Part shown: positions 1-64,000 of the stretch, piece by piece
Layout of the letters: every line of letters starts with the position of its first letter
How positions within the stretch are numbered: the first letter of the stretch is position 1
NCBI GenBank assembly: GCA_041666325.1
Contig: JBAYHC010000002.1
Coordinates: 51,635 to 115,634, forward strand
Direction: 5' to 3'
DNA from: Patescibacteria group bacterium
GTDB lineage: Bacteria > Patescibacteriota > UBA1384 > XYA2-FULL-43-10 > 1-14-0-10-43-13
Length of the DNA: 64,000 bases
The notes under the pieces: generated by a model
The model's input: only the letters and a program-made list of their open reading frames with translations
Told to the model about the DNA's origin: nothing
The model's database searches: none
Program-made: the position numbers and the translations under genes

Positions 1-14
1 TTACTGAAACAACT

Positions 15-1115
15 ATGAAATTTGCAATTGATGTTAGAGAAGTGGGCGAAATGAGGGCAGGCAAGGGCTATTACGTTTTTGAGTTAGTAAACCATCTGGC
101 ACAGATCGACCATGAGAATGAGTATGTCCTTTATACCAACAAATCTTTTTTGTGGCAGTTGCCAAAGAACTTCTCATTAAAAGTAGTCTTGGGCAGATCA
201 ATCATGTGGCACAAGCGGCTCGCCAGCCAAATGGAAAAAGATTCAATTAATGCGTTTCTGTCAACATTGAGTTATTTGAGTGCACTTTTTTCGAGTGTGC
301 CAACCGTTTTGGTGGTCCATGACTTGGCGGTTTTTTATGCCCCAATCAAGAGCAAGCGAAAATCCGTGATCGCCGAAAAGCTCACGCTTAATCGTGCAGC
401 CAAGAGGGCAGAAAGAATAATTGCCGTATCAGAAACGACAAAATCAGAGCTAAATCGCTTCAATCCTTCTTTCGGCGACAAAACAGTGGTGGCACCAAAT
501 GCGGTTTCCGATCGTTTTTGCGTTGCATCGAGGGAAGAGGTAAGCAGTTTTATCCGCTCCCGCGGGTTGCCCGATAAATACATTCTCTTTGTCGGTACGC
601 TAGAACCAAGAAAGGGCATATCCGCACTAATAGGTGCCTACGCACAGCTGGATCAGGAGATACAGGAGGAATATCGATTGATTATTGCCGGCAAGAAGGG
701 ATGGTATTACGAGGAGATATTTGACTTAGTCGGTAAGTTGGGGTTAAAAGAGAGGGTTGGCTTCCCGGGATATATTGCGGAAGATGATTTGCCCCTGCTT
801 TATAATGGTGCATCTCTTTTTGTCTTTCCTAGTGTCTATGAAGGTTTCGGCTTGCCTGTGTTGGAGGCGATGAAGTGTGGCACACCAACCATCACGAGTG
901 ATGCTCCTGCTTTGGTGGAGGTGGGTGATGGGGCAGCGCTGTCTGTGCATGTTGGAGATGTCTCTGGTCTGGCAACCCAGATGCAGAAGGTGCTGACGGA
1001 TAGCGTGTTGTCGCGCTTGATGGTTGAAAAGGGTCTAGAAATTGTGAAAAAATACGACTGGAAAAAGAGCGCAAAGATAACGCTGGATACCTTGATTAGA
1101 GCAGTAAAGCAGTAA
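15..1115 (+). CDS. Glycosyltransferase family 1 (GT4-like)
   Basis: 366-aa ORF; C-terminal GT1 signature ...FVFPSVYEGFGLPVLEAMKCGTPTITSD; first gene of glycan locus. Confidence 0.85.
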   Translation: MKFAIDVREVGEMRAGKGYYVFELVNHLAQIDHENEYVLYTNKSFLWQLPKNFSLKVVLGRSIMWHKRLASQMEKDSINAFLSTLSYLSALFSSVPTVLVVHDLAVFYAPIKSKRKSVIAEKLTLNRAAKRAERIIAVSETTKSELNRFNPSFGDKTVVAPNAVSDRFCVASREEVSSFIRSRGLPDKYILFVGTLEPRKGISALIGAYAQLDQEIQEEYRLIIAGKKGWYYEEIFDLVGKLGLKERVGFPGYIAEDDLPLLYNGASLFVFPSVYEGFGLPVLEAMKCGTPTITSDAPALVEVGDGAALSVHVGDVSGLATQMQKVLTDSVLSRLMVEKGLEIVKKYDWKKSAKITLDTLIRAVKQ

Positions 1116-1250
1116 GGCAGTAGAGCGGTGAGGTGGGTAGGGCAAAGCACTACCTTACAACACTATTGTCTTGTCACTTCATTTCTCTGCTACCTTACAT
1201 CCTTATTGCCTTACAACTCTATTACATTATATTAACGACATAGGAGAGTT

Positions 1251-2501
1251 ATGGAATCGTTGGCATATATACTTCTTTACTTAGTGCCATTTGAGAGAAT
1301 CCCATCAATTGAGATTTTCGGGCTAACGGCAAGATTGAGTACATTTGCAATCTTGGTGTTTGTCTTAATCTTCCTGCCTGGTTTTTTGTACAAGAAAAAA
1401 TATTTACCAATATCATCCATTGATAAATCTATTATTGCATTTCTTCTGATTACTTATTCGTCCATCTTGGTGGCGGAAGATAAAAAGCGGGCGCTGATCG
1501 TTGCTGCTCTCCTAACATTTGTTATCTGTGGCTACTTATTAGTAACCCGTGTGCTGCGCGTAAAATTTAACTTTGAAAAAGTATCCAAGGTGATTATCTG
1601 GTCTGCGTTAGCGACTGCCTTATTTGGCTTTTTCCAGTTCTTTGGCGATAGCCGTTTCGGCTTGCCGGCCAATGTGACGGGACTCATTCCCAGATACACA
1701 AAAGAGATATTGGGTTTTGCCAGAGTCCAATCAGTCGGCATGGAGCCTCTTTACTATGCTAACTTTTTGTTCCTTCCGATTTTTATTCTGTCCAGCCGAA
1801 TCTTGACTGCAGCCAAGAAGCCAGCTGTCTTTGACCTTGTCTCGCTCACAATAGTTTTGTCTGCCTTTATTTTGTCCTTGTCTCGTGGGGCTTATGCTGG
1901 TTTCGCTGCTGGTATTGTTACTCTGATTGCTTTGTTGGTCATCTTTTCTCATCTGAGAAAGCATGCTTGGAAACTGGTAATTGTTGGTTTGGTCGCCTGG
2001 GGGTTGTCTCAGATGGCCGTGCTGGATGTTTCTGGTGGTCAGGGTGTGACAGATTTTACGGAACAGGTGACTGTGCCAGAGAAAACAGCCGGAGCGTCGA
2101 CTAATCCCAGACTAGAGTCATACCGTGAAGCCATCCGGTTGTTCAGAGAAAATCCGATTTTGGGCGTGGGAATCGGCAACTACGGTGTTGTTTCTAAATT
2201 TGAGAAGAATATTGCCGAGGCCGGGTATATTATTGTAAATAACCAATACCTAGAAACTTTAGCAGAAACCGGGATTGTCGGTTTTGTCTCCTTTGCCGTA
2301 CTAATTTTTCTTCTTATCGTCAAGCTGTTTCGCGCCTTGAGGCTCAACAAGGCAAATGCGCCATCCATTGCTCTGACGTTGACCCTCGTCTCGGTTTTGA
2401 CTCAATATAACTTTTTCTCAACTATTTATATTCTATATATTTGGATAGTGGTGGCTCTTATAGAATCGATGCCGATAGCAACAGGGGAAGGGGACAAGTG
2501 A
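1251..2501 (+). CDS. O-antigen ligase / Wzy_C family polytopic membrane protein
   Basis: 416 aa, ~10 predicted TM helices, Wzy_C-like loop motif LSLSRGAYAGFAAG; RBS taggagag upstream of ATG. Confidence 0.6.
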   Translation: MESLAYILLYLVPFERIPSIEIFGLTARLSTFAILVFVLIFLPGFLYKKKYLPISSIDKSIIAFLLITYSSILVAEDKKRALIVAALLTFVICGYLLVTRVLRVKFNFEKVSKVIIWSALATALFGFFQFFGDSRFGLPANVTGLIPRYTKEILGFARVQSVGMEPLYYANFLFLPIFILSSRILTAAKKPAVFDLVSLTIVLSAFILSLSRGAYAGFAAGIVTLIALLVIFSHLRKHAWKLVIVGLVAWGLSQMAVLDVSGGQGVTDFTEQVTVPEKTAGASTNPRLESYREAIRLFRENPILGVGIGNYGVVSKFEKNIAEAGYIIVNNQYLETLAETGIVGFVSFAVLIFLLIVKLFRALRLNKANAPSIALTLTLVSVLTQYNFFSTIYILYIWIVVALIESMPIATGEGDK

Positions 2502-4030
2502 AGCAAGATAAGCTCGGGAAGAAATTTGTCGTCCCGGTGATTATGCTTGCGCTCTTTTTCTTGGCCCTAAATATTCTCTGGTCTTACCTGGACAAGACTC
2601 CACCGCATTGGGATATGGCCAGGCATCTATCCAATAGTCTTGACTATCATCGGTATTTGATCGATCTTAATTGGCGCAAGCTGATCTTTAATTACTCATA
2701 TTACCCACCCTTTTATTATTGGCTGACTGCCCTGTGGTATTTGGTTGTTGGCAGGTCGATTGATGCTGCAATTTCAACAAATCTGTTCTTTGTTGTAGCA
2801 CTTGCGATCAGTGTTTATTTCAGTGCGAAGAAATTACAAGACGAAAGATCTGCTTGCTTGGCCGCTCTTCTTGCGTTAACCTTTCCGATGCTGTCGAGCC
2901 AATTTAAAGAGTTTCAGCTGGATGCACCGCTGACAGTGATGGTTTCTCTTGGCCTAACGTTTCTCTTGTATAGCGATAATTTTCGCAATAGAAAATCGAT
3001 TGTCTTTCTGGGTATCGTCTCTGGCCTGGCCATGCTTACGAAGTGGACCTACGCTGCTTATGTGCTTGTGCCATTGATTTATCTATTGGCAGAATCATTA
3101 CTTAAATTTCCCAGAGAGAGAATTAGCATTCTGAAAAATGCTCTTATCGCCGCGATTGCTACATCGATTATCGCCGGACCCTGGTACACGCATAATCTGT
3201 CCGACATCAAGCGAGATGTTGACGGAAGCGGTATAAATGCTGCTCTGGCCGAGGGCGATCCGGTCGGCTTGACGTTGAAAGCATTCATGTTTTATTTTTG
3301 GACGTTCATTGAGCATCATTTTTGGCTTATCGGCACTATAATTTTCTTGGTTGGGTTGGTGGTCCTGCTCAGCAATCGCGAATCACGCCGCAAGTATGCG
3401 ATATATCTGATCTCCGTCATTGTCGGTTATATCATCTTTTCGACTTTTCCCAACAAAGATGCCAGATTTATCATGCCGATCGTTCCCTCTGTGGCCATAA
3501 TCATTATCGGTTTCATGTCCCTGTTACCAAAGACTCCAAGAGCATTCCTGGCAGTCTATTTGATTATCTTTGCTTTTTTCACCTTCTTTGAAACCACCTT
3601 CAGCTTGCCATTCACTAAAAGCATCTCATGGCAAACGGAGGGTAAGCACTGGATCAATGTTTATCTGGAGAGGAGCTACACCGTTACGGCGCCAAGCCAA
3701 CTTGATTGGCATTATGACGTAATTGTTTCCAGAGCTAGATCTGACGCAGGCGAGGACAGAACTATTCAGTTTCTGGGACAAGACCGCTCTGAGTTTAATC
3801 GATGGGCTTTGGCATATTACAGCAGGCTTTATGGTATGGAGTGGGTTGGCGAAAATACATCTAGCGTCAATTTCCGCTATCTCGTATTTCGTGAAGCCGG
3901 GGAAAGCTATGCCCAAAAAGAAGAGGAATTGTTTCGAGAGGGGTTTTCCCCTGATGTCATGGGCCAGTGGATTCTTCCAGATGGAACGAGCGCCTACCTG
4001 ATAAAGATAGAAGGGGAGCAAGATGTTTAA
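2441..4030 (+). CDS. GT-C fold glycosyltransferase, PMT_2/ArnT-like (family 39/83-like) membrane protein
   Basis: 529-aa polytopic membrane protein; N-terminal region PPHWDMARHLSNSLDY resembles PMT/ArnT family; likely real start GTG at ~2498 after RBS aggggaagggga (ORF frame opens at 2441). Confidence 0.5.
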   Translation: MDSGGSYRIDADSNRGRGQVKQDKLGKKFVVPVIMLALFFLALNILWSYLDKTPPHWDMARHLSNSLDYHRYLIDLNWRKLIFNYSYYPPFYYWLTALWYLVVGRSIDAAISTNLFFVVALAISVYFSAKKLQDERSACLAALLALTFPMLSSQFKEFQLDAPLTVMVSLGLTFLLYSDNFRNRKSIVFLGIVSGLAMLTKWTYAAYVLVPLIYLLAESLLKFPRERISILKNALIAAIATSIIAGPWYTHNLSDIKRDVDGSGINAALAEGDPVGLTLKAFMFYFWTFIEHHFWLIGTIIFLVGLVVLLSNRESRRKYAIYLISVIVGYIIFSTFPNKDARFIMPIVPSVAIIIIGFMSLLPKTPRAFLAVYLIIFAFFTFFETTFSLPFTKSISWQTEGKHWINVYLERSYTVTAPSQLDWHYDVIVSRARSDAGEDRTIQFLGQDRSEFNRWALAYYSRLYGMEWVGENTSSVNFRYLVFREAGESYAQKEEELFREGFSPDVMGQWILPDGTSAYLIKIEGEQDV

Positions 4031-5219
4031 GCTGGTTATGATTATTCTTATTGCTACTGTTTTTCTTGTGCCTTTTTATTTCTTTCGCTTTGATCTTCTG
4101 GGGGTGCCGACGAATATTTTTGAGGTAGCGATTTTCGCTGCCATCCTGGCGGCGATAGTTGATCTTGTCGCAAAGAAAAGACGTGTAAATTGGGGTGGGA
4201 TCTGGCCATACTTGCTTCTGGTTTCGGTTCTTGTTGGAGCAATAATCTCTGAGGACAAGACCAGAGCCGCTGGTATCGCAAAGGGTTGGTTTATTGCTCC
4301 AATCTTGCTTTATTGGTTAATGATTAACTTTGGCAACAAAAGCTCTATCCGCAAAATCGTCCTCGCGCAATTCTTCGCTATGATTGTGATTGCGCTGTGG
4401 GCAATCTTGCAGCGGTTCGAGGTGGTCGGTTTACTCTTCTACCAAAAGGGCGACCCGTCATTCTTGCAATATCTGGGAGATACGCCTCGGTCGTTCGGAC
4501 CATTTGAATCACCGAATTATCTTGCGATGTATTTGGTGCCAACTATCTTCATATCATTGTCGACACTGACTTTTATCAGGCCTATTGGCCAAAGGTTAAT
4601 TCTGGCTTCCGGACTAATTATAGCTATTATCGCCCTTCTGCTGTCGGGCTCACGGGGTGGTGTGATTGCTCTAGCACTGGCGTTATTGGTGCTCCTTGTA
4701 ATAATTATCGGCCGACGCCTAGGCAAGCAGGCGTCACTATTGATTGCCGCACTGATCGCAGCATTGTCGTTGTTCTCAATCTGGAAGATCGCGCCGGCGC
4801 AGGATCAAGCCAGGATTGAGATCTATGCTTATTCAGTTGAGATGATCCAATCGCACCCTTTTGCAGGTATTGGTCTTGGTAGCTTTAGAGATGAAATTAC
4901 CAAACTTTCTGTGGGTAATCCGACATTTATTGAGCATGGTCTACCATTCGCTCTGCACCCCCACAATCTTTACTTGGCAATATGGCTGAATCTGGGTTTG
5001 TCCGGATTGCTTGTTTTTGGCTTGCTATTGTGGGGGTTTTTAAGAAAAGCCAGATCGGACAATGGTGGAGTAGGGCTGTTTGCGCTTTTGGCAATGGTTG
5101 CGATTTTAGCACACGGTTTGGTTGATACAACTTATTTTAAGAATGATCTTGCTGCCCTATTTTGGTTGATTTATGCAATCCCGTATCTCCCAAGTGAGAA
5201 TGATGAAAACAAGTTTTAA
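4023..5219 (+). CDS. O-antigen ligase / Wzy_C family membrane protein (paralog 2)
   Basis: 398 aa, multi-TM, motif LSGSRGGVIALALALLVLL typical of Wzy_C loop region; 4-bp overlap with upstream gene. Confidence 0.6.
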   Translation: MFKLVMIILIATVFLVPFYFFRFDLLGVPTNIFEVAIFAAILAAIVDLVAKKRRVNWGGIWPYLLLVSVLVGAIISEDKTRAAGIAKGWFIAPILLYWLMINFGNKSSIRKIVLAQFFAMIVIALWAILQRFEVVGLLFYQKGDPSFLQYLGDTPRSFGPFESPNYLAMYLVPTIFISLSTLTFIRPIGQRLILASGLIIAIIALLLSGSRGGVIALALALLVLLVIIIGRRLGKQASLLIAALIAALSLFSIWKIAPAQDQARIEIYAYSVEMIQSHPFAGIGLGSFRDEITKLSVGNPTFIEHGLPFALHPHNLYLAIWLNLGLSGLLVFGLLLWGFLRKARSDNGGVGLFALLAMVAILAHGLVDTTYFKNDLAALFWLIYAIPYLPSENDENKF

Positions 5220-6495
5220 GAAAACAATATATCATTTTCTGTTAGCAGTTATTGTTTTTATTCCTTTTCAGTCTCTTGCGGTTGCGATTCTAGGGAACAT
5301 TAGTAATCTGCCTGCTGCGGAAGTATTTTGGCTTGCTCACTGGTATGAGCCCGTTTCACTTCTATTGCTACCGGCAATAATTTTGAGCAGAATTGTGAAG
5401 GGAAATATCAGCCGAGATCGTCTTTGGTTGATGGCTATCGGGTTGATTGCCTTTGGCTTCGTAACAATAATTACCGGAGATTTGCCAGTCGGCAGAATGC
5501 TTGAGGGATTCAGGTTTACTTTGTTCCCGATTTTGATCTTTCTGCTGGCTTCTTCGCGTGTCTTTCGGTCGTGGGAAAAGAGAACTTTTGTGACAACATA
5601 TTTGGTCTTGGCATTACTGATTGCCATCCTAGCTGTTGTTGAGCGTTTTTTGCCGCCACATTATCTTGAATTTCTGGGTATATTGCCGCAAGGTTCACTT
5701 TTTGGTTTTGGTAATTTTACAATCGTCGAGGTCTATCAAAGTTCCTCGCTTATTGGTGCCCCTAATCAACTTGCTACGTATCTTCTGCCCGCACTTTTTT
5801 TGTTCTTGATAAAAGCGAAGCGAGGAGAGATGAGTAGACTTTGTGCTGTTCCTGCCAGCACAATCATTGCTTTGGCAATTTTATTTACATTTTCTCGATC
5901 GGCGTTAATTGGAGCTGTCTTTGCCTTATTGGTGTCGGCAATGCTTTATTTTAGAGACAGATATTGGAGTATGACCATCGCATCCTCTTTGCCGTTTTTT
6001 GTTCTGATTCCGTACTTGGTATATATTAGATCCGGAGGCATGTGGTGGGATCTTTTCACCCACGGAGCATCTCAGACACAGCATGCTGGTGCCTTGGAGC
6101 AAAGTTTGACCGAGTTAGGGTCAAGACTTAGCCAGCCAGGAACGTTGTTTTTTGGTTCGGGCTTAGGGTCGGCCGGCCCGCTTGTGTTGAAATATGGCGA
6201 TGGCCTTGTCTCTGAGAGTTGGTATCTTCAGCTGTTCCTTGAGCTTGGTTTGATTGGATTTATGCTTTGGTTTTTTCTAATCATTGCCATGTGCAAGCGA
6301 TTGATCGATGGCTCTGGTGACTCAGAGAAGCCAATGCTGGCCTTGGGTTTGATTGCCGTTTTAGTTGCTGCCCTCTTTCTTCATACGTTGTCTGACAATC
6401 CGGCAGTTAGCATTACGTTATTTATTTTGATCGGGGTGTATGCGACCGAAGATGCCCAGATCGCTAGAGCTGCGCAATCTGGGGCAAGAGAATGA
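5173..6495 (+). CDS. O-antigen ligase / Wzy_C family membrane protein (paralog 3)
   Basis: 440 aa multi-TM; motif FSRSALIGAVFALLVS; probable start at MMKTSF (~5200). Confidence 0.55.
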   Translation: MQSRISQVRMMKTSFKKTIYHFLLAVIVFIPFQSLAVAILGNISNLPAAEVFWLAHWYEPVSLLLLPAIILSRIVKGNISRDRLWLMAIGLIAFGFVTIITGDLPVGRMLEGFRFTLFPILIFLLASSRVFRSWEKRTFVTTYLVLALLIAILAVVERFLPPHYLEFLGILPQGSLFGFGNFTIVEVYQSSSLIGAPNQLATYLLPALFLFLIKAKRGEMSRLCAVPASTIIALAILFTFSRSALIGAVFALLVSAMLYFRDRYWSMTIASSLPFFVLIPYLVYIRSGGMWWDLFTHGASQTQHAGALEQSLTELGSRLSQPGTLFFGSGLGSAGPLVLKYGDGLVSESWYLQLFLELGLIGFMLWFFLIIAMCKRLIDGSGDSEKPMLALGLIAVLVAALFLHTLSDNPAVSITLFILIGVYATEDAQIARAAQSGARE

Positions 6496-6543
6496 GCGTA
6501 ACGTGTGATATTTATGATTGATTTTTTAGGACAGGATTATACT

Positions 6544-7770
6544 ATGAGCAAAATCTTAATTGATGGCAGATTTGTGGGTGTTGGCGAATCAATGACTCGC
6601 TATACTCTGGAAATCCTGCGGGGTGTTTTGGAGCTGGACAAAGAGAATGAGTACACATTGCTCGTTCGGCCGCAGGGATTAGGGGCAATCAATGAATTTT
6701 TTGGTGAATCGGAAATCAAAAGACACGAATCAGGGAGTGACCCTTTTCGAGCCGAGATTAAAGATTCAAGCTTTATGATTCAAGTACTCGACATACCTCA
6801 TTATTCCTTGCCTGAGCAAACAAAGTTGCTGCAATACTTAAATAAAAGCAAGTATGACCTGGTCCACTTTATCCAGTTCAATCACCCTGTCCGCTACAAG
6901 GCGCCCTATGTTGTGACCGTGCACGATTTGACCATGGTGGGCTACTTGCACAGATCGAATCCGCTTAAGCGTTTAGCCTTTGGCAGAGTGATGAAATCTG
7001 CCGTCAGGGATTCAAGGCGGATAATTACCGTTTCTAATACATCTCGTGATGAAATCGTTGAGTATTATCGGATTGACAAGGACAAGATTGATACTGTTTA
7101 CAATGGCATTAATCATGAGCGCTACAATGCCCTGATTGAGGATAAAGAGCTGAAAACTAAACAATTTAGGAAGAAGTACGAGATTGATGGTGATTACTTG
7201 CTCTACACTGGGATGTGGAAAAAGCACAAGAACTTGCTCAGGCTTTTGAAAGCCTTCGAGCAAGTAAAATCCAAAATCCAAAATCCAAAATCCAAAAATA
7301 TAGAAGGCTTGCAACTAGTATTGGTGGGGAAGAAGGACGAGAGCGAGCCAGAGGTGCTTGCTGAAATTAAAAGAATCAACAACCTAAAATCGAAAATCAA
7401 AGATCGAAAATCTATTGTAACGACTGGCTATATCAAAGAAGAAGAGTTGCCGGTGGCCTATGCCGGGGCATTGGCATATGCTATTCCCTCACTCTCTGAG
7501 GGGTTTGGTCTGCCGCCGCTCGAAGCCATGGCTTGTGGTGCGCCTGTTATTTCATCGAATGTTTCCTGTATGCCGGAGGTCTTGGGTGACGCACCGCTTT
7601 ATTTTGATCCTTATGATGTCGATGATATTGCTGGTGCGATAGAACAAACAGTAGAAAGTCGGGAACTAAGGAACGACTTGATTAAGAAGGGGCTGGTCCA
7701 GGCCAAAAAGTACTCATGGGATAAGGCGGCGAGAGAGACGTGGGAAGTGTATAAAAAGTTGCTAGGATAA
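6544..7770 (+). CDS. Glycosyltransferase family 1 (GT4-like) with internal low-complexity K/S-rich linker
   Basis: GT1 signature [23 protein letters not shown]; start taken at MSKILIDG (ORF frame opens 6505); contains heptanucleotide repeat 7266-7293. Confidence 0.85.
7266..7299. repeat. Perfect tandem heptanucleotide repeat (AAAATCC)x4 plus partial copy, inside GT4 CDS
   Basis: Direct reading: aaaatcc aaaatcc aaaatcc aaaatcc aaaaata; encodes [10 protein letters not shown]; second degenerate repeat aaaatcgaaaatcaaagatcgaaaatc at ~7384-7420. Confidence 0.9.
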
Positions 7771-7873
7771 TATTTTATTCTATATGTTAGCTAGTAAGGC
7801 AGTAGGGCAATAAGGAGGTAGAGCACTAAGACTCTGAGTCTCAGTCAGAGTACTTTTTGTGTGGGTATTAAAT

Positions 7874-7913
7874 AAAAAAGACCGGCGGCACCCCAAGAAG
7901 GGGGCGCCACCGG
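7874..7913 (-). terminator. Rho-independent terminator of high-GC lipoprotein gene
   Basis: minus strand: CCGGTGGCGCCCC-cttctt-GGGGTGCCGCCGG followed by TCTTTTTTATTT; immediately downstream of stop at 7939. Confidence 0.7.
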
Positions 7914-7938
7914 CGTGTGTAATCGAACGTGCCAGGAT

Positions 7939-8889
7939 CTACCTGGCGGTGTGAACCTGCATCGGCAGGTGCGGCGGGTCCGCGCTGGCGTTTACCGGCT
8001 GGACCTGCAGCCCGCGTGCGCGGGTGATGACCCGCACCTGGCGGCGGAAGTGGTCATCGGTCCCGACCGTGCCCCACCACAGGTAGACGCCATTGGAGGC
8101 GAACTTCCAGCGGCGGGGCTGGTCCGTGCCTGTCACGGGCGTGGGCTGGGGCAGCGTGCCGCCGACGGGGGTAAAGGCGTACTGGACGCCCTCGGTTACC
8201 TCCGCGTTGGCGGCATCGTAGACCTTGGGCAGGATCTCCTGACCGTTGCCGGCGAGACACTGGTCGCCGAAGAGCGAGAGCTCGTCCGGCGTGGTGTCCT
8301 CCGGATCGTAGCTCCAGAGCTTGAGCAGGTGGGGGCTGACCCGCACCTTGCACGTCAGCTCGAACCTGGCGAAGCGCAGCCCCGAGGCTTCGGTCGGCTT
8401 CACGCCGACGATCAGGTCGTACGTGCCCGCCGCCGGCTTGTAGATGCCCGGGGCGGCCGGTGTGACAACTGTCGTGCCCGAGCTTGTGACCAGCCGGTAA
8501 TCCAAGATGAACTTGTCACTTGGCTGCCCACCGGCAGTTATGTCCTCGATCCAGCTTGCCAGCCACTCGTCTTTGCAGGCCCAGCGGTTGGTGGCGTTGG
8601 CACCCTCGAGCTCGACCCACTTGCCATTGGGGTCGGCGTTGGAGCTGCCGACCCAGAACGGCACTGTCAGCCGATAGATGCGCGTCTCCGGCTCGAGCCG
8701 GAATGAGTTGGCGTTCCGGTCGATGACCGGAGTCACGGTCGTGCCACCCGGCGGGGGCGGGTTGGTGCCGCCACCGGATGACGAACCGTTCCCGTTGGTG
8801 TTGGAGTTGTCGAGGACCGTTCCGCCTCCGCCCCCACAACCGCCAACACCGATACCAGCACACAACACTACCAGCAAAAGGTACCTCAT
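7939..8889 (-). CDS. High-GC (~67%) secreted lipoprotein, unknown function (foreign-composition islet 1)
   Basis: 316 aa; N-terminus MRYLLLVVLCAGIGVGGCGGG = signal peptide with Cys lipobox and Gly/Ser/Pro-rich linker; GC far above flanks; RBS gaaaggaaggga before ATG. Confidence 0.6.
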   Translation of the reverse strand: MRYLLLVVLCAGIGVGGCGGGGGTVLDNSNTNGNGSSSGGGTNPPPPGGTTVTPVIDRNANSFRLEPETRIYRLTVPFWVGSSNADPNGKWVELEGANATNRWACKDEWLASWIEDITAGGQPSDKFILDYRLVTSSGTTVVTPAAPGIYKPAAGTYDLIVGVKPTEASGLRFARFELTCKVRVSPHLLKLWSYDPEDTTPDELSLFGDQCLAGNGQEILPKVYDAANAEVTEGVQYAFTPVGGTLPQPTPVTGTDQPRRWKFASNGVYLWWGTVGTDDHFRRQVRVITRARGLQVQPVNASADPPHLPMQVHTAR

Positions 8890-9051
8890 GATGTGTCCCT
8901 TCCTTTCGTTACGTTTGGATGCTCCTGAACGGGCGGTGAAGTATGTGCTTTTTGCGAATTCCGGCGCCGGTGGAAGCCTCGAGAGGCAGGGCTGGCGTGG
9001 GCGGCTGAAGCAAAAAGGACATACGAGCCAGTGTAAGTAACGTAACTAGCT

Positions 9052-9080
9052 TTTATATCACAAAACGGTACTAATGTCAA
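9052..9080 (-). promoter_or_regulatory. Sigma70-like promoter (TTGACA-17-TATAAA) driving islet-1 lipoprotein gene, ~155-nt GC-rich 5'UTR
   Basis: minus strand reads TTGACAttagtaccgttttgtgaTATAAA; AT-rich promoter abutting GC-rich transcribed region. Confidence 0.5.
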
Positions 9081-9246
9081 GATTGAAAAGGTAAATCATT
9101 CATGATATTGTAGCGGTGACTGATTGAGAGCTCAAATGGTGCCAAGTTTGTTGTACTTGGCTCAGTTTTTAATAAACTAATCTAATATCATTACCCTCAC
9201 CCCAACCCTCTCATAGAGGGAGAGGGAACAGGGAAGAAAGGAAACC

Positions 9247-11352
9247 ATGTTCACGGCCGCTATGGGCATAGCTTTTGGCGCATCGGTTCTGGCCATTGTT
9301 TATGCCTTGATTCTTATTTCTATCATCCTCAAGAAGCCTGCCGGCAACAAGAAGATGGCAGATATTGCCAAGGCAATCCAAGAGGGTGCGTCTGCCTTCT
9401 TGAACCGCCAATACAGCACCGTTGCTGTTGTTGCCGCTGTTCTCTTTATCGTTTTGCTTTATGCCTTCAATTGGCAGACAGCCGTTGGCTTCCTGGTCGG
9501 AGCTCTTTTCTCTGGCCTCGCTGGATACATCGGCATGAACATTGCTGTTCGCGCCAATGTTCGTACGGCTGAGGCAGCCAGGAAGGGAACGGCTGCCGGC
9601 ATGGATGTCGCCTTCAAGTCAGGTGCAGTCACTGGCATGTTTGTCGTTGGTCTCTCGCTTTTGGCTGTCGCTGGTTTCTACGCTATCTTTCGCGACACTG
9701 TCGCTTTGGTCGGTTTTGGTTTTGGCGCTTCTCTTATCTCGATCTTTGCTCGTCTTGGCGGCGGAATTTTTACCAAAGGCGCTGATGTTGGCGCTGATCT
9801 CGTTGGTAAGGTTGAGGCTGGTATTCCTGAGGACGATCCAAGAAACCCCGCTGTTATCGCTGACAATGTCGGTGACAATGTTGGCGACGATGCCGGCATG
9901 GCCGCTGACCTTTTTGAGACCTACTCCATCACAGCTGTTGCCACAATGCTTTTGGGCTCACTGACCTTTGATGGTTTTGAGAATGCGCTTCTTTATCCCT
10001 TGGTTCTCGGTGGAATTTCTATTGTTGCTTCCATCATCGGTTCATTCTTTGCTCGTCTCTCCAAGAAGTCAAAAAATATCATGGGGGCGCTTTATCGAGC
10101 CCTTGCCGTATCTGGTGTATTGGCTGCTGTGGCGTTCTATTTTGCCACCAACTGGTTGATGAAAGACAACGGCATATACAGTACAAGCAGTCTCTTCTAC
10201 TCCTCACTGGTTGGTCTTCTGGTGACCGCCCTAATGGTAGTGGTTACGGAGTACTTCACTTCAACCAAATACTCCCCGGTAAAATCAATTGCTCAGGCCT
10301 CAATTACCGGCCATGGCACCAATGTTATTACCGGACTTGCCGTTTCGCTTAGATCAACCGCTGTTCCCGTCATCGTGATTGCCGCTTCTATTCTCGGTGC
10401 CTATCAGCTGGCTGGTCTCTACGGTGTTGCTGTTGCCGTCATGAGCATGCTCTCTATGGCTGGAATTATTGTCGCTATCGATGCCTTTGGTCCTGTTGCT
10501 GATAATGCTGGTGGTATTGCCGAGATGGCAGACCTACCTGAGGATGTGCGCGTTCACACGGATGCTCTTGATGCCGTCGGAAACACAACCAAGGCTGTAA
10601 CAAAGGGTTATGCCATTGCTTCCGCTGGGCTTGCCGCAGTTGTTCTTTTTGCGAGTTATACCGAGGAATTGATCAAGGCAGGCAAAAGTCTAACATTTGA
10701 TTTGGCAGACCCATACGTTATTGTCGGCCTGTTCATCGGCGGTCTGTTGCCATACTATTTTGCCTCTCTCGCCATGGAAGCTGTTGGCAAAGCCGGTAGT
10801 GCTGTTGTGATCGAGGTTCGAAGACAGTTTAGAGAAATCAAGGGCATTATGGAGGGCAAAGCGAAACCAGATTACAAACGTGCTGTTGATATTGTTACCA
10901 GAGCAGCTATTCGCGAGATGATATTGCCAACATTCGTCACTGTTGCCGCGCCTTTGGTTGTTGGTTTTGTCCTTGGTCCTGTTGCCCTTGGCGGATTCTT
11001 GGTGGGCACTATTATAACTGGAATCTTCGTAGCTATCTCCATGACCTCTGGCGGTGGCGCTTGGGACAATGCCAAGAAGTATATCGAAGCCGGTGCATAC
11101 GGTGGCAAGGGCTCGATTGCTCATCAGGCTGCTGTTACTGGAGACACTGTCGGCGATCCTTATAAAGACACTGCTGGGCCAGCAATTAACCCAATTATCA
11201 AAGTTGTAAACATTATCGCATTATTGATAGCTCCAACTTTGGCTAAGGTCAATGTTTCTTGGGAGATCAAAGTTGTGATCGTTGCAATATTCGTGATACT
11301 CTTAATTGGTTACGCGCTGTTTGCTCCTAAAGGTGAAGCAATAACTGAGTAA
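9247..11352 (+). CDS. hppA: Membrane-bound proton/sodium-translocating pyrophosphatase (H+-PPase)
   Basis: 701 aa; hallmark motifs [46 protein letters not shown]; ~16 TM. Confidence 0.9.
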
Positions 11353-11369
11353 ATGTACTTTCTTCTGCG

Positions 11370-11612
11370 ATGACTAAACCAGGTGATGATGAAATCAGTA
11401 AGGTGGAGCTAACCCTCGATAGATTCGAGGGTGATCGGGCAATTCTTATTGTTGAGGAGAGTGAGTTTATCGTTCCAAAACAATACTTGCCACGGAATAT
11501 CAAAGAGGGTGGCGTAGTCTGCCTGTCGATGGCGGCGATTGAGGTAGAGCGAAAACGCCGTGAGAAAGCTGCCAAAGATCTTCTCAATGAAATTCTGCGC
11601 GGAAATAAATAA
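11370..11612 (+). CDS. Small hypothetical protein (80 aa)
   Basis: ORF immediately after hppA, followed by strong terminator; no recognisable motif. Confidence 0.4.
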   Translation: MTKPGDDEISKVELTLDRFEGDRAILIVEESEFIVPKQYLPRNIKEGGVVCLSMAAIEVERKRREKAAKDLLNEILRGNK

Positions 11613-11693
11613 AAGTATTGACTCCAGGGGCAACCGTCTCGCCTTTGGCATCGTCGCCCAGTCGGGCATTATCGTATCTTGTAATAAAGAAAA

Positions 11694-11727
11694 TATGTGC
11701 CTCATTGGAGAGGCACATATTTTATTG
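11694..11727 (+). terminator. Rho-independent terminator
   Basis: ATATGTGCCTC-attgga-GAGGCACATAT perfect 11-bp stem followed by TTTTATT. Confidence 0.75.
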
Positions 11728-11831
11728 AGAGGGCTCAAAGTGGAGCGCTCTAGTGAGCAATTTGTTCGAATTGTGATATACTGAATTTGCTTAGGTTTAT
11801 AGTAAGCTGAGTCGAACCACGTTACCTTAAA

Positions 11832-13688
11832 TTGATGACGAAATCGGGGAAAAATAGACGCACAAGAATAATCGGCGCTGTGGTGGCCAGTTTTTTTGTG
11901 CTGATAATGATTTTGTCCGGAGCATTCGCGGTGTACTCATTTTTCAACTTTGATCGTGTCTACGCCAATCAGTATGTTGGTAATATCAACTTGGCCAAAA
12001 GAACTCGATCTGAGGTTAGAGATATTCTCACAAAGGAAGCGGCTGATTTTTCGAGCAAGGAATTGATTCTGCGCTATAAGGGCGAAAAAGAAGAGAAGAC
12101 ATACAAGATTAAGCCGTCAGAAGTCGGTTTGCACTATGATGCTGAGGCGACCACAAAGAAGGTGTGGGATTTTGGCCGAGAGGGTGACATAGCAAGTTCG
12201 TCCTGGCATCAGATGAAGTCAATTTTTGTCAGAAGCGAACATGAAGCCGTATTCACGATTAATCAAGGCGAGCTTGAGGCTAAGATCAAGACCATAGCCA
12301 AAGAGATCGATCTACCCGAGAAGGACTATTCGATCACATATAAAGAGGGAAAATTTGTTCTCAGCGATCAACAGTCCGAGGGCAGGCGCATCGACCAGGC
12401 AGAAATCACTACTGCCATCCTCAATCACTTGCGTAAATTTGAGAGTAGCGAAGTAGCGTTCGTTTCCAAGATCTATGCTCCAAAAGTAAAGAAGGAGAAG
12501 GCACTGGCGCGACTCTTGGCGGCCAATAGAATTCTCGAAAAAGGTGAGCTTATAGCTTTCTACGAGGGGCAGGAATTTAAATTTGACAAGGATATGATCG
12601 GCGGAACAATTAAATCGCAAATCAACAAAGATGATCTTGAGATCTTGTTGGACGACAAGCGTTTGAACACATTTTTGGATACCGTCGGGGGAGCGATCAA
12701 TGTCGAGCCGAGAAGCGCGAAACTAACGATCAACAACAGTCGGGCAACCATCTTTGAGACATCAAGAGACGGCAAGAGCTTGAGTGGGGACATTAGCAAG
12801 GAGAGAATAAAAAGTGCCCTGCTTTCGAGAGCTGAGGACGACTCAGATCATTCTCGCGTAGAGCTGGTGGTAGAGGTAAAAAAGCCAGAAATTGCCGAGA
12901 ATGATATTGGTAATCTGGGCATAACTGAGTTAGTCGCTTCTGCCTCAACTGAATTCAAGGGCTCTCCAGCGAATCGAATTCACAATATTCAAACCGGTGC
13001 AGCTGCGATCAATGGTGTTTTGGTAAAACCGGGGGAAACTTTTTCGACTTTGGCACGCCTTGGCGCTATCGATGGATCAACGGGATACTTACCAGAGTTA
13101 GTTATCAAAGAAGATCGAACCGTGCCTGAGTTTGGTGGCGGGTTGTGTCAAGTCTCGACAACTCTTTTCCGTTCTGCTCTCAATGCCGGAATGAAGATTG
13201 TGGAAAGGAGTAATCACAGCTATCGCGTTGGTTATTACGAGCCTCCGGTTGGTATGGATGCGACCATTTATGACCCGGCGCCTGACTTCAAGTTTTCTAA
13301 CAATTATTCCAGTCATATTCTTATTCAGTCAAAAGTCGAGGGAACCAAAATAACTTTCGAGCTGTACGGGACCAAAGATGGCCGCCAGGTCGAGATCGGG
13401 CAGCCTGTGGTTTATGATTACACCAACCCATCAGAGCCGATAAACATCGAAACCGATACTTTGCCGCCCGGTGAGAGAAAGCAGATCGAGAAGCCGCACC
13501 AGGGCGCTTCGGCAAAATTTCATTATAAGTCTGTCCGTAACGATGAAGTGCTCCAAGAGCGAGATTTCTTCTCCAAGTATGTCCCTTGGCCAGAGAAGTG
13601 GCTAGTGGGTAAACAGCCAGTGCAGCCGCAGCCAGAGACGGTACCGCAGCCGGAGCCGGCGCCAGCGTCAGAATCACAACCACAATAA
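11832..13688 (+). CDS. VanW/YoaR-like family protein with N-terminal TM anchor and Pro/Gln-rich C-terminus
   Basis: 618 aa; VanW-domain core FGGGLCQVSTTLFRSALNAGMKIVERSNHSYRVGYYEP; single N-terminal TM. Confidence 0.65.
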   Translation: MMTKSGKNRRTRIIGAVVASFFVLIMILSGAFAVYSFFNFDRVYANQYVGNINLAKRTRSEVRDILTKEAADFSSKELILRYKGEKEEKTYKIKPSEVGLHYDAEATTKKVWDFGREGDIASSSWHQMKSIFVRSEHEAVFTINQGELEAKIKTIAKEIDLPEKDYSITYKEGKFVLSDQQSEGRRIDQAEITTAILNHLRKFESSEVAFVSKIYAPKVKKEKALARLLAANRILEKGELIAFYEGQEFKFDKDMIGGTIKSQINKDDLEILLDDKRLNTFLDTVGGAINVEPRSAKLTINNSRATIFETSRDGKSLSGDISKERIKSALLSRAEDDSDHSRVELVVEVKKPEIAENDIGNLGITELVASASTEFKGSPANRIHNIQTGAAAINGVLVKPGETFSTLARLGAIDGSTGYLPELVIKEDRTVPEFGGGLCQVSTTLFRSALNAGMKIVERSNHSYRVGYYEPPVGMDATIYDPAPDFKFSNNYSSHILIQSKVEGTKITFELYGTKDGRQVEIGQPVVYDYTNPSEPINIETDTLPPGERKQIEKPHQGASAKFHYKSVRNDEVLQERDFFSKYVPWPEKWLVGKQPVQPQPETVPQPEPAPASESQPQ

Positions 13689-13844
13689 TTTGGCGGAATC
13701 ATAGTTACGATAGACTCTAGGGCCTAGGATTCTAGAACCTAGGCCTTGGGTTCTAGTGTCTAGAGTTCTAGATTCTAAATTCAAACCATTTATTCTTGCG
13801 AGAGATTTGTAAGTTCGTAGGGGATCAGGAAGCCTGGAGGGGCA

Positions 13845-16445
13845 GTGTCAAACCATCAATTTTATGCTTGGACTGTCGAAGAAATCGAGCACCATTTTGG
13901 TGTTGAGGCAAATTTTGGTTTGAGTACAAAGCATGCAGGACATCTGCTTCAGAAATATGGTCCTAATTCACTTAATGACCTCAAGGAAACGGGAATCTGG
14001 ACTGTGTTACTGCGGCAGCTGGATAATTTTTTTGTCTTTTTGCTAGTCATCGCAGCCGTCATTTCTTACATGGTTGACGGTCTGGTGCAGGCGTTAATTC
14101 TCGTTGCTGTAATAATTATTAACATCGCTCTAGGGTTTTTTCAGGAATATAAAGCAGAGAGAGCTCTGGCCGAACTAAAGAGCGCGTACCAAGCCAAGAG
14201 TAAGGTTCTCCGAGGTGGTAAGATCAGAGCTATTCCAAATGAAGAGCTAACAATTGGTGATGTCGTTATTCTGGAAAGTGGCGACAAAGTCCCAGCTGAC
14301 GTGCGGGTGATTGAGGAGGAGGGACTTCGTGTTGACGAATCTCTTCTGTCAGGTGAATCTGTTCCGGCCAGCAAAAACCCAGCTGCTTTATCGAAGGAAA
14401 CATCTTTGGCTGATAGGCACAACATGCTTTTTGCTTCAACACTCGTTGCAGCAGGCAGGGGAAGAGGTATTGTTGTTGCCATTGGATCAGGAACGGAATT
14501 TGGAAAAATTGCTAATCTTGTCAAAAAGGCTGAGGAGAGAACCCCTCTTGAACAGCAAATTTTCTATATTGGCAAGATACTCACGCTTGTTTCTGCACTG
14601 GTAGCAGCGGCAATATTTATTCTAGGGTACTTCAGTGGCGAGTCACTTCTGCCTCTCCTGTCCTTCTCGATCGCTCTTCTTGTTGCGACTGTGCCAGAGA
14701 GTTTACCTACGGCTGTTACCTTGTCCTTGGCTATGGGCGTCGCAAGGGCAGCCAGGCAGAAGGTGCTAATCCGAAGAATGGCGGCGATAGAGACCCTCGG
14801 GACGATAAACATTATCGCTAGCGATAAAACCGGGACCCTAACGGAAAATCATCTTGTTGCTGAGGTTGCCTCAGTCTTTGGCAACCTGCATTGGCATCGA
14901 GCTGATCTCGACAGCGGTGAAGACAGGAAGTATGCCGGGTCCCTTTTGGCTCGGGCAGTTGTTTGCTCCAATGTAGTTTGGCGTGGTGAAAAGGAGCTGG
15001 TGGGTGATCCCATCGAGATAGCCCTTGTCGAGCGTTGCAGAAAAGGTTACTCGGATGCGCTTGATGAATCTGATAAATACCGGCGTGTGCTGGAGATTCC
15101 CTTCGATTCGGATCGAAAATATATGGCGGTCTTGTGTCGTCGGCGCGGAGGAAGCGAATTGATAGTTAAAGGAATGCCGGAGAGGGTAATCTCTTTTTGT
15201 GCCCTGACTGTTTCGGAAAGAAAGGTGGCATTAGCCGAGGCGGCGAGTTTAAGCAGGGATGGTTATAAGGTGCTGGCGGTCGCAAAAAAGAAAAGCGTAA
15301 CCACCGCCAAGGTTCTCTCGAAAATGGAGTTGCTTGGTTTCTTGGCTTTTGCGGATGAACCGGCGGTAGGGGTAAAAGAGGCGATAGGACAAGCCATTAG
15401 GGCTGGCATTAGGCCGATTATTATTACCGGAGATCATCCTGAAACAGCACGGTTCATTGCTAACAAAGTTGGTATGAACGTGGGAAATGATGAGATCTTA
15501 GGTGAAAAAGAGCTGGCCAATATGACGCAAAGGCAACTCGAAGCTGCGCTTAAGGTGGTGAAAGTTTTTGCCCGGGTCACGCCCGAAGACAAAATCAATA
15601 TCGTCAAGACTTTACAAAAAATGGGTTATTCTGTCGGTGTTACGGGTGACGGAGTAAATGATGCCCCTGCGCTCAAGGAGGCGAATGCTGGTATTGCTAT
15701 GGGAATCAAGGGAACAGAGGTGGCAAAGAGCGCTGCCGATATTGTTTTGGCCGATGATCGTTATGGAACGATCATCTCTGCCATTGAGTACGGGCGCTCG
15801 ATTTTTGATAACATCAAAAATATTATCACTTTCCTGGTTGCGGGCAATCTGAACGAAATACTGATGGTGGGTTTGGCCTATATTTTCGGGATGCCTTTGC
15901 CGATCACTACCTTGCAGATCTTGTGGGTCAACCTGATTACTGATTCTTTTCCTGCCCTGGCGCTAAGTTTTGAGCAGCCGTCTCGCCATGTTTTGTCTGA
16001 ACCCCCAAGGTCGATTCGCCAAGACTCACTCAAGGCCCCGATTGTATATGCAGGGTATTTATCCATAATTTCCCTCGCCCTGAGTATCGCAGTCTACTTT
16101 TGGGGATTGTCTTTCTCTCTGGCCAAAGCCCAGACTATGACGTTCACATTTTTGGTCTTAATTGAGTTGATTTTTTGTTTCTCTGTTCGTTCTAAGCAGA
16201 GATTTTGGCAGCGACCAAGGGGTTTCTTTGAGAATAAGTTTTTGCTTTGGGCGATAGCGCTCTCCTTGTTCTTGCAGGGCATAATATTTGTCGCTCCGCT
16301 GCGCAAGATCTTCGGCCTTGTTGGACTAACTTCTTCGGACATTGCCGTCTTGGTTGTGTCGTCAGTTGTTGCTTTTGTCCTGGCTGAGCTCATCAGATAT
16401 GTTTCCGACAAAGTAGCCCAAAGAAAATTGCGGCAAAAACCATAG
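13845..16445 (+). CDS. P-type cation-transporting ATPase (P2-type, Ca2+/Mg2+-like)
   Basis: 866 aa; phosphorylation motif DKTGTLT, hinge GDGVNDAPALKEANAGIAMG, Cation_ATPase_N-like N-terminus. Confidence 0.9.
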   Translation: MSNHQFYAWTVEEIEHHFGVEANFGLSTKHAGHLLQKYGPNSLNDLKETGIWTVLLRQLDNFFVFLLVIAAVISYMVDGLVQALILVAVIIINIALGFFQEYKAERALAELKSAYQAKSKVLRGGKIRAIPNEELTIGDVVILESGDKVPADVRVIEEEGLRVDESLLSGESVPASKNPAALSKETSLADRHNMLFASTLVAAGRGRGIVVAIGSGTEFGKIANLVKKAEERTPLEQQIFYIGKILTLVSALVAAAIFILGYFSGESLLPLLSFSIALLVATVPESLPTAVTLSLAMGVARAARQKVLIRRMAAIETLGTINIIASDKTGTLTENHLVAEVASVFGNLHWHRADLDSGEDRKYAGSLLARAVVCSNVVWRGEKELVGDPIEIALVERCRKGYSDALDESDKYRRVLEIPFDSDRKYMAVLCRRRGGSELIVKGMPERVISFCALTVSERKVALAEAASLSRDGYKVLAVAKKKSVTTAKVLSKMELLGFLAFADEPAVGVKEAIGQAIRAGIRPIIITGDHPETARFIANKVGMNVGNDEILGEKELANMTQRQLEAALKVVKVFARVTPEDKINIVKTLQKMGYSVGVTGDGVNDAPALKEANAGIAMGIKGTEVAKSAADIVLADDRYGTIISAIEYGRSIFDNIKNIITFLVAGNLNEILMVGLAYIFGMPLPITTLQILWVNLITDSFPALALSFEQPSRHVLSEPPRSIRQDSLKAPIVYAGYLSIISLALSIAVYFWGLSFSLAKAQTMTFTFLVLIELIFCFSVRSKQRFWQRPRGFFENKFLLWAIALSLFLQGIIFVAPLRKIFGLVGLTSSDIAVLVVSSVVAFVLAELIRYVSDKVAQRKLRQKP

Positions 16446-16593
16446 GGTCAAGTCGGAGCTTTTTTGATTTTAAAAATTAGTCGAAGATGTACCGTGCCGC
16501 AAAATGGCTAGATCTATTCCACAAAAAGTTCCCATTCAACAACAGATAATACTTCTAGTGCAGAGCACAACCTGTGACATTGTGAACAAGCGA

Positions 16594-18336
16594 TCAAATG
16601 GTTGGTGCGAGTTCTTTTTCGATTTTGGCAGCGATTGTGCTGTTGGATGAATGTTCATCTGCTGCCTTGATGAAGGCCATGAAAAGCGGGTGGGGGTGAA
16701 GTGGGCGCGATTGGAGTTCGGGATGGAACTGGACGCCAACATAAAACGGATGATCTTTGAGCTCCACTATCTCTGCAAGGTCGCGTTCGGGGTTGACGCC
16801 GGCGATGACTAATCCTGCCTTTTCAAGTTGTTCGCGGTATTTGTTGTTAAGCTCATATCGATGGCGATGACGTTCCACTATCGTGGGGTATTTCGTATTT
16901 CGCCCGCCTGCATCGCCTGGAGCGAAGCTACCGCGGGCAGGTATTTCGTATTTGGTGTACGCCACATAGGAGGTGGTGCCTTTCTTGAGCAAGCAATCGA
17001 ATGCACCGAGGCGCATTGAGCCGCCATAATCTCTTTCTTCAAGCCTTTTCTTTTGGTCGGGCATGATGTGAATGACGGGGTATGGAGTTTCAGAATTGAT
17101 TTCTTCTGTGTGAGCGCCCTTCATACCGCAGACATTCCGAGCAAATTCAATTGTAGCGATTTGCATGCCATAGCAGAGGCCAAAATAAGGAATTGAGTTT
17201 TGGCGACAGAATCCTGCGGCCGCAATTTTACCCTCAATACCTCGCGATCCAAAGCCTCCCGGAACGATAACACCATCAAAACTTCTCAGTTCCTCTAGCT
17301 TTTCCGGGTTTTTCTCATATGCTTCAGAGTTCAGCCAGGTAAGCTTTGGCTGCAGTTCTTGCGTCCAGGCAGCATGCTTAACCGCCTCTATAACCGATAT
17401 ATAAGAGTCAGACAGAACGTAGTCTCCTGTGCCAAAATATTTTCCGACAATACCGATATTGATCTCTCTCTTGCCATTGTGAGCGTGGCGAGTGAATTCC
17501 TCCCATTTTGACAGATCTGAATCCTTCTCCGGTAGGTTAAGGTGATGCAATATCTTGTTGCCCAGACCTTCTTTTTCAAAGTTGACCGGAATATCATAGA
17601 TTGAGTCAACATCAGGAGCAGAGATAGCATTTTCTGGTTCTATGCTGCAAAATATTGCGAGCTTTTCTCTGCGTTTGTCGTCGATCGGCTTTTCTGATCT
17701 GCAGAGAATGAAGTCGGCTTGGATACCGCAGGAATTTAGCTCTCGTGAAGCATGCTGGGTTGGCTTGGTCTTCATCTCTCCAACCTTGGAAGGAATAGGA
17801 AGATAAGAGACCAATACAAAAACTACATCCTTCGGTTGCTTAAGTTTTAGCATTCTGGCTGCTTCGAGGAAAAGAAGGTTTTCGTATTCCCCGACAGTAC
17901 CACCTATTTCTATGACGCCGATATCTGATTTTGTTTCCTTAACAGCTGTCTTGATCCGTCTGATTATTTCTTCAGGAATGTGGGGCACTACCTGGACACA
18001 CTTTCCGCCGTACTCAAGATTTCTTTCTCGGTTTATAACGCTTTGATATATGCGGCCGGTGGTCATATAGTTGATCTTGGTGATGTTTTCATTGAGAAAG
18101 CGCTCATAGTTGCCAAGGTCCTGATCGCACTCATCTCCGTCAATTGTAACGAAAACCTCGCCATGCTCTGTCGGGTTCATTGTGCCAGCATCAACATTGA
18201 CGTAGGGGTCGGCCTTAAGGGCAGTAACCCTGTAGCCCTTGCTTTTAAGAATTGTCCCGATCGAAGCAGCTGCGATACCTTTGCCCACTGACGACATGAC
18301 GCCGCCAACGACGAAGATGAATTTTTCCTGGGCCAT
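16594..18336 (-). CDS. pyrG: CTP synthase
   Basis: N-terminus MAQEKFIFVVGGVMSSVGKGIAAASIG..., glutamine amidotransferase C-terminal half; start chosen at ATG 18336 after RBS GGAGGAA (ORF frame opens 18402). Confidence 0.92.
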   Translation of the reverse strand: MAQEKFIFVVGGVMSSVGKGIAAASIGTILKSKGYRVTALKADPYVNVDAGTMNPTEHGEVFVTIDGDECDQDLGNYERFLNENITKINYMTTGRIYQSVINRERNLEYGGKCVQVVPHIPEEIIRRIKTAVKETKSDIGVIEIGGTVGEYENLLFLEAARMLKLKQPKDVVFVLVSYLPIPSKVGEMKTKPTQHASRELNSCGIQADFILCRSEKPIDDKRREKLAIFCSIEPENAISAPDVDSIYDIPVNFEKEGLGNKILHHLNLPEKDSDLSKWEEFTRHAHNGKREINIGIVGKYFGTGDYVLSDSYISVIEAVKHAAWTQELQPKLTWLNSEAYEKNPEKLEELRSFDGVIVPGGFGSRGIEGKIAAAGFCRQNSIPYFGLCYGMQIATIEFARNVCGMKGAHTEEINSETPYPVIHIMPDQKKRLEERDYGGSMRLGAFDCLLKKGTTSYVAYTKYEIPARGSFAPGDAGGRNTKYPTIVERHRHRYELNNKYREQLEKAGLVIAGVNPERDLAEIVELKDHPFYVGVQFHPELQSRPLHPHPLFMAFIKAADEHSSNSTIAAKIEKELAPTI

Positions 18337-18547
18337 AGACTTCCTCCGTTGTATATTAGTCGAGCGATGTGAGTACAAACAAAAAACTCCTTGATCTGGC
18401 ATATTGGAGTTTTTTTTAGAAGCTAACTTTGTTTTAATGCTATTTTAAACCAACCCGTAAGTTGAATGCAATACTAAAAAGGTTGATTGTCTGTGGAAAT
18501 GTTGTGTCAGACCAAACACAATCGTTGTCTGCTATACTATCTTTGAA

Positions 18548-19216
18548 ATGAGAACAAGACTTCTGCAAAACAGACTAACCAAGTTGCGGATCGCCGGATA
18601 TTTTTTCCAGGCGGTTCCATTTATTCGAGCCGTTATTCTCAATGGCTCATTGGCGACCGGCCAGATCAAAGCGTCGTCTGATATTGACTTGCTGATAGTT
18701 GCCAGTGAGGGCAGGATTTTTACTGTGCGTTTTTTGGTCAACGCTTTTGCTTGGGTCTCGGGACAGAAGAGGCCGAAGGATGAGCGCCGATCTCACGCCG
18801 GTAAGTTTTGTTTCAACTACTTTATGTCTACCTCATACCTGAAGATTCCAGTTGGTCGTGGTGATAGCATTGATCGATATTGTGCCAGGTGTTACTCGCA
18901 GAGTGTGCTGGTGTGGCAGAGAGGAGATGTCTTCGAGCGTTTTTGGCAGGACAACTACGATTTATTTGTCCGATATTCAACCCGGGGCAACAACCGTTTT
19001 TCGAAGATATTTCCCGTTCGAACGCTGTGGTCAATGACGAGGCTCTCTGGGCTTGCTGAGTTTATTTTTGGAGGAAGGGCCGGGAATTGTCTGGAACAAT
19101 ACTTGAAAGCATTCCAGATCAGATCTATTGAGCGTGATGACAGGACGCGCAAGTACCCTTCATTGATTGTTTACTCCGACAGAGAATTGCGTTTTCATCC
19201 GCCAAAAGAAGACTGA
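18548..19216 (+). CDS. Nucleotidyltransferase-fold (Pol-beta/MNT-like) domain protein
   Basis: Motif GSLATGQIKASSDIDLLIV = G[SG]-x(9-13)-DxD NTase signature; remainder unknown. Confidence 0.45.
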   Translation: MRTRLLQNRLTKLRIAGYFFQAVPFIRAVILNGSLATGQIKASSDIDLLIVASEGRIFTVRFLVNAFAWVSGQKRPKDERRSHAGKFCFNYFMSTSYLKIPVGRGDSIDRYCARCYSQSVLVWQRGDVFERFWQDNYDLFVRYSTRGNNRFSKIFPVRTLWSMTRLSGLAEFIFGGRAGNCLEQYLKAFQIRSIERDDRTRKYPSLIVYSDRELRFHPPKED

Positions 19217-19511
19217 CAAGGTTTCTGCCGGTTGGTTTTTGGGCACGGAAAACGATGCAACAATTGGTTGAGTTTGAGTCTGACTAATCTTGACATCGTG
19301 CGTCTGATAATCTAAGATGATGTTGGCGGCAGACGTTTCCCCCTTGCGTCGCCGCCATTTTTAAAAAGACTGAAGAACTTGAGAACCAACGAACAAGTGA
19401 GGGCTTGGCAATATCCTTACAGTTCCTGTGTGCTTCCGTTCCTCAGTTTTTTGTTTATAAGAAAGTTGTTGCTATCGCTAGGTGATGACAAGGCCAGCCA
19501 GTGCTAGGGGG

Positions 19512-19540
19512 TTGACAATGTGTAAAGTTTACTTTACATT
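19512..19540 (+). promoter_or_regulatory. groES promoter TTGACA-17-TACATT with embedded perfect palindrome TGTAAAGT-tt-ACTTTACA (candidate operator, not canonical CIRCE)
   Basis: Direct reading; palindrome 19521-19538 spans spacer and -10. Confidence 0.55.
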
Positions 19541-19594
19541 TTGTGATGAAGCCATGAGTATTTAATAGTATTTAAAAAGGAAGGTGAGGTGCTT

Positions 19595-19876
19595 ATGTTT
19601 AAACCACTCGCAGACAGAGTCTTGGTTAAGCCGCTTCCAGCAGAGGAGATTACAAAATCGGGTATTGTTATCCCTGACACTGCTAAGGAAGCGCCAGCAG
19701 AAGGGGAAATTGTTGGTTTAGGTGATGGCAAGTTAAAAGAGGGCAAGAAGCACGATTTTTCCGTCAAGAATGGCGATAAAGTGTTGTACTCAAAGTATGC
19801 CGGCGACGAGATTACTCTCGATGGGGTCGAACACAAGATCATGAGAGAAGATGAGATATTGGGAATTTTAAGTTAA
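19595..19876 (+). CDS. groES: Co-chaperonin GroES
   Basis: MFKPLADRVLVKPLPAEEITKSGIVIPDTAKE...; RBS aggtgagg. Confidence 0.92.
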   Translation: MFKPLADRVLVKPLPAEEITKSGIVIPDTAKEAPAEGEIVGLGDGKLKEGKKHDFSVKNGDKVLYSKYAGDEITLDGVEHKIMREDEILGILS

Positions 19877-19966
19877 AATTCCTCCTGCGAAAATACGAAT
19901 CTAACGAAAATACAAATATTGCTAAATTACAAATACGTGAGAAGCAGAATATTCGTAATTTCGTAA

Positions 19967-21643
<1,677 letters not shown>

Positions 21644-21665
21644 TTTCTGTATTAAAAAAACAAAA

Positions 21666-21697
21666 GAGTCCTGGAGAAATCCGGGGCTTTTTTTGAG
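21666..21697 (+). terminator. Rho-independent terminator after groEL
   Basis: AGUCCUGG-agaaau-CCGGGGCU (two G-U wobbles) followed by TTTTTTT. Confidence 0.55.
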
Positions 21698-21707
21698 ATA
21701 GATTGGA

Positions 21708-22220
21708 TTAAATACTTTCAACCGCCAGAGTAGTCGAGATTTCAGCGAGGCCGTAGTCGTCTTTGATAATGATTTTGTGGCCCTGAATGTCGGTGATGGC
21801 AGAGGCTGGTATTATTCTCTCTTTGAGAATGCTTTTGGTATAAATTTTGGTGATGGCAAAGCTTGCACTGTCGATAAGATAGTCGAAAACACGCCCGACC
21901 TTTCTACCGCTTTGAGTGACAACGATCTGATTTATGCCGACGAATCCCTTGTTAATAGCACTCGCTACCCTGACCAGGTCCTTGAGGTTGGAAACAGCTT
22001 CCTTGTTACCAACCATGACAGCATAGTTATTCAGACTAATTATGTCGGTTGTCGAGATGGCTTTGGTATCTCTTTTAATGAACGTAGGGCTCTTGATGGT
22101 TAGAGCGAGGATTACGAGGTTGGTTTCAGAAAAAACGATATCATCAATTTCGCCAAGTATGCTTTGGCTTTTGGTTTCAAAAACTTTTGCTCCTACGACT
22201 CTGGAATAGGGGATGATCAT
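21708..22220 (-). CDS. PRC-barrel-like domain protein (hypothetical)
   Basis: 170 aa from ATG 22220 after RBS AAGGAGG; two beta-rich halves resembling PRC barrel repeats; weak assignment. Confidence 0.35.
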   Translation of the reverse strand: MIIPYSRVVGAKVFETKSQSILGEIDDIVFSETNLVILALTIKSPTFIKRDTKAISTTDIISLNNYAVMVGNKEAVSNLKDLVRVASAINKGFVGINQIVVTQSGRKVGRVFDYLIDSASFAITKIYTKSILKERIIPASAITDIQGHKIIIKDDYGLAEISTTLAVESI

Positions 22221-22362
22221 TGAGTTCAGGCCTCCTTGCGTATTAGTATAGCACATTAGGAAAAAAGCGGAATTGATCTCAGTTTGATATTGATCTTTTG
22301 GTTCTCATAATTACCAACAAAAAAGAGGCCTTGGCCTCTTTTTTGTTGGTATAACTTGTGGT

Positions 22363-22923
22363 TTAGTTGGCTCTTTCGACATATGAACCATCGCGGGTGT
22401 CTACGACGATTGAGTCCCCCTCTTTTATGAAGAGCGGTGCGTCGACTAATGCGCCTGTTTCGATGGTTACTTTTTTGGTCACTGAACCTGCGGTATTGCC
22501 CCTGACTCCTGGGGGAGCAGACGTTACCTTGAAGTTCATCTTAATAGGAAGCTCAATGTTGATCGCTTCATTGTTGAAGTAAATAATATCGACAGGAGTA
22601 TTCTCGGCCAAGTAGTTGATGTTGCTGCCGATTTTTTCGAGTGAGATATCAAACTGATCGTAGCTTTCCTCATCCATGAAGTAGGCACTGTTTTCATCGG
22701 AATAAAGAAAGGTTGATTTTTTCTTTGACAGAGATGCCTCCTCGACCTTGTCTGCTCCTTGAAATGTTTTATCGATTACGCCGCCGGTACGGAGGTTTTT
22801 CAGCTTGGTTTTGACAACTGCGCCTCCCCGTCCCATCTTGCTGTGTGAATAGCTCAAAACAACGTACGGGTCGTTTTCGTAAGTTAATTTGGCGCCGGTT
22901 TTTAGGTCAGTGATGCTTAACAT
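22363..22923 (-). CDS. efp: Elongation factor P (Arg-type loop)
   Basis: 186 aa; aligns over full length to EF-P; loop SKMGRGGAVVKTKLKNL has Arg at the position of E. coli Lys34. Confidence 0.9.
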   Translation of the reverse strand: MLSITDLKTGAKLTYENDPYVVLSYSHSKMGRGGAVVKTKLKNLRTGGVIDKTFQGADKVEEASLSKKKSTFLYSDENSAYFMDEESYDQFDISLEKIGSNINYLAENTPVDIIYFNNEAINIELPIKMNFKVTSAPPGVRGNTAGSVTKKVTIETGALVDAPLFIKEGDSIVVDTRDGSYVERAN

Positions 22924-23063
22924 AGAAACCCCTGGTTTCTAGTTCATAAAGTACTGAGTTCATAAAGTGACGGAGCCGCCTTTGCCTCTAAGATTCATCG
23001 ATCTGAACAAAGCTGTGTATCACTTTATAAACCTTATGAACTTTATAAACTTTAAAAACTAAA

Positions 23064-23300
23064 TTATTCTGCAACGAATGGCATAAGTGCCAAGTGTCGA
23101 GCTCTCTTGATTGCCTGAGTAAGCTGGCGCTGATGCTTAGCGCAATTGCCAGTTCTTCCGGCGGACTCGATCTGGTTCCAGCGGTTGAGGTAACGTGTCA
23201 ACGCGGTGACATTTTTGTAATCAATTTCTTCTGTAAGTTTAGCTTTGCAAAACAAACATTTTTTGGTTCGAACATTGCTTTCTTTGCTGATGTAAGCCAT
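23064..23300 (-). CDS. rpsR: 30S ribosomal protein S18
   Basis: 78 aa MAYISKESNVRTKKCLFC...RQLTQAIKRARHLALMPF; RBS AGGAGA. Confidence 0.9.
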   Translation of the reverse strand: MAYISKESNVRTKKCLFCKAKLTEEIDYKNVTALTRYLNRWNQIESAGRTGNCAKHQRQLTQAIKRARHLALMPFVAE

Positions 23301-23388
23301 AAAATCTCCTGATTAAGTACTAATTGTGAAAGAAATCGCTTTATTCCAGCTTGACTTAGAACTTAGTACTTTTAACTATTTGGTAATT

Positions 23389-23844
23389 TTAAAATGGAAT
23401 TTCGTCTATATCAATTTCATCGTCGGATTGTTTTTTAGCAGCAGGCTCTTGGCTTTCGGATGTGGTGTCGACCGGGTTGCTGTCGCTCATGGTAGATGGG
23501 GCACTGCCGCCTCGTCCGCCAAGGACAATAACATTCTCGGCAACTATCTCGGTCTTAAACCGTTTGACGCCATCCTGCCCTTCCCAGCTTCTGGTTTGAA
23601 GTCGTCCTTCAACGAAAACCGGTCCGCCCTTTTTGAGCATGGGGCTCAAAGTTTCGGCTTGCTGGCCCCAAAGAACGATATCATGATATTCGGTTGCCTC
23701 TCCGCCGGCTGCGCCATCCTTGCCCTTCCAGCGTCTGTTGGTTGCTACGGTGAAGGAGGAGACAGGTTGGCCATTAGGAGTGAAACGCATTTCGGCATCG
23801 CGAGTCAAATTGCCTAGTATCTGTGCACGATTTAAATTTAACAT
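23389..23844 (-). CDS. ssb: Single-stranded DNA-binding protein
   Basis: OB-fold N-terminus MLNLNRAQILGNLTRD..., Gly-rich linker, acidic tail DDEIDIDEIPF; start at ATG 23844 after GGAGG. Confidence 0.9.
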   Translation of the reverse strand: MLNLNRAQILGNLTRDAEMRFTPNGQPVSSFTVATNRRWKGKDGAAGGEATEYHDIVLWGQQAETLSPMLKKGGPVFVEGRLQTRSWEGQDGVKRFKTEIVAENVIVLGGRGGSAPSTMSDSNPVDTTSESQEPAAKKQSDDEIDIDEIPF

Positions 23845-23939
23845 AGGAACCTCCAGTTTATTAGCTGGTAAGCTGGTAAGCATGTAAGCAGTAAGTTTAC
23901 ATTACTTACTAGCTTAATTCTTATTAGCTTATTGCTTAA

Positions 23940-24566
23940 TTAAAGTTCGTCGTTCAATATATCATCCAGCTCTTTGTCGAGCTTAGCCAGGCGATCTGCT
24001 TCAGTTTCTGGCTTCTTCGTTCCGCGTGTCTTTTTTGGAGCTGTTTCCTTTGTTTCGGCTGGCGCTTTGGCCTTTGCCTCTTCTTTAGTTTCAGTTGGTT
24101 CTTCTGATGGTTCTTCGGCGGGGGCCGCTTCCTCTTCTTTATCGTTTCTGACCGACATCAATTCGCGACTGTCCGCGGTTTCACCCTCTACTGCCTCAAA
24201 GGCTCGTTCTCCACCGGCGACTTCCTCAATTGCTTCTGCTCCTACAATTTCCTCTGCCGTCAGAGTAAGCTCCTCTGTGCCGTAATCCTTCACGATGATA
24301 AGGTGGCGGATAACTTGTGGGAAGAGATGTAATTGCCGTTCCAACGGAGTCATCCCATTGGCCGGGAGATCAAAGTTGATCGTAACATAGGTTGCGAACT
24401 CTTGTTTCTTAATTGGGTAAGCGAGCTTTCTTCGTTTCCAGATTTCTTCCTTGAGGAGCTTGCCTCCAAGATCAGAAACAAAACCGCCAACTTTGCCGGT
24501 TACTTTATTTAGATCGCTCTCTGGGACCTTGTCAGAGACAAGGTAGGTCATTTCATATGAACGCAT
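23940..24566 (-). CDS. rpsF: 30S ribosomal protein S6 with ~100-aa acidic/Lys-Ala-Pro-rich C-terminal extension
   Basis: N-terminus MRSYEMTYLV...; conserved rpsF-ssb-rpsR order; long E/K/A/P tail. Confidence 0.85.
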   Translation of the reverse strand: MRSYEMTYLVSDKVPESDLNKVTGKVGGFVSDLGGKLLKEEIWKRRKLAYPIKKQEFATYVTINFDLPANGMTPLERQLHLFPQVIRHLIIVKDYGTEELTLTAEEIVGAEAIEEVAGGERAFEAVEGETADSRELMSVRNDKEEEAAPAEEPSEEPTETKEEAKAKAPAETKETAPKKTRGTKKPETEADRLAKLDKELDDILNDEL

Positions 24567-24711
24567 GGACACCCTTTCTGTGGCAACCTCGGCTCGCCTG
24601 ATGGCGAGATGGGCTCTCTGGCCTTTCGGGCTAGAGAAAAAGGTTAATAAATATGTATTATGATTTGTGAATCATGAGTTATGGTAACAGAAAATGAGGG
24701 AAAATGCAAAT

Positions 24712-25815
24712 CTATTTCTTGACGTTGAACCTAAATATTGTCACGTCGCCATCCTGAAATATATACTCTTTGCCCTCGGTTCGAACCAAACCCTTTGATT
24801 TTGCTCCCGCCCAGCCATTCTGAGCATAGAGATCTTGCCAGGGGACAACCTCTGCGGCGATAAAGCCCTTCTGAAAATCAGTGTGAATGACGCCTGCAGC
24901 CTCGGGCGCCGTTGCGCCTTTGTTCGCGGTCCAGGCCCGAGTTTCCTTCTCTCCCGAGGTGAAGTAGGTGATTAGGCCAAGGAGCTCATAGGCCTTCTTG
25001 ATCAGTGAATTTAGCCCTGTTTCTTCCATGCCTAGTGCCTCAAGGTATTCTTTCTTCTCGTCGTCAGAGAGTTCGTTTAATTCAGACTCCACCTTGGCAG
25101 AGATAATAACCGGCTCTGATTTTTTGATCCTAGATATTGTTTCACTAATTTTTGTTTTGACGCTTTCGCTTTGTATTTGTTCCTCAGAGACATTGGCAAT
25201 ATAGAGAAATGGTTTCATTGTTAGGAGGGCAAGATTTTTGATTAGCTCCGTCTCCTGGTCATCAAGATTGGTTTCGTGGGCATTTTTGCCGGCATTGAGA
25301 GTATCCTTTATCTTTTGCAGTGCAGAGTGGGCGACCTCTGATTCCTTTGACCGAGCTTTCAACTCCTTTTCGACGGAGTAGAGTCGTTTCTCAACAGTTG
25401 AGAGATCTGCTAACTGAAGTTCCGTTTCAATTGTTCCAATATCGGAGACCGGATCAACTTTGCCCTCGGTATGAATAATGTTGCCATCCTCAAAGAAGCG
25501 TACGACCATAGCAATAGCGTCGCACTCGCGAATATGGGCCAGGAATTGATTGCCCAAACCCTCACCCTTGGATGCACCTCGAACAAGGCCGGCGATATCG
25601 ACGAACTCAATTACTGTTGGGACAATCTTCTCTGACTTGGAGACCTGGGCCAGTGGAGAAAGGCGTTCATCTGGGACCTCAACAACGCCAACATTAGGAT
25701 CAATTGTGCAAAAGGGATAATTGGCTGCCTCAGCTTTGGCGCCTTTGACAAGTGCGTTGAACAATGTAGATTTTCCAACGTTGGGGAGACCAACGATCCC
25801 GATTTGAAGTGACAT
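24712..25815 (-). CDS. ychF: Redox-regulated ATPase YchF (Obg-family GTPase)
   Basis: MSLQIGIVGLPNVGKSTLFNAL... G1 motif, TGS domain at C-terminus. Confidence 0.9.
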   Translation of the reverse strand: MSLQIGIVGLPNVGKSTLFNALVKGAKAEAANYPFCTIDPNVGVVEVPDERLSPLAQVSKSEKIVPTVIEFVDIAGLVRGASKGEGLGNQFLAHIRECDAIAMVVRFFEDGNIIHTEGKVDPVSDIGTIETELQLADLSTVEKRLYSVEKELKARSKESEVAHSALQKIKDTLNAGKNAHETNLDDQETELIKNLALLTMKPFLYIANVSEEQIQSESVKTKISETISRIKKSEPVIISAKVESELNELSDDEKKEYLEALGMEETGLNSLIKKAYELLGLITYFTSGEKETRAWTANKGATAPEAAGVIHTDFQKGFIAAEVVPWQDLYAQNGWAGAKSKGLVRTEGKEYIFQDGDVTIFRFNVKK

Positions 25816-26130
25816 TAGCTATCCTAATCAGTTTTTATTATGTCATTCCCGCGGAGGCGGGAATCTATTCAATATTTCGTCTCACTCTACCACAAACCAC
25901 GCCTGATGTCGAACGGTCCACCGGTTGAGGTGTGTCAAGTGTCGAGGAACGACTCCCAAAATCCTTATTGTCAAAATTTAGCTAGAAAGTGAGATGTCCC
26001 CAAGGCTACCCGATTTAAACAATTCGACTATATTTCACGCGCAATATTGAACGTAATAATTGCTGTGGGTTAGGCCTTGTCAAAAAACAGGAGCCAGCGT
26101 AAGCACTGTCTCTTCGTGCAGTGTCCGAGG

Positions 26131-26168
26131 AACAATAGGTTTGAGAGAGAGTGATAAAAGTGTATAAT
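26131..26168 (+). promoter_or_regulatory. Sigma70-like promoter TTGAGA-16-TATAAT immediately upstream of 26173 ORF
   Basis: ggtTTGAGAgagagtgataaaagtgTATAATtcacATG. Confidence 0.45.
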
Positions 26169-26172
26169 TCAC

Positions 26173-27585
26173 ATGGATCCTAATAAAATTTTAAGTGCCG
26201 GGAACAAGGACATTATGGATAAAAATAAAAAGTCGGATAAACAATCGGGCAAACTGCAATGGAATCCATTAGACAGTAATAATACGGTCGGCGGATTGGT
26301 TAAGACTGCATATTCGCTGGAGGCAGGATCTAGTATTGTTGGTCAAATTATCTGGCAGTCATTTTATATTTTTTTGGTCATCTATTTTTCAGCTCAACTT
26401 AAAATTACGCCCATTCTCGCTATAGTTGCTGCTATTTGTGCTGGTATCTCACTCTGGATCTATTATCGTTCTTATAAAGTAATCAGAACTCTGCCAAACG
26501 AGAATAGTTTAGAAGGTTTTCAAAATATATTTATCCTTCGAGAACTGTATAAAATTCAAAAATCGATTGCTGATTCGCCAACGTCGCTCATTTTCTGGTA
26601 CTTATTGATACTTTATTTTGTTCAAAAATCACCGGGTTTTGAGTTTGTCCCGCATTCGGTAATCATTTTTCTCATTCTCATCTTTGCCGGTAATTTCTTA
26701 GTCGACCAGACGTTTGGAATAATTCGCTACCTGCAATATAAGCGCCATCTGCCTGAGGCCAAGAATAAAGCTCACGTTACTCAAATCGCAAAGCTGATTG
26801 ATGAAAAGATTGGTCTGGTCGGTTATTTAATTACAATGCCGATATTTTTTGCGTTAGCACTTCTTGTCGCAAGGAATATCGCTAATGGTGTACCAGGGCT
26901 TGCCACGATTCTCGCGTCAACTGGATCCCTGACTACAATCGTAATTGCTATTATTGTTTTTGCCAGCACATTGGTTATTATGCCGGTTTTATCAATGGTT
27001 ATTATTCGGCGGATCAATTCAATTGATTTTTCCCAATTTTCTGACCCCGTTATTCCTGTTGCAGTTGATTCTTCTCCTGTGATATCAAAAGAAAGGCGCC
27101 AAATTATTGATTCAGAGGAAAGATTGGTTTCCCTTTATGGTATTTGGAATACCCATAGTTACTCTGTCGAGGTTCTGGGAAAAGGCCAGCGCTACGATCC
27201 AGAGAACACCCTGATTATTACTCCCCACCGCCTTGTCTTTCTGAAAGTGCCAGTCTTCGGTGCCGGTGTTTCTATGGATGGTATTGACTACACTACCGAA
27301 GCAAATATTTGGGGGCGGGCAGATATCAGGGCGAAGGCCGAGGAGCTGGTTCAAAGCCATACCTTAGACGAGCTAGTTGAGAGAGATAAAGATAATTTTG
27401 TTCTCACTTATGACAAAATTAAAGAGGCCAAGCTAATCAAAAAAGGTTTTATTAATGTTCCGAGGCTTGAGGTTCATTCAATTGATGGCCGATCTCGCGC
27501 ATATTGCTGGCTGGACAAAACCTACCGTGGCATATTGGAAAGTACTCTGCCTAAAGTCTTAGGTGATCGGGCGATTATCGACTAA
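26173..27585 (+). CDS. Hypothetical polytopic membrane protein with C-terminal soluble (possibly bacterial PH-like) domain
   Basis: 470 aa; ~8 hydrophobic helices in first 300 aa; no recognisable catalytic motif; start may be at internal Met. Confidence 0.45.
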   Translation: MDPNKILSAGNKDIMDKNKKSDKQSGKLQWNPLDSNNTVGGLVKTAYSLEAGSSIVGQIIWQSFYIFLVIYFSAQLKITPILAIVAAICAGISLWIYYRSYKVIRTLPNENSLEGFQNIFILRELYKIQKSIADSPTSLIFWYLLILYFVQKSPGFEFVPHSVIIFLILIFAGNFLVDQTFGIIRYLQYKRHLPEAKNKAHVTQIAKLIDEKIGLVGYLITMPIFFALALLVARNIANGVPGLATILASTGSLTTIVIAIIVFASTLVIMPVLSMVIIRRINSIDFSQFSDPVIPVAVDSSPVISKERRQIIDSEERLVSLYGIWNTHSYSVEVLGKGQRYDPENTLIITPHRLVFLKVPVFGAGVSMDGIDYTTEANIWGRADIRAKAEELVQSHTLDELVERDKDNFVLTYDKIKEAKLIKKGFINVPRLEVHSIDGRSRAYCWLDKTYRGILESTLPKVLGDRAIID

Positions 27586-27823
27586 TCAGGCTCAGTACGT
27601 CCATGCCTGGAGAACGCTTCGAGATATAAATCTTGACGACAATTCCGAGTAGCCCAAAACGCTAACTCGCACTATTTGAGTCTTAGCGCTGATGGTTTTG
27701 ATCTCACCATTCGACCCAGCTTATCTCGTTGAACTGTCAGTTGTTCTTTTTGTGGTCGCGGAGCTGTGAAAGAGAACTGAAATTCTAAAAATCGGATTTG
27801 ATGAGGTAGATGCCTATTTGTCG

Positions 27824-27857
27824 AACAAAAAAGCCGCGGCGAATGCCAGCGGCGGGA
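27824..27857. repeat. 34-nt terminator-like element copy 1 (AACAAAAAAGCCGCGGCGAATGCCAGCGGCGGGA)
   Basis: Identical to 28768-28801; on minus strand forms short GC hairpin followed by TTTTTTG; lies 20 nt downstream of stop of 27877-28701 gene. Confidence 0.8.
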
Positions 27858-27876
27858 TGTATGAATAAACCATATC

Positions 27877-28701
27877 TCAATTGGTCAGTTCAGCCTCTTT
27901 TCGATAGAGGTCGCATAGGCGGCCAAGCACGACAAGCAGGGTGATTTGTGAAGTGAGGGTATCAACATCAACAGGCTGGAGCTCGGCCCCATGTCCTGGC
28001 TCCCAGGGATGAGCCATCCAAAGCATACCGCCACTCGGCGGGACCTTGAAGCGCAGTCCTGTCGGGAGATTAATGATTGTTTCAAGCCAGGACACATCGC
28101 TCTCGTCGCCAGCCATGGCTTTGTATGCTAGTTTGACTGGTGCTTCCAGGTCGGGCCAACTATAACATTGGCCTTTTTGTGATAACCAATTCATCAAATC
28201 AGCTGAAAGTGTAGCACAGAAAGAACCGCCACGCATTCCGAAGGTTGTGATGAAGTGGTCAATCGTCAGCAGCTGGCTGCCTGCGCCGCTTTGTCCTCTA
28301 TCATAGCCAAGGGCAGCAAACAGAAGATTGAGTGTGGCGGATATGCAGAGGATTGAATCATGGTTTGGCCTTCTCCAGCCTGAAACAGGGTCATACTCAG
28401 CTGTTTGCAGGTCAAAGTCTAGAACAACATCACTTGAACTGTCCTCAACGAAACCAACAAACATGTATGATGCAGCTCTACCGAAACCAAAGAAAGCAGT
28501 TCCCTCCTTGTGGTCAGCAAAGGGGGGTAGGCCGGAAAATCCTTTCTGCCTAGCTGCTTCCTGCCAATCTAATCGAAGAAGATTCTCCCAAACATCTCGT
28601 TTTATCCAGATGCGGAGGTTGGGGTCTCCGCCGGCAGCAGATAAGCGGTATCGTTCTGGTATTTTGCCACAAAGCAACGAAGGAACTCTTGCCTTGTCCA
28701 T
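27877..28701 (-). CDS. Hypothetical protein (274 aa), GC-elevated
   Basis: Start ATG 28701 after RBS AGGAGGA; no recognisable motif; ~55% GC. Confidence 0.45.
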   Translation of the reverse strand: MDKARVPSLLCGKIPERYRLSAAGGDPNLRIWIKRDVWENLLRLDWQEAARQKGFSGLPPFADHKEGTAFFGFGRAASYMFVGFVEDSSSDVVLDFDLQTAEYDPVSGWRRPNHDSILCISATLNLLFAALGYDRGQSGAGSQLLTIDHFITTFGMRGGSFCATLSADLMNWLSQKGQCYSWPDLEAPVKLAYKAMAGDESDVSWLETIINLPTGLRFKVPPSGGMLWMAHPWEPGHGAELQPVDVDTLTSQITLLVVLGRLCDLYRKEAELTN

Positions 28702-28767
28702 TTGGCTCTTCCTCCTGTGCGGTATAATTACCGCAAACTCTTTGTAGCACAATAGGATACAGCTCGC

Positions 28768-28801
28768 AACAAAAAAGCCGCGGCGAATGCCAGCGGCGGG
28801 A
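28768..28801. repeat. 34-nt terminator-like element copy 2
   Basis: Exact repeat of 27824-27857, 15 nt downstream of stop of 28816-29742 gene. Confidence 0.8.
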
Positions 28802-28815
28802 GATGAAAGGGGAAA

Positions 28816-29742
28816 TTAGGCTCGGGGAGCGCGGTTCGGTGTAGGACGGATCCCATTGACCTCGACGGTAGCCGAGACAGTATGGGCACGCTCCTCGATG
28901 CGCTGTCGCATCCGGTCCAGGGCTTCCTTAATAGCCAAGATGTCCTGATTCGACTGGAACTGTGACAACAAGGTGGCAAGATACTCGATGGCGCCGGTAA
29001 CCTCGGGCACGTCGCCAACGATCTTGGCGAGCCGTGCCAAGATGGCACTCGCCTGGCCGACCGTTTCGACGTTGAGGTTCTCCGGGTCAACCAAGGCGTC
29101 AAGCATCCGCAAACAGGTCGCCGTGTCGGCCGTCTCGATCGAAATGGGTTGGTCAGACACGGGCTGTTGTCTTGGCTGCATAATGGCTGCGACTGCAGCC
29201 TGCACGTCCGGGGCAAATTCCGGCTTGGACTCAGGGGCAATATCAGGTGCTACCAAGGTGGCACAATATCCGTAGTCACTGAGATTGCCATCGTTCCCAT
29301 AAGTCAAACGTGTGAACAATATTCCGCTTGTGTCTCCGTGTCGAAATACAACATAGCTTTGGTCAAACACTGCGCTGCTGAGTGTGCCTTCGTTCAAAAA
29401 GAAGATTCTGATTTGGTTATCTCTGGTTTTGTACCATTGAACAACCGGTAGCCAAGTGGCACGACCGACTTTTTCGGCCTCTTCGACAATCTGTCTTGTT
29501 GCCCTGAACTTGTCCATAGCAGCCAGGACTGCTTTTTCGCCATAATACGCGCCTAAGCCGAAGAGCAGAATCGGTATGCCGTATACAAAAATGTTCATCA
29601 TGTGCAACGAACGAAGGACAAAAAAGATGATTATGCTAGCAACGGCAGCGCAACCAGTTGGTAGCCATCTTGGGGTGGGCTCCGATACCTCACCTGAGCG
29701 GTCTGGGACTTCGATCTCAAGTGGAATACACGGATTACTCAT
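28816..29742 (-). CDS. Hypothetical membrane-anchored protein (2 N-terminal TM, beta-rich middle domain, acidic helical C-terminus)
   Basis: 308 aa; TM segments AAVASIIIFFVL and IFVYGIPILLFGLGAYY; unknown function. Confidence 0.45.
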   Translation of the reverse strand: MSNPCIPLEIEVPDRSGEVSEPTPRWLPTGCAAVASIIIFFVLRSLHMMNIFVYGIPILLFGLGAYYGEKAVLAAMDKFRATRQIVEEAEKVGRATWLPVVQWYKTRDNQIRIFFLNEGTLSSAVFDQSYVVFRHGDTSGILFTRLTYGNDGNLSDYGYCATLVAPDIAPESKPEFAPDVQAAVAAIMQPRQQPVSDQPISIETADTATCLRMLDALVDPENLNVETVGQASAILARLAKIVGDVPEVTGAIEYLATLLSQFQSNQDILAIKEALDRMRQRIEERAHTVSATVEVNGIRPTPNRAPRA

Positions 29743-29904
29743 GTTTTCCCTCTCTCACAGCGTTGTCGCACTCCGGCTCCAGGCACGGAATGCCGACATT
29801 ATTATATGCTTTTCTTTGAATTTGTCAATGTCAGAGGCGCACAATGCGACTCATGTATCAAAAAAGCGGAGTGGTGCTCCGCTGAGAGGTAATTTGCAAA
29901 TGGG

Positions 29905-30756
29905 TCAAAAGATGTATCGAACACCCTGTTGGGTCCAGCCGGCAAAGCCGGTGATGTCCTGATTCTCCCAATTGTCGGCATAGTGTATCAGGTGCATTTT
30001 GCCTCGGATTTCCGCCGGGAGTGTTTGCAGGTCGGCAAGCGGTGCGTGAACGGCACCGGGGAAGAATTGAACATCGTGGAACATAACACTCGACCTATCA
30101 GCATAGAAGTCAATCAATTGCCGGTCAAAGCGTGTGTCGCAGGAAACGAAGACGTGGCCATCGATAAACAAACCATAGCTCAGGAATGAATCTCCCCATC
30201 CCGTGGAGTTATCCGGGGTATGCATAGTGCGGAAGATCTCCAGATCGATGCCAGCGTAATTGCAGCTGAATATCTCGCGTGGTTGCTGCACTTTCCAGCG
30301 TGGTTGGACGATCGAGAAGTAATCAACGAGTGAGAGCCTTCGGCCGTCTGCTTCCTGCTCATTGTACTCAAGGCCGCCACGCAGCGAGCATTCCCAGAGT
30401 ACACGCTGATATTCAGGGGAAACGATCATCTTGAGTTTGTCTTTGCCAAGCATGCGCCGACCTTTGTAGCGGTTGGCTAAGGCTAACGTTTCGATTCCGC
30501 CTATGTGGTCAGCGTGCGAATGGGTGGGCAAGAGCACCTCAATGTCGGTCGGAGCAAGGTTGGCAGTTTGCCGCAATGCGATCTGGGCCTTCTGGCCAAA
30601 ATCAACCAAGATGTGGGTTTTGCCCTTAATGATAAGGAAATTGGTCTGGAAGTTGCGCTCGGCGTCCGCCGAGCCAACGCCGAGGAAGAAGAGTTCGAGT
30701 TGGCCATCATTTTGAAGACTGTATTTCTCTCCTGGCAACATGCCTCTTGTTTCCAT
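29905..30756 (-). CDS. MBL-fold metallo-hydrolase
   Basis: HxHxDH motif LLPTHSHADHIGG; start ATG 30756 (METRGMLPGEKY) after RBS aaaggga. Confidence 0.7.
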   Translation of the reverse strand: METRGMLPGEKYSLQNDGQLELFFLGVGSADAERNFQTNFLIIKGKTHILVDFGQKAQIALRQTANLAPTDIEVLLPTHSHADHIGGIETLALANRYKGRRMLGKDKLKMIVSPEYQRVLWECSLRGGLEYNEQEADGRRLSLVDYFSIVQPRWKVQQPREIFSCNYAGIDLEIFRTMHTPDNSTGWGDSFLSYGLFIDGHVFVSCDTRFDRQLIDFYADRSSVMFHDVQFFPGAVHAPLADLQTLPAEIRGKMHLIHYADNWENQDITGFAGWTQQGVRYIF

Positions 30757-30864
30757 TGGATGACTCCCTTTCTGTGGGTCAACGTTGAAGCACGCACGAA
30801 CCATACCACAGTGCCACCTAGGTGTCAAATGTAACGCGAAGGAATCGATGATTGACGTGGCCTT

Positions 30865-31242
30865 GTGGCCATGGTAGAATCACGCGTGTATTTTGACGAG
30901 GGAGGGAAGTGGAAGATGCGTAATTCTTTGTGGTATCAGGCGGTGTACCAGGGCACCGGCTTGACGATTGAGCTGGCTGGTTGTTTTGATGGCCAAGACG
31001 TATTCCAGATACGGGAGATTGTGGCCACGATGTATGCCAGGGGATTTAGCCAGGTCATTCTTGACTTTGACAAGGTAGTTTCTCTGGGTGATGAGGGCTT
31101 GCTTGTGCTCTATCAGAGTTACGATCTGGCAAGGAGGAGTAATCGCCAATTTGGTATTATCAATCCCAGTCCAGACGTGCTTCAGCTGCTCAAGCAAACA
31201 CAATCAGAGAGGATTATCTACACCGGTGAGAGCAGGGTATGA
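30865..31242 (+). CDS. STAS-domain protein (anti-sigma-factor-antagonist-like)
   Basis: ~125 aa; LTIELAGCFDGQDVFQIREIV...VILDFDKVVSLGDEGLLVL pattern typical of SpoIIAA/STAS fold. Confidence 0.45.
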   Translation: MAMVESRVYFDEGGKWKMRNSLWYQAVYQGTGLTIELAGCFDGQDVFQIREIVATMYARGFSQVILDFDKVVSLGDEGLLVLYQSYDLARRSNRQFGIINPSPDVLQLLKQTQSERIIYTGESRV

Positions 31243-31367
31243 GCGACTAGCTCGTGCCCAACAGACAGAACTGTGCGATTGATACGCGGGCGGCCTTAGT
31301 GGGTCGCCCTTTATTGTTATTACCTGATTGTTGTGGTATCTAGTTATCAATCGGAGGTGAGAGTGGA

Positions 31368-31925
31368 GTGATGACGAAACCAGTCGAGACTGTTGAAGCA
31401 GCTTGGCGGCAGCTTGATCCGTCGCCGGAAAAGTTTCGTCAAGCTTTCTTTGCGCCTGGTGTTTCGGTTGCGACAATCCGGTTGAGTTGGCAGCAGAAGC
31501 GTCAACTACAGGATAGCGTGATCGCCGGCATCATTGGGGACGAGACTTTTGACTTGGATGATTTTCTTTATCTGGCGGAACATTGTTGTCTTGATTCGTG
31601 GGCTGGAGTCGGAGATCGCAATGGTCGCTGGGATGATGCTGGAGAGATTCTTTATGCCGAGGCGGTCAAAGCCGGCAATGAGTCTGCTTGCCGAAGCATC
31701 GAGAAATGGAAGGACCGACCAGCTATATTATATGAAGGTGCGCGCATGTATGTTGGTCGGCTTTTCTTTCGCCTAGGGGAGGAATTGAGGTGTACCAGCA
31801 TTAACACTGCGAAGAGATTCGTCGTCTCAGTTCTTATCGAGAGAAGCTTGCGTCCGAGTAAACCGCAACAGCGGCGCATCAATTGGAGTGAGTTTGAGCT
31901 TGTCGACCCGCAGCCTCCGTCATAG
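31368..31925 (+). CDS. Hypothetical protein (185 aa)
   Basis: ORF with RBS ggaggtgag upstream; no motif recognised. Confidence 0.4.
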   Translation: MMTKPVETVEAAWRQLDPSPEKFRQAFFAPGVSVATIRLSWQQKRQLQDSVIAGIIGDETFDLDDFLYLAEHCCLDSWAGVGDRNGRWDDAGEILYAEAVKAGNESACRSIEKWKDRPAILYEGARMYVGRLFFRLGEELRCTSINTAKRFVVSVLIERSLRPSKPQQRRINWSEFELVDPQPPS

Positions 31926-31977
31926 GAGGCCTTTTTAAAACAAAAACTCCGGCGGGGCCGGAGGAAGCGGAACACAA

Positions 31978-32739
31978 TCAAATGTTCAGTTGGGGACGAG
32001 CCTGGTCGTTCTTGGGCACATCCTTCTCGAGGATGACCTCAGTCTTGCTGCCTATTTCAAAAACTTCTCCCGATATCAATATCCGTGCCATCGGTGCTTG
32101 CCAGCCATCTATGCCTGATGGGACGAGAATGGATCGGAATGATCCTTTGGCAAGACAGTCTACTTGGCCATTTGCTCGCCGGTAAATGCGTATTCCCTCA
32201 AATTGGAATTTACTGTTGATAATATTTACCAACTCTAGCACCTGCCTATAGCAAGAGCTGTATTCATTGAAGTAGCCGAGAATGTTGGATAGCGTAATTT
32301 CAATCAGGTTGGCTGGCAATCTGGTTCGAGGTTGCGGTCGTCGAATAGCAGATACTACCCTCCAATCATGCGATAGGCTGATTTCAACAATCTGTTTCTC
32401 TGTATAGCTCTCGTCGGCTGCGTGTGTGACGGACGATAACGCCAGATAGATATCGGCTGGGTAACTATCGGGTTGGAGTGTGCCGCCAATCTGAATGGGC
32501 TTACAGTAGATGCCGATTGGGTTTCCGCTAAAGGATAATTTGCAAGATGGATCGGCAAGCTCAAGCTCTGTTTGGCTTTGGCCGTGATAGTGTAAAAACT
32601 CTCTGCTCGCCGAGTTTACTTTGTCTGCAGTTGTGTAAACTCTAGCGCAGAGTTCATCAAGCTCCAAGAGTGCTCTTCGTAGATTGGGCGTAGATTTGCG
32701 CGCGTTCTTTCCGATCAATCTGTACCTCCTTCCAGCCAA
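31978..32739 (-). CDS. Hypothetical protein (<=253 aa), lower GC than neighbours
   Basis: ORF only; start uncertain. Confidence 0.35.
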   Translation of the reverse strand: MAGRRYRLIGKNARKSTPNLRRALLELDELCARVYTTADKVNSASREFLHYHGQSQTELELADPSCKLSFSGNPIGIYCKPIQIGGTLQPDSYPADIYLALSSVTHAADESYTEKQIVEISLSHDWRVVSAIRRPQPRTRLPANLIEITLSNILGYFNEYSSCYRQVLELVNIINSKFQFEGIRIYRRANGQVDCLAKGSFRSILVPSGIDGWQAPMARILISGEVFEIGSKTEVILEKDVPKNDQARPQLNI

Positions 32740-32987
32740 AGCCTTCAGCCTTGACTCAAAATATATCTACTCTCCGGGATTAATTATGTCAACACGGGTT
32801 TTGCCGGCATTGTTAAATTGGCTCGGTTCAGTATAGACTAAATGGCTACGGTTTTTTGTAGCAAGGACAATCCAGCCAGGCGATAAAGCCCCACCCAAAA
32901 GGTGGGGCTTGTCGTATATTTTAATAAATTTAATCAGTCTAATATTAATTAATATTATCTTATACCACAAATGAGCACTATTAGCCC

Positions 32988-33016
32988 TTGACAAGTTATG
33001 GTATAAAATATATAAT
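32988..33016 (+). promoter_or_regulatory. Orphan consensus sigma70 promoter TTGACA-17-TATAAT
   Basis: cTTGACAagttatggtataaaataTATAATg; no ORF downstream. Confidence 0.6.
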
Positions 33017-33022
33017 GATCTA

Positions 33023-33160
33023 ATCACTTTAAAAATTGAATACAAATGCCTGGAGGGGCAAGAGATCGTATCTGGTAGCTCGTAGCTAGTGTTTGGGTAA
33101 ATGCTAATTGCCGAATACCGATTACGATAAAAAGCGCCTCCACCACAAGGCGCTTTTTAT
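33023..33160 (+). ncRNA. Candidate small non-coding RNA (~138 nt) between orphan promoter and perfect terminator
   Basis: Only a 10-codon ORF present; bounded by consensus promoter and 10-bp-stem terminator. Confidence 0.4.
33129..33160. terminator. Rho-independent (bidirectional-capable) terminator
   Basis: AAAAAGCGCC-tccaccacaa-GGCGCTTTTT perfect 10-bp stem, A-run before and T-run after. Confidence 0.8.
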
Positions 33161-33529
33161 TAGCTCGAGTGAGATGGGGATGAGGGGTCTGCTCCGCCTT
33201 TCATCGAGGGAAATCAATCTATAAAAATTTATGACTGATTCCCCCCAGCTCAGTCTAGCTAAAATAAAGCTAGAAGAAACAACCCAAAGTCAAACAGGAA
33301 CAGAAGAACAAAAACAGAAAAACAAGAAAAAGACAGAGGGGAAAAACAAAAAAGTAGGAAGAAATCAAAGGTGTCTTTTATGAAACAATATGTTTCATGG
33401 GGGGTACCACAAACGATTTAAAAAGTCGCTTTGCGGCCCTTCCTACGAGCGCAAGTTGAAGTGACCGGACAATAATTAAAAATATTTGTTTCCGATTAGT
33501 TCACAAATCACTTGCGCTCAAACAAAAGC

Positions 33530-33552
33530 CTCCGATTCAGTCGGAGTTTTTT
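33530..33552 (+). terminator. Rho-independent terminator ending a structured non-coding segment
   Basis: CTCCGA-ttcag-TCGGAG then TTTTTTG; preceded by long-range pairing GAGCGCAAGT...ACTTGCGCTC (33436-33446 / 33508-33518). Confidence 0.65.
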
Positions 33553-33696
33553 GTTTGAGAGAATATAGTCTAATTGATTCTTGCGATTGACGTGTCTCGA
33601 GACAGAAGGCTCAAACGGGTCATGTCCCATTCGAAAACAAAAAGCCCTCGGCCACGGGACCGAAGGGCGGAGAAGCGAGCTCTGTGCGGCTGGTGC

Positions 33697-34764
33697 CTAC
33701 GGCTTGAAGAGTGGCCAGCCTATTCCTATTACCACCATGAGTGCGACAAAGGCGCTGATGATGGCTGTTTGGAAGCGTGCGACTGGGTTTGACATCTGGA
33801 CCCAGAATTCAGCGATCTTACCCTTGGGCTGCTTGAGCAGCGGTTTTGGTTCGGGATTGAGCAGGAAGAAGATAAAGCTGCAGATGAGTGAGAAGATAAT
33901 CAACAGTGCCAGGATGGCTCTCCCTCCTATTCTGTGGGAAAACTCTGGTGTCGGCGCTGTGCTAGGGCTGCCTATTCCAGAGAGAACCCCCTGCTTTTTC
34001 ATGGTTTCGATTGTCTGGTTGACCACGAACACGATCTCTTTCTGCCCCATGGGCTCGACAATTCCTGCAAGCTTGCCTGCCTCTCTCTGCTTTCTCATCC
34101 AGCTCAGGAAGGTTTCCTGGTTTGCTCTGCCGCCGAGCGGTTGAGCCTTGATTGCCCTGATCTCCTTCCATGTGTCGCGAATCTGCTCCAGCGCAAACTG
34201 CTGTGTTTGGAGAATGACAGGGGACGAGTATACCACGCGAGTTGCCGGTATGTCTGCAGTGGCTTCGGTGGGTTCGTGTTGAGTAGTATAGGCTTTAGTG
34301 GGAGGGGGGACGACGGGAGCGCTGGGGATTGGTCCGGCAGGACCAGCCTTGGGCAAAGTGTTTTTCGTCAGGGTGCCTCCGGCCAGAGCCGATCTTGGCA
34401 CTCGCTGTTGAGGTGTGGGCAACGCTTGCTGCAGAAGCTTGTTTTGCTCCCTGACAAGCGTGCGTAGCTCTTCGACTTCTGCGCGGTAGCTCCTGATCTC
34501 TAGTTTGAGGTTATCCAGCTCGGTATTTGGCGGGGTCTCGGCGATTGGCGGTGTTGCAGTATTCGGAGCTATTGCGGGCGACGATAGCGCGATTTGGGTC
34601 GTTGAGCCAGTGCTCTCGGGCACAGCTGTTGCAACGACATTTGTTGCCATCGGTGCGGTTGCGGTCAGTAGCGGTTGCTGTGCCTTGGTCGGCACGACTG
34701 CGACGGTCAGGCTGAGCCCGAATGCCGCGATGATTCCTGCTGCTTTGCGTGCGAACGATTTCAT
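33697..34764 (-). CDS. Secreted Pro/Thr/Ala-rich protein with coiled-coil and C-terminal hydrophobic anchor segments (hypothetical)
   Basis: 355 aa; signal peptide MKSFARKAAGIIAAFGLSLTVAVVPTKA; ~57% GC. Confidence 0.5.
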   Translation of the reverse strand: MKSFARKAAGIIAAFGLSLTVAVVPTKAQQPLLTATAPMATNVVATAVPESTGSTTQIALSSPAIAPNTATPPIAETPPNTELDNLKLEIRSYRAEVEELRTLVREQNKLLQQALPTPQQRVPRSALAGGTLTKNTLPKAGPAGPIPSAPVVPPPTKAYTTQHEPTEATADIPATRVVYSSPVILQTQQFALEQIRDTWKEIRAIKAQPLGGRANQETFLSWMRKQREAGKLAGIVEPMGQKEIVFVVNQTIETMKKQGVLSGIGSPSTAPTPEFSHRIGGRAILALLIIFSLICSFIFFLLNPEPKPLLKQPKGKIAEFWVQMSNPVARFQTAIISAFVALMVVIGIGWPLFKP

Positions 34765-35016
34765 CTCTGCGTCCTTTCCGGTGAAGCGGAGTGTTGCATA
34801 CTGTTGTTTGGCGGGATGTCCTTATCTGCCAAACTGCGCATTTCAAAGTGCAGCAGGATAGCTTATCACACCATTAATAAATGACAAGGGCTTTTGTGCC
34901 CGGACTTGTTTTGTCAATTTGTGATAATTAAACCCACAAAATTAGTTGACTAAAAAAAGATCTCTGCTAGCATGTAGTTGCTCTAAGCGTGTGCTTGGAC
35001 AGGCAAGGGGGAACAA

Positions 35017-36099
35017 ATGTCGACAGTTGATCTGAGCCGGCATATTGGGTGCTTGGGTCATCTTGCTTATCAGGCTGACAATTCGCTTGGTCGCCGTTAT
35101 AACGAGTATGACGAAAAGTGGCTTGATGGTATCGTTGGGCCGTTCGTTATTGATGCGAAGATTGTCGATGAGTCAAAAGCAGTGAGGAGACAAAGGCGAA
35201 AAACGCAAGTCTTTACTGGTACTGTTAACTCTCATATGAGAGACAGGGATGTTCACGCCAGGGAGGTTATATCCAACGCTGTGATTATGGCAAGCATTTT
35301 GGGGCTAAATCCTGAGATGTGTAGGGTAGGCGCCATCGCTCATGATTGCTGCCATCTGCCTGGGGGCCATCCAGCAGAGCGGATTCTAAGTAGATTAAGT
35401 GGGCGGAAAATCAAGCACAACCGGCTCTTTTGCGTTATCGGCCAGCATGTTGAGCGCAAGGGGCAAGGATTGCCCTTGCTTTTCGAGACTTATGAGATCG
35501 TTTTGTTCCACTCGGCCGATGAGCACATTCGTCCAGTTAAGATTCTGCCGAAAGAGTATTTTCTCTTGGCGTTTGCCGATACTGCTGCCTTCATCACTGC
35601 TGATCCTGAGGATGCTGTCAAACGTATGCGTTTTATCTCCCCGGCTGATTTTCCGCCTGAGTTTTGGGTTATGGGAAACACGCAAAGAGAGAGGCAGCGA
35701 TACATTGTCAGTCGCTTGGTTAAAGAATCGGCCAGAGATGGTCGAGTGTCATTTACCGATGAGGCATTTGAAGTTACAAAAAGGTGGATGTATGAGCATC
35801 TTTATTATCCTGCTAACTCGATTGCCTTTGCCGATGCGCTTGAGCGAACTTATGCGTTTGTGGCAACCTCGACGATCTTTGAAGGTTGCGATCCGGTGCT
35901 TGTCATTGCTCTAATGATCGATGACGATGTGATGCATCTTGACCGGATCTTGCAGTTGGGTAGAGGACCTGAGATTAGAGACTTTGAGGACAGGGGTTTC
36001 TGGGAGCTGGTTCCTGGTATTCGGGGCCGAGAGATTGATCTTGAAAATCCAGATCTTGATTGGGGTCTGGAGCGCTGGCAAAATCGTAACCGTGAGTGA
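35017..36099 (+). CDS. HD-domain phosphohydrolase, dGTP-triphosphohydrolase-like
   Basis: Motifs HAREVISNA and AIAHDCCHLPGGHPAERIL parallel dGTPase HSLEVAQ / LLHDIGHPPFGH. Confidence 0.5.
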   Translation: MSTVDLSRHIGCLGHLAYQADNSLGRRYNEYDEKWLDGIVGPFVIDAKIVDESKAVRRQRRKTQVFTGTVNSHMRDRDVHAREVISNAVIMASILGLNPEMCRVGAIAHDCCHLPGGHPAERILSRLSGRKIKHNRLFCVIGQHVERKGQGLPLLFETYEIVLFHSADEHIRPVKILPKEYFLLAFADTAAFITADPEDAVKRMRFISPADFPPEFWVMGNTQRERQRYIVSRLVKESARDGRVSFTDEAFEVTKRWMYEHLYYPANSIAFADALERTYAFVATSTIFEGCDPVLVIALMIDDDVMHLDRILQLGRGPEIRDFEDRGFWELVPGIRGREIDLENPDLDWGLERWQNRNRE

Positions 36100-36115
36100 T
36101 CCCTCACGGTTTTTT
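36088..36115. terminator. Convergent-gene terminator
   Basis: AACCGTGAG-tgatcc-CTCACGGTT + TTTTT; stop codon of 35017-36099 lies in loop. Confidence 0.75.
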
Positions 36116-36117
36116 AA

Positions 36118-36837
36118 TTATTGAGTTGTTGCTAGAGAGGCTAACTTTTGAACAATTAAATTTTCGATATATGTCTTGATTTCTAGTTGTTCCTTAATCG
36201 TATTTGTAAGCTCTATGGCGATGATGGGTGCGAAATAGCGAAGTGGAAACTGCTGCAGATAATTTAGCTGTTCCATGTCATCCATGTGGTGCGCATCATA
36301 GCAAACCATGCCCTGTTGATTGATTTCCGGTTTCGTGCCGATGGCGCTAACATGGTTGACCAAGATGGGATAGCGGTCTAGAAGGGGAATGGTTTTTGCA
36401 TAGTTGCCGGATTTGGCTAGTCTGTCACTCTCCAGGTGGGCAAAGTCAAGGCAGAGGCCCGCATATGATCCTAACTCATTTTCTGGTAATCCCAATTCGG
36501 TCGAGGTGTTTTCGAGAGCAATTATGGATCGCAATTCTCCCAGGTCGTATTCCAGTGGGTATTCTGAGTTGGAATGGAGGTTGAATAGTTTGGTGCCAAA
36601 TCTTTTAATTAGATAGTGGTATTCATCTGGCGCCATATCCTGACGAGCGTGGACGAATGGTATTGATATTCCACCCACTTTCTCAAGCGCACGATAATAT
36701 TCTTGTCTTTCGTCTAGCTTAATGCTGGTTAGGAAGAGGGAGAGCTCTCTGATCTTGAGCTGTGCGATATCTCTGATTTGGCTCTTCCAGTCTTTTTGTT
36801 CAAAGGATGTAATGGAAACAAGAACCTTATGTTCCAT
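36118..36837 (-). CDS. Xylose-isomerase-like TIM-barrel (sugar phosphate isomerase/epimerase / AP-endonuclease-2 fold) protein
   Basis: 239 aa; LCLDFAHLE resembles the v-x-lDtaH motif of AP_endonuc_2 family; weak. Confidence 0.35.
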   Translation of the reverse strand: MEHKVLVSITSFEQKDWKSQIRDIAQLKIRELSLFLTSIKLDERQEYYRALEKVGGISIPFVHARQDMAPDEYHYLIKRFGTKLFNLHSNSEYPLEYDLGELRSIIALENTSTELGLPENELGSYAGLCLDFAHLESDRLAKSGNYAKTIPLLDRYPILVNHVSAIGTKPEINQQGMVCYDAHHMDDMEQLNYLQQFPLRYFAPIIAIELTNTIKEQLEIKTYIENLIVQKLASLATTQ

Positions 36838-36909
36838 AGAACCTTTCGGCTAAGTGTTTCTTAAAAAGATACACCTAGTCTAGATTATGAGCAATAGTTC
36901 TATTGGGTA

Positions 36910-37659
36910 TTATACGTATTGTGCTCCGATCCAAGCGAGCTCGAAGATCATTCGTTGAGTTTTGGCGATGCTTTCAGATTCAATAATAACGGCCATGATC
37001 TCGCCTTGAGTGGAGAGGATGGCGACTTTATTACCATAAATATCGATCTCATTTGTAAATGGGAATTTATCAGCTGGGACAAAGCGCGAGGTGCGAAGTT
37101 GTTCGGTATCTTTATTGGTGTATTTCCGAGTCTCTGGTGTGTCAACAACGATGGAGCGAGCACTGATCTTTTTAGCGACGCGATCTTTGATGTAAGCGGC
37201 TGAGAACTCAGGCTCCTTGGTGTAGAAGCCCTCGGCTGTGGCATAAGAGATAATTTCGCTGCCTTCTTTTTGTTGCAAAGTATCATAAAGGGCAGTTTTT
37301 AAGCCTTCTCTGCCCTCAAAAAACCGGACCTTTGGCCGATCTCCAACGGTTTTTTCTAAGACTTTTAACTCCGGCATAGCACTCTCAAATCGCTTGAATT
37401 TCTCTTCTTGGATTTTTTTGAATTGTTCAATGGAGACAGCAGAGTAGTGCTTTTTGCCCCGAATCTCAACTTCAGAGACGATCGCTTTATCCATCAAATC
37501 TTTCAAAATATCATAGGCAAAGGTGCGCTGAATACCGGCGTCCTCGGCAATTGTACTAACGGTGCTTTGACCTAACTTTAAAGCGGCCAAGTAGATTTTG
37601 GCTTCTTGCGGTCGCATGCCGAGATCGGTCAATAATTTTTCATAACTTTGATTTTCCAT
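36910..37659 (-). CDS. TrmB-family transcriptional regulator
   Basis: N-terminal wHTH LGMRPQEAKIYLAALKLGQSTVSTIAEDAGIQRTFAYDILKDLMDKAIV typical of TrmB. Confidence 0.6.
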   Translation of the reverse strand: MENQSYEKLLTDLGMRPQEAKIYLAALKLGQSTVSTIAEDAGIQRTFAYDILKDLMDKAIVSEVEIRGKKHYSAVSIEQFKKIQEEKFKRFESAMPELKVLEKTVGDRPKVRFFEGREGLKTALYDTLQQKEGSEIISYATAEGFYTKEPEFSAAYIKDRVAKKISARSIVVDTPETRKYTNKDTEQLRTSRFVPADKFPFTNEIDIYGNKVAILSTQGEIMAVIIESESIAKTQRMIFELAWIGAQYV

Positions 37660-37677
37660 TTGTTGTCCTATTTATGC

Positions 37678-37756
37678 TGTCATTCCAGCCTGGGGCTAGA
37701 GAGCTGGAATACAGGCTATTGTTTCTGGATCCCAAATCAAGTTTGGGATGACACAA
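37678..37756. mobile_element. MITE-like palindromic element copy 1 (solo)
   Basis: TGTCATTCCAGCCTGG...GAGAGCTGGAAT...TGGATCCCAAATCAAGTTTGGGATGACACAA; terminal inverted repeats TGTCATYCCAG / CTGGRATGACA. Confidence 0.55.
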
Positions 37757-37966
37757 TTATTTTACACTCACATTGTATCTTATTTACGACAATATGTCAA
37801 TATCTAGATACGATGAGGAAAAAATATCAAGAAAATGTGTATCAGCTAATTGACATAATCAATTAATTCTGTTAAAATAGTGCGTTGCAGAGTTGGAAAC
37901 GGCTTTGCAAAGAACCGGCGCAATCACGTGTCAGACAAAACGTCTACAGTTGAAAGGGAGAATCAA

Positions 37967-38512
37967 ATGACTGAGAAGACATACACCGAGAAGATGGACG
38001 ATCTGGCGTATGAGATCTTCAGTCTCATCCTAACAGCGCAAGCACGACTTTGTCTGCACGAGGCCGATCAAATAGCTGGAATGCAGGTTCCGTGCGGCAA
38101 GGGAACAGCGACTGGGGACATAAGTTGGAGAGAAAATGAGCCTTACTGTGAGGTAAGGTTTCGTCATCAGATTCGGACTGGGAGTTGCAGCGTTATTATC
38201 CGCATCGGGGGGAGTCCAAAGGACGTCCATTGGTCTGCGAGCTATTCCGAGCGGACTAAAACGGGTGAATTTATCCGCCAATATATAGAGTACGATGCGG
38301 TTTCGTGTGAGCTCCGGGGCTATAAGACTGGCCGGCTGGCAGAAGAACCTGGCGCCTGGCTCGATGACTCACGGAATGACGATGATGTGCACTGGCGGAC
38401 CACCTTCTGCCCGGAGGCGGAACAGCGGGCTTTACATGACTTAGAGGCCATCTTGGATGACCTTAAAGCCAAGAGAGGACAGTGGGTCATACAGCGTCTG
38501 GCGACGATGTGA
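37967..38512 (+). CDS. Hypothetical protein (181 aa), GC ~55%
   Basis: Start ATG after RBS aaagggag; no motif. Confidence 0.4.
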   Translation: MTEKTYTEKMDDLAYEIFSLILTAQARLCLHEADQIAGMQVPCGKGTATGDISWRENEPYCEVRFRHQIRTGSCSVIIRIGGSPKDVHWSASYSERTKTGEFIRQYIEYDAVSCELRGYKTGRLAEEPGAWLDDSRNDDDVHWRTTFCPEAEQRALHDLEAILDDLKAKRGQWVIQRLATM

Positions 38513-38610
38513 GTACGTCTTCAACCTTCAGACCGTCCCGATAGCCGCTTTGGCGGCTATCGGGGCTAACTGAGGGGTGAAAGCGTGTTCTCGGAAAGGG
38601 GAAAGTGTGA

Positions 38611-39347
38611 TGGGAATCTTCATTAAAGCCCATGATGGGCTGATCGAGTTTCGATTTCTGGTTGATAAGGAGTGGGAGGAGAGTGTAAGACGGTTTCGGT
38701 CCAGCCAGCTGGAGTTTGATTTCCTGGCTGGTGGGAGTTCGTGGAAGAAAGTGGTGGTTGGAGCAGAAGGGAAGGTGGAGATCGTTTTTAGAAAGGCGAT
38801 CGATTGGCACCGAATAATGGAATTACCCAAAGCGTTGCATGATCTGCCTGCCTATGTACAGTATGGGCTGCTTAGCAGTGCCCTTTTGTACGATCTGATG
38901 CCTCACAGCCTAGCTGAATGGGAAGGGACATATTTTCTGTTTAGACAGAACAATGGTCGGGTGGCGGTCAAGCACAATGGCATCGTGGAGCGACTTCCTG
39001 ATTGGGAGAGAGACGAGCGCGAGGAGGAGTTAGGGCGAGAGAGCTTGATGCGGAAAGCTCGCCAGAAGCGTGAAGATCGGCTGGAAAGAAAGCAGAGACG
39101 GAGACAGAAGAAACAACTGCCACAACCGCCAGTGCGTCTTGCCGCCTCCGGAGATCAGATCTGGGGTGGCGGAACAACGAAAGGCAAAACACAACTTCTA
39201 CGCAAGTTCTGCTGGCTGGTTGTCGGGGTGAATGGTGTCTGGCACATGGGGAACCTGATTTTCTCCTGGCCGGATTCACCGCGATGGCTAGCCTATCTCT
39301 CCTTACTAATGTTCTGTTACCTCTTTCTGCACCGAAAGAGGACCTGA
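38611..39347 (+). CDS. Hypothetical protein with Arg/Glu-rich coiled segment and C-terminal hydrophobic helices, GC ~55%
   Basis: Start ATG after RBS aaagggga; perfect 10-bp hairpin CGATAGCCGC-tttg-GCGGCTATCG in upstream spacer. Confidence 0.4.
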
Positions 39348-39446
39348 GCACGGCTAAGGGTGAGATCCGACGCCTCGACCTGGCAAACGCCGGGGCGGGG
39401 CTTTTCGTATTTAGTATGCGCTGCTACAATGTCCTAGTAATGTGAC

Positions 39447-39560
39447 TGTCATCCCAGCCTGCAGGCCTGAAAGGTACCCTCTGGGTCTTGAGAGCTGGGA
39501 TCCAGAAATTAGTTTCCGGGAATTTATCACTGGATTCCAGGTCAAGCCTGGAATGACACA
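39447..39560. mobile_element. MITE-like palindromic element copy 2 (left flank of GIY-YIG gene)
   Basis: TGTCATCCCAGCCTGCAGG...CTTGAGAGCTGGGATCCAG...CCTGGAATGACACA. Confidence 0.55.
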
Positions 39561-39564
39561 GAAG

Positions 39565-39855
39565 ATGAAATCCTATTATATTTACATTCTTGCTAGCAAG
39601 CGCAATGGCACTTTGTATATTGGTGTTACGTCTGATTTGGTTAAACGGATTTGGGAGCATAAAAATAAAGTGGTTAAGGGTTTCACCAGCGAATACAATG
39701 TTTCGTTGCTGGAATATTATGAAGAAACGAGTGATGTGAGAAGTGCTATCAAAAGAGAAAAACAGTTGAAAGCGCGGAGACGAGAATGGAAACTAGAATT
39801 AATTGAGAAAGAAAATCCTGAGTGGAAAGATTTGTATCAGGATTTACTATCTTGA
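39565..39855 (+). CDS. GIY-YIG nuclease family protein (stand-alone, 96 aa)
   Basis: MKSYYIYILASKRNGTLYIGVTSDLVKRIWEHK = canonical GIY-YIG motif; ORF frame extends upstream into repeat but first ATG is 39565. Confidence 0.8.
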   Translation: MKSYYIYILASKRNGTLYIGVTSDLVKRIWEHKNKVVKGFTSEYNVSLLEYYEETSDVRSAIKREKQLKARRREWKLELIEKENPEWKDLYQDLLS

Positions 39856-39937
39856 CTGGATCTTAAATCAAGTTCAGGATGACGCTAAAGCGTCAACTAG
39901 ATCCCAGCTCTCAAGCTGACAGGCTGGGATGACACAA
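39856..39937. mobile_element. MITE-like palindromic element copy 3 (right flank of GIY-YIG gene, inverted relative to copy 2)
   Basis: CTGGATCTTAAATCAAGTTCAGGATGAC...CTAGATCCCAGCTCTCAAGCTGACAGGCTGGGATGACACAA; CAGGCTGGGATGACA is reverse complement of copy-2 start. Confidence 0.5.
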
Positions 39938-39977
39938 TGGTGTTAATTGGATACTAAATCAATGTAATTACTATTTA

Positions 39978-40032
39978 TGGATCCCGTATTAAGACCCACC
40001 GAGGGTCCCCTTTGTGGGGTACGGGATGACAA
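39978..40032. repeat. Partial member of same repeat family (TGGATCCC-hairpin-GGGATGACAA)
   Basis: TGGATCCCGTATTAAGACCCACCGAGGGTCCCCTTTGTGGGGTACGGGATGACAA; shares ends with tail module of copy 1. Confidence 0.4.
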
Positions 40033-40036
40033 GGGA

Positions 40037-41989
40037 ATGAATGACCTATTAGACAATTTAAATCCCCCTCAAAGAGAGGCCGTGCTCACAACCGAAGGCC
40101 CCGTGCTCGTCCTCGCCGGGGCTGGCTCAGGGAAAACCAAGGCCTTGACGCATCGAATTGCTTATTTGATTAAAGAAAAGCATGTTTCGACGTATAATCT
40201 TCTGGCTGTGACCTTTACTAACAAAGCGGCGGGGGAGATGGCAAGCCGCGTTAGTGATCTGTTGACCGGCCAATCTTATGGTGGTGAGATTGTGAGGCTG
40301 CCTTGGCTTGGGACCTTCCACTCTATCTGTGTTCGAATCCTTCGCCGGGAGTCGAACCACATTGGCTATGATCGCGGCTTTACTATCTATGATGACGGCG
40401 ACCAGCTCTCGATTATCAAGCGTATCATGAAAGATCTCAATATTGACCCCAAGCACTATGCGCCGCAAGCGATTCGTTCATTTATCTCAGGGGCAAAGAA
40501 CGAATTTATCAATGCCCAAGAGTACAAGAAATATAATAATTCTCCCTTCGAAGTCGTGACATCCAAGGTTTACGAGCGCTACGAGAAGTACTTGAGGGAG
40601 GTGAACGCGATGGATTTTGACGATCTCCTGGTGAATTGCGTCAGGCTCTTTGATGAAAATCCACAAGTGCTGGAGCGCTATCAGGATCAGTTCAAGTATA
40701 TTCTTGTCGATGAGTATCAGGACACCAACCATGTTCAGTATTTGTGGGTTAAGATGTTGGCGGCCAAGCATGGGAACATAATGGTGGTGGGGGACGATTC
40801 ACAGTCAATTTACGGCTGGCGTGGAGCCAATTTCCGCAACATCCTGAACTTCGAAAAGCACTATCCGTCTGCCCAAGTGATTAAATTGGAACAAAACTAT
40901 CGTTCTACCCAGGTTATCCTTGAGGCAGCCAACGAGGTAATTAGATACAATCGTCAGCGTACAGACAAGAAGCTCTGGACCAAGAATCAGCGCGGTTTAC
41001 CAATTTCGATCTATGAGGCGCTCAACGAGAAGGACGAATCTGAGTTCATTGCTCTCGAGATTGCGTCACTCGCCAGAACCAAGGGACAAGACGAAGAAAA
41101 AAAGTACTCTGACTTTGCCGTTCTTTATCGGACCAATGCTCAGTCCCGTGCTGTTGAAGAGGCCTTCTTGCGCTTCAATATTCCTTATCGAGTCGTTGGT
41201 GGTATGCGCTTTTACGAGCGCAAAGAAATTAAAGATATCGTTGCCTATCTGCGCGTAATTGCAAACCCGCGTGATTTTGAGGCTTTTGAGAGGGTTGTTG
41301 CGACTCCATCGCGGGGAATAGGCGAGAAAACACTCACTCAAATACGGCAGATTCCTAATTTTCAACTATCAGTCACCAATCAGACGCCGAATTTAGAATT
41401 TTCCATCCCTGGCAAGATTGTTGATTTTTTGGGTATCCTCGATGAAATGAGAGAGTATGCCAAGGATTCTGGCCTGCCTCAATTAATTGAACATATTGCT
41501 GTGAAGTCTGGTTACCGCCAGCATCTTCTGGATGGTACCCCGGAGGGCGAGGGAAGATGGGAAAACGTGATGGAACTGATGACTGTTGCCGAGTCGGTCC
41601 AGAAATCACGCGAGAGCGATGACACTGACAGCCATCTTTCTGATCTGGAGCGTTTTATTGAAAGAGTAATGTTGGCTCAGGACGTAGATGAATATGATAA
41701 GGATAACAATGTTGTAACGTTGATGACACTTCACTCCGCAAAGGGCCTCGAGTTTCGAGTTGTGTTTATTGTTGGCGTCGAGGAGGGACTTTTCCCTCAC
41801 ACTCGGGCATTGGCTGACGAGAGTGAGATGGAGGAGGAGCGCAGGCTTTGTTATGTTGGTATTACTCGTGCAAGGGAGCGGCTTTATCTTTTGTATGCCT
41901 CCGAACGCGTGATCTATGGTCGGTTCCAGTCTAATCCCAAATCTAGATTCATCGAGTGCTTGCCGGACAACCTTATTGACAAAGTATAG
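40037..41989 (+). CDS. uvrD: ATP-dependent DNA helicase UvrD/PcrA family
   Basis: Walker A VLVLAGAGSGKTKALTHRIAYLI, motif TFHS, DEYQDTN, C-terminal helicase domain; start at MNDLLDNL. Confidence 0.9.
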   Translation: MNDLLDNLNPPQREAVLTTEGPVLVLAGAGSGKTKALTHRIAYLIKEKHVSTYNLLAVTFTNKAAGEMASRVSDLLTGQSYGGEIVRLPWLGTFHSICVRILRRESNHIGYDRGFTIYDDGDQLSIIKRIMKDLNIDPKHYAPQAIRSFISGAKNEFINAQEYKKYNNSPFEVVTSKVYERYEKYLREVNAMDFDDLLVNCVRLFDENPQVLERYQDQFKYILVDEYQDTNHVQYLWVKMLAAKHGNIMVVGDDSQSIYGWRGANFRNILNFEKHYPSAQVIKLEQNYRSTQVILEAANEVIRYNRQRTDKKLWTKNQRGLPISIYEALNEKDESEFIALEIASLARTKGQDEEKKYSDFAVLYRTNAQSRAVEEAFLRFNIPYRVVGGMRFYERKEIKDIVAYLRVIANPRDFEAFERVVATPSRGIGEKTLTQIRQIPNFQLSVTNQTPNLEFSIPGKIVDFLGILDEMREYAKDSGLPQLIEHIAVKSGYRQHLLDGTPEGEGRWENVMELMTVAESVQKSRESDDTDSHLSDLERFIERVMLAQDVDEYDKDNNVVTLMTLHSAKGLEFRVVFIVGVEEGLFPHTRALADESEMEEERRLCYVGITRARERLYLLYASERVIYGRFQSNPKSRFIECLPDNLIDKV

Positions 41990-42136
41990 GAAATAGTGTA
42001 TAATAAAGAGGTTGTTTAAATCTATTTGTCGTTTCGAGCGAAGTCGAGAAATCTTATCTGCTGTACTAGCAAGATGCCAATGTTGGCGCAGAGCAAGATC
42101 TCTCCGTTTCAGTCGAGATGACAGGGGGGGAAAGCG

Positions 42137-42364
42137 ATGTACGCAGACGCCTGGGAGCGCATCTTCGGTCGATGGATTGATTCCATCGAAGAGGGCCGCT
42201 GCGATTCCGCGATCCTCTTCTTTGTCGGTTTCACCCTCTATATCCCTAGTTGTGCACTGGGGTTGGCGAGAGTGATTACGCTTGATTGGTGGCTGCCGCA
42301 ACTGCGGCAGCGCATAGAACGTAGGATACCCGCCGCACAGCGACGGGCGAGAGAACTGGCATAG
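42137..42364 (+). CDS. Small GC-rich hypothetical protein (75 aa) with one hydrophobic helix
   Basis: RBS ggggggaaag before ATG; stop overlaps strong terminator; speculative. Confidence 0.3.
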   Translation: MYADAWERIFGRWIDSIEEGRCDSAILFFVGFTLYIPSCALGLARVITLDWWLPQLRQRIERRIPAAQRRARELA

Positions 42365-42385
42365 CCCCCTTCCGGGGCTTTTTTG
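42363..42385 (+). terminator. Rho-independent terminator
   Basis: AGCCCC-cttcc-GGGGCT then TTTTTTG. Confidence 0.8.
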
Positions 42386-42484
42386 TTTGACTTGTTGGGT
42401 CTTAGCTCATATAGTCGCTTCGCTCCTTTAACGCCCTGTATCGATATCGCATTTCTTAAAATCTTGTTATAATGATTAGCGTAT

Positions 42485-43474
42485 ATGAACAACAAAATCA
42501 TCTTCGCGCTTGCCGGGGTAGCTATCTCGGCATCGTTGTACGCAAGGGTTTTCGCACAGAGTTCAACAATCGAAAAGGGAAGCTTATCTCACGAATACGC
42601 TAAGCCGTATTTAGTTGAGGTGATAAATCCTGACGGCACTAAGGAGCGTGAGATTAGCGGAAGAAGCAAGTCAGTCGTTCCTTTTTTGATTGCTAACGAG
42701 TTAGGATCTGAGCCTAATGAGAAGGATCACTTCTCTGCTTTTCCTGATATCCGACTCGGTATTGGTGCCAAAATCACACAGCACATTACGCCAAGCTATG
42801 TTGTGAGTGATGGCCGCAGGAAACTATTGATCCGGTCGTGGGCCGGAAGTGTGCGAGACCTTCTGACTGAGGGCAATATTGATCTGGGAGTAGAGGATAA
42901 AATCAATTTTTCCCTAGACACTCCGCTCACTCTGGACATGTCTATCGTAATTATTCGCGTAGCCCGGACAACAGTTGTTGAGAGCGAGCCAATTGATTTC
43001 AAGACGGTAAAAAAGGACGACCCAACTATAGACAAAGGCCAAACTAGGGTTGAACAGAAAGGCCAAAAGGGCCAAAAGAAACGTTATTTTGAGGTCGTAC
43101 GTGAAGACGGTGAAGAGATTTCAAAAACGCTCAAGAGAACAGAAGTTACGTCAGAACCTATTAGTGAAATTATTCTTGTTGGTACCAAGCCCGTTATTAC
43201 TGTTAGGTGCAAGCATAACGACACTGTGATTGCGGCATCAGCCAAATACAACTATGACCCAAATGCGCTTTGCAGTTTGATGATGAAGGAGAGCAATGGT
43301 AATCCAAATTCGATTGCCAGCGCCGGGTACAAAGGGCTGTTCCAGTACGAGGATGGTTTCTGGCGTGATGCTTCCAAGAAGGCTGGTTATGCTGGCGCCA
43401 GCGTTTTTGATCCAACGGCTCAAATTTATACAACAGCCTGGGCGTTCACTCATGGGTATGCGGGGAGATGGTAG
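42485..43474 (+). CDS. RpfB-like protein: signal peptide, G5 domain, C-terminal Rpf-type transglycosylase-like domain
   Basis: G5-like KTVKKDDPTIDKGQTRVEQKGQKG...; C-terminus CSLMMKESNGNPNSIASAGYKGLFQYEDGFW resembles transglycosylase-like/Rpf motif. Confidence 0.5.
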   Translation: MNNKIIFALAGVAISASLYARVFAQSSTIEKGSLSHEYAKPYLVEVINPDGTKEREISGRSKSVVPFLIANELGSEPNEKDHFSAFPDIRLGIGAKITQHITPSYVVSDGRRKLLIRSWAGSVRDLLTEGNIDLGVEDKINFSLDTPLTLDMSIVIIRVARTTVVESEPIDFKTVKKDDPTIDKGQTRVEQKGQKGQKKRYFEVVREDGEEISKTLKRTEVTSEPISEIILVGTKPVITVRCKHNDTVIAASAKYNYDPNALCSLMMKESNGNPNSIASAGYKGLFQYEDGFWRDASKKAGYAGASVFDPTAQIYTTAWAFTHGYAGRW

Positions 43475-43723
43475 TTGCCAAATCCGAATTTCAAAATGCA
43501 AAACAACAATGAAAAATCCAAAAAGAGTGCAGCTATCTCAAATGGGATTTATCGCCATTACAAAGGCGGAACTTATAGGGTTATTGGCCAGGCCAAACAC
43601 TCCGAAACACTCGAGGACATGGTCATATATGAGGCGCTCTATGACAATGATCTGTCGAGGTTTTGGGCAAGGTCGCTAGATGAATTTGTTGGCGATGTTG
43701 AGTGGGGTGGGAAAAGAGTGTAG
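43475..43723 (+). CDS. DUF1653-family small protein
   Basis: GIYRHYKGGTYRVIGQAKHSETLEDMVIYEALYD matches DUF1653 pattern; TTG start at 43475 or ATG at 43496. Confidence 0.5.
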   Translation: MPNPNFKMQNNNEKSKKSAAISNGIYRHYKGGTYRVIGQAKHSETLEDMVIYEALYDNDLSRFWARSLDEFVGDVEWGGKRV

Positions 43724-43760
43724 AGATTTACATTTATCAACGGATCGTGAACTAAGAATT

Positions 43761-44609
43761 ATGACTCAAGATTCAATTGACCTGACTGACCGTCAGCAAC
43801 TAATACAATACTTGCAAAGGCATCGTCTCTATACTAAGAAGGGCTTGGGGCAGAATTTTTTGGTTGATAGAATAGCCCTGGAGAAGATTGTTGGTTCGGC
43901 TGAGTTGAAACCCGAAGATTGTGTGGTTGAGGTTGGGCCGGGTCTGGGCACTATGACAGAGGAGCTAGTTGCCAGAGCCAAAAAGGTAGTAGCCATTGAG
44001 TTGGACAGGGTGCTAGCCTCGTTGTTGGCAGACAGGTTGGGCGACAGAGCAGAGATAGTGAACGCTGATATCTTGAGAATAAATCTTGCAAAAACGATCG
44101 GGGCTTGCTCTGGCTACAAAGTTGTAGCCAATATCCCATACTACATTACCTCCAGGATTTTGCGCTTCTTTTTGGAGGCAAGCGAGAAACCGTCCCTGAT
44201 AGTTCTGCTGACCCAGAAGGAAGTGGCAGAGCAAATTACAGCAAAACCAGGGGACATGTCATTGTTGTCCGTATCTGTTCAGGCTTATGGTGATCCTGAA
44301 ATAGTTGATTTAGTTGGAGCCAGTTCTTTCTTTCCGGTGCCCAAGGTAAATTCGGCAATTCTCAGAGTGAGGAATATCGGTTGGAAAATCGAAAACCTGG
44401 GCGAGAAAGAGTTTTTTAGATCGGTTCGAATCGGTTTCTCCTCTCGGAGAAAAACACTACTTAATAACTTATCCGCAGGCTACCAATTCAATAAGGTGAA
44501 AACGCTTGGTATACTGGAAAAAGTAGGCCTGACGGATAAGACTCGTGCGCAGGAACTATCGGTGCAGAAGTGGCAGGAGCTTTGTAGCCAATTGAATAGT
44601 GAATTATGA
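43761..44609 (+). CDS. rsmA: 16S rRNA (adenine1518/1519-N6)-dimethyltransferase
   Basis: LGQNFLVDRIALEKIV...VVEVGPGLGTMTEEL SAM-binding motif. Confidence 0.9.
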   Translation: MTQDSIDLTDRQQLIQYLQRHRLYTKKGLGQNFLVDRIALEKIVGSAELKPEDCVVEVGPGLGTMTEELVARAKKVVAIELDRVLASLLADRLGDRAEIVNADILRINLAKTIGACSGYKVVANIPYYITSRILRFFLEASEKPSLIVLLTQKEVAEQITAKPGDMSLLSVSVQAYGDPEIVDLVGASSFFPVPKVNSAILRVRNIGWKIENLGEKEFFRSVRIGFSSRRKTLLNNLSAGYQFNKVKTLGILEKVGLTDKTRAQELSVQKWQELCSQLNSEL

Positions 44610-44677
44610 AATGAGCGCTATGTCTGTAGGCACAGCTCTTAATTCATAACTCTTAATTCATTCAGGATGAGGGGAAT

Positions 44678-46144
44678 ATGACTGTCGTGACCAAGGGTGT
44701 TAGTGCTGAAGCGGTAAGCACTAAGGGGAAGCTCTTCACTATCTCGGAATTTCGCCACGAACTGGGCATTCCGCTGGTTTTGGCTAGAAAGCTTTTGGTT
44801 TGGGGTTTGGTTGAGGGTTATCTTGCCGTTGACGGCACAATTCGAATTACTGAAGAAGAGTTAGCGAAGGCCAGGGAGATATTAAAGAACCCATGGCGCA
44901 AACTGGCTCTGTTTGTAAAGTCGCTTGGTCCTGGGTTAGTGACTGGCGCTTCAGATGATGACCCGGGTGGAATCGGCACGTACTCTTCTGTTGGTGCGGC
45001 CTATGGATTTTCTCTTTTGTGGATGGCTGTCTATTTGTTGCCATTGATGCTGGCAGTTCAGGAGAGCTGTGCTCGTATCGGAATCGTTACCAACCGGGGT
45101 TTGGCTGGTGTGTTGCAGCGCCACTATCGGCGTAACGTGGTAGCAATGGCGGTTATTCTTCTCATTGTCGCCAACGTTGTTAACATTGGCGCCGATCTTG
45201 GCGCTATGGCTGCATCGTTAAAACTGATCTTAAATGTTGACTATGCTCTTGCTGCAGTCATTTTTACAATTATCATAGCGGCTATTGTTATTGCTGTGCC
45301 GTACCATATTTATGCCAAGCTACTTAAGTGGCTAACTCTCTCTGTTTTTGCTTATGTTATAACCGGCATTATTATTCATCCTGACTGGATCACGATCTTG
45401 AGGGAGGCGTTCATTCCACGGGTTACTTTTGAGAAGGAATATCTCTTTGCTATGATTGCCGTATTTGGCACAACGATAACGCCATATCTTTTCTTTTGGC
45501 AAACCTCGGAGGAAGTAGAGGAGGGCAAGATTGAAGTGAAAGAATCAAAGAAACTATCGCTCCATCATCGCATTGGCCGCATGCGAACTGATGTGCGAAC
45601 AGGGATGGCGTTGGCAAATTTGGTTTTCTTTTTTATAATTCTCAGCACGGCGAGTGTGCTCAATGCGAATGGTGTCACCAGCATTAACTCAGCTGAACAA
45701 GCGGCTGAAGCATTGCGGCCATTTGCTGGCGATTACGCATTTTTGCTCTTTGCTTTTGGAATAATTGGTACGGGATTGTTGGCGGTGCCCATATTGGCTG
45801 GGTCGGGTGCCTATGCTCTTTCTGAGGTGATGAAGTGGCGAGAGGGTTTGGAGTACAAATTCTCGCAAGCCAAAGGTTTTTATCTGATTATTGCTTTTTC
45901 GCTTGTTGTTGGACTGTCGCTTAACTTTGTCGGTATCAATCCCATTACCGCTCTTTATTATTCTGCTTTTCTAAATGGTATTATTGCCCTACCACTGCTT
46001 GTTGCTATAATGATCGTTGGCGATGATGAAAGAATCATGGGCAGAGAGACCCATCCTGGGTGGGTTAAGCTCTTTGGTTGGTTGGCTGTTGCTTTCATGG
46101 CGGTAGCAGTAGTTTTGGCCTTGTGGCTTAATTTTGTTAAGTAA
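44678..46144 (+). CDS. mntH: Nramp-family divalent metal transporter with ~60-aa N-terminal HTH-like extension
   Basis: LGPGLVTGASDDDPGGIGTYSSVGAAYGFSLLW = Nramp DPGN motif region; 11 TM; N-terminal FTISEFRHELGIPLVLARKLLVWGLVEGYLAVDGTIRITEEEL resembles excisionase/MerR-type HTH. Confidence 0.85.
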   Translation: MTVVTKGVSAEAVSTKGKLFTISEFRHELGIPLVLARKLLVWGLVEGYLAVDGTIRITEEELAKAREILKNPWRKLALFVKSLGPGLVTGASDDDPGGIGTYSSVGAAYGFSLLWMAVYLLPLMLAVQESCARIGIVTNRGLAGVLQRHYRRNVVAMAVILLIVANVVNIGADLGAMAASLKLILNVDYALAAVIFTIIIAAIVIAVPYHIYAKLLKWLTLSVFAYVITGIIIHPDWITILREAFIPRVTFEKEYLFAMIAVFGTTITPYLFFWQTSEEVEEGKIEVKESKKLSLHHRIGRMRTDVRTGMALANLVFFFIILSTASVLNANGVTSINSAEQAAEALRPFAGDYAFLLFAFGIIGTGLLAVPILAGSGAYALSEVMKWREGLEYKFSQAKGFYLIIAFSLVVGLSLNFVGINPITALYYSAFLNGIIALPLLVAIMIVGDDERIMGRETHPGWVKLFGWLAVAFMAVAVVLALWLNFVK

Positions 46145-46170
46145 TGTCGAGAGTTAGAAAGGAATCTTCT

Positions 46171-46653
46171 ATGTATAAAACAATCACGGCGGTTATTTAT
46201 ACCATTCTTGTTGGCGGACTTGTTGCATTGTTTGTTGGGTTTGGTATCCAGGCGTTCTACCCTAGTCCGAAATTTCCTGAATACCCCCACGAGCTAGAGT
46301 TTGCCAAGGGCGACCCGAGCGAGTACACCGACGCACAAAAAGTGGTCAAGGATGAGTACGACAAGAAGAGTGACGATTACAAAAACAAGCAGAAAGAGTG
46401 GTCGAAAAACGCTTCCGTTATTGCCATAAGTGCCGGACTTATCCTTCTGATTGTGAGCCTGACTGTTTTGCAGCCAGTGCCATTGATTTCGAACGGTTTT
46501 TTGCTTGGTAGCGGTTTTACTTTGATCTATGGGACGGGAACAAGCTTTATGAGTGAAGATAGCAAGTTTCAATTTGCAATGATTGCCGTTACTCTTGTTG
46601 TTGCTATCGTATTGGGATATCTAAAATTTGTTAAGCCGGAAAAGGTGAAGTAG
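46171..46653 (+). CDS. Hypothetical small membrane protein (3 TM)
   Basis: RBS aaaggaa before ATG 46171; hydrophobic helices; no motif. Confidence 0.4.
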   Translation: MYKTITAVIYTILVGGLVALFVGFGIQAFYPSPKFPEYPHELEFAKGDPSEYTDAQKVVKDEYDKKSDDYKNKQKEWSKNASVIAISAGLILLIVSLTVLQPVPLISNGFLLGSGFTLIYGTGTSFMSEDSKFQFAMIAVTLVVAIVLGYLKFVKPEKVK

Positions 46654-46656
46654 AAG

Positions 46657-47364
46657 ATGGATAAGCACGGAATACTGTACATCATTGCAACTCCGATCGG
46701 TAATCTCGAAGATATGACCTTCCGAGCGATTCGGATATTGAAAGAAGTCGATCTAATTGCTTGCGAGGACACTCGTGTTACCAGGACTTTGCTCGATCAT
46801 TATGAGATCAAGACACCGACTGTCTCATACTTCGCTCACTCAAAGTTATCAAAGATAGACTATCTGATCGGACAGCTGGAAGCGGGGAAGTCAATTGCGC
46901 TAGTTTCCGACGCAGGCACGCCGGGAATTTCTGATCCAGGGGAATATCTGATTCGGAGAATCAGGGAAATCCGAAATTCTAAATCCGAAATCCTAAATAT
47001 ATCCCAAACACCAATAGTTCCTATTCCCGGTCCGTCGGCGTTGACGGCGGCGGCATCGGTTAGTGGCATGATTGATAAGGAGTTTTATTTCGCTGGTTTT
47101 CTGCCCAAGAAAAAGGGTCGCCAGACGGAACTAAAAATGTTGTCATCACTCAGCAGTCCCGTCGTAATCTATGAATCAGCTGTTAGGATTGAGCGAACGC
47201 TTCGCGATATTGAGGCGTATTTTGGCGACAAGACACAGGTTTTCATTGCACGGGAGATAACTAAGATGTTCGAGGAGTATTGGGGCGGCAACATTAAAGT
47301 TGTTATCACCGATCTTTCAATCCACAAGCTAAAGGGTGAGATTGTACTGATTGTTAAGAAATAA
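46657..47364 (+). CDS. rsmI: 16S rRNA (cytidine1402-2'-O)-methyltransferase
   Basis: MDKHGILYIIATPIGNLEDMTFRAIRILKEVDLIACEDTRVTRTLL classic RsmI N-terminus; contains 14-nt x2 repeat insertion. Confidence 0.88.
   Translation: MDKHGILYIIATPIGNLEDMTFRAIRILKEVDLIACEDTRVTRTLLDHYEIKTPTVSYFAHSKLSKIDYLIGQLEAGKSIALVSDAGTPGISDPGEYLIRRIREIRNSKSEILNISQTPIVPIPGPSALTAAASVSGMIDKEFYFAGFLPKKKGRQTELKMLSSLSSPVVIYESAVRIERTLRDIEAYFGDKTQVFIAREITKMFEEYWGGNIKVVITDLSIHKLKGEIVLIVKK
46967..46994. repeat. Tandem 14-nt repeat AAATCCGAAATYCT x2 inside rsmI
   Basis: aaatccgaaattct aaatccgaaatcct then aaat; encodes ...IRNSKSEILN... Confidence 0.8.
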
Positions 47365-47384
47365 TAACATGGGGGCAATATAAT

Positions 47385-47879
47385 ATGTCTGATGGAGAAC
47401 ATTATCTTCACGAGGTTGCCATCACGGCCATCGTTGTGAAGGAGGACAAATACCTGATCACGCGCAGATCTCCGAACAAAAAGCGGTTTCCTGGTAAGTG
47501 GGCTGTCCCTGGCGGCAAATTGGAGGCCAAGGATTATTTGGAATTGCCTAAGGATACTGAGTTTTATTGGTACAACGTTTTGGAACGCACCTTGGCGCGC
47601 GAGGTCAAGGAAGAAGTTGGGCTAGATATTGAAAACGTTAAGTATGTCACGAGCCTTGCCACGGTTCATGCTGACGGGAATCCATCGATCGTTATTTCCT
47701 GCATGGCTGACTATGTCGGCGGAGAAGTAGTGTTGCAGGCAGAAGAGTTGGACCAATTTGCTTGGGTTGATCTGGAGGAGGCGAAAAAATATGATTTGCT
47801 AGATGGTATTCATGAAGAGCTGGTTATGACAGAAAAGCTGAGAGTTGGCCAAAAGGCCGAGTGGCAGAGACTTAACTAA
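47385..47879 (+). CDS. NUDIX hydrolase
   Basis: Nudix box GGKLEAKDYL...ERTLAREVKEEVGLDI. Confidence 0.8.
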   Translation: MSDGEHYLHEVAITAIVVKEDKYLITRRSPNKKRFPGKWAVPGGKLEAKDYLELPKDTEFYWYNVLERTLAREVKEEVGLDIENVKYVTSLATVHADGNPSIVISCMADYVGGEVVLQAEELDQFAWVDLEEAKKYDLLDGIHEELVMTEKLRVGQKAEWQRLN

Positions 47880-47902
47880 ACTAATATTTCGGGTGGAGGA
47901 AC

Positions 47903-48523
47903 ATGGTTACAGATATTATTGATATTCTGGCAAACTTCGTCGTCAGCACGATAGACATGATTGGGTATGGCGGAATCTTTATTCTGATGCTGGTTGAGTC
48001 TGCGGGGATACCCATGCCATCTGAGGTTATTATGCCGTTCTCCGGTTTTCTGGTGGCTGATGGCAAGATGGGATTCTGGGCGGTGACGTTACTTGGAACT
48101 GTCGGTAATCTTGTCGGATCACTGCTTGCTTATTGGATTGGCGCCAAGGGTGGCAGGCCGCTGATCGAAAAGTACGGCAAATATATTTTGATCTCAAAAC
48201 ACGATCTAGATTTAGCTGATCGGTGGTTTAGGGATTACGGCAGTGCGACCACCTTCTTTGGCCGCGTCCTGCCAATCGTTCGCACCTATATCTCTTTTCC
48301 GGCCGGTATCGCCGGAATGAATATTTGGAAGTTTTCTTTCTACACCTTCCTGGGCGCGTTGCCCTGGTGCGCGGCCTTGACATATGCCGGCATCAAGATG
48401 GGCAACAACTGGGAGCTGATTCGGGAAAAGTTACATAATTTTGATCTCGCCATCGGTATTACAATCGTTGCGTGCATCGTTCTCTATGTTTGGCGTCACA
48501 TCAAGCACACTAGAGCAGCCTAG
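47903..48523 (+). CDS. DedA/VTT-domain family membrane protein
   Basis: GGIFILMLVESAGIPMPSEVIMPFSGFLVA typical DedA N-terminal region. Confidence 0.7.
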   Translation: MVTDIIDILANFVVSTIDMIGYGGIFILMLVESAGIPMPSEVIMPFSGFLVADGKMGFWAVTLLGTVGNLVGSLLAYWIGAKGGRPLIEKYGKYILISKHDLDLADRWFRDYGSATTFFGRVLPIVRTYISFPAGIAGMNIWKFSFYTFLGALPWCAALTYAGIKMGNNWELIREKLHNFDLAIGITIVACIVLYVWRHIKHTRAA

Positions 48524-48549
48524 ATAACGAAAACCCTGCCGCAAGGCGG

Positions 48550-48825
48550 TCAGGGCCGGTGAGAGAACCAGAAGTTCTGAATGCCTGCAATGTAGGCAGT
48601 TGTGTAAAAAACGCAAGCGATCAAGATTCCCCACTGTTTATGCTTAATGGTGGTATAGAACCAGAATGGCTGAGCGGCAAGACCAACAATCGGGCCATAC
48701 TTGTTTTGCTGTCCCAAGAGGAAAACGGAGCTTGCTCCCATCACCATGATGGCAAGCTGAGAAACATTGTCGAATGTAAGCTTTGGCAACCGTAGCCGTC
48801 TCTTTGACTTGTCCAGTCTGGCCAC
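48550..48825 (-). CDS. Hypothetical small membrane protein (3 TM)
   Basis: ORF only; hydrophobic helices. Confidence 0.3.
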   Translation of the reverse strand: MARLDKSKRRLRLPKLTFDNVSQLAIMVMGASSVFLLGQQNKYGPIVGLAAQPFWFYTTIKHKQWGILIACVFYTTAYIAGIQNFWFSHRP

Positions 48826-48948
48826 CTCCTTGTTTTGTCGATCAGTTGCCGGCTAATAATACAAGAAGACATTCACTAAGTCAATTCACTCTGGAGCAAT
48901 ACTTCCTCTTATGTTAAATTCATGATAGGTAATTAATTTTGGACTAAT

Positions 48949-49740
48949 ATGAACAATCTTCGCAAACAAGCGGATGATCATCGCAATAGCGGTCGGGTTA
49001 CAGAGGCGGTGAGGCTTTATGAACAAATCTACGCTACGGAGGATAGTGCTAGCAACTGGCAGTCTGCCGGCGAGGCTCTACAGATGATCGGAGTGAGCTA
49101 TAAGATCAATAACGACACTAAAAATGCTTTGAAATACCTCAAAAGAGCAGTCGACTATTACAAGCGTCATGATATTGAGGTAGGCATAGCCAATGCTCTT
49201 CGCGATATCGGCATAACTTACGAATACATAAACAGGCTAACTTTAGCTGAAGAAAACTTAAGAAAGAGTTTGCTCATCTCAAAAAGAATCAGTGATGACG
49301 AGTCTTGGGGAATTACCCTTGCCAAAATAGGGTTCGTGGAAACGCGCCAGAAAAAATACCGACAGGCAGAAAAGAATCTGAGTGAGGCAGTAATAATCTT
49401 GAAAGGGTCTGGGCGGAACTGGTTCTATACTGCTACGGCCTTGGGTCACTTGGCAAATTTATATATCGAGATTAAGCATTTCGACAGGGCGATCGAGATA
49501 TTAAATGAGTCACTGAAAATGTTTGATGATCATGGCAATGAGGCTCAAACACGCCGCTATGCTCAGGGTTGGGGTCTTTTGGCTTTTGCCTATGCAAATT
49601 TGGGGCAGATTGATAAGGCGAAGGATTTCTTGCATAAATCTCTGCACATTGTCCTGTCGTCCGACTTTTCTCAGAGCGCAGCCGCAGTAGTTCTACGTGA
49701 TATTCGGGCAGATAAGACAATTACTAAACTAATGAAATGA
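48949..49740 (+). CDS. Tetratricopeptide-repeat protein
   Basis: Repeated A/L/Y/G TPR-like periodicity (ALKYLKRAVDYYKRH..., ALRDIGITYEY...). Confidence 0.55.
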   Translation: MNNLRKQADDHRNSGRVTEAVRLYEQIYATEDSASNWQSAGEALQMIGVSYKINNDTKNALKYLKRAVDYYKRHDIEVGIANALRDIGITYEYINRLTLAEENLRKSLLISKRISDDESWGITLAKIGFVETRQKKYRQAEKNLSEAVIILKGSGRNWFYTATALGHLANLYIEIKHFDRAIEILNESLKMFDDHGNEAQTRRYAQGWGLLAFAYANLGQIDKAKDFLHKSLHIVLSSDFSQSAAAVVLRDIRADKTITKLMK

Positions 49741-49830
49741 TCTTGCAACGGTTGACGCAGATTAATTGATGATGGCATACTGGTGTGGTTGTCGTCCCTT
49801 GAACAAGTAGATCTAACTATGAGGTGAGGT

Positions 49831-50250
49831 ATGAGTAAGAGCAGCAAGCGCTATCTCAACATTTTTCGCATGGCGTTTTTCCGTGAGAAATATCGCTTTG
49901 ATCAGGGCAATGCCTTCTTGGTCTTTTTTAACTTTTCTTTGCTTGTGATTTCGGTGGTCAAGCAGTATGGCGGGAGTCAGAGCTCAATTCCGATTTACGT
50001 CACTGCCGGTCTGCTCGGAACCTGGTTTCTTGGTTATGTTCTTGACCGGTTTATCAAAGTTCAGGACGCTCAAGAGCGAGTTGCTCTGAAGCGAAGTCCT
50101 ATTTGGAAGGAGAACTTCGATCGTCAGGATGAGCACAATAAAACATTGCGAGAAGCAATCCAGCGTCTCGAGGACCTTGAAGCCTTAATTCGAGGCGAGA
50201 TTACCGATGATGAGTCGACGTTCTCAGTGGTGGGGAGAAAGCAAGTATAA
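49831..50250 (+). CDS. Hypothetical membrane protein (139 aa)
   Basis: RBS gaggtgaggt before ATG; two hydrophobic helices. Confidence 0.35.
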   Translation: MSKSSKRYLNIFRMAFFREKYRFDQGNAFLVFFNFSLLVISVVKQYGGSQSSIPIYVTAGLLGTWFLGYVLDRFIKVQDAQERVALKRSPIWKENFDRQDEHNKTLREAIQRLEDLEALIRGEITDDESTFSVVGRKQV

Positions 50251-50254
50251 AAAT

Positions 50255-50280
50255 AGCGCGGAACCATGGAGTTCCGCGCT
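50255..50280. terminator. Bidirectional terminator hairpin
   Basis: AGCGCGGAAC-catgga-GTTCCGCGCT perfect 10-bp stem; A-run upstream. Confidence 0.65.
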
Positions 50281-50313
50281 GAGAGATAATGAGCACAGAG
50301 ATTGGCTGTCTAT

Positions 50314-50613
50314 CTAACGACGATAATCATGTCGGAAGAGACAATTCGGTGAACTTTCATTAGTGGTTGGCCAAACTCTTCCGGATTCAATGTGCTTGAT
50401 AAGATTCGGGATGGATTCACTTGCTTCAGCAGGTGAGATATAGCGATAGCTCCGGCTCAGACAAACTTCCGTCTTTTGCCCAGCTTCTGTGACATCGTAA
50501 GCAACAATGTGCCAAACATGATCACGATCAATTGCGGGGATAGGGGGCACTTCTCGGTGTTCAATGAGCAGTTGGAGTCTTATACCCTGCGATGTCGTTG
50601 CTGTTGCGATCAC
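50314..50613 (-). CDS. Hypothetical protein (99 aa)
   Basis: ORF only. Confidence 0.3.
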   Translation of the reverse strand: MIATATTSQGIRLQLLIEHREVPPIPAIDRDHVWHIVAYDVTEAGQKTEVCLSRSYRYISPAEASESIPNLIKHIESGRVWPTTNESSPNCLFRHDYRR

Positions 50614-50874
50614 GGATCTCTCCTTCCAGCTTCCTAGGTGGCCAGGTATGTATTACCTAGCCATCGGAAAGCTGGAAGGGAAGAATTTAAATATTACAAA
50701 AAATCACCGTTTGGCGGTGATTATCTTTGTCTTATAAGGTATTGAACTTAAACCGAAATCACCGCCACGGAGTGGGAGATAGAAGGACGAGCAAGAGATT
50801 TTGGCTGAAGGTATAATTCATTAATCTATATATAATATATTGACCTGTTCTTGTCAAATACTACTTCTTCGGCA

Positions 50875-50900
50875 TAAAAAAGAATGGCCGGGGGCCATTC
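50875..50900 (-). terminator. Rho-independent terminator on minus strand
   Basis: GAATGGCC-ccc-GGCCATTC then TTTTTTAT on minus strand; downstream of minus ORF 50918-51214. Confidence 0.55.
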
Positions 50901-51224
50901 GGGGAGAGTGTAACAACTCAGAGTTGGGAACAGTAGACCGGAAAATCCTCTTGGTGAATACACAAAGTGAGTCTGCGAGTAGATTGGTCTCTTTTGATGA
51001 AGCGATCGGTCGGGCAGAGAACAGCATCACCTTCACTCAGTGAGCGCTGATTGAAAACGTACTCCGGAAACGTATAGGTTTCCCAGGGCAAGCCCAATAT
51101 CCTTTGCCCTTTCTTGGTCTGGGCGCCAACTGTTCCAAGGTAGAAGGCAGATGACGAATTTGCCGGTGTTTTCATCTCAGTAATGTTTATATCACAATCG
51201 ATATATCTAGTCAACGGAAAACCA

Positions 51225-51253
51225 TTGACAAATTAAGCAATTTATGGTAGTAT
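51225..51253 (+). promoter_or_regulatory. Sigma70-like promoter TTGACA-17-TAGTAT for islet-2 lipoprotein
   Basis: TTGACAaattaagcaatttatggTAGTAT. Confidence 0.55.
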
Positions 51254-51307
51254 CTGCGCATCGTCAATCGGGGCATTGGGCCACATTCAGTGAAGGAGGA
51301 AACGGCT

Positions 51308-52108
51308 GTGAAGAGAACATTGTGCGGATTGATGCTTGGTTTCGCTCTGGTGGCGCAGGGGTGCGGTGGCGGGAGCAACAGCCCCGTGGTACCTGCCGCG
51401 ACCGAAGGACGCTTCTTGGTCGCCTTCGAGCAGTACGACGCGCAGATCAGCGACCACGTCACCCCGGTGATTGAGAGCGGTGTCGAGTTCCGTATCGACA
51501 TCGCCGGCCTGTCATCGCCGCGGTCACGGGGAGGGATCGATCCCTCATCTGCCACCTATCGCTGGCTCAAGGATGGCCGGCCGTTCGATCCGGGCATTGT
51601 CGTGACGGCGGGTCAGGAGCGGCGTGGTTGGATGATCGGAATCCCCAACCGGCACGAGGACTTTGGTGACACGGCCTTCCAGGTCGTGGCCGAGATCACC
51701 GACCAGGGGCAGACCTTCATCGCCCGCCGGACCTTCTTCGTCCGGCCCTGGTCCACGGTCAAACCGGCAGCACCGATTCTGCAGACGGATGCCTTCTCGG
51801 GTGACCCGGCCAGGTCGCGCTATTACAACGAGGTCGGGGGCTATTACGTCGGCATTCTGGACGCGAGGATCGACATCCTCAACGGCGGTGGCGCCGAGGG
51901 CGCGCGCGAGGCCAAGGGGCGTGGCCCCGGCGGATCGTACTGGGAGGTATCCACCAATGGCACTCGCTTGCCGCTTACACCAAGCAGGCCGGGCTGGTGG
52001 ACGGTGTCGCTGGTGAGCCCCGGGGGTTACGTTTCCCGGCCGGCTTGGCTCTGGGTCTACGACCCGGCCAACCCGGGGGCAACCCCGCCCGCCCGCCCGG
52101 ATTGGTAG
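51308..52108 (+). CDS. High-GC (~66%) secreted lipoprotein, unknown function (foreign-composition islet 2)
   Basis: GTG start after RBS GAAGGAGG (8-nt spacer); VKRTLCGLMLGFALVAQGCGGGSNS signal peptide with Cys lipobox; alternative GTG at 51290. Confidence 0.6.
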   Translation: MKRTLCGLMLGFALVAQGCGGGSNSPVVPAATEGRFLVAFEQYDAQISDHVTPVIESGVEFRIDIAGLSSPRSRGGIDPSSATYRWLKDGRPFDPGIVVTAGQERRGWMIGIPNRHEDFGDTAFQVVAEITDQGQTFIARRTFFVRPWSTVKPAAPILQTDAFSGDPARSRYYNEVGGYYVGILDARIDILNGGGAEGAREAKGRGPGGSYWEVSTNGTRLPLTPSRPGWWTVSLVSPGGYVSRPAWLWVYDPANPGATPPARPDW

Positions 52109-52128
52109 TTCTGTTTCGCATTCACAAG

Positions 52129-52160
52129 GTCGGGCGCTTCGGCGCCCGACCCGTTTTTTT
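52129..52160 (+). terminator. Rho-independent terminator (UUCG tetraloop)
   Basis: GTCGGGCGC-ttcg-GCGCCCGAC perfect 9-bp GC stem, then CCGTTTTTTT. Confidence 0.85.
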
Positions 52161-52231
52161 ACTTAAACCCTATTCCTTGAGATCTGAGGCTGTATTTGCT
52201 ACTATGAGTGCAAGTCTTTTATCACACAAAT

Positions 52232-53701
52232 ATGAAAAAATTCTACATCACCACTCCAATCTATTATGTTAACGATGTGCCGCACATTGGTCATGCCTAC
52301 ACCACTATTGCGGCCGATGTTTTGGCGCGGTATTACAAGAAAAAACTCGGACCCGACAAGGTCTTCTTTTTGACCGGCACAGATGAACATGGCGCCAAAA
52401 TCGCTGAAGCTGCCAGGAGAGCCGGCAAGGAACCGAGGGAATATGTTGATGAACTTGCCCCGAAGTTTCAAAAGACTTGGGAAAATTTAAATATTGAGTA
52501 CTCTGAATTTTTTCGTACAACTAATCCGTTGCATGAGGAAGCGGTACAGAATTTTGTTCAATGCCTCATGAACAACGGTTATGTTGAAAAACGCAGCTAT
52601 GAAGGGCTTTATTGTATATCATGCGAGCGGTACTACAAGGAAGAGGAGCTAGTTGAGGGGAAGTGCCCGGATCACAAGCGCGAATTAGTCAAGCAGTCTG
52701 AAGACAACTACTTCTTTCTGTTATCAAAGCCTGAAATATCGGAGCAACTTTTAGCAAAAATTGAGAACGGGGAACTAAAGATCGGTCCGGAAAGTCGCAA
52801 GAATGAGGTTGTTAGCAAAATTAAACTGGGCCTTGAGGATGTTAGTATTTCTCGCGCCGGAGTGAAGTGGGGGATACCATTTCCCGGAGACCCCGATCAG
52901 ACAATATACGTTTGGGTGGACGCACTGCTGAACTATTTCACGGCAGAGAAAATTTACTTCAAAAACGGACAACCAACAGATGGGCCAACTGACAACGAAC
53001 AAGCCTCCCCTGTCCTGTGGCCGGCCGATTTACATCTCATGGCCAAGGATATTCTCTGGTTCCATGCCGTCATCTGGCCGGCGATGCTGATTGCTGCCGG
53101 AGAAGAAACTCCAAAAAAAGTTTTTGCTCACGGCTTTTTTACCATCAATGGGACCAAGATGAGCAAGACTTTGGGCAATGTCATCGATCCAAATGAGGCT
53201 GTGACAAAGTTTGGTGCGGATGTTGTTCGCTATTCTCTGCTGCGTGAATTTCCGTTTGGTGAAGATGGCGATATCTCACTGGAGAAGATGCAAGGTCGCT
53301 ATCAGGAGCTCGGCAACAATATCGGTAACCTTTTTCAAAGAACTATCTCTATGATTAATAAGTATGACACCAAGGTTACGAAAACCGAAAACAAAGATGA
53401 GTATGACTACGGACTAGTCGATATGGTTGACAACGTTGTGGATGAGTTGAGATTTGATATGGTTCTTGCTTCAATCGATTCCTATGCAACAATGTGCAAT
53501 ACTTATATTAACGAGCATAAACCATGGGTTTTAGCAGTTTCTGATCCGGAGTTATTAACCAAAGTCTTGAATCGAGTTTTCAATAATCTCTATTCGATCG
53601 TCCTGGCGCTTGAGCCGTTTATGCCCGAAACTGCCAAGAAGATGAACACTCAGCTTGAGACATTGCGGCCGGAGCCGTTGTTTCCCAGACTTGAATCTTA
53701 G
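52232..53701 (+). CDS. metG: Methionyl-tRNA synthetase
   Basis: MKKFYITTPIYYVNDVPHIGHAYTT (HIGH motif), KMSKTLGNVIDP (KMSKS), zinc knuckle CISCERYYKEEELVEGKCPDH. Confidence 0.92.
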   Translation: MKKFYITTPIYYVNDVPHIGHAYTTIAADVLARYYKKKLGPDKVFFLTGTDEHGAKIAEAARRAGKEPREYVDELAPKFQKTWENLNIEYSEFFRTTNPLHEEAVQNFVQCLMNNGYVEKRSYEGLYCISCERYYKEEELVEGKCPDHKRELVKQSEDNYFFLLSKPEISEQLLAKIENGELKIGPESRKNEVVSKIKLGLEDVSISRAGVKWGIPFPGDPDQTIYVWVDALLNYFTAEKIYFKNGQPTDGPTDNEQASPVLWPADLHLMAKDILWFHAVIWPAMLIAAGEETPKKVFAHGFFTINGTKMSKTLGNVIDPNEAVTKFGADVVRYSLLREFPFGEDGDISLEKMQGRYQELGNNIGNLFQRTISMINKYDTKVTKTENKDEYDYGLVDMVDNVVDELRFDMVLASIDSYATMCNTYINEHKPWVLAVSDPELLTKVLNRVFNNLYSIVLALEPFMPETAKKMNTQLETLRPEPLFPRLES

Positions 53702-53755
53702 TAAAATCGGGAACGTTTCTTGCGGAGAAGCGTCCCTATATCCAGGAGGGGTTTC

Positions 53756-54595
53756 ATGTTGGAAGCGCTGATCGCCTCAATCGGTTACTCTGGCGGAATT
53801 ATTGCCGATAAAATTATCCTTTCCCGCCATCGCATCCCGGTGATGCGCTTTATCCCATTGCTTTTTATTTGGTTGGCAGTTATCACTGGTCTCTTCTTGG
53901 CCAAATGGGGTAGCGTCAATACCGATACCTTATATTCTCCCGCTAATCTAGTTTTGTTCGTACTAATGATCTTGGCGGCAGTGGCCTGGAATATCCTCTA
54001 CTATCGCGGGGTTCAGAAGGAGAATCTGGCAGAGTTCGAGCTCATCATGCTTCTTACTCCGCTAGCTACGATCATTTTTGCGGGCATATTTTTGCCCGCA
54101 GAGAGAAATGCCTCGGCGTTCGCTGCCGGGCTAATTGCCTCACTTGCTCTTGTTGCTTCGCGTTTTCGTCGTCACCATGTCCGCCTGAGCCGGGTAGCGA
54201 AGCAAAGTATGCTCGCGATGATTTTTATGTCTTTGGAGTCAATTTTTATCAAGGAATTACTTGAGGTTTTCTCGCCGGTAGCGCTCTATTTCGTCCGTAC
54301 CACGGTTTTGGCTGTTGTTTTCCTTCTTCTGTACCGGCCGAAACTATTGGCCTTCTCGCCCACTGCATTTGCTCTAACCATAATCTCAGCCGTTTTCGGT
54401 GTTGTGCAGATGGTGTTGAAGTTTTATGGTTTTCAAAATGTGGGCATCGTTGAAACCACGATGATACTGTTGCTCGGTCCCTTCTTTGTTTATATTTTTA
54501 GTTATTTTTATTTCCATGAGCGGCTTTATAAGAGAGACGTGGCAGCGTTGGCGGCGATTGTCGTTAGTATTTTGTATGTAGAGTTTTGGAAGTAA
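53756..54595 (+). CDS. DMT-superfamily (EamA-like) membrane transporter, putative
   Basis: ~280 aa, ~10 TM in two halves; RBS ccaggagggg. Confidence 0.4.
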   Translation: MLEALIASIGYSGGIIADKIILSRHRIPVMRFIPLLFIWLAVITGLFLAKWGSVNTDTLYSPANLVLFVLMILAAVAWNILYYRGVQKENLAEFELIMLLTPLATIIFAGIFLPAERNASAFAAGLIASLALVASRFRRHHVRLSRVAKQSMLAMIFMSLESIFIKELLEVFSPVALYFVRTTVLAVVFLLLYRPKLLAFSPTAFALTIISAVFGVVQMVLKFYGFQNVGIVETTMILLLGPFFVYIFSYFYFHERLYKRDVAALAAIVVSILYVEFWK

Positions 54596-54712
54596 CTAGC
54601 AGTTCGTGAAGTTCTTAAAGTTTATAAAGTTTGTAAAGAAATAGCTTCAATAGCGTTTTCTTCCTGCGAACTTTATGAACCTTATGAACTTGTAACTTTA
54701 TAAACTTATTTC

Positions 54713-55501
54713 ATGTTTATTGATACCCATTGCCATCTAAATTTTCCAGAGTTCAAGAATGAGATCTCGGCCGTAATCGGCCGAGCTGTTGATGCTGGTG
54801 TTAACAGAATGGTAAATGTTGGTATTGACCTTGACACGTCGAAACGCTCACTTGAGCTTGCTCGTCGTTATCCTGAAGTCTACGCTACGGTCGGCATTCA
54901 CCCCCATTGCTCTCCGGACTTAAGTATCGAGACCTGGAGCGACTTGTCTGTTCTGGCGGCCCATCCCAAGGTTGTGGCGATTGGTGAAATTGGCCTTGAC
55001 TACTATTACCTCAAACGATCTTCCCGCTATGCCGACTCCCCTTCTCGTGAAGATCAAATCTTTTGTTTTGAGCGCATGCTTGATCTTGCTTTGGAGACAA
55101 AACTCCCGGTTATAATTCACAGTCGCGAGGCTGACGCGGACATGCTGGGGATACTTAAGAGCTATAGCGGTTCGCTACGCGGTGTTTTTCATTGTTTCTC
55201 TGGCGATACGTACTTTGCCGAGAAGGTGCTCGATCTTGGTTTCGCGATCTCTTTTACTGGAAACATCACATATAAAAAATCAGTTGATACCTGTGAGGCC
55301 ATCGAGCGGATTCCTCTGGGCTCGATCATGATTGAGACAGACGCTCCGTATTTAGCGCCTGAGCCATTTCGGGGCCAGCGCAATGAGCCTGCTCATGTGG
55401 TAGATGTAGCGCAGAAGATAGCCGAAATCAAGAAATTAAGCCTGGCTGAGGTTGAGCGAGAGACGACTAAAAAGGCAAAGAAACTATTTGGTATTGAGTA
55501 A
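54713..55501 (+). CDS. tatD: TatD-family metal-dependent hydrolase/DNase
   Basis: MFIDTHCHLNF, VAIGEIGLDYYY, IIHSREA, FHCFSGD, ETDAPYL motifs. Confidence 0.88.
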   Translation: MFIDTHCHLNFPEFKNEISAVIGRAVDAGVNRMVNVGIDLDTSKRSLELARRYPEVYATVGIHPHCSPDLSIETWSDLSVLAAHPKVVAIGEIGLDYYYLKRSSRYADSPSREDQIFCFERMLDLALETKLPVIIHSREADADMLGILKSYSGSLRGVFHCFSGDTYFAEKVLDLGFAISFTGNITYKKSVDTCEAIERIPLGSIMIETDAPYLAPEPFRGQRNEPAHVVDVAQKIAEIKKLSLAEVERETTKKAKKLFGIE

Positions 55502-55525
55502 TTAGCACTAATCTGTTCATTGGCA

Positions 55526-55571
55526 TTGACAAAATGCCTTTTTTGTGCTATACTCGCGAAGTTATCGCGAG
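55526..55571 (+). promoter_or_regulatory. Consensus promoter TTGACA-17-TATACT plus +1 hairpin CTCGCGA-agtta-TCGCGAG for islet-3 operon
   Basis: TTGACAaaatgccttttttgtgcTATACTcgcgaagttatcgcgag. Confidence 0.65.
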
Positions 55572-55599
55572 CGTGTGATAACTCTGAAGGGGGAAGATC

Positions 55600-55788
55600 G
55601 TGTTAAAAGTCATGTTGACTATCATCGCCGGTTGGGCGGTGTTCGGCTTTTCGGTTTGGTTCTTTGTCACCAACAAGACGTGGGACATCGGGGGCAACCA
55701 GCTCCTCGCCACGATAATGTTGGCTGCAGCAGGGATACTGCTTGTCATCTTCGGCATCATCGCACTGATCGAAAGGAGACGCCGGTGA
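55600..55788 (+). CDS. Holin-like small membrane protein (62 aa, 2 TM, C-terminal ERRRR), high GC
   Basis: GTG start after RBS gaagggggaag; MLKVMLTIIAGWAVFGFSVWFFVTNKTWDIGGNQLLATIMLAAAGILLVIFGIIALIERRRR; stop TGA overlaps GTG of next gene (GTGA). Confidence 0.45.
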   Translation: MLKVMLTIIAGWAVFGFSVWFFVTNKTWDIGGNQLLATIMLAAAGILLVIFGIIALIERRRR

Positions 55789-56906
55789 GAGGCATTCTGT
55801 GGAAGACGTTCGTTGGATTGTTTGTGTGGCTTGGCGGCAAATTGCCTGGGTGGAAGAAGTCTGCCCGGCAGCAGTACCGCCGTCACGGGGGTGTTATCCG
55901 GGGTTTGGGGTACGCTGCAATCGGTCTGGTTCTTCTGTCTCTGGCCAGTCACTACTTCGGTGATGACCATAAGCAGATGACCAAGAAGTCACACAAGCCG
56001 GGCAGGGTGGCCACACGGCCCGATCACCCGACGAAGCCGGAGTGGCAGACTTCGACGCCAAAGAAGCCGAATCGTACGTGGCGGGAACGGGGTCTGACGA
56101 CGGCGCAATTGCGCCAGATCTACCGCCACCCGCGGGTCCAGCAGGGGCCGCACGGTCCTGAGCTGGTGGGGCAGACCAAGCCCCACCCCAACCCGTGGAA
56201 GCCGACGTCGCGCGGGTTGCTCAGTGGCCTAATCGTCGTCGTCGACCCAGGTCACGGCGGCGTGGATCCCGGCAGCTCCTTCGAGCATGCCGGCGCCGGC
56301 TTCTGGGAATCGGCCTACACATACAGGGCCGCCTACGAGCTCATGCAGCTTCTGCGGGCCAAGGGGGCTACAGTCCACCTGACCTGTTGGAGTGACGTCA
56401 TGACTTTGCCGGAACCGCCGCGGGCCGCTGTCCCCATGCCGCTGCCACGTGACGCCCGAACTATTCGCGAAGGTCTGGCTGTCAGATTGTCGACGCGGGT
56501 GCTCAACGCCCGTATCGACTACGCCGATGACTTGGCTAAGCGGTACGGGGGAAAGAGGGTCCTTTTTGTCTCGCTCCATACTGATTGGGAGAGGCAGGGG
56601 CTTTCCGGCGCTTTCGTCTGCATCAACCCCGGCGAGCCGGCTCCGCTCCTGGCCACGTGCATCGCGGCCGAGCTGGAGCGGAAGAACTACCGCCGGCGCG
56701 ACAACGGCAAGCCGCGTTCCTGCGTCGTGCCTCAGGCGAAGAAGTATGTGCTCTTCGCCGGCAAGACGCCGCAGCGGGTCATCGTCGAGATGGCGACGAC
56801 CACGGCGCCGGCTGACGGCTTCCGTATTCGCTGGGAGCGCAACCGGATGGATCTCCTGAAGACCATCCTGGCGGGGATCGAGAGCTATGCCGCGGAGACG
56901 TGGTGA
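55785..56906 (+). CDS. N-acetylmuramoyl-L-alanine amidase (Amidase_3 family) with N-terminal TM anchor and basic Pro-rich linker, high GC (~63%)
   Basis: GTG start after RBS AAGGAG; catalytic-domain motifs VVVDPGHGGVDPGS, FWESAY, LFVSLHTD; TM segment GLGYAAIGLVLLSLASHYF. Confidence 0.7.
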   Translation: MRGILWKTFVGLFVWLGGKLPGWKKSARQQYRRHGGVIRGLGYAAIGLVLLSLASHYFGDDHKQMTKKSHKPGRVATRPDHPTKPEWQTSTPKKPNRTWRERGLTTAQLRQIYRHPRVQQGPHGPELVGQTKPHPNPWKPTSRGLLSGLIVVVDPGHGGVDPGSSFEHAGAGFWESAYTYRAAYELMQLLRAKGATVHLTCWSDVMTLPEPPRAAVPMPLPRDARTIREGLAVRLSTRVLNARIDYADDLAKRYGGKRVLFVSLHTDWERQGLSGAFVCINPGEPAPLLATCIAAELERKNYRRRDNGKPRSCVVPQAKKYVLFAGKTPQRVIVEMATTTAPADGFRIRWERNRMDLLKTILAGIESYAAETW

Positions 56907-57102
56907 TGAAAGGAGAGATGTTCGTCAAATCCAGGGCCGGCCCTTGCCATGCGCGAGGCCGGCCCGAATTGTTTCGATACGATCTTTGATGTAACATTGC
57001 CTTGCCGGCACGACCAGTGTTGGCAAGCACAGTGTTTCAGAGAGGGGGATCAATCTTTGAGAAGAGAAGAAAAATCGGATCGTCTGCGAAGACGGCATGA
57101 GA

Positions 57103-58061
57103 TAATGGGTTTTCTTGTGCTTTGCACTCTGATTCTACCATTGCTTTTGGTTGTTAGATGGTTCTGGTTGAATATCAAGCAAAGCGAAAAACGTTTGCCA
57201 TCATCTGGGAGCAGAGCTCAGTCCTTGTCCTCTGCCTGGTTACGCTCATTTACGATTCCAATCGAGTGCCACAAACATCTTGATCAGCACATTGTTTCCA
57301 ACGGGCGAGTTCCGGATCTTGGCGAGCGTATGGGCAAAGTGGATAAGCTCAAAAAACTGATCGACCAGCTTTGCGCAGAGAGAGGAATCAGCCCGGAATT
57401 GGCTTATGGTCTTATTCTCCATGAGTCGCATGGCGACGTGTGGAGTGTTGATTTCAAGACCAAGCTCGGCCAGGTTCCGGTGACGCAAGCTCATGTTGGG
57501 CTGGGCCAACTGAGTCAAGATTTTCTGCCGGAAGCGATGCGGGTGGATCCAGCTCGCTTGCGTGCTGCTGACGCGTGGCAGAGGGCGACACTCGATCGCA
57601 TTGCCCGCAAGCAGTGGCCGCCGACTGCGGCGGAACGTGTTTTGCTTAGCAAGTGGGCAGCCCTCGATTTGCGCTTCAATGCCAGATGGAATCTAGAGAA
57701 AACGCTTGATTATGTCAAGCAAAATCTCGAGATAACAGGCAATGAAACACTCGCTATCCTGGCACATTTGCGAGGAACTCGCTATCCATTGTGGTGGGTG
57801 GCGCGTTATCGCTTTGACCATGAACGAGTGCCTTACAACGAGGCTGACCGAATTCGACTTCATCGAACAACTGCGCCATATGTTAAGTCTGAGGGCATTG
57901 ACCTTTTTGACCTGATCGTTGACACGGGAGCCGAGGGCTCTCGCTATCGCAGCGATCGCAAGGCCCAAGTTTATTGCTTTTCTATCCTTGCTTGGAGTGA
58001 GCTATATGCTCGCCATCGCAAAACACTTCGTCCGCCCCGATTCAACGGGGCGGCTTTTTAA
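57103..58061 (+). CDS. Putative lytic-transglycosylase-like (SLT-like) protein with N-terminal TM; hypothetical
   Basis: GLILHESHGD...AHVGLGQLSQDF loosely matches SLT E-S...GLMQ pattern but spacing atypical; start at MGFLVLCTLILPLLLVV. Confidence 0.3.
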
Positions 58062-58104
58062 AACTTGAAGTTACGAGGCTAGTTTGCTACGCTACACATA
58101 TCAA

Positions 58105-58935
58105 ATGAATAAATTAGACACAAAAATTTTTGACGGTCGGGCAATCCGCAACCAGATTTTGGATGAATTGAAAAGCAAAATTAGCTCATCGAGTCATGTG
58201 CCTGTTTTGGCTGTTTTCCTTGTCGGTGACGATCCCGTATCAACCAATTACGTTGCGATCAAACAAAAAATTGCTGAGAAATTGGGGATTCAGGTTCGTC
58301 TGTTCCATTTCCCTGAATATGTTTCCGAGAAGGAGATCATAGACACGATTATTGATTTGAATAATAGGCCCATGATCAGCGGCATCATGGTTCAAATCCC
58401 ATTGCCCAAGGGCATAGATCGCGACAATATCATCAGGACAATTGATCCTGCCAAGGATGTTGACGGGTTGCGTTATTGCTTGGGACTGGAATCGGGGTTT
58501 CTGCCGCCGGTTGTTCTTGCAATCGAGAAAGCAATGGCTGGCGCGGGCGCCAATTTGGAGACAATGAACACCCTGATCATCGGACAAGGCTTTCTTGTCG
58601 GTAATCCACTTGTTAGGTATCTACACAACAAATATGAAAAAGTAAGAAAACTAACAATTCTTTCAAAACCGGTTGATAATTTAACAGCTATCACAACGAA
58701 GGCAGATATAATTATCTCTGCTGTTGGCAAAGCAGGCTTAATCGGTGGCAACATGATTAAGGCCGGTGCCATCCTAATAGACGCCGGTACCAGTGAGATA
58801 GGTGGAGAACTCAAGGGAGACATTGATCAAAGTGCTTACGACAAGGCTGCATTTATTACTCCTGTTCCCGGGGGAATTGGTCCTGTGACAGTTGCTATGC
58901 TGATGCAGAATTTGTTAGAAAACCCTATTGGCTAG
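58105..58935 (+). CDS. folD: Bifunctional methylenetetrahydrofolate dehydrogenase/cyclohydrolase
   Basis: AVFLVGDDPVSTNYVAIKQK..., PVPGGIGPVTVAMLMQN. Confidence 0.9.
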   Translation: MNKLDTKIFDGRAIRNQILDELKSKISSSSHVPVLAVFLVGDDPVSTNYVAIKQKIAEKLGIQVRLFHFPEYVSEKEIIDTIIDLNNRPMISGIMVQIPLPKGIDRDNIIRTIDPAKDVDGLRYCLGLESGFLPPVVLAIEKAMAGAGANLETMNTLIIGQGFLVGNPLVRYLHNKYEKVRKLTILSKPVDNLTAITTKADIIISAVGKAGLIGGNMIKAGAILIDAGTSEIGGELKGDIDQSAYDKAAFITPVPGGIGPVTVAMLMQNLLENPIG

Positions 58936-59011
58936 ATGAACTATTATAAAGACAAAGCGCACGTGATGCAGGCGGTTTCTTTTTTGCTGGCTTTTGACTA
59001 TATATAGGTAT

Positions 59012-61183
59012 ATGGATATTCCAGAAGAGTCGACTAAAATCCAATTTTTGAAGGGCGTTGGGCCGAAGATGGCGGATAAATTTAATCGTCTGGGCATTGA
59101 TGATGTCGAAGATCTGCTTTTTCATTGGCCAAGAAGATACGAGGATTATACTCGAATTAGTAGAATATCCGATCTGAACGGAGGTGCTAGGTATGATTCG
59201 ACGGCAGGCGAAAACACAAATCCCTATGAATATGATCCATCTATTCACTCTGTTCGGGGGAGAGTTCTTGGCGTAGTCAATAAGCTTACATCGCGCCAGA
59301 GAATGAAAATAACAGAGGCTGTCGTCGAGGATGGCAGTGGCACGATTAAGCTCGTTTGGTTTAATCAACCTTTCTTGAAGCAGACATTGAGGGTCGGTTC
59401 CGAATGGATATTTCGCGGCAAGGTGATTTATGACTCGTTTAACCATGTTTATGTAATGGAATCGCCAAACAGGGTAAAATTTCCGTGTATAGTACCTGTT
59501 TATCCAACTACTGCCGGCCTGACAAGCAACTATATCACCAAGCTGATCAGCAGTCAGAGGCAAAGAATAGCCAGCCTGATAGACCCTGTTCCTGGTAGCG
59601 TTATTGCAAAGTACAAATTATCACCGCTCGTCGATGCTGTATTAAAACTTCATACGCCAGTAAGATTTGAGGATATCCAAGAATCTCAGAGAAGGATCGC
59701 TTTCGATGAACTTTTTTTGCTGTCTCTCTGTTCCAGGATGATAAAGGATGAAAATCGGGTTTGCCAGGCACCGATAATGAGAATAGACAATTCAGAAATA
59801 GATGATTTTATAAACGCTCTTCCCTTTGGGCTGACCGATGACCAAAAAACAGTGACATGGCAAGTCATCAAGGATATGGCAAGTCCAACTGCAATGAATA
59901 GATTGGTTAATGGCGATGTTGGTAGCGGAAAAACGATTGTAGCAGGGATTGCTGCTTATGTCGGTACCAAGTCTGGGTTTAAGGTTGTTGTGATGGTTCC
60001 CACGGAAGTTCTTGCGTCTCAGCATTATTCAACCTTTTGCAATCTTTTTGAGCGATATGGGATATCGGTTGGTCTGCTCACGTCATCAATGAAAAAAATT
60101 TCGACAGAGGAGACGCCGAAGGGGAAGAAAGTATCTAAGCCAGAACAGGCCGACATTGTAATAGGAACGCAGGCTCTGTTGCAGAAGAGCGTTAATTTGG
60201 ATAATGTCGGTCTGGTTATAGTTGACGAGCAGCACCGATTTGGTGTAACCCAGCGAGCTGCGTTAAGACAGATTCCATCTAGTGGTGAAAGTAGCGATGA
60301 CATGAGTCAGGAACTGGGCAAGCGCTCTCCCCATTTCCTTAGTATGACTGCAACGCCAATTCCTCGCACGCTCTATCTAGCACTTTTTGATGATCTTGAT
60401 GTGTCGGTAATTAAGCAGAAACCAAAGAATCGAAAAGAGATAAAGACAAGATGTGTTGAGCCACACAATCGAGACAAGGCGTACCAATTCATTCGCAAGC
60501 AAATTGAATCTAGCCGGCAAGTTTTTGTTATTTGTCCGCTAATCGAGCAACAGGAAGATGTTTTGAATGAAAGAAGCCTTGAGCTGTGGGAGGAAGATCG
60601 AAAGTCAGTTGCTCGGGAGTATGAAAAACTGAGCAAGCATGTTTTTCCGGAGTTTCGAGTGGCAATGCTTCATGGCAAGATGAAACCCAAAGAAAAAGAT
60701 TCTATTCTCACCGATTTCGCCGATAAAAAATTCGATATTCTTGTTAGCACATCTGTTATTGAAGTGGGAATAGATGTGCCAAATGCAACGGTTATGATTA
60801 TCGAGAATGCAGAAAGATTTGGTTTGGCCCAAATTCATCAGTTTCGCGGTCGTGTTGGTCGGGGAGAGCAGCAGTCTTTTTGTTTTCTTTTTTCAAATTC
60901 CCGCTCCTTTGGGGCAATCGAGCGGTTGCACAAACTGGAGGAAATCTCTGATGGATTTAAGCTGGCAGAGATAGACCTGGAGACTCGGGGTCCGGGAGAT
61001 ATCTTGGGAACATTGCAATCTGGACAGGTGCAGTTGAAAATGGCCAGCTTTTGCGATAGAATGTTGATCGAGCAGGCAAGTGAAGCAGCTTCTTTTGTTT
61101 TCAGAGAAGATCCGACACTGGCACGTCTTCCTGCCCTGAAAGAGCGGATTCTTCGGCTCGAGATGAACAAGCACATGGAGTAA
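59012..61183 (+). CDS. recG: ATP-dependent DNA helicase RecG
   Basis: N-terminal FLKGVGPKMADKFNRLGIDDVEDLLFHWPRRYED, wedge domain, DEAD-box core VNGDVGSGKT / VDEQHRFGV, FRGRVGRG. Confidence 0.92.
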   Translation: MDIPEESTKIQFLKGVGPKMADKFNRLGIDDVEDLLFHWPRRYEDYTRISRISDLNGGARYDSTAGENTNPYEYDPSIHSVRGRVLGVVNKLTSRQRMKITEAVVEDGSGTIKLVWFNQPFLKQTLRVGSEWIFRGKVIYDSFNHVYVMESPNRVKFPCIVPVYPTTAGLTSNYITKLISSQRQRIASLIDPVPGSVIAKYKLSPLVDAVLKLHTPVRFEDIQESQRRIAFDELFLLSLCSRMIKDENRVCQAPIMRIDNSEIDDFINALPFGLTDDQKTVTWQVIKDMASPTAMNRLVNGDVGSGKTIVAGIAAYVGTKSGFKVVVMVPTEVLASQHYSTFCNLFERYGISVGLLTSSMKKISTEETPKGKKVSKPEQADIVIGTQALLQKSVNLDNVGLVIVDEQHRFGVTQRAALRQIPSSGESSDDMSQELGKRSPHFLSMTATPIPRTLYLALFDDLDVSVIKQKPKNRKEIKTRCVEPHNRDKAYQFIRKQIESSRQVFVICPLIEQQEDVLNERSLELWEEDRKSVAREYEKLSKHVFPEFRVAMLHGKMKPKEKDSILTDFADKKFDILVSTSVIEVGIDVPNATVMIIENAERFGLAQIHQFRGRVGRGEQQSFCFLFSNSRSFGAIERLHKLEEISDGFKLAEIDLETRGPGDILGTLQSGQVQLKMASFCDRMLIEQASEAASFVFREDPTLARLPALKERILRLEMNKHME

Positions 61184-61200
61184 CCAGTCGCAAAGGGGTA

Positions 61201-61776
61201 TTGTGGCTTATGAAAGAAGATAGTGCCAATCCGGGTCATTTGATCGAGAAGTATCGCTTTTTAATTGGCGGAGTGCTGCTGCTCGCTGTTTTATCAAGTG
61301 CTGCAGTTCTTCTCTATCGAGAGAACTACACTAAGGTTCGATCAAAAGGCGATATTGAGCGTCTCGGAGCCGAGGTAGTTAAGCTGGACAAAGCGATTGC
61401 TGAGATAAGGGAACAACAACAGCGATTGATTGTCTCTGCTTCGAATCAGTCCAAGACGCAAGAGGGTCAGCAGGCGGCAAATGTTGCCCAGGCGTCTGAG
61501 TCAATCACTAGAGATGCCGGCGTAGTAAAGGGGCAATCAACTCAATCTGTTTCGCCAGAAAAGCCACAAGTGGTCGTTTCTGCTACGGTAAATATCAATA
61601 CAGCATCAGTCGAACAATTGGACGCCTTGCCCGGAATCGGGCCGACCTATGCCAAACGGATCGTCGAGTACCGGGAAGCGAACGGCAAGTTTGCATCGAT
61701 TGACGAAGTTATGAAGGTCAAGGGCATTGGCCCGAAGACGTTCGAAAAGTTTAAGGACAAGATAACGGTTCAATAA
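61201..61776 (+). CDS. comEA: ComEA-family competence protein (TM anchor + tandem helix-hairpin-helix DNA-binding domain)
   Basis: NINTASVEQLDALPGIGPTYAKRIVEYREANGKFASIDEVMKVKGIGPKTFEKFKDKITV. Confidence 0.75.
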   Translation: MWLMKEDSANPGHLIEKYRFLIGGVLLLAVLSSAAVLLYRENYTKVRSKGDIERLGAEVVKLDKAIAEIREQQQRLIVSASNQSKTQEGQQAANVAQASESITRDAGVVKGQSTQSVSPEKPQVVVSATVNINTASVEQLDALPGIGPTYAKRIVEYREANGKFASIDEVMKVKGIGPKTFEKFKDKITVQ

Positions 61777-61851
61777 CAAAGAAGCCAGTAAGCGTATAAG
61801 CGGGTCAGCTGAAACGCTGAGAAGCTTATTCGCTTACAAGCCAATCGATTT

Positions 61852-61937
61852 GCTCGGGTGGTGGAATGGTAGACACGCTAGCCTTAGGAGCTAGTGGGGT
61901 AAAACCCGTGGAGGTTCAAGTCCTCTCCCGAGCACCA
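61852..61937 (+). tRNA. tRNA-Leu (anticodon UAG), type II with long variable arm, encoded CCA
   Basis: Acceptor GCTCGGG/CCCGAGC, anticodon stem CTAGC-CTTAGGA-GCTAG (UAG at 34-36), variable arm TGGGGTAAAACCCGTG, T-loop GGAGGTTCAAGTCCTCT, 3' ACCA. Confidence 0.85.
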
Positions 61938-61941
61938 AATT

Positions 61942-61968
61942 AAAAATACCAGTTAACTGGTATTTTTA
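61942..61968 (+). terminator. Rho-independent terminator after tRNA-Leu
   Basis: AAAAATACCAGTT/AACTGGTATTTTT perfect palindrome with T-run. Confidence 0.75.
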
Positions 61969-62106
61969 ATTTGGTGAAAATGTAGAGCTTCGTCCTATAC
62001 CAGAGGTCATTGTACGGGAAATAACTTTCGCATATAATGATAGCTAAGGATACAAGCCTGCTTTTATTGTATCAGGCAGGAGGTTAAAAGGATTGGGAGG
62101 GCTGGA

Positions 62107-64000
62107 TTGCCAGTGGGCGGTAAGTTCAATCTTACGGAAGAGATCGACAACCAAATAGTCTTAGTACAGAAAAGTACCAAGACTGTTTTGCCGTTTATGG
62201 CTAAGCCCCATAACAAACTTCGCCAAAAGTTCCATTGGTATTATAAATGGCATTTAAATCCATATCACAAAATTGTTCATTGGTCAGCGTTATCGCTTCA
62301 TGTCGCCGTTATTTTCTCCCTTGTTGCAAGCTCAGTTTTTCTTGGCCGCTTACCGGCGAGCGCAGCCACGACAACAAAAACATGGACAACATATAATGAT
62401 TTTACAAACAACGCTTCAACAGTAAACTCGGCAACTACTCAAGCCTCGGTCACGGTGGCCGGTTCGGGAATTCCTGCCGATGTCACAGCCGGCACGGTGA
62501 CGGTTAGTCCGGGTACAGCCTCGGAAGATTTTTCGACCACAACCAACAAAGATGCCGGCAGTACAACGGCGACCTGGGATACCACTGCTCAAACAGTATC
62601 AAGCCCAAGTAGCTGGGGTGACAAGACCGCATCGGCGCCAACGATCTCTGCTGGCAGCTATATGAGTTTTGTTGATGCCAATAATGGTTATGCAATAGTT
62701 GCGTCTAACAAATATGTTTATAAGACCACGAATGGTGGTGTGAGCTGGACACAGCCGTCTATTGTGACTCTTGGCTCTAGTACCATCGCAATATCCTCGA
62801 TGCATTTTATTAGTGCAACGACCGGTTTTGTGGCCGGGACTTGGAATGATCCGGAGTATTGGGATCCCGCTGGGTGCTGGGATCCGGATTACAACGAATG
62901 GTACGGCTGTAATGTGTCCGGTCCAAGCGGTTCGGTTATATTTCGGACGACTAATAGCGGGGGTAGCTGGACGGCGGTTTCACAGTTGAGCCAGGGTGCT
63001 GGCGAGACAGTGACGGGCATTAATTTCCCTAGTGCGAGTATCGGTTACGCAGTTGGACAGAACAATCTAATTCTAAAAACTACTGATGGCGGAGCAAACT
63101 GGAGCGCACAGACCGGTTCGGGTAATTTCACCTCCGTCTACTGCGCAAGCACGACTACCTGTTGGGCGGTTGGCACTGGTAACGTGATCCTAAAAACGAC
63201 AAATGGCGGCACCAACTGGAGCGCTCAGACTAGTGGCACCGCTCAAACTCTAAGCTCAATAGCTTGTAGTGGTGCAAGTAATTGTATTGCGGCTGGGGCA
63301 TCCGGAACTACTGTTAAGACAACAGACGGCGGCACGAACTGGAGCGTTTCCACTATTGTGAATACCCCGACGCTCAATTCCGTGGTAATGATTTCTAGCA
63401 CCGTAGCTTATATTATTGGCAGCAATGGTTTTTATAAGACGGATAATACTGGATCGAGTTGGTGGAGCAGAATCGGCCCGACGCCAGCTGCTCAATCGGC
63501 CGTCCAGCTGTCCTCGACGGCCGGTGTTGCCGCTACGAGTGCTGGTATTGTCAGAACAACTGATGGCTGGACAAGCGTGTGGCAAAACAAGTCAATGGCA
63601 GCAATTAATTTCCGCTCGATTTCTTTTCCGACAACCTCTGTCGGCTTTGCGGCTGGTGACGGGGGAGTAATTTATACTACTGCTGATGGTGGAGCAACGT
63701 GGACGGCCCAGACAAGTAATACAGTAAACAACTTAAGGTCAATTTATTTTTCTGATGCGAGCAACGGCTGGGCAGTCGGTGTCTCTGGCACAATCATGCA
63801 CACAGCTAACGGCGGTACGACATGGGCGGCCCAAACAAGCAATACTGCAAACCAGCTAAACGCTGTATATTTTACCGATTCTAGCAACGGCTGGGCAGTT
63901 GGCATCTCCGGTACGATTGACCATACTTCGGATGGCGGGACAACCTGGGCAACGCAGACTAGCAATACCCCAAACGGTCTCAACTCTGTGTTTTTCGTTG
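62107..64000 (+). CDS. Large secreted/membrane-anchored beta-propeller repeat protein (BNR/Ycf48-like TTDGGxxWS repeats), 5' partial view - runs off window end
   Basis: Open frame from 62044 to window end (not in ORF track because no stop); start TTG 62107 (RBS GGGAGGG 7 nt upstream), GTG 62113 or ATG 62197; TM IVHWSALSLHVAVIFSLVASSVFL; >=9 repeats of ...TTDGGTNWSAQTS... / TTNGGVSWTQPS. Confidence 0.5.
   Translation, partial: MPVGGKFNLTEEIDNQIVLVQKSTKTVLPFMAKPHNKLRQKFHWYYKWHLNPYHKIVHWSALSLHVAVIFSLVASSVFLGRLPASAATTTKTWTTYNDFTNNASTVNSATTQASVTVAGSGIPADVTAGTVTVSPGTASEDFSTTTNKDAGSTTATWDTTAQTVSSPSSWGDKTASAPTISAGSYMSFVDANNGYAIVASNKYVYKTTNGGVSWTQPSIVTLGSSTIAISSMHFISATTGFVAGTWNDPEYWDPAGCWDPDYNEWYGCNVSGPSGSVIFRTTNSGGSWTAVSQLSQGAGETVTGINFPSASIGYAVGQNNLILKTTDGGANWSAQTGSGNFTSVYCASTTTCWAVGTGNVILKTTNGGTNWSAQTSGTAQTLSSIACSGASNCIAAGASGTTVKTTDGGTNWSVSTIVNTPTLNSVVMISSTVAYIIGSNGFYKTDNTGSSWWSRIGPTPAAQSAVQLSSTAGVAATSAGIVRTTDGWTSVWQNKSMAAINFRSISFPTTSVGFAAGDGGVIYTTADGGATWTAQTSNTVNNLRSIYFSDASNGWAVGVSGTIMHTANGGTTWAAQTSNTANQLNAVYFTDSSNGWAVGISGTIDHTSDGGTTWATQTSNTPNGLNSVFFV

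Follow-up and report, generated by a model that had tools for sequence, protein, structure and literature searches.

The Neisseria gene pglE encodes a galactosyltransferase of pilin/protein glycosylation and is phase-varied by a heptanucleotide repeat within its ORF (PMC7157529). The SSR loci of H. influenzae include tetranucleotide tracts in the LOS genes lic2A and lgtC and heptanucleotide tracts at hmw1A and hmw2A, and (AATTTTG)14 lies within an hmw1A ORF (PMC2651432). Surveys of such loci have set the threshold for heptamers at three units or more (PMC2651432, PMC5084427), and one review regards pentamers with at least three copies as hypermutable (PMC4235727). The CPR/Patescibacteria are uncultured, reduced-genome episymbionts. 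In a limited literature search, no paper linking CPR with phase variation was found.

Herein, a heptanucleotide tract in a glycosyltransferase gene of an uncultured, groundwater-type Patescibacteria group bacterium, represented by a MAG, was analyzed and compared with these systems. The window refers to the whole stretch of DNA that was analyzed, 64 kb in length. An earlier note had proposed the tract as a possible phase-variation switch, analogous to the repeat loci in glycosyltransferase genes of Haemophilus and Neisseria. The features are listed in Table 1, and GT4 below refers to the gene that carries the tract.

Table 1 Features of the window around the heptanucleotide tract and the related arrays.
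Feature	Position	Strand	Evidence or context
First GT4	15-1115	+	Upstream surface-glycan cluster (15..6495)
O-antigen-ligase/Wzy_C-like membrane proteins, three	1251-2501, 4023-5219, 5173-6495	+	Surface-glycan cluster
PMT_2 glycosyltransferase	2441-4030	+	Surface-glycan cluster
GT4 (GT-B fold) glycosyltransferase, predicted, 408 aa from ATG at 6544	6544-7770	+	ORF, Pfam, AlphaFold model
Perfect heptanucleotide array (AAAATCC)x4 + AAAA	7266-7297	+	TRF, sequence inspection, shuffles
Degenerate heptamer array AAAATCG AAAATCA AAGATCG AAAATC	7386-7412	+	TRF period 7, 3.9 copies, 80% matches
Degenerate heptamer array AAATCCG AAATTCT AAATCCG AAATCCT AAAT	46967-46998	+	In frame in RsmI-like methyltransferase ORF 46657-47364

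The perfect array was detected by TRF with the unit AAAATCC, a period of 7, 4.6 copies and 100% matches. The letters from 7260 to 7299 read gcaagt, four AAAATCC units, AAAA and at. The earlier note had counted 28 + 6 nt; the four perfect units stand, and the partial copy was slightly overstated, as it has four matching bases. The 32 nt of the tract form a direct repeat, and inverted-repeat arms are absent. When the 64-kb window was scanned for perfect arrays with a unit of at least 5 nt and at least 2.5 copies, this tract was the only one found, and none of 100 dinucleotide-preserving shuffles gave such an array. Chance or composition is thereby ruled out. Similarly, the mismatch-tolerant self-shift score of the tract, 25, was the top score of the window, and the next score was 14, at 46967. 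The only other assembly of the window species was identical over 7227 nt, repeat included. The AAAATCC repeat is real and non-random.

The tract lies in frame within the GT4 ORF, with a non-triplet unit inside coding sequence, and it encodes residues V241-N252. Because 7 and 3 have no common factor, the array encodes an identical cyclic heptapeptide, KSKIQNP, in all three frames, and stop codons are present in none of them. Programmed ribosomal frameshifting on the A-rich heptamer was rejected, since by inspection no X_XXY_YYZ site lies in register. The second degenerate repeat, which had been described 90 nt downstream, was recovered 89 nt from the first array. It encodes KSKIKDRKS in the a2-b3 loop (residues 281-290) and is read as an older, decayed array. 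The third array encodes IRNSKSEILNI. Its core resembles the GT4 unit, and an AAATC core is common to all three window arrays. This third array lies in a gene for an RsmI-like 16S rRNA methyltransferase, where it looks like a loop insertion relative to E. coli RsmI. It shows that heptamer arrays settle in a housekeeping gene too.

The GT4 ORF is likewise open from an upstream GTG at 6505. Pfam matched Glyco_transf_4 (PF13439, E=1.2e-17) at residues 82-193 and Glycos_transf_1 (PF00534, E=1.1e-29) at residues 207-383, which confirms the earlier placement of the repeat in frame within a GT4 gene. The E-x7-E motif was located at E319-E327 (EGFGLPPLE) in the C-terminal domain; among 30 homologs, E319 is invariant and E327 is nearly invariant (90% or more). 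The motif region can be aligned to the PDB GT4 enzymes 7qsg and 6kih. With both domains and the motif present, the protein is predicted to belong to the GT4 (GT-B fold) retaining glycosyltransferases. It lacks a signal peptide and is a GT-B enzyme of the cytoplasm. A protein entered as 'MAG: glycosyltransferase family 1 protein [Patescibacteria group bacterium]' is identical, and identity falls to only 63% for the next relative.

The AlphaFold (AF2) model, built from a sequence alignment, contains two Rossmann-like domains, with a mean pLDDT of 85.9 and a pTM of 0.86. In the model, V241-N252 fall in the C-terminal Rossmann domain, where they form the end of helix a1 (229-245) and part of the a1-b2 loop (246-256). 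The repeat had been assigned to the inter-domain linker; the model places that linker at about residues 185-217, and this location was not upheld. Everything from strand b2 onward, E-x7-E included, is encoded downstream of the repeat. In the array-bearing loops pLDDT is lowered, and these loops are at the surface of the fold. The protein alignment contains hypervariable segments, and the two GT4 arrays of the window sit in two of them. Loops rich in K, S, Q and N are found across the homologs.

The unit number of the array was edited in silico and the products were predicted. With four units, as observed, the product has 408 aa, and in-frame products also result from one unit (401 aa) and seven units (415 aa). 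Three units give a truncated product of 250 aa and five units one of 275 aa, both without E319-x7-E327. This bears out the earlier argument that the 7-nt unit is non-triplet and that a one-unit change loses the C-terminal catalytic half. A slip by one unit in either direction would truncate GT4 and is predicted to leave a catalytically dead enzyme.

From its neighborhood, GT4 is assigned to a putative surface-glycan cluster, because another GT4, three Wzy_C/O-antigen-ligase-like proteins and a PMT_2 glycosyltransferase lie upstream. The upstream cluster genes contain no heptamer arrays. In the 62.7 kb of the window outside GT4, no period-7 excess was found, with 1 run compared with 0.8 expected. 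This indicates that the enrichment belongs to the gene and not to the whole genome. A genome-wide heptamer bias was rejected on this count, as the bias is not uniform. Directly 3' of GT4 there is a GC-rich island at 7900-9000 (GC 0.57 vs ~0.45), possibly horizontally acquired. The product of a minus-strand ORF at 7939-8889 (316 aa), which opens with the lipoprotein-like signal MRYLLLVVLCAGIGVGGCGGGG, gave no Pfam match; in the ENA assembly, a 263-aa ORF is called on the opposite strand of this region.

Other repeats were noted in the window. Intergenic arrays of a 9-mer, AGTTTATAA or its reverse complement TTATAAACT, occur at 23022-23060, 54601-54638 and 54668-54707, and the two arrays at 54.6 kb lie about 30 nt from each other in inverted orientation. 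In other species, arrays of this 9-mer occur just 3' of GT4 (L031 2250-2291 and L043 2623-2651). They represent a conserved non-coding repeat with no Rfam match. A direct 14-nt repeat, CTCTTAATTCATAA x1.9, is intergenic at 44636-44661, just upstream of an ORF starting at 44678, and could be a regulatory element and not an array of heptamers. Within a locally GC-rich stretch, positions 52084-52099 hold a perfect tetranucleotide array, (CCCG)x4.

Ortholog DNA was collected from GTDB species representatives (24 loci) and JGI metagenomes (39 loci), most of them from Berkelbacteria-like Patescibacteria; the genome of the window itself was not among the results of these scans. In the GTDB set, the GT4 genes (28 kb) contained 28 arrays, 19 with period 7 and 7 with period 14, and none with period 6, 9 or 12; shuffles gave about zero. 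The flanks (62.6 kb) contained only 3 period-7 arrays and 1 period-14 array. Similarly, 28 and 9 of the 43 gene arrays in the JGI set have periods 7 and 14, compared with 6 and 4 of the 20 flank arrays. Among the arrays of the flanks, about half are intergenic, and the rest are found in tails or loops of the neighboring Wzy-like protein. Deduplication left 58 orthologs (68 kb) with 61 short tandem arrays, of which 55 have a period of 7 or 14. These 55 are distributed over L2 (the a1-b2 loop, 18), L3 (the a2-b3 loop, 15), the linker (12) and L1 (an N-domain loop, 9), with 1 left unassigned. In the same 58 orthologs, the copy number reaches at most 5.0 with a median of 3.9, and arrays are absent from 29. 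The array density is ~0.8 per kb in the GT4 gene and ~0.1-0.16 per kb in the flanks. Units that are multiples of a triplet are nearly absent, with one array of period 6 and none of period 9 or 12.

Across dozens of independent assemblies, the ortholog arrays are always in frame. Different species carry unrelated units (AATTCAA, AAGTCAA, CGAAATA, AGTATCA, AGGATTC, CGGTCAA, CCCAAGA, TCAGGAC and others), and the encoded peptides differ as well (GQRSTVN, DSGFRIQ, EIRNTKY, SGLRTQD and others). The unit distance was 2.59 mismatches within a genome and 2.74 between genomes, a difference that was not significant (permutation p = 0.09). The GT4 family is a lineage-wide hot spot for heptamer arrays.

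The origin of an array was captured in one pair of orthologs with 89% identity. L046 contains an in-frame 51-nt insert in L3, composed of (TCAGGAC)x4 and (CCCAAGA)x4.7, which is absent from L022. Arrays arise de novo, because the insert of L046 has no counterpart in L022. Protein clusters at 90% identity were then screened for population-level length alleles. In a Berkelbacteria population, the L2 loop was found in two lengths: P0142 and P0193 have 390 aa, and P0196, P0197 and P0203 have 397 aa, with KVKSQKS as the difference. P0193 was present in ~100 sample blocks (assemblies). At the DNA level, the long allele reads AAAAGTT+(AAAAGTC)x4 and the short allele (AAAAGTC)x2, a difference of exactly three units, 21 nt or 7 aa. 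The two alleles otherwise differ at ~10 of 2394 nt. This is a three-unit in-frame polymorphism at the a1-b2 loop of the Berkelbacteria ortholog. When L070 and L072 were compared, 6 of the ~10 substitutions fell within the 30 nt upstream of the polymorphic array; this clustering suggests a small recombination patch.

The N-terminal halves of L005 and L032 are 99% identical, and the two diverge abruptly across L2-L3. Very fast in-situ loop turnover was considered for this pair and rejected; the conserved flanking codons have also diverged, and a recombination mosaic is likelier. These comparisons suggest that GT4 alleles are mosaics with recombination patches centered on the variable loops. GC-rich palindromic mini-inserts were found in frame in the GT4 loops of several orthologs: L069 at 691-711 (P0131) compared with L066, L1 of L019, and L3 of L009. 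They include the 21-nt CCTGCCCGTCCGGCAGGCGGG and, at the peptide level, 'VIPAEAGIQ' and 'CHPERAERVEGS'. Such in-frame inserts show the tolerance of the loops. Three other length differences were examined as candidate repeat polymorphisms and rejected. Between P0097 and P0131, the difference of 7 aa corresponds to a genuine 21-nt indel in L1, but the indel consists of a GC-rich palindrome instead of three heptamers. The 7-aa difference between P0022 and P0122 is due to the start codon only. In cluster P0169, which has 43 members, the lengths of 396-405 aa vary through start codons and divergent C-terminal tails and not through the loops.

OFF alleles were searched for among the natural sequences. 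All 53 complete orthologs have single intact ORFs of 378-452 aa; the count of out-of-frame orthologs is thus 0 of 53, in consensus assemblies that hide minority variants. The partial tblastn matches all stop at contig ends. A query of the N-terminal 235 residues was used so that truncated and full-length products rank alike. Among the 120 best N-domain protein matches, no product of ~240-300 aa was present, and only the window protein itself exceeded 63% identity. Ten variant products were then predicted for the Berkelbacteria population on both allele backgrounds, seven OFF and three in frame, and two of the latter were array lengths swapped between the backgrounds. None of the ten was found in a collection of 15 billion proteins. 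This indicates that the two Berkelbacteria alleles behave as stable haplotypes, and each is linked to its own flanking SNPs. ON and OFF alleles, whose coexistence marks a contingency locus, were not found together among the available natural alleles.

Several short or broken products were inspected as candidate OFF alleles. P0129 (267 aa, on a 174-kb contig) is cut by the contig end, and P0226, P0194 and P0224 look like contig-end fragments, judging from where their sequences stop. The frameshifted products P0229, P0135 and P0139 lose the frame in or just before the catalytic segment, not at the heptamer arrays; they may result from sequencing errors on short contigs or be pseudogenes. In one MAG, the GT4 gene is split over two contigs exactly at L2 (P0194 and P0195). 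This split may reflect sample heterogeneity and is only suggestive.

We propose that the tract is a slippage-prone mutable hot spot with in-frame loop-length alleles, in which OFF states are rare by-products; we judge this account to be somewhat better than even. The tract would be a young, still perfect microsatellite that arose through strand slippage, and its site would be a permissive surface loop in a conserved GT4 of CPR (Berkelbacteria type). Arrays would be born de novo at four unconstrained surface segments tolerant of nearly any insert (L1, the linker, the a1-b2 loop and the a2-b3 loop), would grow to 3-5 copies, and would then decay by point mutation or be replaced. Frame-keeping states alone would persist in nature, leaving alleles that are three units apart (21 nt, 7 aa). 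The tract would generate reversible null alleles at a low rate and would be a proto-contingency locus, not a demonstrated tuned ON/OFF switch. We infer a slippage mechanism with a low switching rate and no adaptive tuning; from the reading frame, low-rate ON/OFF switching would be mechanistically possible.

Some observations run against this account. Neutral slippage combined with tolerance predicts that units of 3, 6 and 9 nt survive best, yet they are almost absent. Selection on the loop peptide is unlikely because the enzyme is cytoplasmic, and the enrichment in this particular gene is a hint that mutability itself is under selection. A change from two to five units by simple slippage needs out-of-frame intermediates, which implies historical OFF states. 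Since minority OFF cells are hidden in consensus assemblies, the absence of OFF alleles is weak evidence. Given that pentamers are rated hypermutable from three copies upward (PMC4235727), four copies of a heptamer may be quite unstable.

The best surviving rival is a true contingency locus, in which mutability would be selected and one-unit slips would reversibly toggle GT4 and a surface glycan epitope within populations. The benefit would be, for example, phage escape or changed host attachment. The switch would operate like that of the Haemophilus and Neisseria genes for LOS and pilin glycosylation. A non-triplet unit sits within the glycosyltransferase ORF of a surface-glycan cluster, and the loss or gain of one unit gives truncated products without E-x7-E, as this reading expects. 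Gene-specific non-triplet enrichment in dozens of species, together with the turnover of the units, fits selection for repetitiveness and not for a sequence, and triplet-multiple units are nearly absent though better tolerated. On the other hand, half of the orthologs are array-free, the arrays lie mid-gene and not near the 5' end, a similar array occurs in the housekeeping gene RsmI, and selection for frameshifts gives no reason for 7 over 4, 5 or 8. The four units of the tract pass the survey threshold for heptamers (at least three; PMC2651432, PMC5084427), and pglE provides a precedent (PMC7157529), but the arrays have at most 5 copies compared with 13-38 in proven heptamer switches (PMC2651432). 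The copy number does vary at the a1-b2 loop in a related population, and one MAG has the gene split exactly at L2. Against this, no OFF state was found in 53 complete orthologs, no truncated product among the 120 best N-domain matches, and none of the ten predicted variants (seven OFF, three in frame) in the protein collection, with the alleles being stable SNP-linked haplotypes. We regard a true contingency locus as a tentative possibility, well short of even.

A broader form of this reading, which we hold a shade more tentatively still, is that a CPR clade (Berkelbacteria and relatives) keeps a surface-glycan GT4 as a heptanucleotide contingency gene, with tracts continually reborn at four sites of the enzyme in dozens of species. 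If so, this would be the Candidate Phyla Radiation's first reported contingency locus, with reversible ON/OFF and loop-length glycan variation in host-attached organisms under phage pressure. The strict 7-nt unit would then point to an undescribed lineage-specific slippage or repair mechanism. OFF alleles, if found, would extend contingency-locus biology beyond host-adapted pathogens. Even without them, the family shows an odd mutational signature, with period 7 only and three-unit in-frame alleles. For annotation, loop heptamer arrays are a source of length differences between orthologs and possibly of assembly breaks.

The tract could also reflect selection on the peptide, in which the K/S/Q/N-rich KSKIQNP would usefully extend the loop as a flexible or charged stretch, with the DNA repeat as no more than the route to it. 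One cyclic heptapeptide is obtained from all three frames, and K-, S-, Q- and N-rich loops recur across the homologs, but peptides from different species are unrelated and half of the orthologs are free of arrays. The long loop allele has persisted alongside the short one, which speaks for this reading; the perfect DNA periodicity is 7 and not 21, which points to a DNA process, and the product is a cytoplasmic GT-B enzyme with no signal peptide. Peptide selection is considered unlikely.

Slightly less likely again is a genome-specific dispersed repeat or mobile mini-element that inserts in frame and has the three AAATC[CG]N arrays of the window (7266, 7386 and 46967) as its copies; it would be akin to cyanobacterial STRR heptamers or Rickettsia palindromic elements. 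The three window arrays have the AAATC core in common, but avoidance of stop codons in three frames would by itself leave A-rich, TC-containing units, and the within-genome and between-genome unit distances do not differ significantly (2.59 vs 2.74, p = 0.09). Palindromic mini-inserts are present in ortholog loops, and STRR heptamers occur within the functional gene rnpB, going by the title of Vioque 1997 as cited in PMC2858038. The window arrays lack flanking inverted repeats and target duplications, and only 5 matches to a double unit with at most 2 mismatches were found in the 64 kb, 4 of them inside GT4. Chance low-complexity sequence or an assembly artefact, for which only the A-rich regional composition speaks, is hardly credible in view of the shuffles (0 of 100), the identical second assembly, and the like arrays in dozens of independent assemblies, always in frame.

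The preferred account of a mutable hot spot can now be set beside the known systems. The palindromic mini-inserts in GT4 loops are reminiscent of Rickettsia palindromic elements (RPE), being in-frame hairpin elements in a coding gene. The tract itself is not of the RPE type, which is a palindrome of ~100 bp or more in frame; it is a 32-nt direct repeat, and the palindromic inserts of the orthologs are separate objects. The STRR families of cyanobacteria consist of a few fixed units that are dispersed genome-wide and mostly intergenic. What the GT4 arrays share with them is a 7-nt unit in tandem, a preference for heptamers that is specific to a lineage, and, as far as the title of Vioque 1997 cited in PMC2858038 indicates, a place in the variable parts of a functional gene. 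In contrast to STRR, the GT4 units vary by site and are not significantly shared within a genome, and it is in one gene that the arrays are concentrated. A family of the STRR type was rejected from the unit distances (p = 0.09) and from the window outside GT4, which has no period-7 excess.

In its working, the tract appears most like Neisseria pglE and the H. influenzae SSR loci. As in pglE, a heptanucleotide repeat lies in the coding sequence of a predicted surface-glycan glycosyltransferase, and a change of one unit shifts the frame. The pglE ON/OFF phasotypes have been seen directly in carriage isolates, whereas no OFF alleles were seen here; GT4 differs further in having 4 units only, a mid-gene position, and orthologs of which half have no tract. 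With H. influenzae, GT4 shares a lineage-typical SSR unit length, a link to surface-structure genes, non-triplet units, and tract lengths above the survey threshold of at least three 7-mers (PMC2651432). The proven tracts of H. influenzae have 13-38 heptamers, show single-unit polymorphism between strains, and are often OFF in genomes (PMC2651432). In contrast, the GT4 arrays have at most 5 units, and the sole polymorphism found is of three units and in frame. The hmw promoter tracts act on transcription, whereas the GT4 tract is within the ORF.

The analogy with Haemophilus and Neisseria drawn in the earlier note holds for the non-triplet SSR in a glycosyltransferase, and it does not hold for the coexistence of ON and OFF states or for the tract length (at most 5 compared with 13-38 units). 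Its proposal of a phase-variation switch agrees with the frame logic, the heptamer enrichment, the pglE precedent and the copy-number polymorphism in a related species; the OFF alleles that it implies were absent from the 53 orthologs, the 120 matches and the ten predicted variants. The phase-variation reading is mechanistically sound and possible, but it is unproven and unsupported by the available natural alleles. The tract fits best in the proto-mutable/mutable SSR classes of Bayliss and co-workers (PMC4235727), which rest on measured rates for G, CA, TAAA, AGTC and GACGA tracts, with heptamers and CPR outside those, and which likewise comprise short tracts that mutate at a rate between background and hypermutability and may become contingency loci.

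Follow-up and report, generated by a model that had tools for sequence, protein, structure and literature searches.

The 64-kb stretch of patescibacterial DNA analysed here (64,000 nucleotides, referred to as the window) contains a GC-rich block, islet 1, between a GT4 glycosyltransferase gene and the H+-pyrophosphatase gene hppA. Both flanks had been named in an earlier sequence-only reading and are confirmed by Pfam. That reading described a monocistronic promoter-lipoprotein-terminator unit, which is borne out by an exact promoter, a Shine-Dalgarno (SD) site, a coding open reading frame (ORF) and a terminator with a 14-bp stem (Table 1).

Table 1. Features of islet 1 and its edges, in window coordinates
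Feature	Position	Strand	Basis or remark
Coding sequence of the 316-aa prolipoprotein, stop included	7939..8889	-	Translation, codon-position GC
Signal peptide and lipobox, MRYLLLVVLCAGIGVGG followed by C18	8836..8889	-	Fits PS51257-type rule: R2, hydrophobic core, G-V-G-G-C
Gly/Ser/Asn/Pro-rich tether, residues 19-52	8734..8835	-	Translation; GC1/2/3 =.59/.74/.82
Mature ectodomain, residues 53-316, beta-rich, with GxYxhxh strand motifs (AAGTYDLIVGV, NGVYLWWGTVGTDD)	7942..8733	-	GC3 = 0.88
Spurious antisense ORF, 263 aa	7915..8706	+	GC1/2/3 =.87/.50/.63; no Pfam match
-35 hexamer TTGACA of the lipoprotein promoter	9075..9080	-	Exact consensus; inside conserved block TTCAATCTTGACA
Extended -10 TGATATAAA (TGn + TATAAA), 17-nt spacer	9052..9060	-	TGnTATAAT-like boxes at the same aligned place in relatives
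Divergent hppA promoter TTGAAA-17-(TG)TATTGT	9083..9111	+	Promoter scan; kept in alignment of hppA upstream regions
5' leader, ~155 nt	8890..9044	-	Transcription start inferred
Possible 37-codon upstream ORF MSFLLQPPTPALPLEASTGAGIRKKHILHRPFRSIQT	8909..9022	-	GC1/2/3 =.55/.50/.68; without SD site; significance uncertain
SD site GGAAGGG, 7 nt 5' of ATG	8897..8903	-	Direct reading of sequence
Intrinsic terminator: 14-bp stem, 6-nt loop, T-run	7871..7914	-	11 of the 14 pairs are G-C
Terminator-like hairpin 3' of GT4, convergent with the lipoprotein terminator	7831..7851	+	

The lipoprotein gene and its product

The 316-aa protein begins MRYLLLVVLCAGIGVGGCGGGGG. GC content at the first, second and third codon positions of its frame (GC1/2/3) is.62/.52/.855, a canonical coding pattern, and the GC3>GC1>GC2 periodicity is confined to this frame. 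This periodicity, the translation and a signal peptide with lipobox confirm the lipoprotein proposed earlier. The PROSITE PS51257-type rule asks for an N-terminal positive charge, then a hydrophobic core, and the lipobox [LIVMFWSTAG]2-[LIVMFYSTAGCQ]-[AGS]-C, whose Cys must lie at residues 15-35. The N-terminus M-R-Y-LLLVVLCAGIGVG provides the charge and then the core, and G-V-G-G-C with Cys at residue 18 was found both by eye and by regular expression. Neither Lgt nor LspA is among the genes with Pfam results in the 64-kb window. Public annotation shortens the protein to 265 aa. The codon-position composition of the tether marks it as coding, so this start is too short, and by removing the signal peptide it hides the surface nature of the protein.

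The prolipoprotein is predicted to be exported, lipid-modified at Cys18 and cleaved, and its lipid anchor would hold it on the outer face of the membrane. From there a Gly/Ser/Asn/Pro tether of ~35 residues would present a beta-rich ectodomain of ~265 residues at the cell surface. The ectodomain has no match in Pfam even at E <= 5 and none in the PDB by sequence search, and a single-sequence AlphaFold2 model of the lipoprotein (pLDDT 38, mostly strand) is too poor for a fold search. Residues 214-280 weakly match the repeat units of P0002, a large repeat-rich protein (27-30% identity; phmmer E = 2e-5 over the whole library), and by eye these units appear PKD-like. The ectodomain is probably Ig/PKD-like, and its most plausible role is in contacts made with host cells, particles or phage. 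Such a role would place it under pressure to change.

GC-rich sequence readily yields long ORFs, which raises the question of whether islet 1 is non-functional DNA with an ORF that merely reflects scarce stop codons. The 263-aa antisense ORF is an example of this effect. Its GC pattern, with GC1 of.87, mirrors that of the true frame and thereby identifies it as spurious, as the sequence-only reading had said of the long opposite-strand ORFs. The 316-aa protein itself lacks a homologue and a confident fold. Against non-functional DNA stand the GC3>GC1>GC2 periodicity found in the 316-aa frame alone, the well-spaced SD and lipoprotein signal peptide lying between a consensus promoter and a terminator, and the analogous lipoprotein genes that occupy the same place in relatives, and we consider this explanation very improbable. 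In islets 1 and 2 the remaining frames have no Pfam match either, so misreading of a known gene in an incorrect frame was rejected for both.

The claimed TTGACA-17-TATAAA promoter is exact at 9052-9080 on the minus strand and, with its extended -10, comes close to the sigma-70-type consensus; the pattern TTGACA-N16-18-TATAAW has four matches in the window against 0.03 expected. Its -35 sits 2 bp from the hppA -35 TTGAAA on the opposite strand, giving back-to-back promoters. The leader had been called GC-rich, which is only partly accurate because enrichment is central: ~90 nt reach 0.62-0.67 while the whole leader has a GC of 0.56. It has no family match in Rfam and its predicted fold is no more stable than that of shuffled sequence (z = -0.27), and a structured RNA was rejected on both counts. 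The possible upstream ORF within it may be a remnant of an earlier coding sequence. At the other end, the GC-stem terminator of the earlier description was found at 7914-7881 on the minus strand, where 11 of its 14 pairs are G-C and CTTTTTTATT follows.

Composition, junctions and donor searches

The islet 1 block (7875-9040) is 64.8% GC, with z = 6.7 relative to background windows of 1200 bp (mean 0.463, s.d. 0.028, maximum 0.56), which makes the GC-rich block noted between GT4 and hppA a strong compositional outlier (0.648 versus 0.463). GC at 8001-9000 is 0.654, the mean of 1-kb windows being ~0.46. In 200-nt windows GC rises at the left edge from 0.42 (7700-7899) to 0.70 (7900-8099) and falls at the right edge to 0.37 (9000-9199). 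The earlier reading had cautioned that genome-wide heterogeneity might render such a value ordinary. Heterogeneity is partly real, as the window holds two further islets (islets 2 and 3) at 0.62-0.66 and several patches at 0.52-0.56.

Several features of this composition are signs of mosaic imported DNA in the window. The codon positions of the lipoprotein gene (GC1/2/3 =.63/.50/.88) resemble those of a gene from a ~65% GC genome, and the GC-rich tract reaches into the noncoding leader and 3' UTR. GC dips to 0.47-0.52 over the SD and signal-peptide stretch (8836-8930), where the signal-peptide codons have a native-like GC3 of 8/17 versus 0.88 in the mature part (binomial P ~1e-4). The win272 coding sequence has GC1/2/3 of.63/.56/.80. 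The ratio C3/(C3+G3) is alike, at 0.51-0.67, in every GC-rich coding sequence that was measured in frame.

A composition break alone could also result from an assembly chimera, in which a fragment of a high-GC organism is mis-joined into a CPR contig, and the sequence-only reading had named this as a possible refutation. The separately assembled JGI contig Ga0376277_0001264 is identical to the window across islet 1 and both junctions and differs from it by two SNPs elsewhere, at 12065 and 12094. Two NCBI MAG protein records carry the islet 1 protein, and the exact 316-aa sequence is on record as P0008. For islets 2 and 3, identical sequence is present in ENA and in two Logan assemblies of other runs. 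As a functional promoter and terminator bound the islet 1 block and analogous fills occur in relatives, we regard a chimera as hardly credible.

The suggested search for a donor lineage, for example among Actinobacteria, did not reveal one among ~15 billion proteins. The lipoproteins of islets 1 and 2 found only themselves among 5.8 billion clustered proteins in a word-indexed search, in a collection that included the JGI and Logan assemblies containing the source organism. When the islet 1 protein was run with phmmer over 1.84 billion representatives, the sole additional matches were two weak ones to repeat proteins (E = 2e-5 and 3.5e-4), and tblastn against 50,697 phage records and plasmid collections gave nothing usable. 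The amidase of islet 3 has only remote relatives (best E = 2.5e-5). By these searches all three islet proteins of the window appear to be orphans or nearly so. We found no published account on point of GC-rich islands or lipoproteins in CPR.

Compositional deviation and a patchy distribution among relatives are both seen for islet 1, as in genomic islands. There is no integrase among its neighbouring genes, no flanking tRNA (the sole tRNA of the window lies at 61.85 kb), and no direct repeat or attC-like inverted repeat at its flanks. In this, and in having no homologue in a plausible donor lineage, islet 1 departs from a classical genomic island. An integron cassette was rejected, given the missing attC inverted repeat and integrase and a gene that brings a leader and terminator of its own. 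A diversity-generating retroelement target was discounted, as no islet segment recurs within the 64-kb window, there is no template/variable repeat pair and no reverse transcriptase is among the scanned window genes. A ComEA-like HHH_3 protein encoded at 61201-61776 is a sign of DNA-uptake capacity. An Apyc1-like gene (anti-Pycsar family) and a GIY-YIG gene lie elsewhere in the window.

The GT4-hppA slot in relatives

Relatives were identified as metagenomic loci by a GT4 metagenome scan and fetched (numbered with L); 80 GTDB hppA loci had no neighbouring genes in common with the window. The order Wzy-GT4-[slot]-hppA-DUF3006-VanW is kept in these relatives, and the earlier claim that islet 1 is missing at the syntenic position in some of them holds: the slot is empty, with 76-162 bp of AT-rich sequence, in L089, L090, L115 and L116. 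It is filled in L085, L086, L093, L101/L104, L105, L107, L108 and L122. In L085 it holds two lipoproteins (GC.59 versus.45), in L086 GC reaches.66 with GC3 of.82-.83, and L113 (4.4 kb) and L121 have bigger GC-rich fills. Cargo in relatives consists of antisense lipoprotein or membrane ORFans that are mostly mutually unrelated and nearly all GC-enriched, and the first cargo gene is almost always a lipoprotein. The islet 1 and islet 2 proteins show no homology to each other, and a profile of the L085/L107/L122 family matches neither of them (probability <7%).

Content also differs between close strains. The GT4 genes of L108 and L110 are 99.7% identical and only 165 nt are common beyond GT4; an 83-aa ORF in L108 is a deletion fusion. 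L118 and L119 diverge ~885 nt past GT4 and differ in slot content. Since cargo differs between near-identical strains, replacement certainly occurs.

The promoter had been taken as part of an imported autonomous unit, and this did not hold. The block TTCAATCTTGACA is exact in L085, L086 and L096, the entire bidirectional promoter can be aligned across several relatives, and in L096 the conserved terminator comes straight after the promoter, with no coding sequence between. These alignments indicate that the lipoprotein promoter is a resident chromosomal element conserved in relatives rather than foreign DNA. The GT4-hppA gap is a hypervariable slot at the end of an envelope-glycan cluster (Wzy-GT4). 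Because it is filled differently or left empty behind the same resident promoter, it represents a recurring variable surface-protein locus and not a one-off foreign insertion.

Phage morons are defined by their own promoter and terminator, by deviant GC and by being missing where related genomes are syntenic (PMC3594210). Islet 1 has a promoter and terminator of its own, a GC of 0.648 versus 0.463 and no counterpart in several syntenic relatives. In common with morons of the HK97/HK022 type it consists of one gene between a sigma-70-type promoter and a factor-independent terminator of its own, its GC is unlike that of its neighbours, it is seen as extra DNA on comparing syntenic relatives, and it encodes a lipoprotein, as morons often encode envelope proteins or lipoproteins (PMC3594210). 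It differs in location, as its flanks (Wzy, GT4, hppA, DUF3006 and VanW) are in chromosomal synteny rather than in a phage or prophage; its promoter is resident in the chromosome rather than brought by the gene, and its site is reused by many different cargos. Our best reading is that the slot cargo is moron-like in architecture but in a chromosomal, non-phage context. A remnant of a phage or mobile element, whether a true moron or a superinfection-exclusion lipoprotein left after the element decayed, is improbable. A promoter-gene-terminator unit with deviant GC fits the moron definition, phage-encoded lipoproteins are a known class (for example lambda Bor), viral genes are often orphans, and the Apyc1-like and GIY-YIG genes would be in keeping with such an origin. 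However, no phage genes lie within 10 kb on either side, where the flanks are conserved chromosomal genes, the 50,697 phage records contain no match and the promoter belongs to the chromosome. Phage GC also usually tracks that of the host.

Other variable systems share some of these features. Like the hypervariable surface islands of O-antigen and capsule loci, SAR11 and Prochlorococcus, the slot lies at the edge of a Wzy/GT4/PMT_2 glycan cluster, shows strain-level differences in content and orphan envelope genes, and has conserved flanks as possible recombination arms. Islands of this kind usually exceed the core genome in AT content and run to many kilobases, whereas the slot cargo is up to 20 points GC-richer, spans 0-4 kb and is usually one lipoprotein behind a fixed promoter. 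The variable lipoprotein systems Vsp, Vlp and Vsa of Mycoplasma likewise couple a constant 5' expression module to variable surface lipoprotein bodies, and in both cases the likely role is to vary the surface of a wall-poor, host-dependent bacterium. The islet 1 locus differs in having no paralogue array, site-specific recombinase, or tandem-repeat or homopolymer switch, and it varies between lineages and strains rather than within one genome. Integron cassettes resemble it as exchangeable single-gene cargo at a fixed site beside a resident promoter; they differ from the slot, which has no attC-like inverted repeat or integrase and whose cargo has its own terminator and leader.

Origin of the cargo and implications

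The two main candidate origins of the GC-rich cargo are import out of an unsampled GC-rich gene pool and a gene-class-specific force that enriches GC. We give about an even chance to the reading that islet 1 is a working monocistronic surface-lipoprotein unit in a hypervariable slot, with a GC-rich body that is imported, exchangeable cargo behind the resident promoter. An earlier cargo would have been replaced behind that promoter by recombination with DNA of the GC-rich pool, and the deletion bias of the genome would then have trimmed the imported DNA to roughly the transcribed unit. Against import, no donor was found, and random import does not predict a first cargo gene that is nearly always a lipoprotein.

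The sequence-only reading had described an insertion of foreign composition. High GC is no proof of one recent foreign insertion, since other GC-enriched slot lipoproteins exist in relatives, including a vertically inherited pair, and their recurrence makes high GC a recurrent property of the gene class. This A-B pair is orthologous in L085 and L107, which share its gene order and have kept the terminator and promoter between A and B; identity is 59% for GT4, 34% for A and 27% for B. Its coding sequences are GC-rich (GC3 of.69-.74 in A) while the intergenic sequence is at background (.39-.44). GC-rich coding despite such deep divergence appears to argue against simple transfer, as the signal of one old transfer should since have been lost by passive amelioration.

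These observations suggest an alternative in which the slot genes, together with the other GC-rich envelope ORFans of the genome, are a native, clade-specific class of very fast-evolving surface genes, inherited mostly vertically. Their high GC would then arise and be kept up inside the lineage through a force acting on the coding sequence of this class. Candidates are GC-biased conversion at highly polymorphic alleles, targeted GC-biased mutation, and selection on mRNA or DNA properties. We consider this possible but doubtful. In its favour, the A-B divergence must have saturated synonymous sites, and in relatives the GC excess ends at coding-sequence boundaries, with leaders, the A-B intergenic sequence and 3' flanks at 0.35-0.45. 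Across the window and L085-L127, mean GC excess is +0.105 for lipoproteins (n = 11) versus +0.012 for other genes (n = 293; Fisher p ~2e-5 at a cut-off of +0.05); as the loci are centred on GT4, the slot itself supplies most of these lipoproteins. The orphan or near-orphan status of every islet protein, the native and conserved regulatory signals and the similar C3/(C3+G3) ratios are also consistent with maintained GC. On the other hand, we know of no mechanism that raises the GC3 of single genes by +0.4, and of no published effect of biased gene conversion in bacteria beyond a few percent. The tract in the window includes noncoding leader and 3' UTR and its signal-peptide codons are native-like, the slot genes of L101 and L104 have nearly no excess, and near-identical strains carry different cargo. 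A chimeric signal peptide is not a general rule and was rejected as such: pooled over 12 lipoproteins (two from the window, ten from relatives) signal-peptide GC3 is.64 versus.655 in the mature part, and the dip is confined to the window gene. A broader version, in which the whole envelope-gene class (slot lipoproteins, other orphan lipoproteins and the divergent amidase) is held above genomic GC by an undescribed class-specific force and horizontal transfer is not the cause, is unlikely; the excess in this class reaches +0.2 over whole genes and +0.4 in GC3.

Whether by import or maintenance, the locus has consequences for the study of CPR/Patescibacteria. These bacteria are generally seen as living on host cells, yet few of the surface proteins behind that attachment are known, and a lack of homologues makes them hard to find. 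The slot allows such genes to be sought by position and composition: its signature is an antisense lipoprotein with excess GC, located where the glycan cluster ends and behind the conserved bidirectional promoter of hppA, in a locus that turns over even among near-identical strains. It also poses an evolutionary question as to whether GC-rich orphan genes in reduced genomes are imported or have their composition actively maintained. If maintained enrichment is true, it would represent a gene-class-specific compositional force so far undescribed.

Composition and anatomy of islet 1

The high-GC block between the GT4 glycosyltransferase gene and hppA, the H+-pyrophosphatase gene, departs abruptly from its surroundings. 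The window averages ~46% GC and positions 8001-9000 reach 65.4%; in 200-nt windows GC rises from 0.42 to 0.70 between 7.8 and 8.0 kb and is down to 0.37 by 9.0-9.2 kb. Block 7875-9040 has a GC of 0.648, 6.7 sd above 1200-bp background windows (mean 0.463, sd 0.028, max 0.56). This block (islet 1), with its ORF, promoter and terminator (Table), confirms the promoter-lipoprotein-terminator arrangement noticed in the sequence-only reading, which was also right to regard the long opposite-strand ORFs as spurious, since the GC1 of the 263-aa ORF mirrors the true frame. Pfam identifies GT4 (E = 1e-29) and H+-pyrophosphatase (E = 7e-267) on the flanks, and the closest hppA relatives in reference genomes are Patescibacteria (CPR) lineages at 69-70% identity, in agreement with the NCBI label.

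The islet-1 promoter also has an extended -10, TGATATAAA. TTGACA-N16-18-TATAAW occurs four times in the window against 0.03 expected, so TTGACA-17-TATAAA is the genome's own promoter type. The leader matches nothing in Rfam, folds unexceptionally and includes an upstream ORF of 37 codons whose significance is doubtful; the terminator is convergent with a hairpin 3' of GT4. Between the hppA promoter (9083-9111) and start codon (9247) lies a terminator-like hairpin followed by a second (CCCTCTC..GAGAGGG); these hairpins match no Rfam family, and the terminator-like one could be an attenuator.

Features of the window and of related loci
Feature	Position	Strand	Details
Islet-1 lipoprotein ORF	7939..8889	minus	316 aa; GC1/2/3 =.62/.52/.855
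Tether	residues 19-52		Gly/Ser/Asn/Pro-rich
Ectodomain	residues 53-316		follows tether
Opposite-strand ORF		plus	263 aa; GC1 =.87, mirror of lipoprotein frame
Islet-1 promoter	9052-9080	minus	TTGACA-17-TATAAA, exact match
Shine-Dalgarno site	7 nt before lipoprotein ATG	minus	GGAAGGG
Islet-1 terminator	7914-7871	minus	14-bp stem, 11 G-C pairs, T-run
Terminator-like hairpin	9141-9161	plus	GCCAAGTTTGTTGTACTTGGC TCAGTTTTTA, T-run; hppA 5' UTR
GC-elevated patch	27877-32739		mild (.50-.53); STAS-domain protein, several orphan ORFs
Secreted orphan	33697-34764	minus	355 aa; signal peptide MKSFARKAAGIIAAFGLSLTVAVVPTKAQQ; GC.56, GC3.62
Small GIY-YIG nuclease-domain protein	39442-39855	plus
Islet 2	51230-52170		GC-rich part 51.3-52.15 kb; 266/272-aa lipoprotein VKRTLCGLMLGFALVAQGCGGG
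Islet 3	55545-58061		GC-rich part 55.9-56.95 kb; membrane-anchored Amidase_3 protein, GC.62; range includes the following 370-aa ORF
ComEA-like competence protein	61201-61776	plus	HHH_3, E = 9e-27
Empty slot	L089, L090, L115, L116		76-162 bp, AT-rich
Remnant slot	L096		~510 bp; promoter then terminator directly, no coding sequence
Filled slot	L085, L086, L093, L101, L104, L105, L107, L108, L122		one or two antisense lipoprotein genes
Large GC-rich fills	L121, L113		1.7-4.4 kb
L096 'empty socket'	L096 2390-2513	minus	TTGACA-17-TATAGT, conserved; terminator GCTCGCCCCTATCAGGGTGGGCG ~25 nt further on
L113 fill	L113 7222-11628		4.4 kb, ~2 kb at GC.57-.69; 441-aa orphan, small membrane proteins
L108 fusion ORF	L108 7158-7409	minus	83 aa
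Intact membrane-protein gene	L110 2099-2650	minus	183 aa, multi-pass
Cargo family	L085-A, L107-A, L122		30-35% identity
Cargo family	L085-B, L107-B		27% identity
Cargo family	L101, L104		86% identity

The islet is not an assembly artefact. Its protein is encoded on JGI contig Ga0376277_0001264 (107 kb) and on another contig of 264 kb, and two NCBI MAG protein records labelled 'Patescibacteria group bacterium' also carry it. The window and the JGI contig differ at only two positions over 18.7 kb, 12065 and 12094 (G/C, A/C), and are therefore separate assemblies; their identity across islet 1 and both junctions rules out the chimera that the sequence-only reading had kept in view. Both SNPs fall in the VanW-domain gene. 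The region of islets 2 and 3, further high-GC blocks, recurs without a difference in a 231-kb ENA contig and two Logan assemblies built from other runs.

Public records (MFA5927099.1, MFA6531732.1 and JGI) call the islet-1 gene at 265 aa from an internal GTG, codon 52, which drops the signal peptide, lipobox and tether and so makes the protein unrecognisable as a lipoprotein. Favouring the 316-aa start are its Shine-Dalgarno site, the presence of a signal peptide and coding periodicity across codons 19-52 (GC3 =.82), and the N-terminus, MRYLLLVVLCAGIGVGG followed by C18, fits the lipoprotein signal rule. The ectodomain has no Pfam family and no PDB relative, and the protein matches only itself among 5.8 billion protein clusters. 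Exhaustive phmmer against 1.84 billion representatives gave two weak matches, the better (E = 2e-5) aligning residues 214-280 with repeat units of a 1356-aa repeat-rich protein at 27-30% identity; by eye, these units look PKD-like. Given strand motifs (AAGTYDLIVGV, NGVYLWWGTVGTDD) of the type seen in Ig-like sandwiches, together with a low-confidence, mostly-strand AlphaFold2 model (pLDDT 38), an Ig/PKD-like surface domain is a reasonable but unproven reading of the ectodomain.

A variable slot with a resident promoter

Scanning metagenomes with GT4 yielded 50 related loci, with GT4 identity mostly 47-58%. Where a locus extends far enough, it usually keeps the order Wzy-GT4-[gap]-hppA-DUF3006-VanW, and the gap, here termed the slot, varies (Table). 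Nearly all fills exceed the GC of their own genome (L086.66 vs.52; L107 gene A.63 vs.41; L085.59 vs.45). In the window and loci L085-L127, GC excess averages +0.105 for predicted lipoproteins (n = 11) and +0.012 for the remaining ORFs (n = 293; Fisher p ~2e-5 with the cut-off at +0.05); most of these lipoproteins are slot genes because the loci are GT4-centred. The L096 socket terminator resembles the one 3' of gene A, the first gene of the two-gene fills (A and B) of L085 and L107. L113 lacks hppA and DUF3006, whose place is taken by a 516-aa membrane protein; the fill may be a larger replacement event. The L087 slot holds a small ORF that is GIY-YIG-like by eye only.

The window, L085, L086 and L096 share an exact 13-mer, TTCAATCTTGACA. 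It includes the -35 of the lipoprotein promoter, which lies 2 bp away from the opposite-strand hppA -35, TTGAAA. In an alignment of hppA-upstream sequence, the window and loci L085, L086, L096 and L105 retain both divergent promoters, each with a TGn extended -10, and L122 retains part of them; the empty-slot genomes lack the block. On this conservation the lipoprotein promoter is resident, not imported. The islet is therefore better described as a resident expression socket with exchangeable cargo than as the autonomous unit originally proposed.

BLASTP and profile comparison show no relationship among most cargos; the small families that exist are listed in the Table. Turnover extends to the strain level, as two pairs of loci show. 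The GT4 proteins of L108 and L110 are 99.7% identical, yet only 165 nt are common beyond GT4. The L108 fusion ORF is a deletion product, a lipoprotein signal peptide joined out of frame to the final ~165 nt of the multi-pass membrane-protein gene intact in L110, and marks a recent deletion in one of these near-identical strains. For L118 and L119 (GT4 95% identical), divergence begins ~885 nt after GT4.

Proposed action and comparison with known systems

Strong constitutive transcription from the divergent promoter would yield a ~1.17-kb monocistronic mRNA ending at the hairpin. The lipoprotein would then be exported and acylated at Cys18, with the flexible tether holding a beta-rich ectodomain above the membrane. 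The glycan-gene neighbourhood, orphan status and strain-level turnover suggest a role in contact or recognition, with host cells, phage or particles exerting diversifying pressure.

Phage morons are characterised by their own promoter and terminator, deviant GC, absence from syntenic relatives and a phage location (PMC3594210). Islet 1 has the first three; flanking genes, the synteny of relatives and a phage-record search place it outside any phage. The sequence-only observation holds and its interpretation holds in part, though not for a promoter arriving with the gene; we read islet 1 as a moron-like unit of cargo within a hypervariable, chromosomal slot for surface proteins. Site reuse and a resident promoter are shared with integrons, but neither attC nor integrase was found at islet 1. 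In Mycoplasma Vsp/Vlp systems, too, the 5' module stays constant and the lipoprotein body behind it varies; unlike them, islet 1 has no paralogue array or switch within the 64-kb window. Flexible islands beside glycan clusters resemble the slot, but its cargo is GC-richer, not AT-richer, and very small.

Origin of the high GC

Other extracytoplasmic proteins in the window are also GC-elevated. Islet 2 repeats the architecture of islet 1 (TTGACA-17-(TG)TAGTAT promoter, short leader, GC-stem terminator with T-run); its 266-aa lipoprotein, from a GTG at 51308 (CDS GC.66, GC3.80), is a pure orphan unrelated to the islet-1 protein. The best non-self relative of the islet-3 Amidase_3 protein reaches only E = 2.5e-5. 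A 370-aa ORF after this amidase (GC.51) has no Pfam match; by eye, its 'ESHGD' motif recalls lytic transglycosylases. The 355-aa secreted protein belongs to no Pfam family. The mildly GC-elevated patch includes a 307-aa MBL-fold protein matching Pfam Anti-Pycsar Apyc1 (E = 8e-27) and may be mobile-element or defence-related.

That the islet-1 body was imported as exchangeable cargo from an unsampled GC-rich pool is, in our estimate, an evenly balanced proposition. The GC1/2/3 of the mature part,.63/.50/.88, is the profile of a gene from a ~65% GC genome, and the tract of high GC extends over the 3' UTR and ~90 nt of the leader. Cargo replacement clearly occurs at the slot, and the window encodes a ComEA-like protein for DNA uptake at 61.2 kb. 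Codon composition in the signal peptide is native-like (GC3 8/17 vs.88 in the mature part, P ~1e-4), a contrast absent from relatives' slot genes (pooled.64 vs.655). Across the Shine-Dalgarno site and signal peptide (8836-8930) GC dips to.47-.52 between the GC-rich leader and mature region; a mosaic junction could account for this, as could avoidance of structure in the 5' end of the mRNA. Against simple recent import, the donor lineage anticipated by the sequence-only reading did not emerge: protein searches of a collection that includes the JGI/Logan assemblies holding the organism found no donor homologue for any of the three islets.

A more tentative explanation posits a native class of genes that evolve fast and maintain a GC enrichment specific to their coding sequence; it draws on the relatives, where the excess is restricted to coding sequence. 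GC is.59 in gene A,.39 in the A-B spacer and.59 in gene B of L085, and.63,.44 and.51 respectively in L107; slot-gene leaders in L093 and L105 have a GC of.35-.41. The two A-B pairs are orthologous, with the same order, an alignable spacer and a conserved terminator and TGnTATAAAT promoter, and gene A keeps a GC3 of.69-.74 although GT4 is 59%, A 34% and B 27% identical. At such divergence synonymous sites should have equilibrated, which counts against simple recent import. Such GC enrichment, persistent and confined to the CDS of orphan envelope genes across this CPR clade, is worth testing.

Follow-up and report, generated by a model that had tools for sequence, protein, structure and literature searches.

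Between positions 32988 and 33160 of the analyzed DNA (a stretch of 64,000 nucleotides, here called the window), a perfect consensus promoter and an intrinsic terminator lie in a region without called genes, which raises the question of what RNA is made from them. A first-pass annotation interpreted the pair as an orphan, stand-alone gene for a small RNA (sRNA) of about 138 nt. The analysis described here led to another answer. The promoter-terminator unit was found to be the front end of a large structured RNA gene on the + strand, running from 33023 to ~33556 (~534 nt), and it is rather probable that this front end is an attenuator-like leader of a conserved, vertically inherited large structured non-coding RNA (ncRNA) gene in a clade of the Patescibacteria (CPR).

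The window DNA matched a 231-kb metagenome contig (ENA ERZ27249449) at 100% identity, as it did contigs of two further samples. Its YchF and UvrD proteins carried the NCBI label "Patescibacteria group bacterium," and the nearest relatives of the window YchF (72–79% identity) included several labeled Candidatus Berkelbacteria; among the matches listed in a YchF search of GTDB, only distant taxa appeared, with identities of at most 58%. The stretch from ychF (24712–25815) to uvrD (39977–41989) proved to be a variable island. Around the promoter-terminator unit, the gap between called genes measured 978 bp (32719–33696) instead of the 830 bp originally given; the AT-rich character ascribed to this gene-free region was borne out by its GC content of 0.37–0.40 vs. 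~0.5 in the flanks. The left neighboring gene (246 aa, - strand) had no homologue among 5.8 billion proteins searched, and a neighboring HD-domain gene had none among GTDB representatives.

The promoter, of sigma-70 type, spans 32988–33016 on the + strand, with the -35 hexamer TTGACA at 32988–32993 and the -10 hexamer TATAAT at 33011–33016. Its initial description as two perfect hexamers with a 17-bp spacer held in full (12/12 consensus positions), and the promoter was conserved in the ten homologues presented below: the -35 hexamer was identical in 10/10, while the -10 hexamer occurred as TATAAT, TAAAAT, TACAAT, TATACT, or TAAACT. In the window as a whole, seven consensus promoters with at most one mismatch were counted, two of them perfect, vs. 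0.30 expected; none of 100 shuffles reached seven. This enrichment indicated that the organism uses sigma-70 consensus promoters and that the site at 32988 is no chance match. The near-consensus sites of the window were positioned in front of genes. The second perfect promoter (41976) precedes a 75-codon open reading frame (ORF) with a Shine-Dalgarno sequence and a terminator. Transcription from the promoter at 32988 is predicted to start at ~33023, ~7 nt past the -10 hexamer; between this promoter and the large RNA, the + strand had no other promoter-like site.

From the predicted start, the transcript would open with an unpaired 5′ leader (33023–33051) that carries the motif AATCACTTTAAAAA (family consensus CUUUAACAA). 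It is followed by the GGAGGGGC element (33052–33059), here proposed as an anti-terminator strand, and by GCAAGAG (to 33064), which repeats the 5′ strand of helix P1 of the downstream RNA. A long imperfect hairpin (33065–33128), conserved in position though not in sequence or length (~0–90 nt across homologues), leads into the first intrinsic-terminator hairpin (33127–33161; A-tract, GC stem, 8-nt loop, and U-tract). The stem of the latter is a perfect inverted repeat, ATAAAAAGCGCCT/AGGCGCTTTTTAT (33127–33139/33148–33160), with the A-tract on its 5′ side and TTTTTATT directly 3′. The perfect-stem terminator recognized at first pass was confirmed with both its A-tract and its U-tract, its stem being 13 bp long and not 10 bp; a window-wide terminator scan did not include the hairpin at 33127–33160 among its calls. 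The 3′ end of a short RNA of ~138 nt is predicted at this terminator (~33160), and a 141-nt predicted transcript folded at -42.3 kcal/mol (z = -3.3).

Homology searches placed the strongest conservation of the locus at 33161–33556, i.e., 3′ of the first terminator and contiguous with it. When the whole intergenic region was used as an nhmmer query against relatives' loci, L088/L089 were matched over window positions 33163–33562 (E = 3e-23), including a ~75-nt block that was ~90% identical. A metagenome pattern scan on the conserved block yielded three further distinct lineages and L097, a second L088-type copy; four of the eight pattern-scan matches (L092–L095) were chance matches. Because the RNA lay near uvrD, the uvrD neighborhoods of six relatives (UvrD 66–68% identical to that of the window) were retrieved, and the RNA was present in 6/6. 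The one pattern scan, the six neighborhood look-ups, and L088, which had been found beside ychF, were the sources of ten distinct homologues of the non-coding locus, whose UvrD proteins are 68–78% identical to one another.

The covariance model R1, built on the 3′ hairpin, gave one match per homologous locus, at 81–98 bits, and scored the window hairpin itself (H8, see below) at 96.9 bits (E = 5e-23). No copy was found by R1 in 80 loci from distant phyla; a weak match in L047 was an unrelated repeat hairpin. Paralogues or repeats of the unit were not found within the window, and no match to the locus was present in viral contigs or in phage and plasmid records. The gene is vertically inherited in a Berkelbacteria-like clade of ultra-small Patescibacteria.

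The first-pass annotation had regarded a region that is not conserved between conserved flanks as evidence against an RNA gene. The reverse was found: the protein genes around the locus were not conserved and the RNA region itself was. A tblastx comparison of the ychF-uvrD island with that of L088 showed only uvrD and one non-coding stretch in common, and no other protein gene. In all nine homologues with uvrD on the contig, uvrD lay downstream of the RNA locus in the same orientation (the L096 contig, of 2.4 kb and without uvrD, was left out of this count), and in several homologues the RNA sits between dnaB and uvrD. Every locus for which gene calls were available had zero calls within the RNA region.

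The 5′ domain of the large RNA is closed by helix P1, the 5′ strand of which (TTAGCTCGAGTGAGATGGGG, 33161–33179; GAGATGGG invariant in the family) pairs with the 3′ strand TCCCCCCAGCTCAGTCTAGCTAA (33240–33262). Its interior (33180–33239) holds hairpin Pa and helix Pb, which encloses the conserved loop motif AATCNNTAAAAT (conserved loop, AAUCNNUAAAAU). The 3′ strand of P1 overlaps hairpin P2 (TCTAGCT/AGCTAGA, 33254–33274), the formation of which excludes lower P1. Lower P1 and P2 use one strand, and both covary. This overlap suggests that extension of P1 vs. formation of P2 may constitute a second conformational switch, located in the 5′ domain.

An A-rich linker of variable length (33275–33369; AT skew 0.34) connects to the 3′ domain, which consists of helices H5 (33370–33408) and H7 (33425–33437), a closing strand Z (33437–33446), and H8 (33447–33519), a 73-nt hairpin with internal loops and 81% mean column identity over ten lineages. 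In the minimum free energy (MFE) fold, linker segment GTAGGAAG (33354–33361) pairs with CTTCCTAC (33439–33446). The same long-range helix, seen from the 3′ domain as GUAGGAAG (33354–33361) with CUUCCUAC (33439–33446), encloses H5 and H7. A cross-species complementarity matrix gave eight contiguous base pairs for this pairing in five of ten cognate pairs, and the helix is tentatively taken as real. The linker motif AGAGGA/AGGAAG was considered as a Shine-Dalgarno sequence and is better read as a strand of the long-range helix with CCUCUUAC/CUUCCUAC. The RNA ends at a final intrinsic terminator (33517–33559), an inverted repeat of bidirectional appearance, with a predicted full-length 3′ end at ~33556. 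A terminator was present at the matching place in 9/10 homologues, the exception being L096, where the aligned stretch held only an A-run and neither hairpin nor U-tract. Family members range from ~395 nt (L101) to ~710 nt (L102), the latter with ~200 extra nt inside P1.

Folding energies and covariation were in line with this architecture. The full-length window RNA folded at -172 kcal/mol, vs. -121 ± 6 kcal/mol for shuffles (z = -8.6). Across the 9–10 sequences from which covariation was scored, with shuffle controls that are uncorrected for phylogeny, 96.6% of the cells in the 3′ domain were paired and double changes occurred in 14/36 pairs vs. 5.3 ± 1.5 in shuffles (0/500 reaching the observed value), while a slid-partner control gave at most four pairs with double changes. 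For the 5′ domain, the corresponding values were 89.6% of cells paired and double changes in 13/30 pairs vs. 6.0 in shuffles (0/500). Among individual helices, double changes were seen in 3/6 pairs of Pa, 4/6 of Pb, six of the 18 pairs of P1 (93.8% paired), and 3/6 of P2 (96.3% paired); in the 3′ domain, they were seen in five of the 15 pairs of helix 1 and nine of the 21 pairs of helices 2–4 (H8). Many G-U pairs would become A-C on the opposite strand; along with promoter and U-tracts, this fixed the + strand as the transcribed one. Within the limits of ten aligned sequences, the family and its structure are solid.

Between promoter and first terminator, the single 10-codon ORF recorded in the original annotation (ATG at 33047, MPGGARDRIW*) was present in the window and was not conserved in the homologues. 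A 50-aa K-rich ORF (33231–33383) was conserved neither in length nor in sequence, and ORFs that open with the invariant AUG in GAGAUGGG varied from 2 to 21 codons by lineage, again with unconserved sequence. No conserved ORF was found across the homologues of the RNA family.

At gathering thresholds, Rfam 15 returned no family for the whole window, nor for the 146 kb searched from loci of relatives. When four family members were searched at E ≤ 10, only sub-threshold, terminator-driven matches (STnc250, MicC, Phe_leader, and P9) were obtained; that to STnc250 (RF01409) reached 26.2 bits, short of the 42-bit gathering threshold, and it was solely the terminator that sustained its alignment. The classes proposed at first pass (6S, SRP, tmRNA, and riboswitches) thus found no Rfam match even at E ≤ 10: the models for 6S RNA, SRP RNA, and also RNase P RNA gave none in the four members, nor did riboswitch families in the leaders of the window and L104. 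ARAGORN detected no tmRNA in the window or in L088. A tmRNA-like appearance, given by an A-rich stretch with a downstream hairpin whose loop contains stop codons, was rejected on the grounds of frames and "tags" that disagree from one homologue to the next and of the lack of a tRNA-like domain. In the literature searched, no RNA of this kind was described for CPR bacteria.

The region between the 5′ leader and P1 differs among lineages. A leader module, composed of the GGAGG element, a hairpin of highly variable length and sequence, the terminator hairpin, and then 5–6 U, occurred in 6/10 lineages (the window, L096, L098/99, L102, L103, and L104). The terminator stems of these lineages differ with compensation (GCGCCU/AGGCGC, GCACCUC/GAGGUGC, GCACCCGCC/GGCGGGUGC, ACCCUCCAU/AUGGAGGGU, and GGCAUUCC/GGAAUGUC), and the only invariant part within the module was the GGAGG element. 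In the other four lineages (L088, L100, L101, and L105), the module was absent and the promoter was joined straight to the downstream RNA. The junction in L088, GGAGGGGCAAGAG|UGAGAUGGG, is the exact product expected from deletion between the direct repeats that flank the module. In a UvrD tree (neighbor-joining, midpoint-rooted, without support values), module-bearing lineages were basal and paraphyletic and module-less ones grouped with the window, which makes an ancestral module with later loss probable. Since four lineages would have lost it by clean deletion between direct repeats, the leader is taken to be dispensable.

Mutually exclusive terminator and anti-terminator helices that share one strand were found in 6/6 module-bearing homologues. 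In truncated leaders, from which the 3′ arm of the terminator was omitted, the MFE structure of 6/6 had GGAGG paired with the terminator's 5′ arm or loop, which contains CCUCC, and the long hairpin was thereby closed into one extended helix. In complete leaders, the terminator was the MFE structure in 5/6. Calculated energies were -12.5 to -16.4 kcal/mol for the anti-terminator duplexes and -9.6 to -20.7 kcal/mol for the terminators, and in 5/6 leaders no more than 3% of shuffles of equal composition attained the energy of the anti-terminator duplex. On either side of GGAGG:CCUCC, the paired sequences differ between lineages with compensation (AUGGAGGG/CCCUCCAU, CGGAGG/CCUCCG, and GGAGGGAA/UUCCUUCC). 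In the MFE fold of the full-length RNA, the anti-terminator was chosen and the U-tract lay inside an extended P1. These competing pairings, the full-length fold, and the lack of an internal promoter led to the module being best read as a transcription attenuator, which may split transcription between a short RNA of ~138 nt and the full-length RNA; termination at the first terminator is accordingly modeled as conditional, as far as can be inferred from these folds.

A mechanism of the following kind can be envisaged. RNA polymerase would start ~7 nt after the consensus -10 hexamer and would transcribe, in this order, the unpaired conserved 5′ tail, GGAGG, the variable long hairpin, and the terminator with CCUCC in its 5′ arm. 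Pairing of GGAGG with CCUCC would precede emergence of the terminator 3′ arm, and the resulting extended helix would act as the anti-terminator. If it persisted, read-through would follow and the terminator 3′ arm and U-tract would be absorbed into extended P1; if it were prevented or displaced, the terminator would form and the short RNA of ~138 nt would be released. In this manner, the leader would determine how much short RNA is made relative to full-length RNA. Candidate inputs are a factor binding the purine-rich GGAGG element or simple kinetic competition. With regard to a CsrA-type, GGA-binding protein, no homologue of CsrA, Hfq, ProQ, or KhpA was found in ~250 kb of clade sequence, made up of genome fragments. 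The homologue alignment contained no conserved leader ORF, and no aptamer-like conserved pocket was evident in the leader. Because the long hairpin is unconserved and no such pocket was seen, no candidate ligand can be named.

Two features of the module bear on how the attenuator reading is to be understood. In the isolated leader, the terminator was thermodynamically favored, and termination could be strong by default, which would be hard to square with the conservation of the downstream RNA. Moreover, the likeness of GGAGG to the terminator 3′ arm could have arisen by local duplication when the module was formed, in which case its complementarity to the 5′ arm would be automatic and need not have been selected.

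The strongest competing explanation holds that a single long RNA is made constitutively, the terminator-like hairpin being a non-terminating expansion segment, with neither regulation nor a short product. The full-length MFE fold, in which the terminator arms are engaged elsewhere, can be read in this way, as can the tolerance of the family for large insertions, exemplified by the P1 interior of L102. Against it, 5–6 U stand right after a GC-rich stem in 6/6 module lineages, and most of them keep a matching A-tract, which is unpaired in the alternative fold; both are hallmarks of intrinsic terminators. In addition, several Rfam models of terminator-containing leaders and sRNAs matched exactly these hairpins, albeit below threshold. 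The constitutive explanation is for these reasons regarded as unlikely.

The original proposal of an autonomous, trans-acting sRNA, with a 138-nt product, a seed in its 5′ tail, and a separate adjacent gene for the downstream RNA, is quite unlikely. Its perfect promoter and strong terminator, a 5′ tail of 24–28 nt that was unpaired in every fold and carries a conserved motif, and the fold z-score of -3.3 are what such a gene would display. The existence of a non-coding, promoter-driven unit on the + strand was indeed corroborated, and a product of ~138 nt is plausible; it is the autonomy of the unit that was not supported. The unit runs directly into a larger conserved RNA that has no promoter-like site of its own, and in four of the ten lineages the promoter and 5′ tail are fused to that RNA with no terminator in between. 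The body of the short RNA, i.e., the long hairpin, is unconserved in sequence and length, whereas the CUUUAACAA-like motif of the 5′ tail was present in all homologues, including the long RNAs without a module, which indicates that the motif belongs to the large RNA.

Insertion of a small mobile or duplicated terminator-bearing element, with silencing or decay of the RNA gene in the window genome, is very improbable: direct repeats do flank the module (GCAAGAG … GCTCGAG in the window) and module-less alleles resemble precise excisions, but six deeply diverged lineages have the module, its sequence diverged, at one and the same site, so that it is old and inherited, the window contains no second copy of it, and the downstream RNA is equally conserved with or without it (R1 scores of 81–98 bits in module-bearing and module-less lineages alike). 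Equally remote is an interpretation of the whole unit as a long cis-regulatory 5′ leader of uvrD/pcrA, which could appeal to the nine of ten lineages that have the unit upstream of uvrD in the same orientation and to L101 and L105, where the RNA stops ~15–100 nt before the uvrD start, but conflicts with the 6.4-kb distance between RNA and uvrD in the window, which includes three opposite-strand genes, with intervening genes also in L100, L102, L103, and L104, with a terminator that closes the RNA in 9/10 lineages, and with conservation that is undiminished where the RNA is uncoupled from uvrD.

For the attenuator-like leader, the closest analogues in mode of working are probably the riboswitch-gated ncRNAs EutX of Enterococcus faecalis and Rli55 of Listeria monocytogenes, which were reportedly described in 2014 (DebRoy et al.; Mellin et al.; both in Science). 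The leaders of EutX and Rli55 are AdoCbl riboswitches. As in the CPR gene, a promoter and a conditional intrinsic terminator yield either a short RNA or a long ncRNA with its own terminator, and the regulated product is RNA instead of protein. Unlike them, the CPR leader had no cobalamin or other riboswitch aptamer at E ≤ 10, its competing strands are separated by a non-conserved hairpin, and the RNA that follows is far larger and has more structure. The trp, pyr, Phe-leader, and T-box attenuators share the arrangement of three segments, in which a 1:2 anti-terminator and a 2:3 terminator with U-tract are mutually exclusive, and Phe_leader was a sub-threshold Rfam match on the L104 terminator; in contrast to these classical systems, the CPR leader lacks a conserved leader peptide, T-box or specifier features, and a Rfam match, and the gene downstream is non-coding. 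Hfq-type enterobacterial sRNAs such as STnc250 likewise combine a promoter with a short structured body and a Rho-independent terminator; the CPR unit differs from them in not being autonomous.

In kind, the full-length RNA would be closest to the large ornate ncRNAs. OLE, GOLLD, ROOL, and the raiA motif are reported as large structured bacterial ncRNAs whose function is unknown or partly known (PMC12286853, PMC10861870). The CPR RNA resembles them in its length of hundreds of nucleotides, its many covarying helices amid sequence-invariant stretches, its restriction to a lineage, and in having no assigned biochemical function. It differs in having no match to the Rfam 15 models of OLE, GOLLD, ROOL, HEARO, or raiA, in its patescibacterial host as opposed to Bacillota or phages, and in its A-rich unstructured linker and, in most lineages, its attenuator-like leader. 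With tmRNA and RNase P RNA it shares a similar size, and with housekeeping RNAs in general a strong promoter and a single-copy, syntenic gene in every sampled member of the clade; a tRNA-like end, P4-type conserved sequences, and a consistent tag frame, as features of tmRNA, RNase P, SRP, and 6S RNAs, are however lacking. A protein-binding or ribonucleoprotein housekeeping RNA is the most likely assignment, at low confidence, given how large the RNA is, its strong promoter, its sequence-invariant helices, and its occurrence in all sampled members. A more far-reaching proposal is that the gene represents an uncatalogued class of large (~0.4–0.7 kb), ornate, housekeeping-type RNA of a Patescibacteria clade (a ribozyme, a ribonucleoprotein scaffold, or a divergent replacement of a canonical RNA) that limits itself by an aptamer-less attenuator and has a second switch in its 5′ domain (P1 extension vs. 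P2); this proposal is possible but doubtful.

Genomes of Patescibacteria are of ~1 Mb and contain very little non-coding DNA, and a literature search found almost nothing on regulatory RNAs of this group. Few bacterial RNAs are both large and highly structured, and ribozymes and components of ribonucleoproteins are among those with a known function. The leader would provide a compact natural case in which a terminator/anti-terminator pair, without a recognizable aptamer, gates an RNA gene; for comparison, the four module-less lineages represent natural "deletion mutants." In practical terms, the analysis yields a seed alignment and a covariance model for CPR annotation, as well as precise probes for metatranscriptomes of the source environments. 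In this clade, an RNA gene of 0.4–0.7 kb has been kept in all sampled members, at a fixed chromosomal position, while the neighboring protein genes all turned over. This persistence, together with the consensus promoter and the invariant helices, suggests that the large RNA has an important role.

The segment between ychF and uvrD forms a hypervariable island (26173-39347), and no protein genes common to this island and the relative locus L088 were found. Within it are genes for an Apyc1-like (anti-Pycsar) metallo-beta-lactamase (29905-30804) and for STAS, HD, TrmB and GIY-YIG proteins, as well as a gene for a 246-aa protein with no homologues among 5.8 billion sequences. In another relative's locus, L086, a serine-recombinase element (5783-10035) encoding a Resolvase/Zn_ribbon_recom recombinase together with HTH_17 and Omega_Repress genes was inserted immediately upstream of ychF, whose start is overlapped by the recombinase ORF.

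Two hairpins, AAGCCCCACC/GGTGGGGCTT (32886-32910) and GCTAC...GTAGC (32845-32862), both terminator-like on the minus strand, occupy the left portion of the intergenic region, which is not conserved, and are positioned upstream of the gene for the orphan 246-aa protein; nhmmer detected no counterpart of either in L088. Only one other perfect promoter (TTGACA-17-TATAAT) occurs in the window, overlapping the end of uvrD (41976-42386 region). This promoter and a Shine-Dalgarno sequence precede a 75-codon ORF (42137-42364), which is followed, within the same region, by a strong terminator, GCCCCCTTCCGGGGCTTTTTTG. Several relatives likewise have a comparable small ORF after uvrD (e.g., L100, 8970-9215).

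Searches against Rfam at the gathering threshold returned no matches, tRNA included, in 146 kb of relatives' loci (L086, L088, and L100-L105), and the 64-kb window contains a single tRNA gene, tRNA-Leu (61852-61937). Ribosomal protein S6 is encoded by a 210-aa ORF (23940-24572), as compared to 228-277 aa in relatives. Since its S6 Pfam domain spans residues 6-93 only, these lengths imply that the protein continues well past the domain at its C terminus, a feature conserved across the clade.

Near-identical copies of the large RNA were present on two contigs from one metagenome (Ga0209417), at 5095-5652 of L098 and 3879-4436 of L099. Their neighboring genes differ: dnaB is located directly upstream of the large RNA in L098, while an EamA transporter gene intervenes in L099. 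With UvrD sequences that share 92% identity, the two contigs look like representatives of two co-existing strains.

Homologues of the large RNA also vary in size. The interior of the long-range helix P1 measures 291 nt in L102 (3548-3839), versus 65-133 nt in other homologues, and L102 carries an insertion of approximately 200 nt within P1. An insertion of this size indicates that the large-RNA scaffold tolerates large expansions. In the window (33161-33274), the strand GTCTAGCT/UUCUUGC is common to lower P1 (X':X) and to hairpin P2 (X:X''), and covariation across the family was observed for both pairings. This sharing of a strand by two covarying helices suggests that lower P1 and P2 would constitute a second conformational switch within the large RNA.

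Follow-up and report, generated by a model that had tools for sequence, protein, structure and literature searches.

A GIY-YIG nuclease gene of the Ssn family and its probable cognate hairpin repeats in a Patescibacteria genome

Positions 37678-40032 of a 64 kb stretch of DNA from a Patescibacteria (CPR) MAG (hereafter the window; mean GC 47.2%, part of a 264-kb contig) raise the question of why short palindromic repeats crowd around a small nuclease gene. A preliminary description had read the repeats as a MITE-like family bracketing a GIY-YIG nuclease gene and a GC-rich two-gene cargo. We conclude, at a probability of roughly 85%, that the locus is an ssn-SRM module, in which a GIY-YIG nuclease of the Ssn family lies amid its cognate hairpin repeats. 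It is an unannotated Patescibacteria case of the known Ssn/SRM system and not a novel kind of mobile element.

The Ssn/SRM system was reported by Chenal et al. (Nat Commun 2025; PMC11893778), who named its hairpins Ssn-related motifs (SRM); in Neisseria these go by the name NTS. As nucleases with a lone GIY-YIG domain, Ssn proteins bind hairpins of this sort in ssDNA and cleave immediately 5′ of each, and the repeats typically flank ssn genes (PMC11893778). SsnA of Neisseria meningitidis is a 94-aa, ssDNA-specific enzyme, and the NTS is CGTCATTCCCGCGMAVGCGGGAATCYRG; mutagenesis found both the GTC that precedes the palindrome and the C that follows it to be critical, and activity was abolished by an altered palindrome even when the hairpin was kept (PMC11893778). 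Four Ssn enzymes, all of them Neisseria or Wolbachia homologs, have been characterised biochemically, and the activity demonstrated so far is cleavage only (PMC11893778).

The nuclease gene of the window was placed at 39565-39855 (+ strand, 35.7% GC) and encodes, as had been described, a stand-alone GIY-YIG protein of 96 aa, within the size limit of ≤150 aa. Pfam PF01541 matched residues 2-74 (E = 3.5e-15), with no further domains. The N. gonorrhoeae ortholog, translated from DNA (L007:1489-1770), served as a proxy for Neisseria SsnA CAX49033.1. The two proteins were 58% identical in a gap-free alignment of 90 of 94 aa (pairwise E = 5e-39), and N. gonorrhoeae SsnA was also matched at E = 6e-28 in a tblastn search of PLSDB (7.3 Gb) with the window protein. 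Measured on this proxy, the similarity falls inside the published cut-off for the family (BLASTP E < 1e-10, at least 75% query coverage). Residues Y7, Y18 and E65 aligned with the catalytic Y6, Y17 and E64 of SsnA, mutation of which abolishes cleavage (PMC11893778), and these positions were unchanged among 15 homologs. Escherichia coli YhbQ, taken as a control comparison from a different small GIY-YIG subfamily (cd10456-type), reached 27% identity and 30 bits, against 112 bits for SsnA. These data place the window protein in the Ssn family, whose published definition also includes CDD assignment to cd10448 (GIY-YIG_unchar_3) or a position in that clade. A PDB sequence search with the nuclease gave no match at E ≤ 0.1, and the sole NCBIfam match, to a group I intron endonuclease, was sub-threshold. 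The existing annotation of the protein reads "GIY-YIG nuclease family protein".

Four repeat copies had been reported around this gene. All four were recovered, but copies 1-3 each proved to consist of two hairpin units. What actually repeats is smaller than those copies, namely an oriented hairpin of the form 5′-YGTC-ATYCC…loop…GGRAT-C(C/T)A-3′. Eight such units occur in the window, seven of them inside 2.35 kb around ssn and one solo at 25841-25868; seven lie less than 1.9 kb from ssn, five of these less than 180 bp. GTC was directly 5′ of the stem in all eight units. The ATYCC stem base was present in seven (U5 has ATCCT), as was a C directly 3′ of the stem (U1 has A). These parts are fixed, while the inner stem and loop vary. 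A predicted 8-bp stem formed in ssDNA in seven of the eight units (z = -1.5 to -3.9), U5 being the exception. The proposal of one modular, hairpin-forming family was upheld. The sequence GGRATGACA occurred seven times in the window against 1.1 expected, a count reached in none of 100 shuffles, and the module TGGATYY…RGRATGAC four times against 0.09 expected. A covariance-model scan of the 64 kb identified no copies besides the eight units, a low copy number. By loop, the units comprise CTTGA pentaloops, long loops of 13-35 nt and one near-canonical type (U8). Several different stem sequences surround one ssn gene.

Upstream, U1 and U2 form a convergent doublet without a gene, corresponding to copy 1. 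U1 (37678-37714, sense +) reads TGTC-ATTCCAGC-(13-nt loop)-GCTGGAAT-ACAG, with A replacing the binding-critical C after the stem. It was matched by the covariance model at 26.4 bits (E = 3e-4), although outside its training alignment, and folded as ssDNA at -9.3 kcal/mol (z = -2.1). U2 (37725-37753, sense -) reads TGTC-ATCCCAAA-CTTGA-TTTGGGAT-CCAG and was matched at 34.7 bits (E = 3e-6); its sequence is identical to that of a hairpin 12 nt upstream of a Saccharibacteria ssn homolog (L009:3969-3989). Copy 2 repeats copy 1 in direct orientation and is homologous to it: of the 78 nt of copy 1, 65 are identical, and copy 2 carries two insertions.

Four units adjoin the gene itself. U3 (39447-39505, sense +), TGTC-ATCCCAGC-(35-nt loop)-GCTGGGAT-CCAG, is the outer left hairpin of the ssn unit; it was found by hairpin scans and folded with an 8-bp stem (-12.0 kcal/mol, z = -1.5). 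U4 (39530-39558, sense -), TGTC-ATTCCAGG-CTTGA-CCTGGAAT-CCAG, is a pentaloop that lies 7 nt ahead of the start codon of ssn, matched at 38.0 bits (E = 4e-7; sequence inside the model alignment) and folding at -7.4 kcal/mol (z = -2.6). One nt past the stop codon lies the decayed pentaloop U5 (39856-39884, sense -), CGTC-ATCCTGAA-CTTGA-TTTAAGAT-CCAG, still matched at 24.6 bits (E = 8e-4), its ssDNA folding lost (z = 0.08). The outer right hairpin, U6 (39897-39934, sense -), TGTC-ATCCCAGC-(14-nt loop)-GCTGGGAT-CTAG, was matched at 26.9 bits (E = 2e-4) from outside the training alignment and folded at -8.5 kcal/mol (z = -2.9). U3 and U6 pair as an inverted repeat. The inverted placement of copies 2 and 3 around the gene was confirmed by complementary arms of 27 nt (39447-39473 and 39908-39934, 81%) and 19 nt (39487-39505 and 39897-39915, 95%).

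The seventh unit, U7 (39977-40031, sense -), TGTC-ATCCCGTA-(31-nt branched loop)-TACGGGAT-CCAT, was found by hairpin scans and folded at -12.5 kcal/mol (z = -2.3). It corresponds to the copy said to overlap the 5′ end of uvrD/pcrA; the overlap holds for the longest possible ORF only, as the NCBI model of uvrD (650 aa) starts at 40037 and U7, ending 5 nt upstream of this likely start, is intergenic. The solo U8 (25841-25868, sense +), overlooked previously, lies 12 kb from the main cluster and 26 bp upstream of the start codon of ychF (on the - strand). It reads TGTC-ATTCCCGC-GGAG-GCGGGAAT-CTAT, about three positions off the NTS consensus and hence of near-canonical NTS type, and was the best covariance-model match (39.1 bits, E = 2e-7, inside the training alignment; fold -8.9 kcal/mol, z = -3.9). 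Since U1 lacks the critical 3′ C, U5 is unfolded and the palindrome sequence matters for SsnA, not every unit need be a substrate.

If the hairpins are cognate to the nuclease, they would be expected beside its homologs elsewhere. They were. We compared 80 homolog loci drawn from many phyla. Hairpins with a GTC prefix were 16-fold enriched near the gene, with 3.74 per kb in the nearest 400 bp and 0.23 per kb farther out; among the 64 trinucleotide prefixes, only the mirror-image TGG was enriched similarly. The functional tie between repeats and GIY-YIG gene that had been suspected is therefore real, and is the one published as Ssn/SRM (PMC11893778). At least one unit was present at 69 of the 80 loci and units on both sides of the gene at 53. 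Of the 237 gene-flanking hairpins in the sample, 227 carried C after the stem and 202 had ATTCC or ATCCC, with 50 different 8-nt arms. Stem pairs 3, 6 and 7 showed compensatory two-sided changes across 88 units, although pairing itself was imposed by the detector and that part is circular. Orientation was biased, with sense + in 72 of 102 upstream units and sense - in 98 of 135 downstream units. Around the N. gonorrhoeae ssnA gene (L007) stand seven repeats that match the NTS exactly; two of them form a sense(+)/sense(-) doublet directly upstream of the gene, a layout also seen in the window. The association extends across very distant phyla, in which homologs of 57-73% identity occur in unrelated contexts. 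Some genomes hold several ssn copies and large arrays; on a Thermodesulfobacteriota chromosome, two copies (L039 and L043) both lie inside tandem repeat arrays and so offer no clean element ends.

The published search pattern would have given a different picture of the locus. It is written HGTCWYN(0-2)YYVSBRHN(0-5)WNVSBRGN(0-2)RNCYNB and the accompanying criterion asks for one or more SRMs no farther than 500 bp from the gene on each of its sides. In the window it recovered one of the eight units, at 40001-40031 on the 3′ side and in a shifted register, and nothing in the 500 bp 5′ of ssn. The other seven fail because of their CTTGA pentaloops or 13-35-nt loops and their CCAGC, CCAAA, CCAGG or CCGTA stems. 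At the 80 loci the pattern missed 148 of the 237 flanking hairpins, among them 36 of 38 pentaloop and all 47 long-loop units, and recovered 38%. The published SRM pattern is thus narrower than the family it targets.

Between the two upstream doublets lies a + strand segment of 1,691 bp (37756-39446), described before as 1.7 kb of about 55% GC with two genes. Its length and its two ORFs stand; its GC content is 52.8% in the coding part, above the window mean, and 28% in a leader that carries divergent promoter-like sites. ORF1 (37967-38512, 181 aa) and ORF2 (38610-39350, 245 aa) are orphans, with no Pfam or NCBIfam matches. No homolog of ORF1 was found among 5.8 billion proteins, and ORF2 had a single relative, 39% identical, among 1.84 billion representatives; no ssn or SRM hairpins were found near that relative on its 1.6-kb contig. 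The pair adjoins the Ssn system, and no link to it was detected. A class of SRM-flanked GC-rich islands was considered and rejected, as comparable islands occur elsewhere in the window without hairpins.

Hairpins at gene ends might instead work in RNA, as terminators, attenuators or mRNA-stabilising REP-like stem-loops, their closeness to the GIY-YIG gene being incidental. The stem-loops are indeed intergenic and at gene ends, U1 and U2 would be part of the trmB 5′ leader provided that the promoter-like site at 37800-37772 is genuine, and decayed U5 still pairs if G·U is allowed. However, the units occur in either orientation relative to transcription, SsnA does not bind RNA (PMC11893778), and neither the conserved asymmetric GTC/C flanks nor the prefix-specific enrichment beside ssn homologs would be explained, which makes an RNA role very improbable. 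Terminator identity was ruled out by the absence of T-tracts from the hairpins, one weak terminator-like prediction overlapping a unit. An Rfam search of the window, with gathering and E-value thresholds, returned a tRNA at 61852 and two chance-level matches, and none for the hairpins. As the alternative to a mobile family, the preliminary description had named a strictly local duplication, in which a short palindrome would have been copied on the spot and would belong to no wider family. It would account for the crowding of seven of the eight units into 2.35 kb and for the direct repetition of copies 1 and 2, but is scarcely credible given the near-canonical U8 12 kb away, the Saccharibacteria hairpin identical to U2, and the same unit type beside homologs at 69 of 80 loci.

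A more substantial question is whether the module moves. SRM(+)-ssn-SRM(-) could be an autonomous IS-like element, its nuclease excising or copying it through ssDNA hairpin ends or homing into SRM sites, with the doublets as MITE- or REPIN-like derivatives and the GC-rich genes as captured cargo. Such an element is compatible with the Ssn/SRM identity and differs from our reading in biology only; mobilisation or homing by the nuclease is a hypothesis. It would fit the IS-like architecture with outward GTC ends, the orientation bias at homolog loci, the gene-less convergent doublets here (U1/U2) and in N. gonorrhoeae, the occurrence of similar homologs in distant phyla and unrelated contexts, and the multiple ssn copies and large arrays of some genomes. 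The slot upstream of uvrD is also without ssn in four syntenic relatives, and the Ssn authors raise mobility by the same analogy, with IS elements and REP/RAYT (PMC11893778). Against this, no target-site duplication was found in the 10-nt flanks of any unit, doublet or composite; the 64 kb held no more copies; the local units have diverged from one another, one to the point of decay, and are not recent; and the cargo has no ssn/SRM association elsewhere. GIY-YIG enzymes are nucleases, and we know of no strand-transfer activity among them. Nor was an empty site found among the other assemblies or plasmids compared. Every other assembly with the ssn or cargo proteins (L001-L006) was 100% identical to the window and of the same strain, and so gave no empty site. 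Among uvrD relatives, the nearest (66-71% identity, L089-L092) retain the downstream synteny next to unrelated upstream genes, which leaves insertion boundaries unreadable. Eight close Rhizobium plasmids, searched for a filled/empty pair, all had the gene and gave no clean pair, and in remoter ones similarity ends just before the gene, with a different right flank.

On balance we consider an IS-like element unlikely. Somewhat more doubtful still is its strongest form, in which a bare GIY-YIG ssDNA nuclease would drive a selfish element that is active and represents a new class, of transposon or homing type, with the doublets as non-autonomous derivatives. If that were true, genes between doublets, such as the two orphan ORFs, could be mobilised or preferentially exchanged, and streamlined CPR genomes would gain a hairpin-guided route to foreign genes. 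The MITE interpretation in particular was not sustained: target-site duplications and further copies were lacking in the 64 kb, where one solo unit and no further doublet lay outside the cluster, and the apparent TIRs (TGTCATYCC … GGRATGACA) arise because two hairpin units stand in opposite orientation.

For the ssn-SRM module, we infer the cleavage chemistry and the biological role by homology with the four characterised Ssn enzymes. The protein would bind the folded hairpin in ssDNA only, on the strand reading 5′-GTCAT…ATC-3′, and is predicted to cut a few nt 5′ of it. As the GTC ends of the outer units U3 and U6 point outward, the predicted cuts on the two strands would lie immediately beyond the gene. 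Copies 1-3 of the preliminary description are unit doublets, similar to the NIME mosaics of Neisseria or the BIME mosaics of enterobacteria, and the two GC-rich orphan genes simply sit between two of them. In N. meningitidis, SRM-bearing ssDNA is cut and recombination next to the repeats is altered (PMC11893778). The most likely cellular role here is the same, namely cutting of SRM-containing ssDNA, for example incoming transforming DNA, so as to shift adjacent recombination.

With this assignment, an anonymous nuclease and a set of puzzling repeats in a Patescibacteria genome are re-labelled as a module of a system first described in 2025. Surveys relying on the published SRM pattern will undercount the system, because the CTTGA-pentaloop and long-loop classes are missed. 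The hairpins also give recurrent annotation artefacts, here a uvrD lengthened by 20 codons at its 5′ end and the 96-aa nuclease called as 137 aa. For tools that cut ssDNA, every diverged Ssn/hairpin pair offers a candidate new specificity. CPR bacteria are generally regarded as dependent on DNA uptake, and it may be speculated that a locus-marking ssDNA nuclease could therefore matter for their gene exchange.

Several known systems resemble the locus in part. IS200/IS605 elements and MITEs share a gene between hairpin-forming ends that act as ssDNA, and short gene-less derivatives; unlike in them, no Y1 transposase, TnpB, target-site duplication or conserved target motif was found at the window locus, and no dispersed near-identical copies were found in the 64 kb. 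GIY-YIG homing endonucleases (I-TevI, phage Seg proteins) have the same catalytic domain, but with extra DNA-binding domains and dsDNA cutting, whereas the window protein is the bare domain. That domain is also shared by E. coli YhbQ (UPF0213), at 27% identity and with no flanking hairpin repeats described. REP/BIME sequences with their RAYT (TnpA-REP) and REPINs likewise consist of short palindromes in extragenic DNA that have an orientation and a conserved tail outside the palindrome. They too form inverted doublets and flank a single gene whose product recognises ssDNA hairpins, as is predicted here. They differ in having an HUH/Y1 transposase rather than a GIY-YIG domain (PF01541, with no Y1_Tnp match) and a GTAG rather than a GTC tail, and strand transfer or dissemination was not seen at this locus. 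In the Neisseria dRS3/NIME repeats, the ATTCCC-N8-GGGAAT palindromes of dRS3 are the NTS core. Their intergenic mosaics of units bracket variable genes, much as the doublets here bracket the cargo, although in Neisseria dRS3 additionally serves phages as an integration target, of which no sign was seen here, and the window has more variable stems and loops. From the Ssn/NTS-SRM system of Neisseria itself, the locus differs in its CPR host, in having eight units in 64 kb rather than the hundreds of pathogenic Neisseria, and in that seven of the eight fall outside the published degenerate pattern. The two share a single-domain GIY-YIG protein of about 95 aa with its Y/Y/E residues kept, and oriented hairpins on both sides of the gene, in which GTC precedes an ATYCC…GGRAT stem and C follows it. 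As in N. gonorrhoeae, a convergent doublet stands directly before the gene, and U8 has nearly the NTS consensus.

The preliminary description had placed four copies of a MITE-like repeat around ssn, a gene for a small GIY-YIG nuclease, and all four were recovered in position. GGRATGACA, the conserved end, was counted 7 times in the window where 1.1 would be expected (0 of 100 dinucleotide shuffles had as many), and the module TGGATYY…RGRATGAC 4 times where 0.09 would be. The repeats are real, but a scan for hairpins adjoining GAC/GTC showed that the unit had been drawn too long. The true unit is a single oriented hairpin, 5′-YGTC-ATYCCnnn-loop-nnnGGRAT-C(C/T)A-3′, so that copies 1, 2 and 3 correspond to U1+U2, U3+U4 and U5+U6. 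Eight units were identified in the window: U1 (37678–37714, sense +), U2 (37725–37753, sense −), U3 (39447–39505, sense +), U4 (39530–39558, sense −), U5 (39856–39884, sense −), U6 (39897–39934, sense −), U7 (39977–40031, sense −) and a previously unlisted solo unit, U8 (25841–25868, sense +), 26 bp upstream of ychF.

Stems varied among units yet kept complementarity (CCAGC, CCAAA, CCAGG, CCGTA, CCCGC). When folded as single-stranded DNA, 7/8 units gave the 8-bp stem expected of them, with z between −1.5 and −3.9, and U5 was found to be decayed. Related hairpins were used to build a covariance model, which identified 6/8 units at E ≤ 8e-4 in 64 kb and no further ones there, the next match having E = 0.8; the two units with very long loops were detected by the explicit hairpin scan only.

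The gene ssn (39565–39855, +) encodes 96 aa comprising a bare GIY-YIG domain (PF01541, E = 3.5e-15). A Patescibacteria MAG has the identical protein, annotated with no more than "GIY-YIG nuclease family protein". With 8,000 candidates scored, homologs at E ≤ 1e-5 numbered at least 7,989, the closest non-identical ones among the matches listed having 72–76% identity. Chenal et al. (Nat Commun 2025, PMC11893778) described the Ssn family of small GIY-YIG nucleases. Its N. meningitidis member, SsnA, has a single GIY-YIG domain and 94 aa (CDD family cd10448); it targets the hairpin repeat NTS (CGTCATTCCCGCGMAVGCGGGAATCYRG), binding it in single-stranded DNA only and on one strand only, and cleaving a few nucleotides 5′ of it. 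GTC, the three bases before the palindrome, is most important for cleavage and the C after the palindrome for binding, while the loop is dispensable. Such Ssn-related motifs (SRMs) flank ssn-family genes in most genomes, and in N. meningitidis the SsnA/NTS pair modulates integration of transforming DNA (PMC11893778). U8 differs from the NTS consensus at ~3 positions.

The window protein was matched to one N. gonorrhoeae locus (L007) from PLSDB, where two complete chromosomes are filed as plasmids, with 57.8% identity, 96% coverage and E = 6e-28. Pairwise BLASTP aligned the two proteins without gaps over 90 residues (58% identity, E = 5e-39). The numbering of the L007 ORF agrees with Y6, Y17, E64 and the 94 aa of PMC11893778, and the three catalytic residues have Y7, Y18 and E65 as their counterparts in the window protein. 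Because of this match and alignment, the protein falls in the Ssn family by the published sequence criterion, with the N. gonorrhoeae ortholog as proxy. In L007 itself (NZ_CP119142.1, 1474–1773), the ssnA frame lacks ATG, GTG or TTG from the upstream stop to about residue 15; going by the published numbering, translation would start from ATT at L007:1489, unless the strain carries a defect.

Two gene models overlap the hairpins. The longest uvrD ORF (670 aa, ATG at 39977; NCBI model 650 aa) and JGI's 137-aa model P0003 of the GIY-YIG gene (NCBI model 96 aa) have 5′ extensions, in 39977–40036 and 39442–39564 respectively, that translate SRM hairpins into peptides such as VIPACRP… and …GVRDDK. 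Such extensions probably recur as annotation artefacts at any site with these repeats.

The association of gene and hairpin was surveyed at 80 loci from named genomes, taken from the homolog alignment (57–73% identity) and spanning CPR groups, Legionella, Nitrospirota, Cyanobacteria, Bacteroidota, Chloroflexota and others. All perfect hairpins ≥7 bp were tabulated by preceding trinucleotide. The density of GTC-hairpins was 3.74 per kb up to 400 bp from the gene and 0.23 per kb beyond; for the mirror prefix TGG the densities were 3.73 and 0.31, and the next-best of the 64 prefixes reached 0.71 per kb. The 237 distinct near-gene GTC-hairpins were present in 69/80 loci, on both sides of the gene in 53/80. 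The stem was followed by C in 227 and by CCA in 209; 171 stems opened with ATTCC and 31 with ATCCC, and 50 distinct 8-nt arms were represented. Loops comprised GNRA-like tetraloops, a CTTGA pentaloop and long insertions, and one Saccharibacteria hairpin was identical to U2. In upstream units the sense strand was the coding strand in 72 cases and the opposite one in 30; in downstream units it was the non-coding strand in 98 and the coding one in 37; the GTC ends therefore point outward. Among 88 aligned units, pairs 1–2 were invariant, 4–5 nearly so, and 3, 6 and 7 co-varied on both sides, a result informative only as a pattern of variation since pairing was a selection criterion.

The published SRM search pattern matched 1/8 window units, in a shifted register, plus a chance site at 8230. 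It gave no match 5′ of the window ssn, one of the two sides on which the published definition asks for an SRM. Across the survey it recovered 89/237 near-gene hairpins: 72/110 with tetraloops, 2/38 with pentaloops and 0/47 with long loops. The window units fall in the missed loop classes; they include variants outside the published pattern, and these are ordinary for the ssn clade.

Several homolog loci had individual features. The homolog on a Planktothrix agardhii plasmid (L008, NZ_LR882964.1, 1495–1779; 57% identical) lies in a defence-island context, flanked by a type IIL MmeI-like restriction-modification gene on one side and DISARM drmA on the other. A Thermodesulfobacteriota chromosome (OZ245366.1) carries two ssn copies 124 kb apart (L039, ~3700–5060; L043, ~3330–5020), each inside long tandem arrays of ~110–140-bp units on both sides, like NIME/BIME mosaics. 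Downstream of the homolog on a Rhizobium tumorigenes plasmid (L094, ~3465–3495), the hairpin CTC-ATTCCTGTG…CACAGGAAT-CCAG carries CTC where GTC is otherwise invariant, and may be a specificity variant.

The 1,691-bp segment between the first two doublets consists of a 28% GC leader and two ORFs (37967–38512 and 38610–39350) at 52.8% GC, compared with 35.7% for ssn and a window mean of 47.2%. Both ORFs are orphans, and the sole relative of the second has no ssn or hairpins nearby. Three islands of 60–65% GC against the 47% mean (7900–8900, 51200–52100, 55500–58100) encode orphans of lipoprotein-like or secreted type, of 316 aa (− strand) and 272 aa, as well as a 453-aa Amidase_3 protein with a 370-aa orphan after it. 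No SRM hairpins occur near these islands, so GC-rich foreign genes are common in the window independently of the repeats; the islands look like foreign insertions unrelated to them. The 28% GC region separating copy 1 from the first orphan carries two divergent sigma-70-like promoter matches (37772–37800, −; 37850–37878, +; 11/12 each); should these be genuine, the 5′ leader of the trmB-like regulator gene would contain the U1/U2 doublet. Between the orphans (38515–38586) is a 34-nt imperfect inverted repeat, 76% complementary, whose core CCCGATAGCCGC-tttg-GCGGCTATCGGGG resembles an internal terminator or attenuator.

The survey of 80 loci refutes a purely local duplication, as do U8 and the U2-identical hairpin, which belongs to a different phylum-level lineage. 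It is highly improbable that the hairpins are RNA elements or terminators, as they have no T-tracts, no Rfam match and asymmetric conserved flanks, and lie in both orientations relative to transcription. Several features fit an active IS- or MITE-like element: ends that face outward, doublets without a gene, a scattered occurrence across phyla and the lack of ssn in syntenic relatives. The Ssn authors also raised an IS-like analogy (PMC11893778). Copies 1 and 2 are homologous but diverged direct repeats (65/78 nt identical, copy 2 with two insertions). We consider an active element of this kind unlikely: no movement is demonstrated by the window or the comparison loci, and strand transfer is not a known activity of GIY-YIG enzymes. 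The form first proposed was wrong, since this is no MITE bearing terminal inverted repeats and target-site duplications; no such duplication lies beside any unit, doublet or composite in the window. The repeat family and its tie to the nuclease held.

Other assemblies carrying the locus were all 100% identical to the window. The nearest uvrD relatives (66–71% identical) keep the downstream order G5/DUF348, RrnaAD, Nramp, TP_methylase, and have unrelated genes and no ssn upstream of uvrD. The slot upstream of uvrD is variable, its insertion boundaries not being readable from the relatives compared, and no clean pair of filled and empty sites was found in Rhizobium plasmids or in the two-ssn chromosome. 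Two of the uvrD-syntenic loci, without nearby ssn, contain an SRM-like convergent doublet inside a called RrnaAD (ksgA) gene (L092, 11930–11991) and a long hairpin with GTCAT on both strands in the G5–RrnaAD spacer (L090, 4540–4606).

The locus is a new, unannotated Ssn/SRM member in a CPR bacterium, and the system itself was already known. Family membership by proxy, hairpin architecture and association across phyla are shown here. The window Ssn would be expected to cut single-stranded DNA 5′ of the hairpins at the locus, and would modulate recombination of SRM-containing single-stranded DNA. As a control, the window protein was compared with YhbQ of E. coli, a small GIY-YIG protein from a different subfamily; the two shared just 27% identity (30 bits). 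The ssnA ORF of the N. gonorrhoeae locus L007 is flanked by seven exact NTS repeats, among them a sense(+)/sense(−) doublet just upstream, an arrangement also seen in the window.
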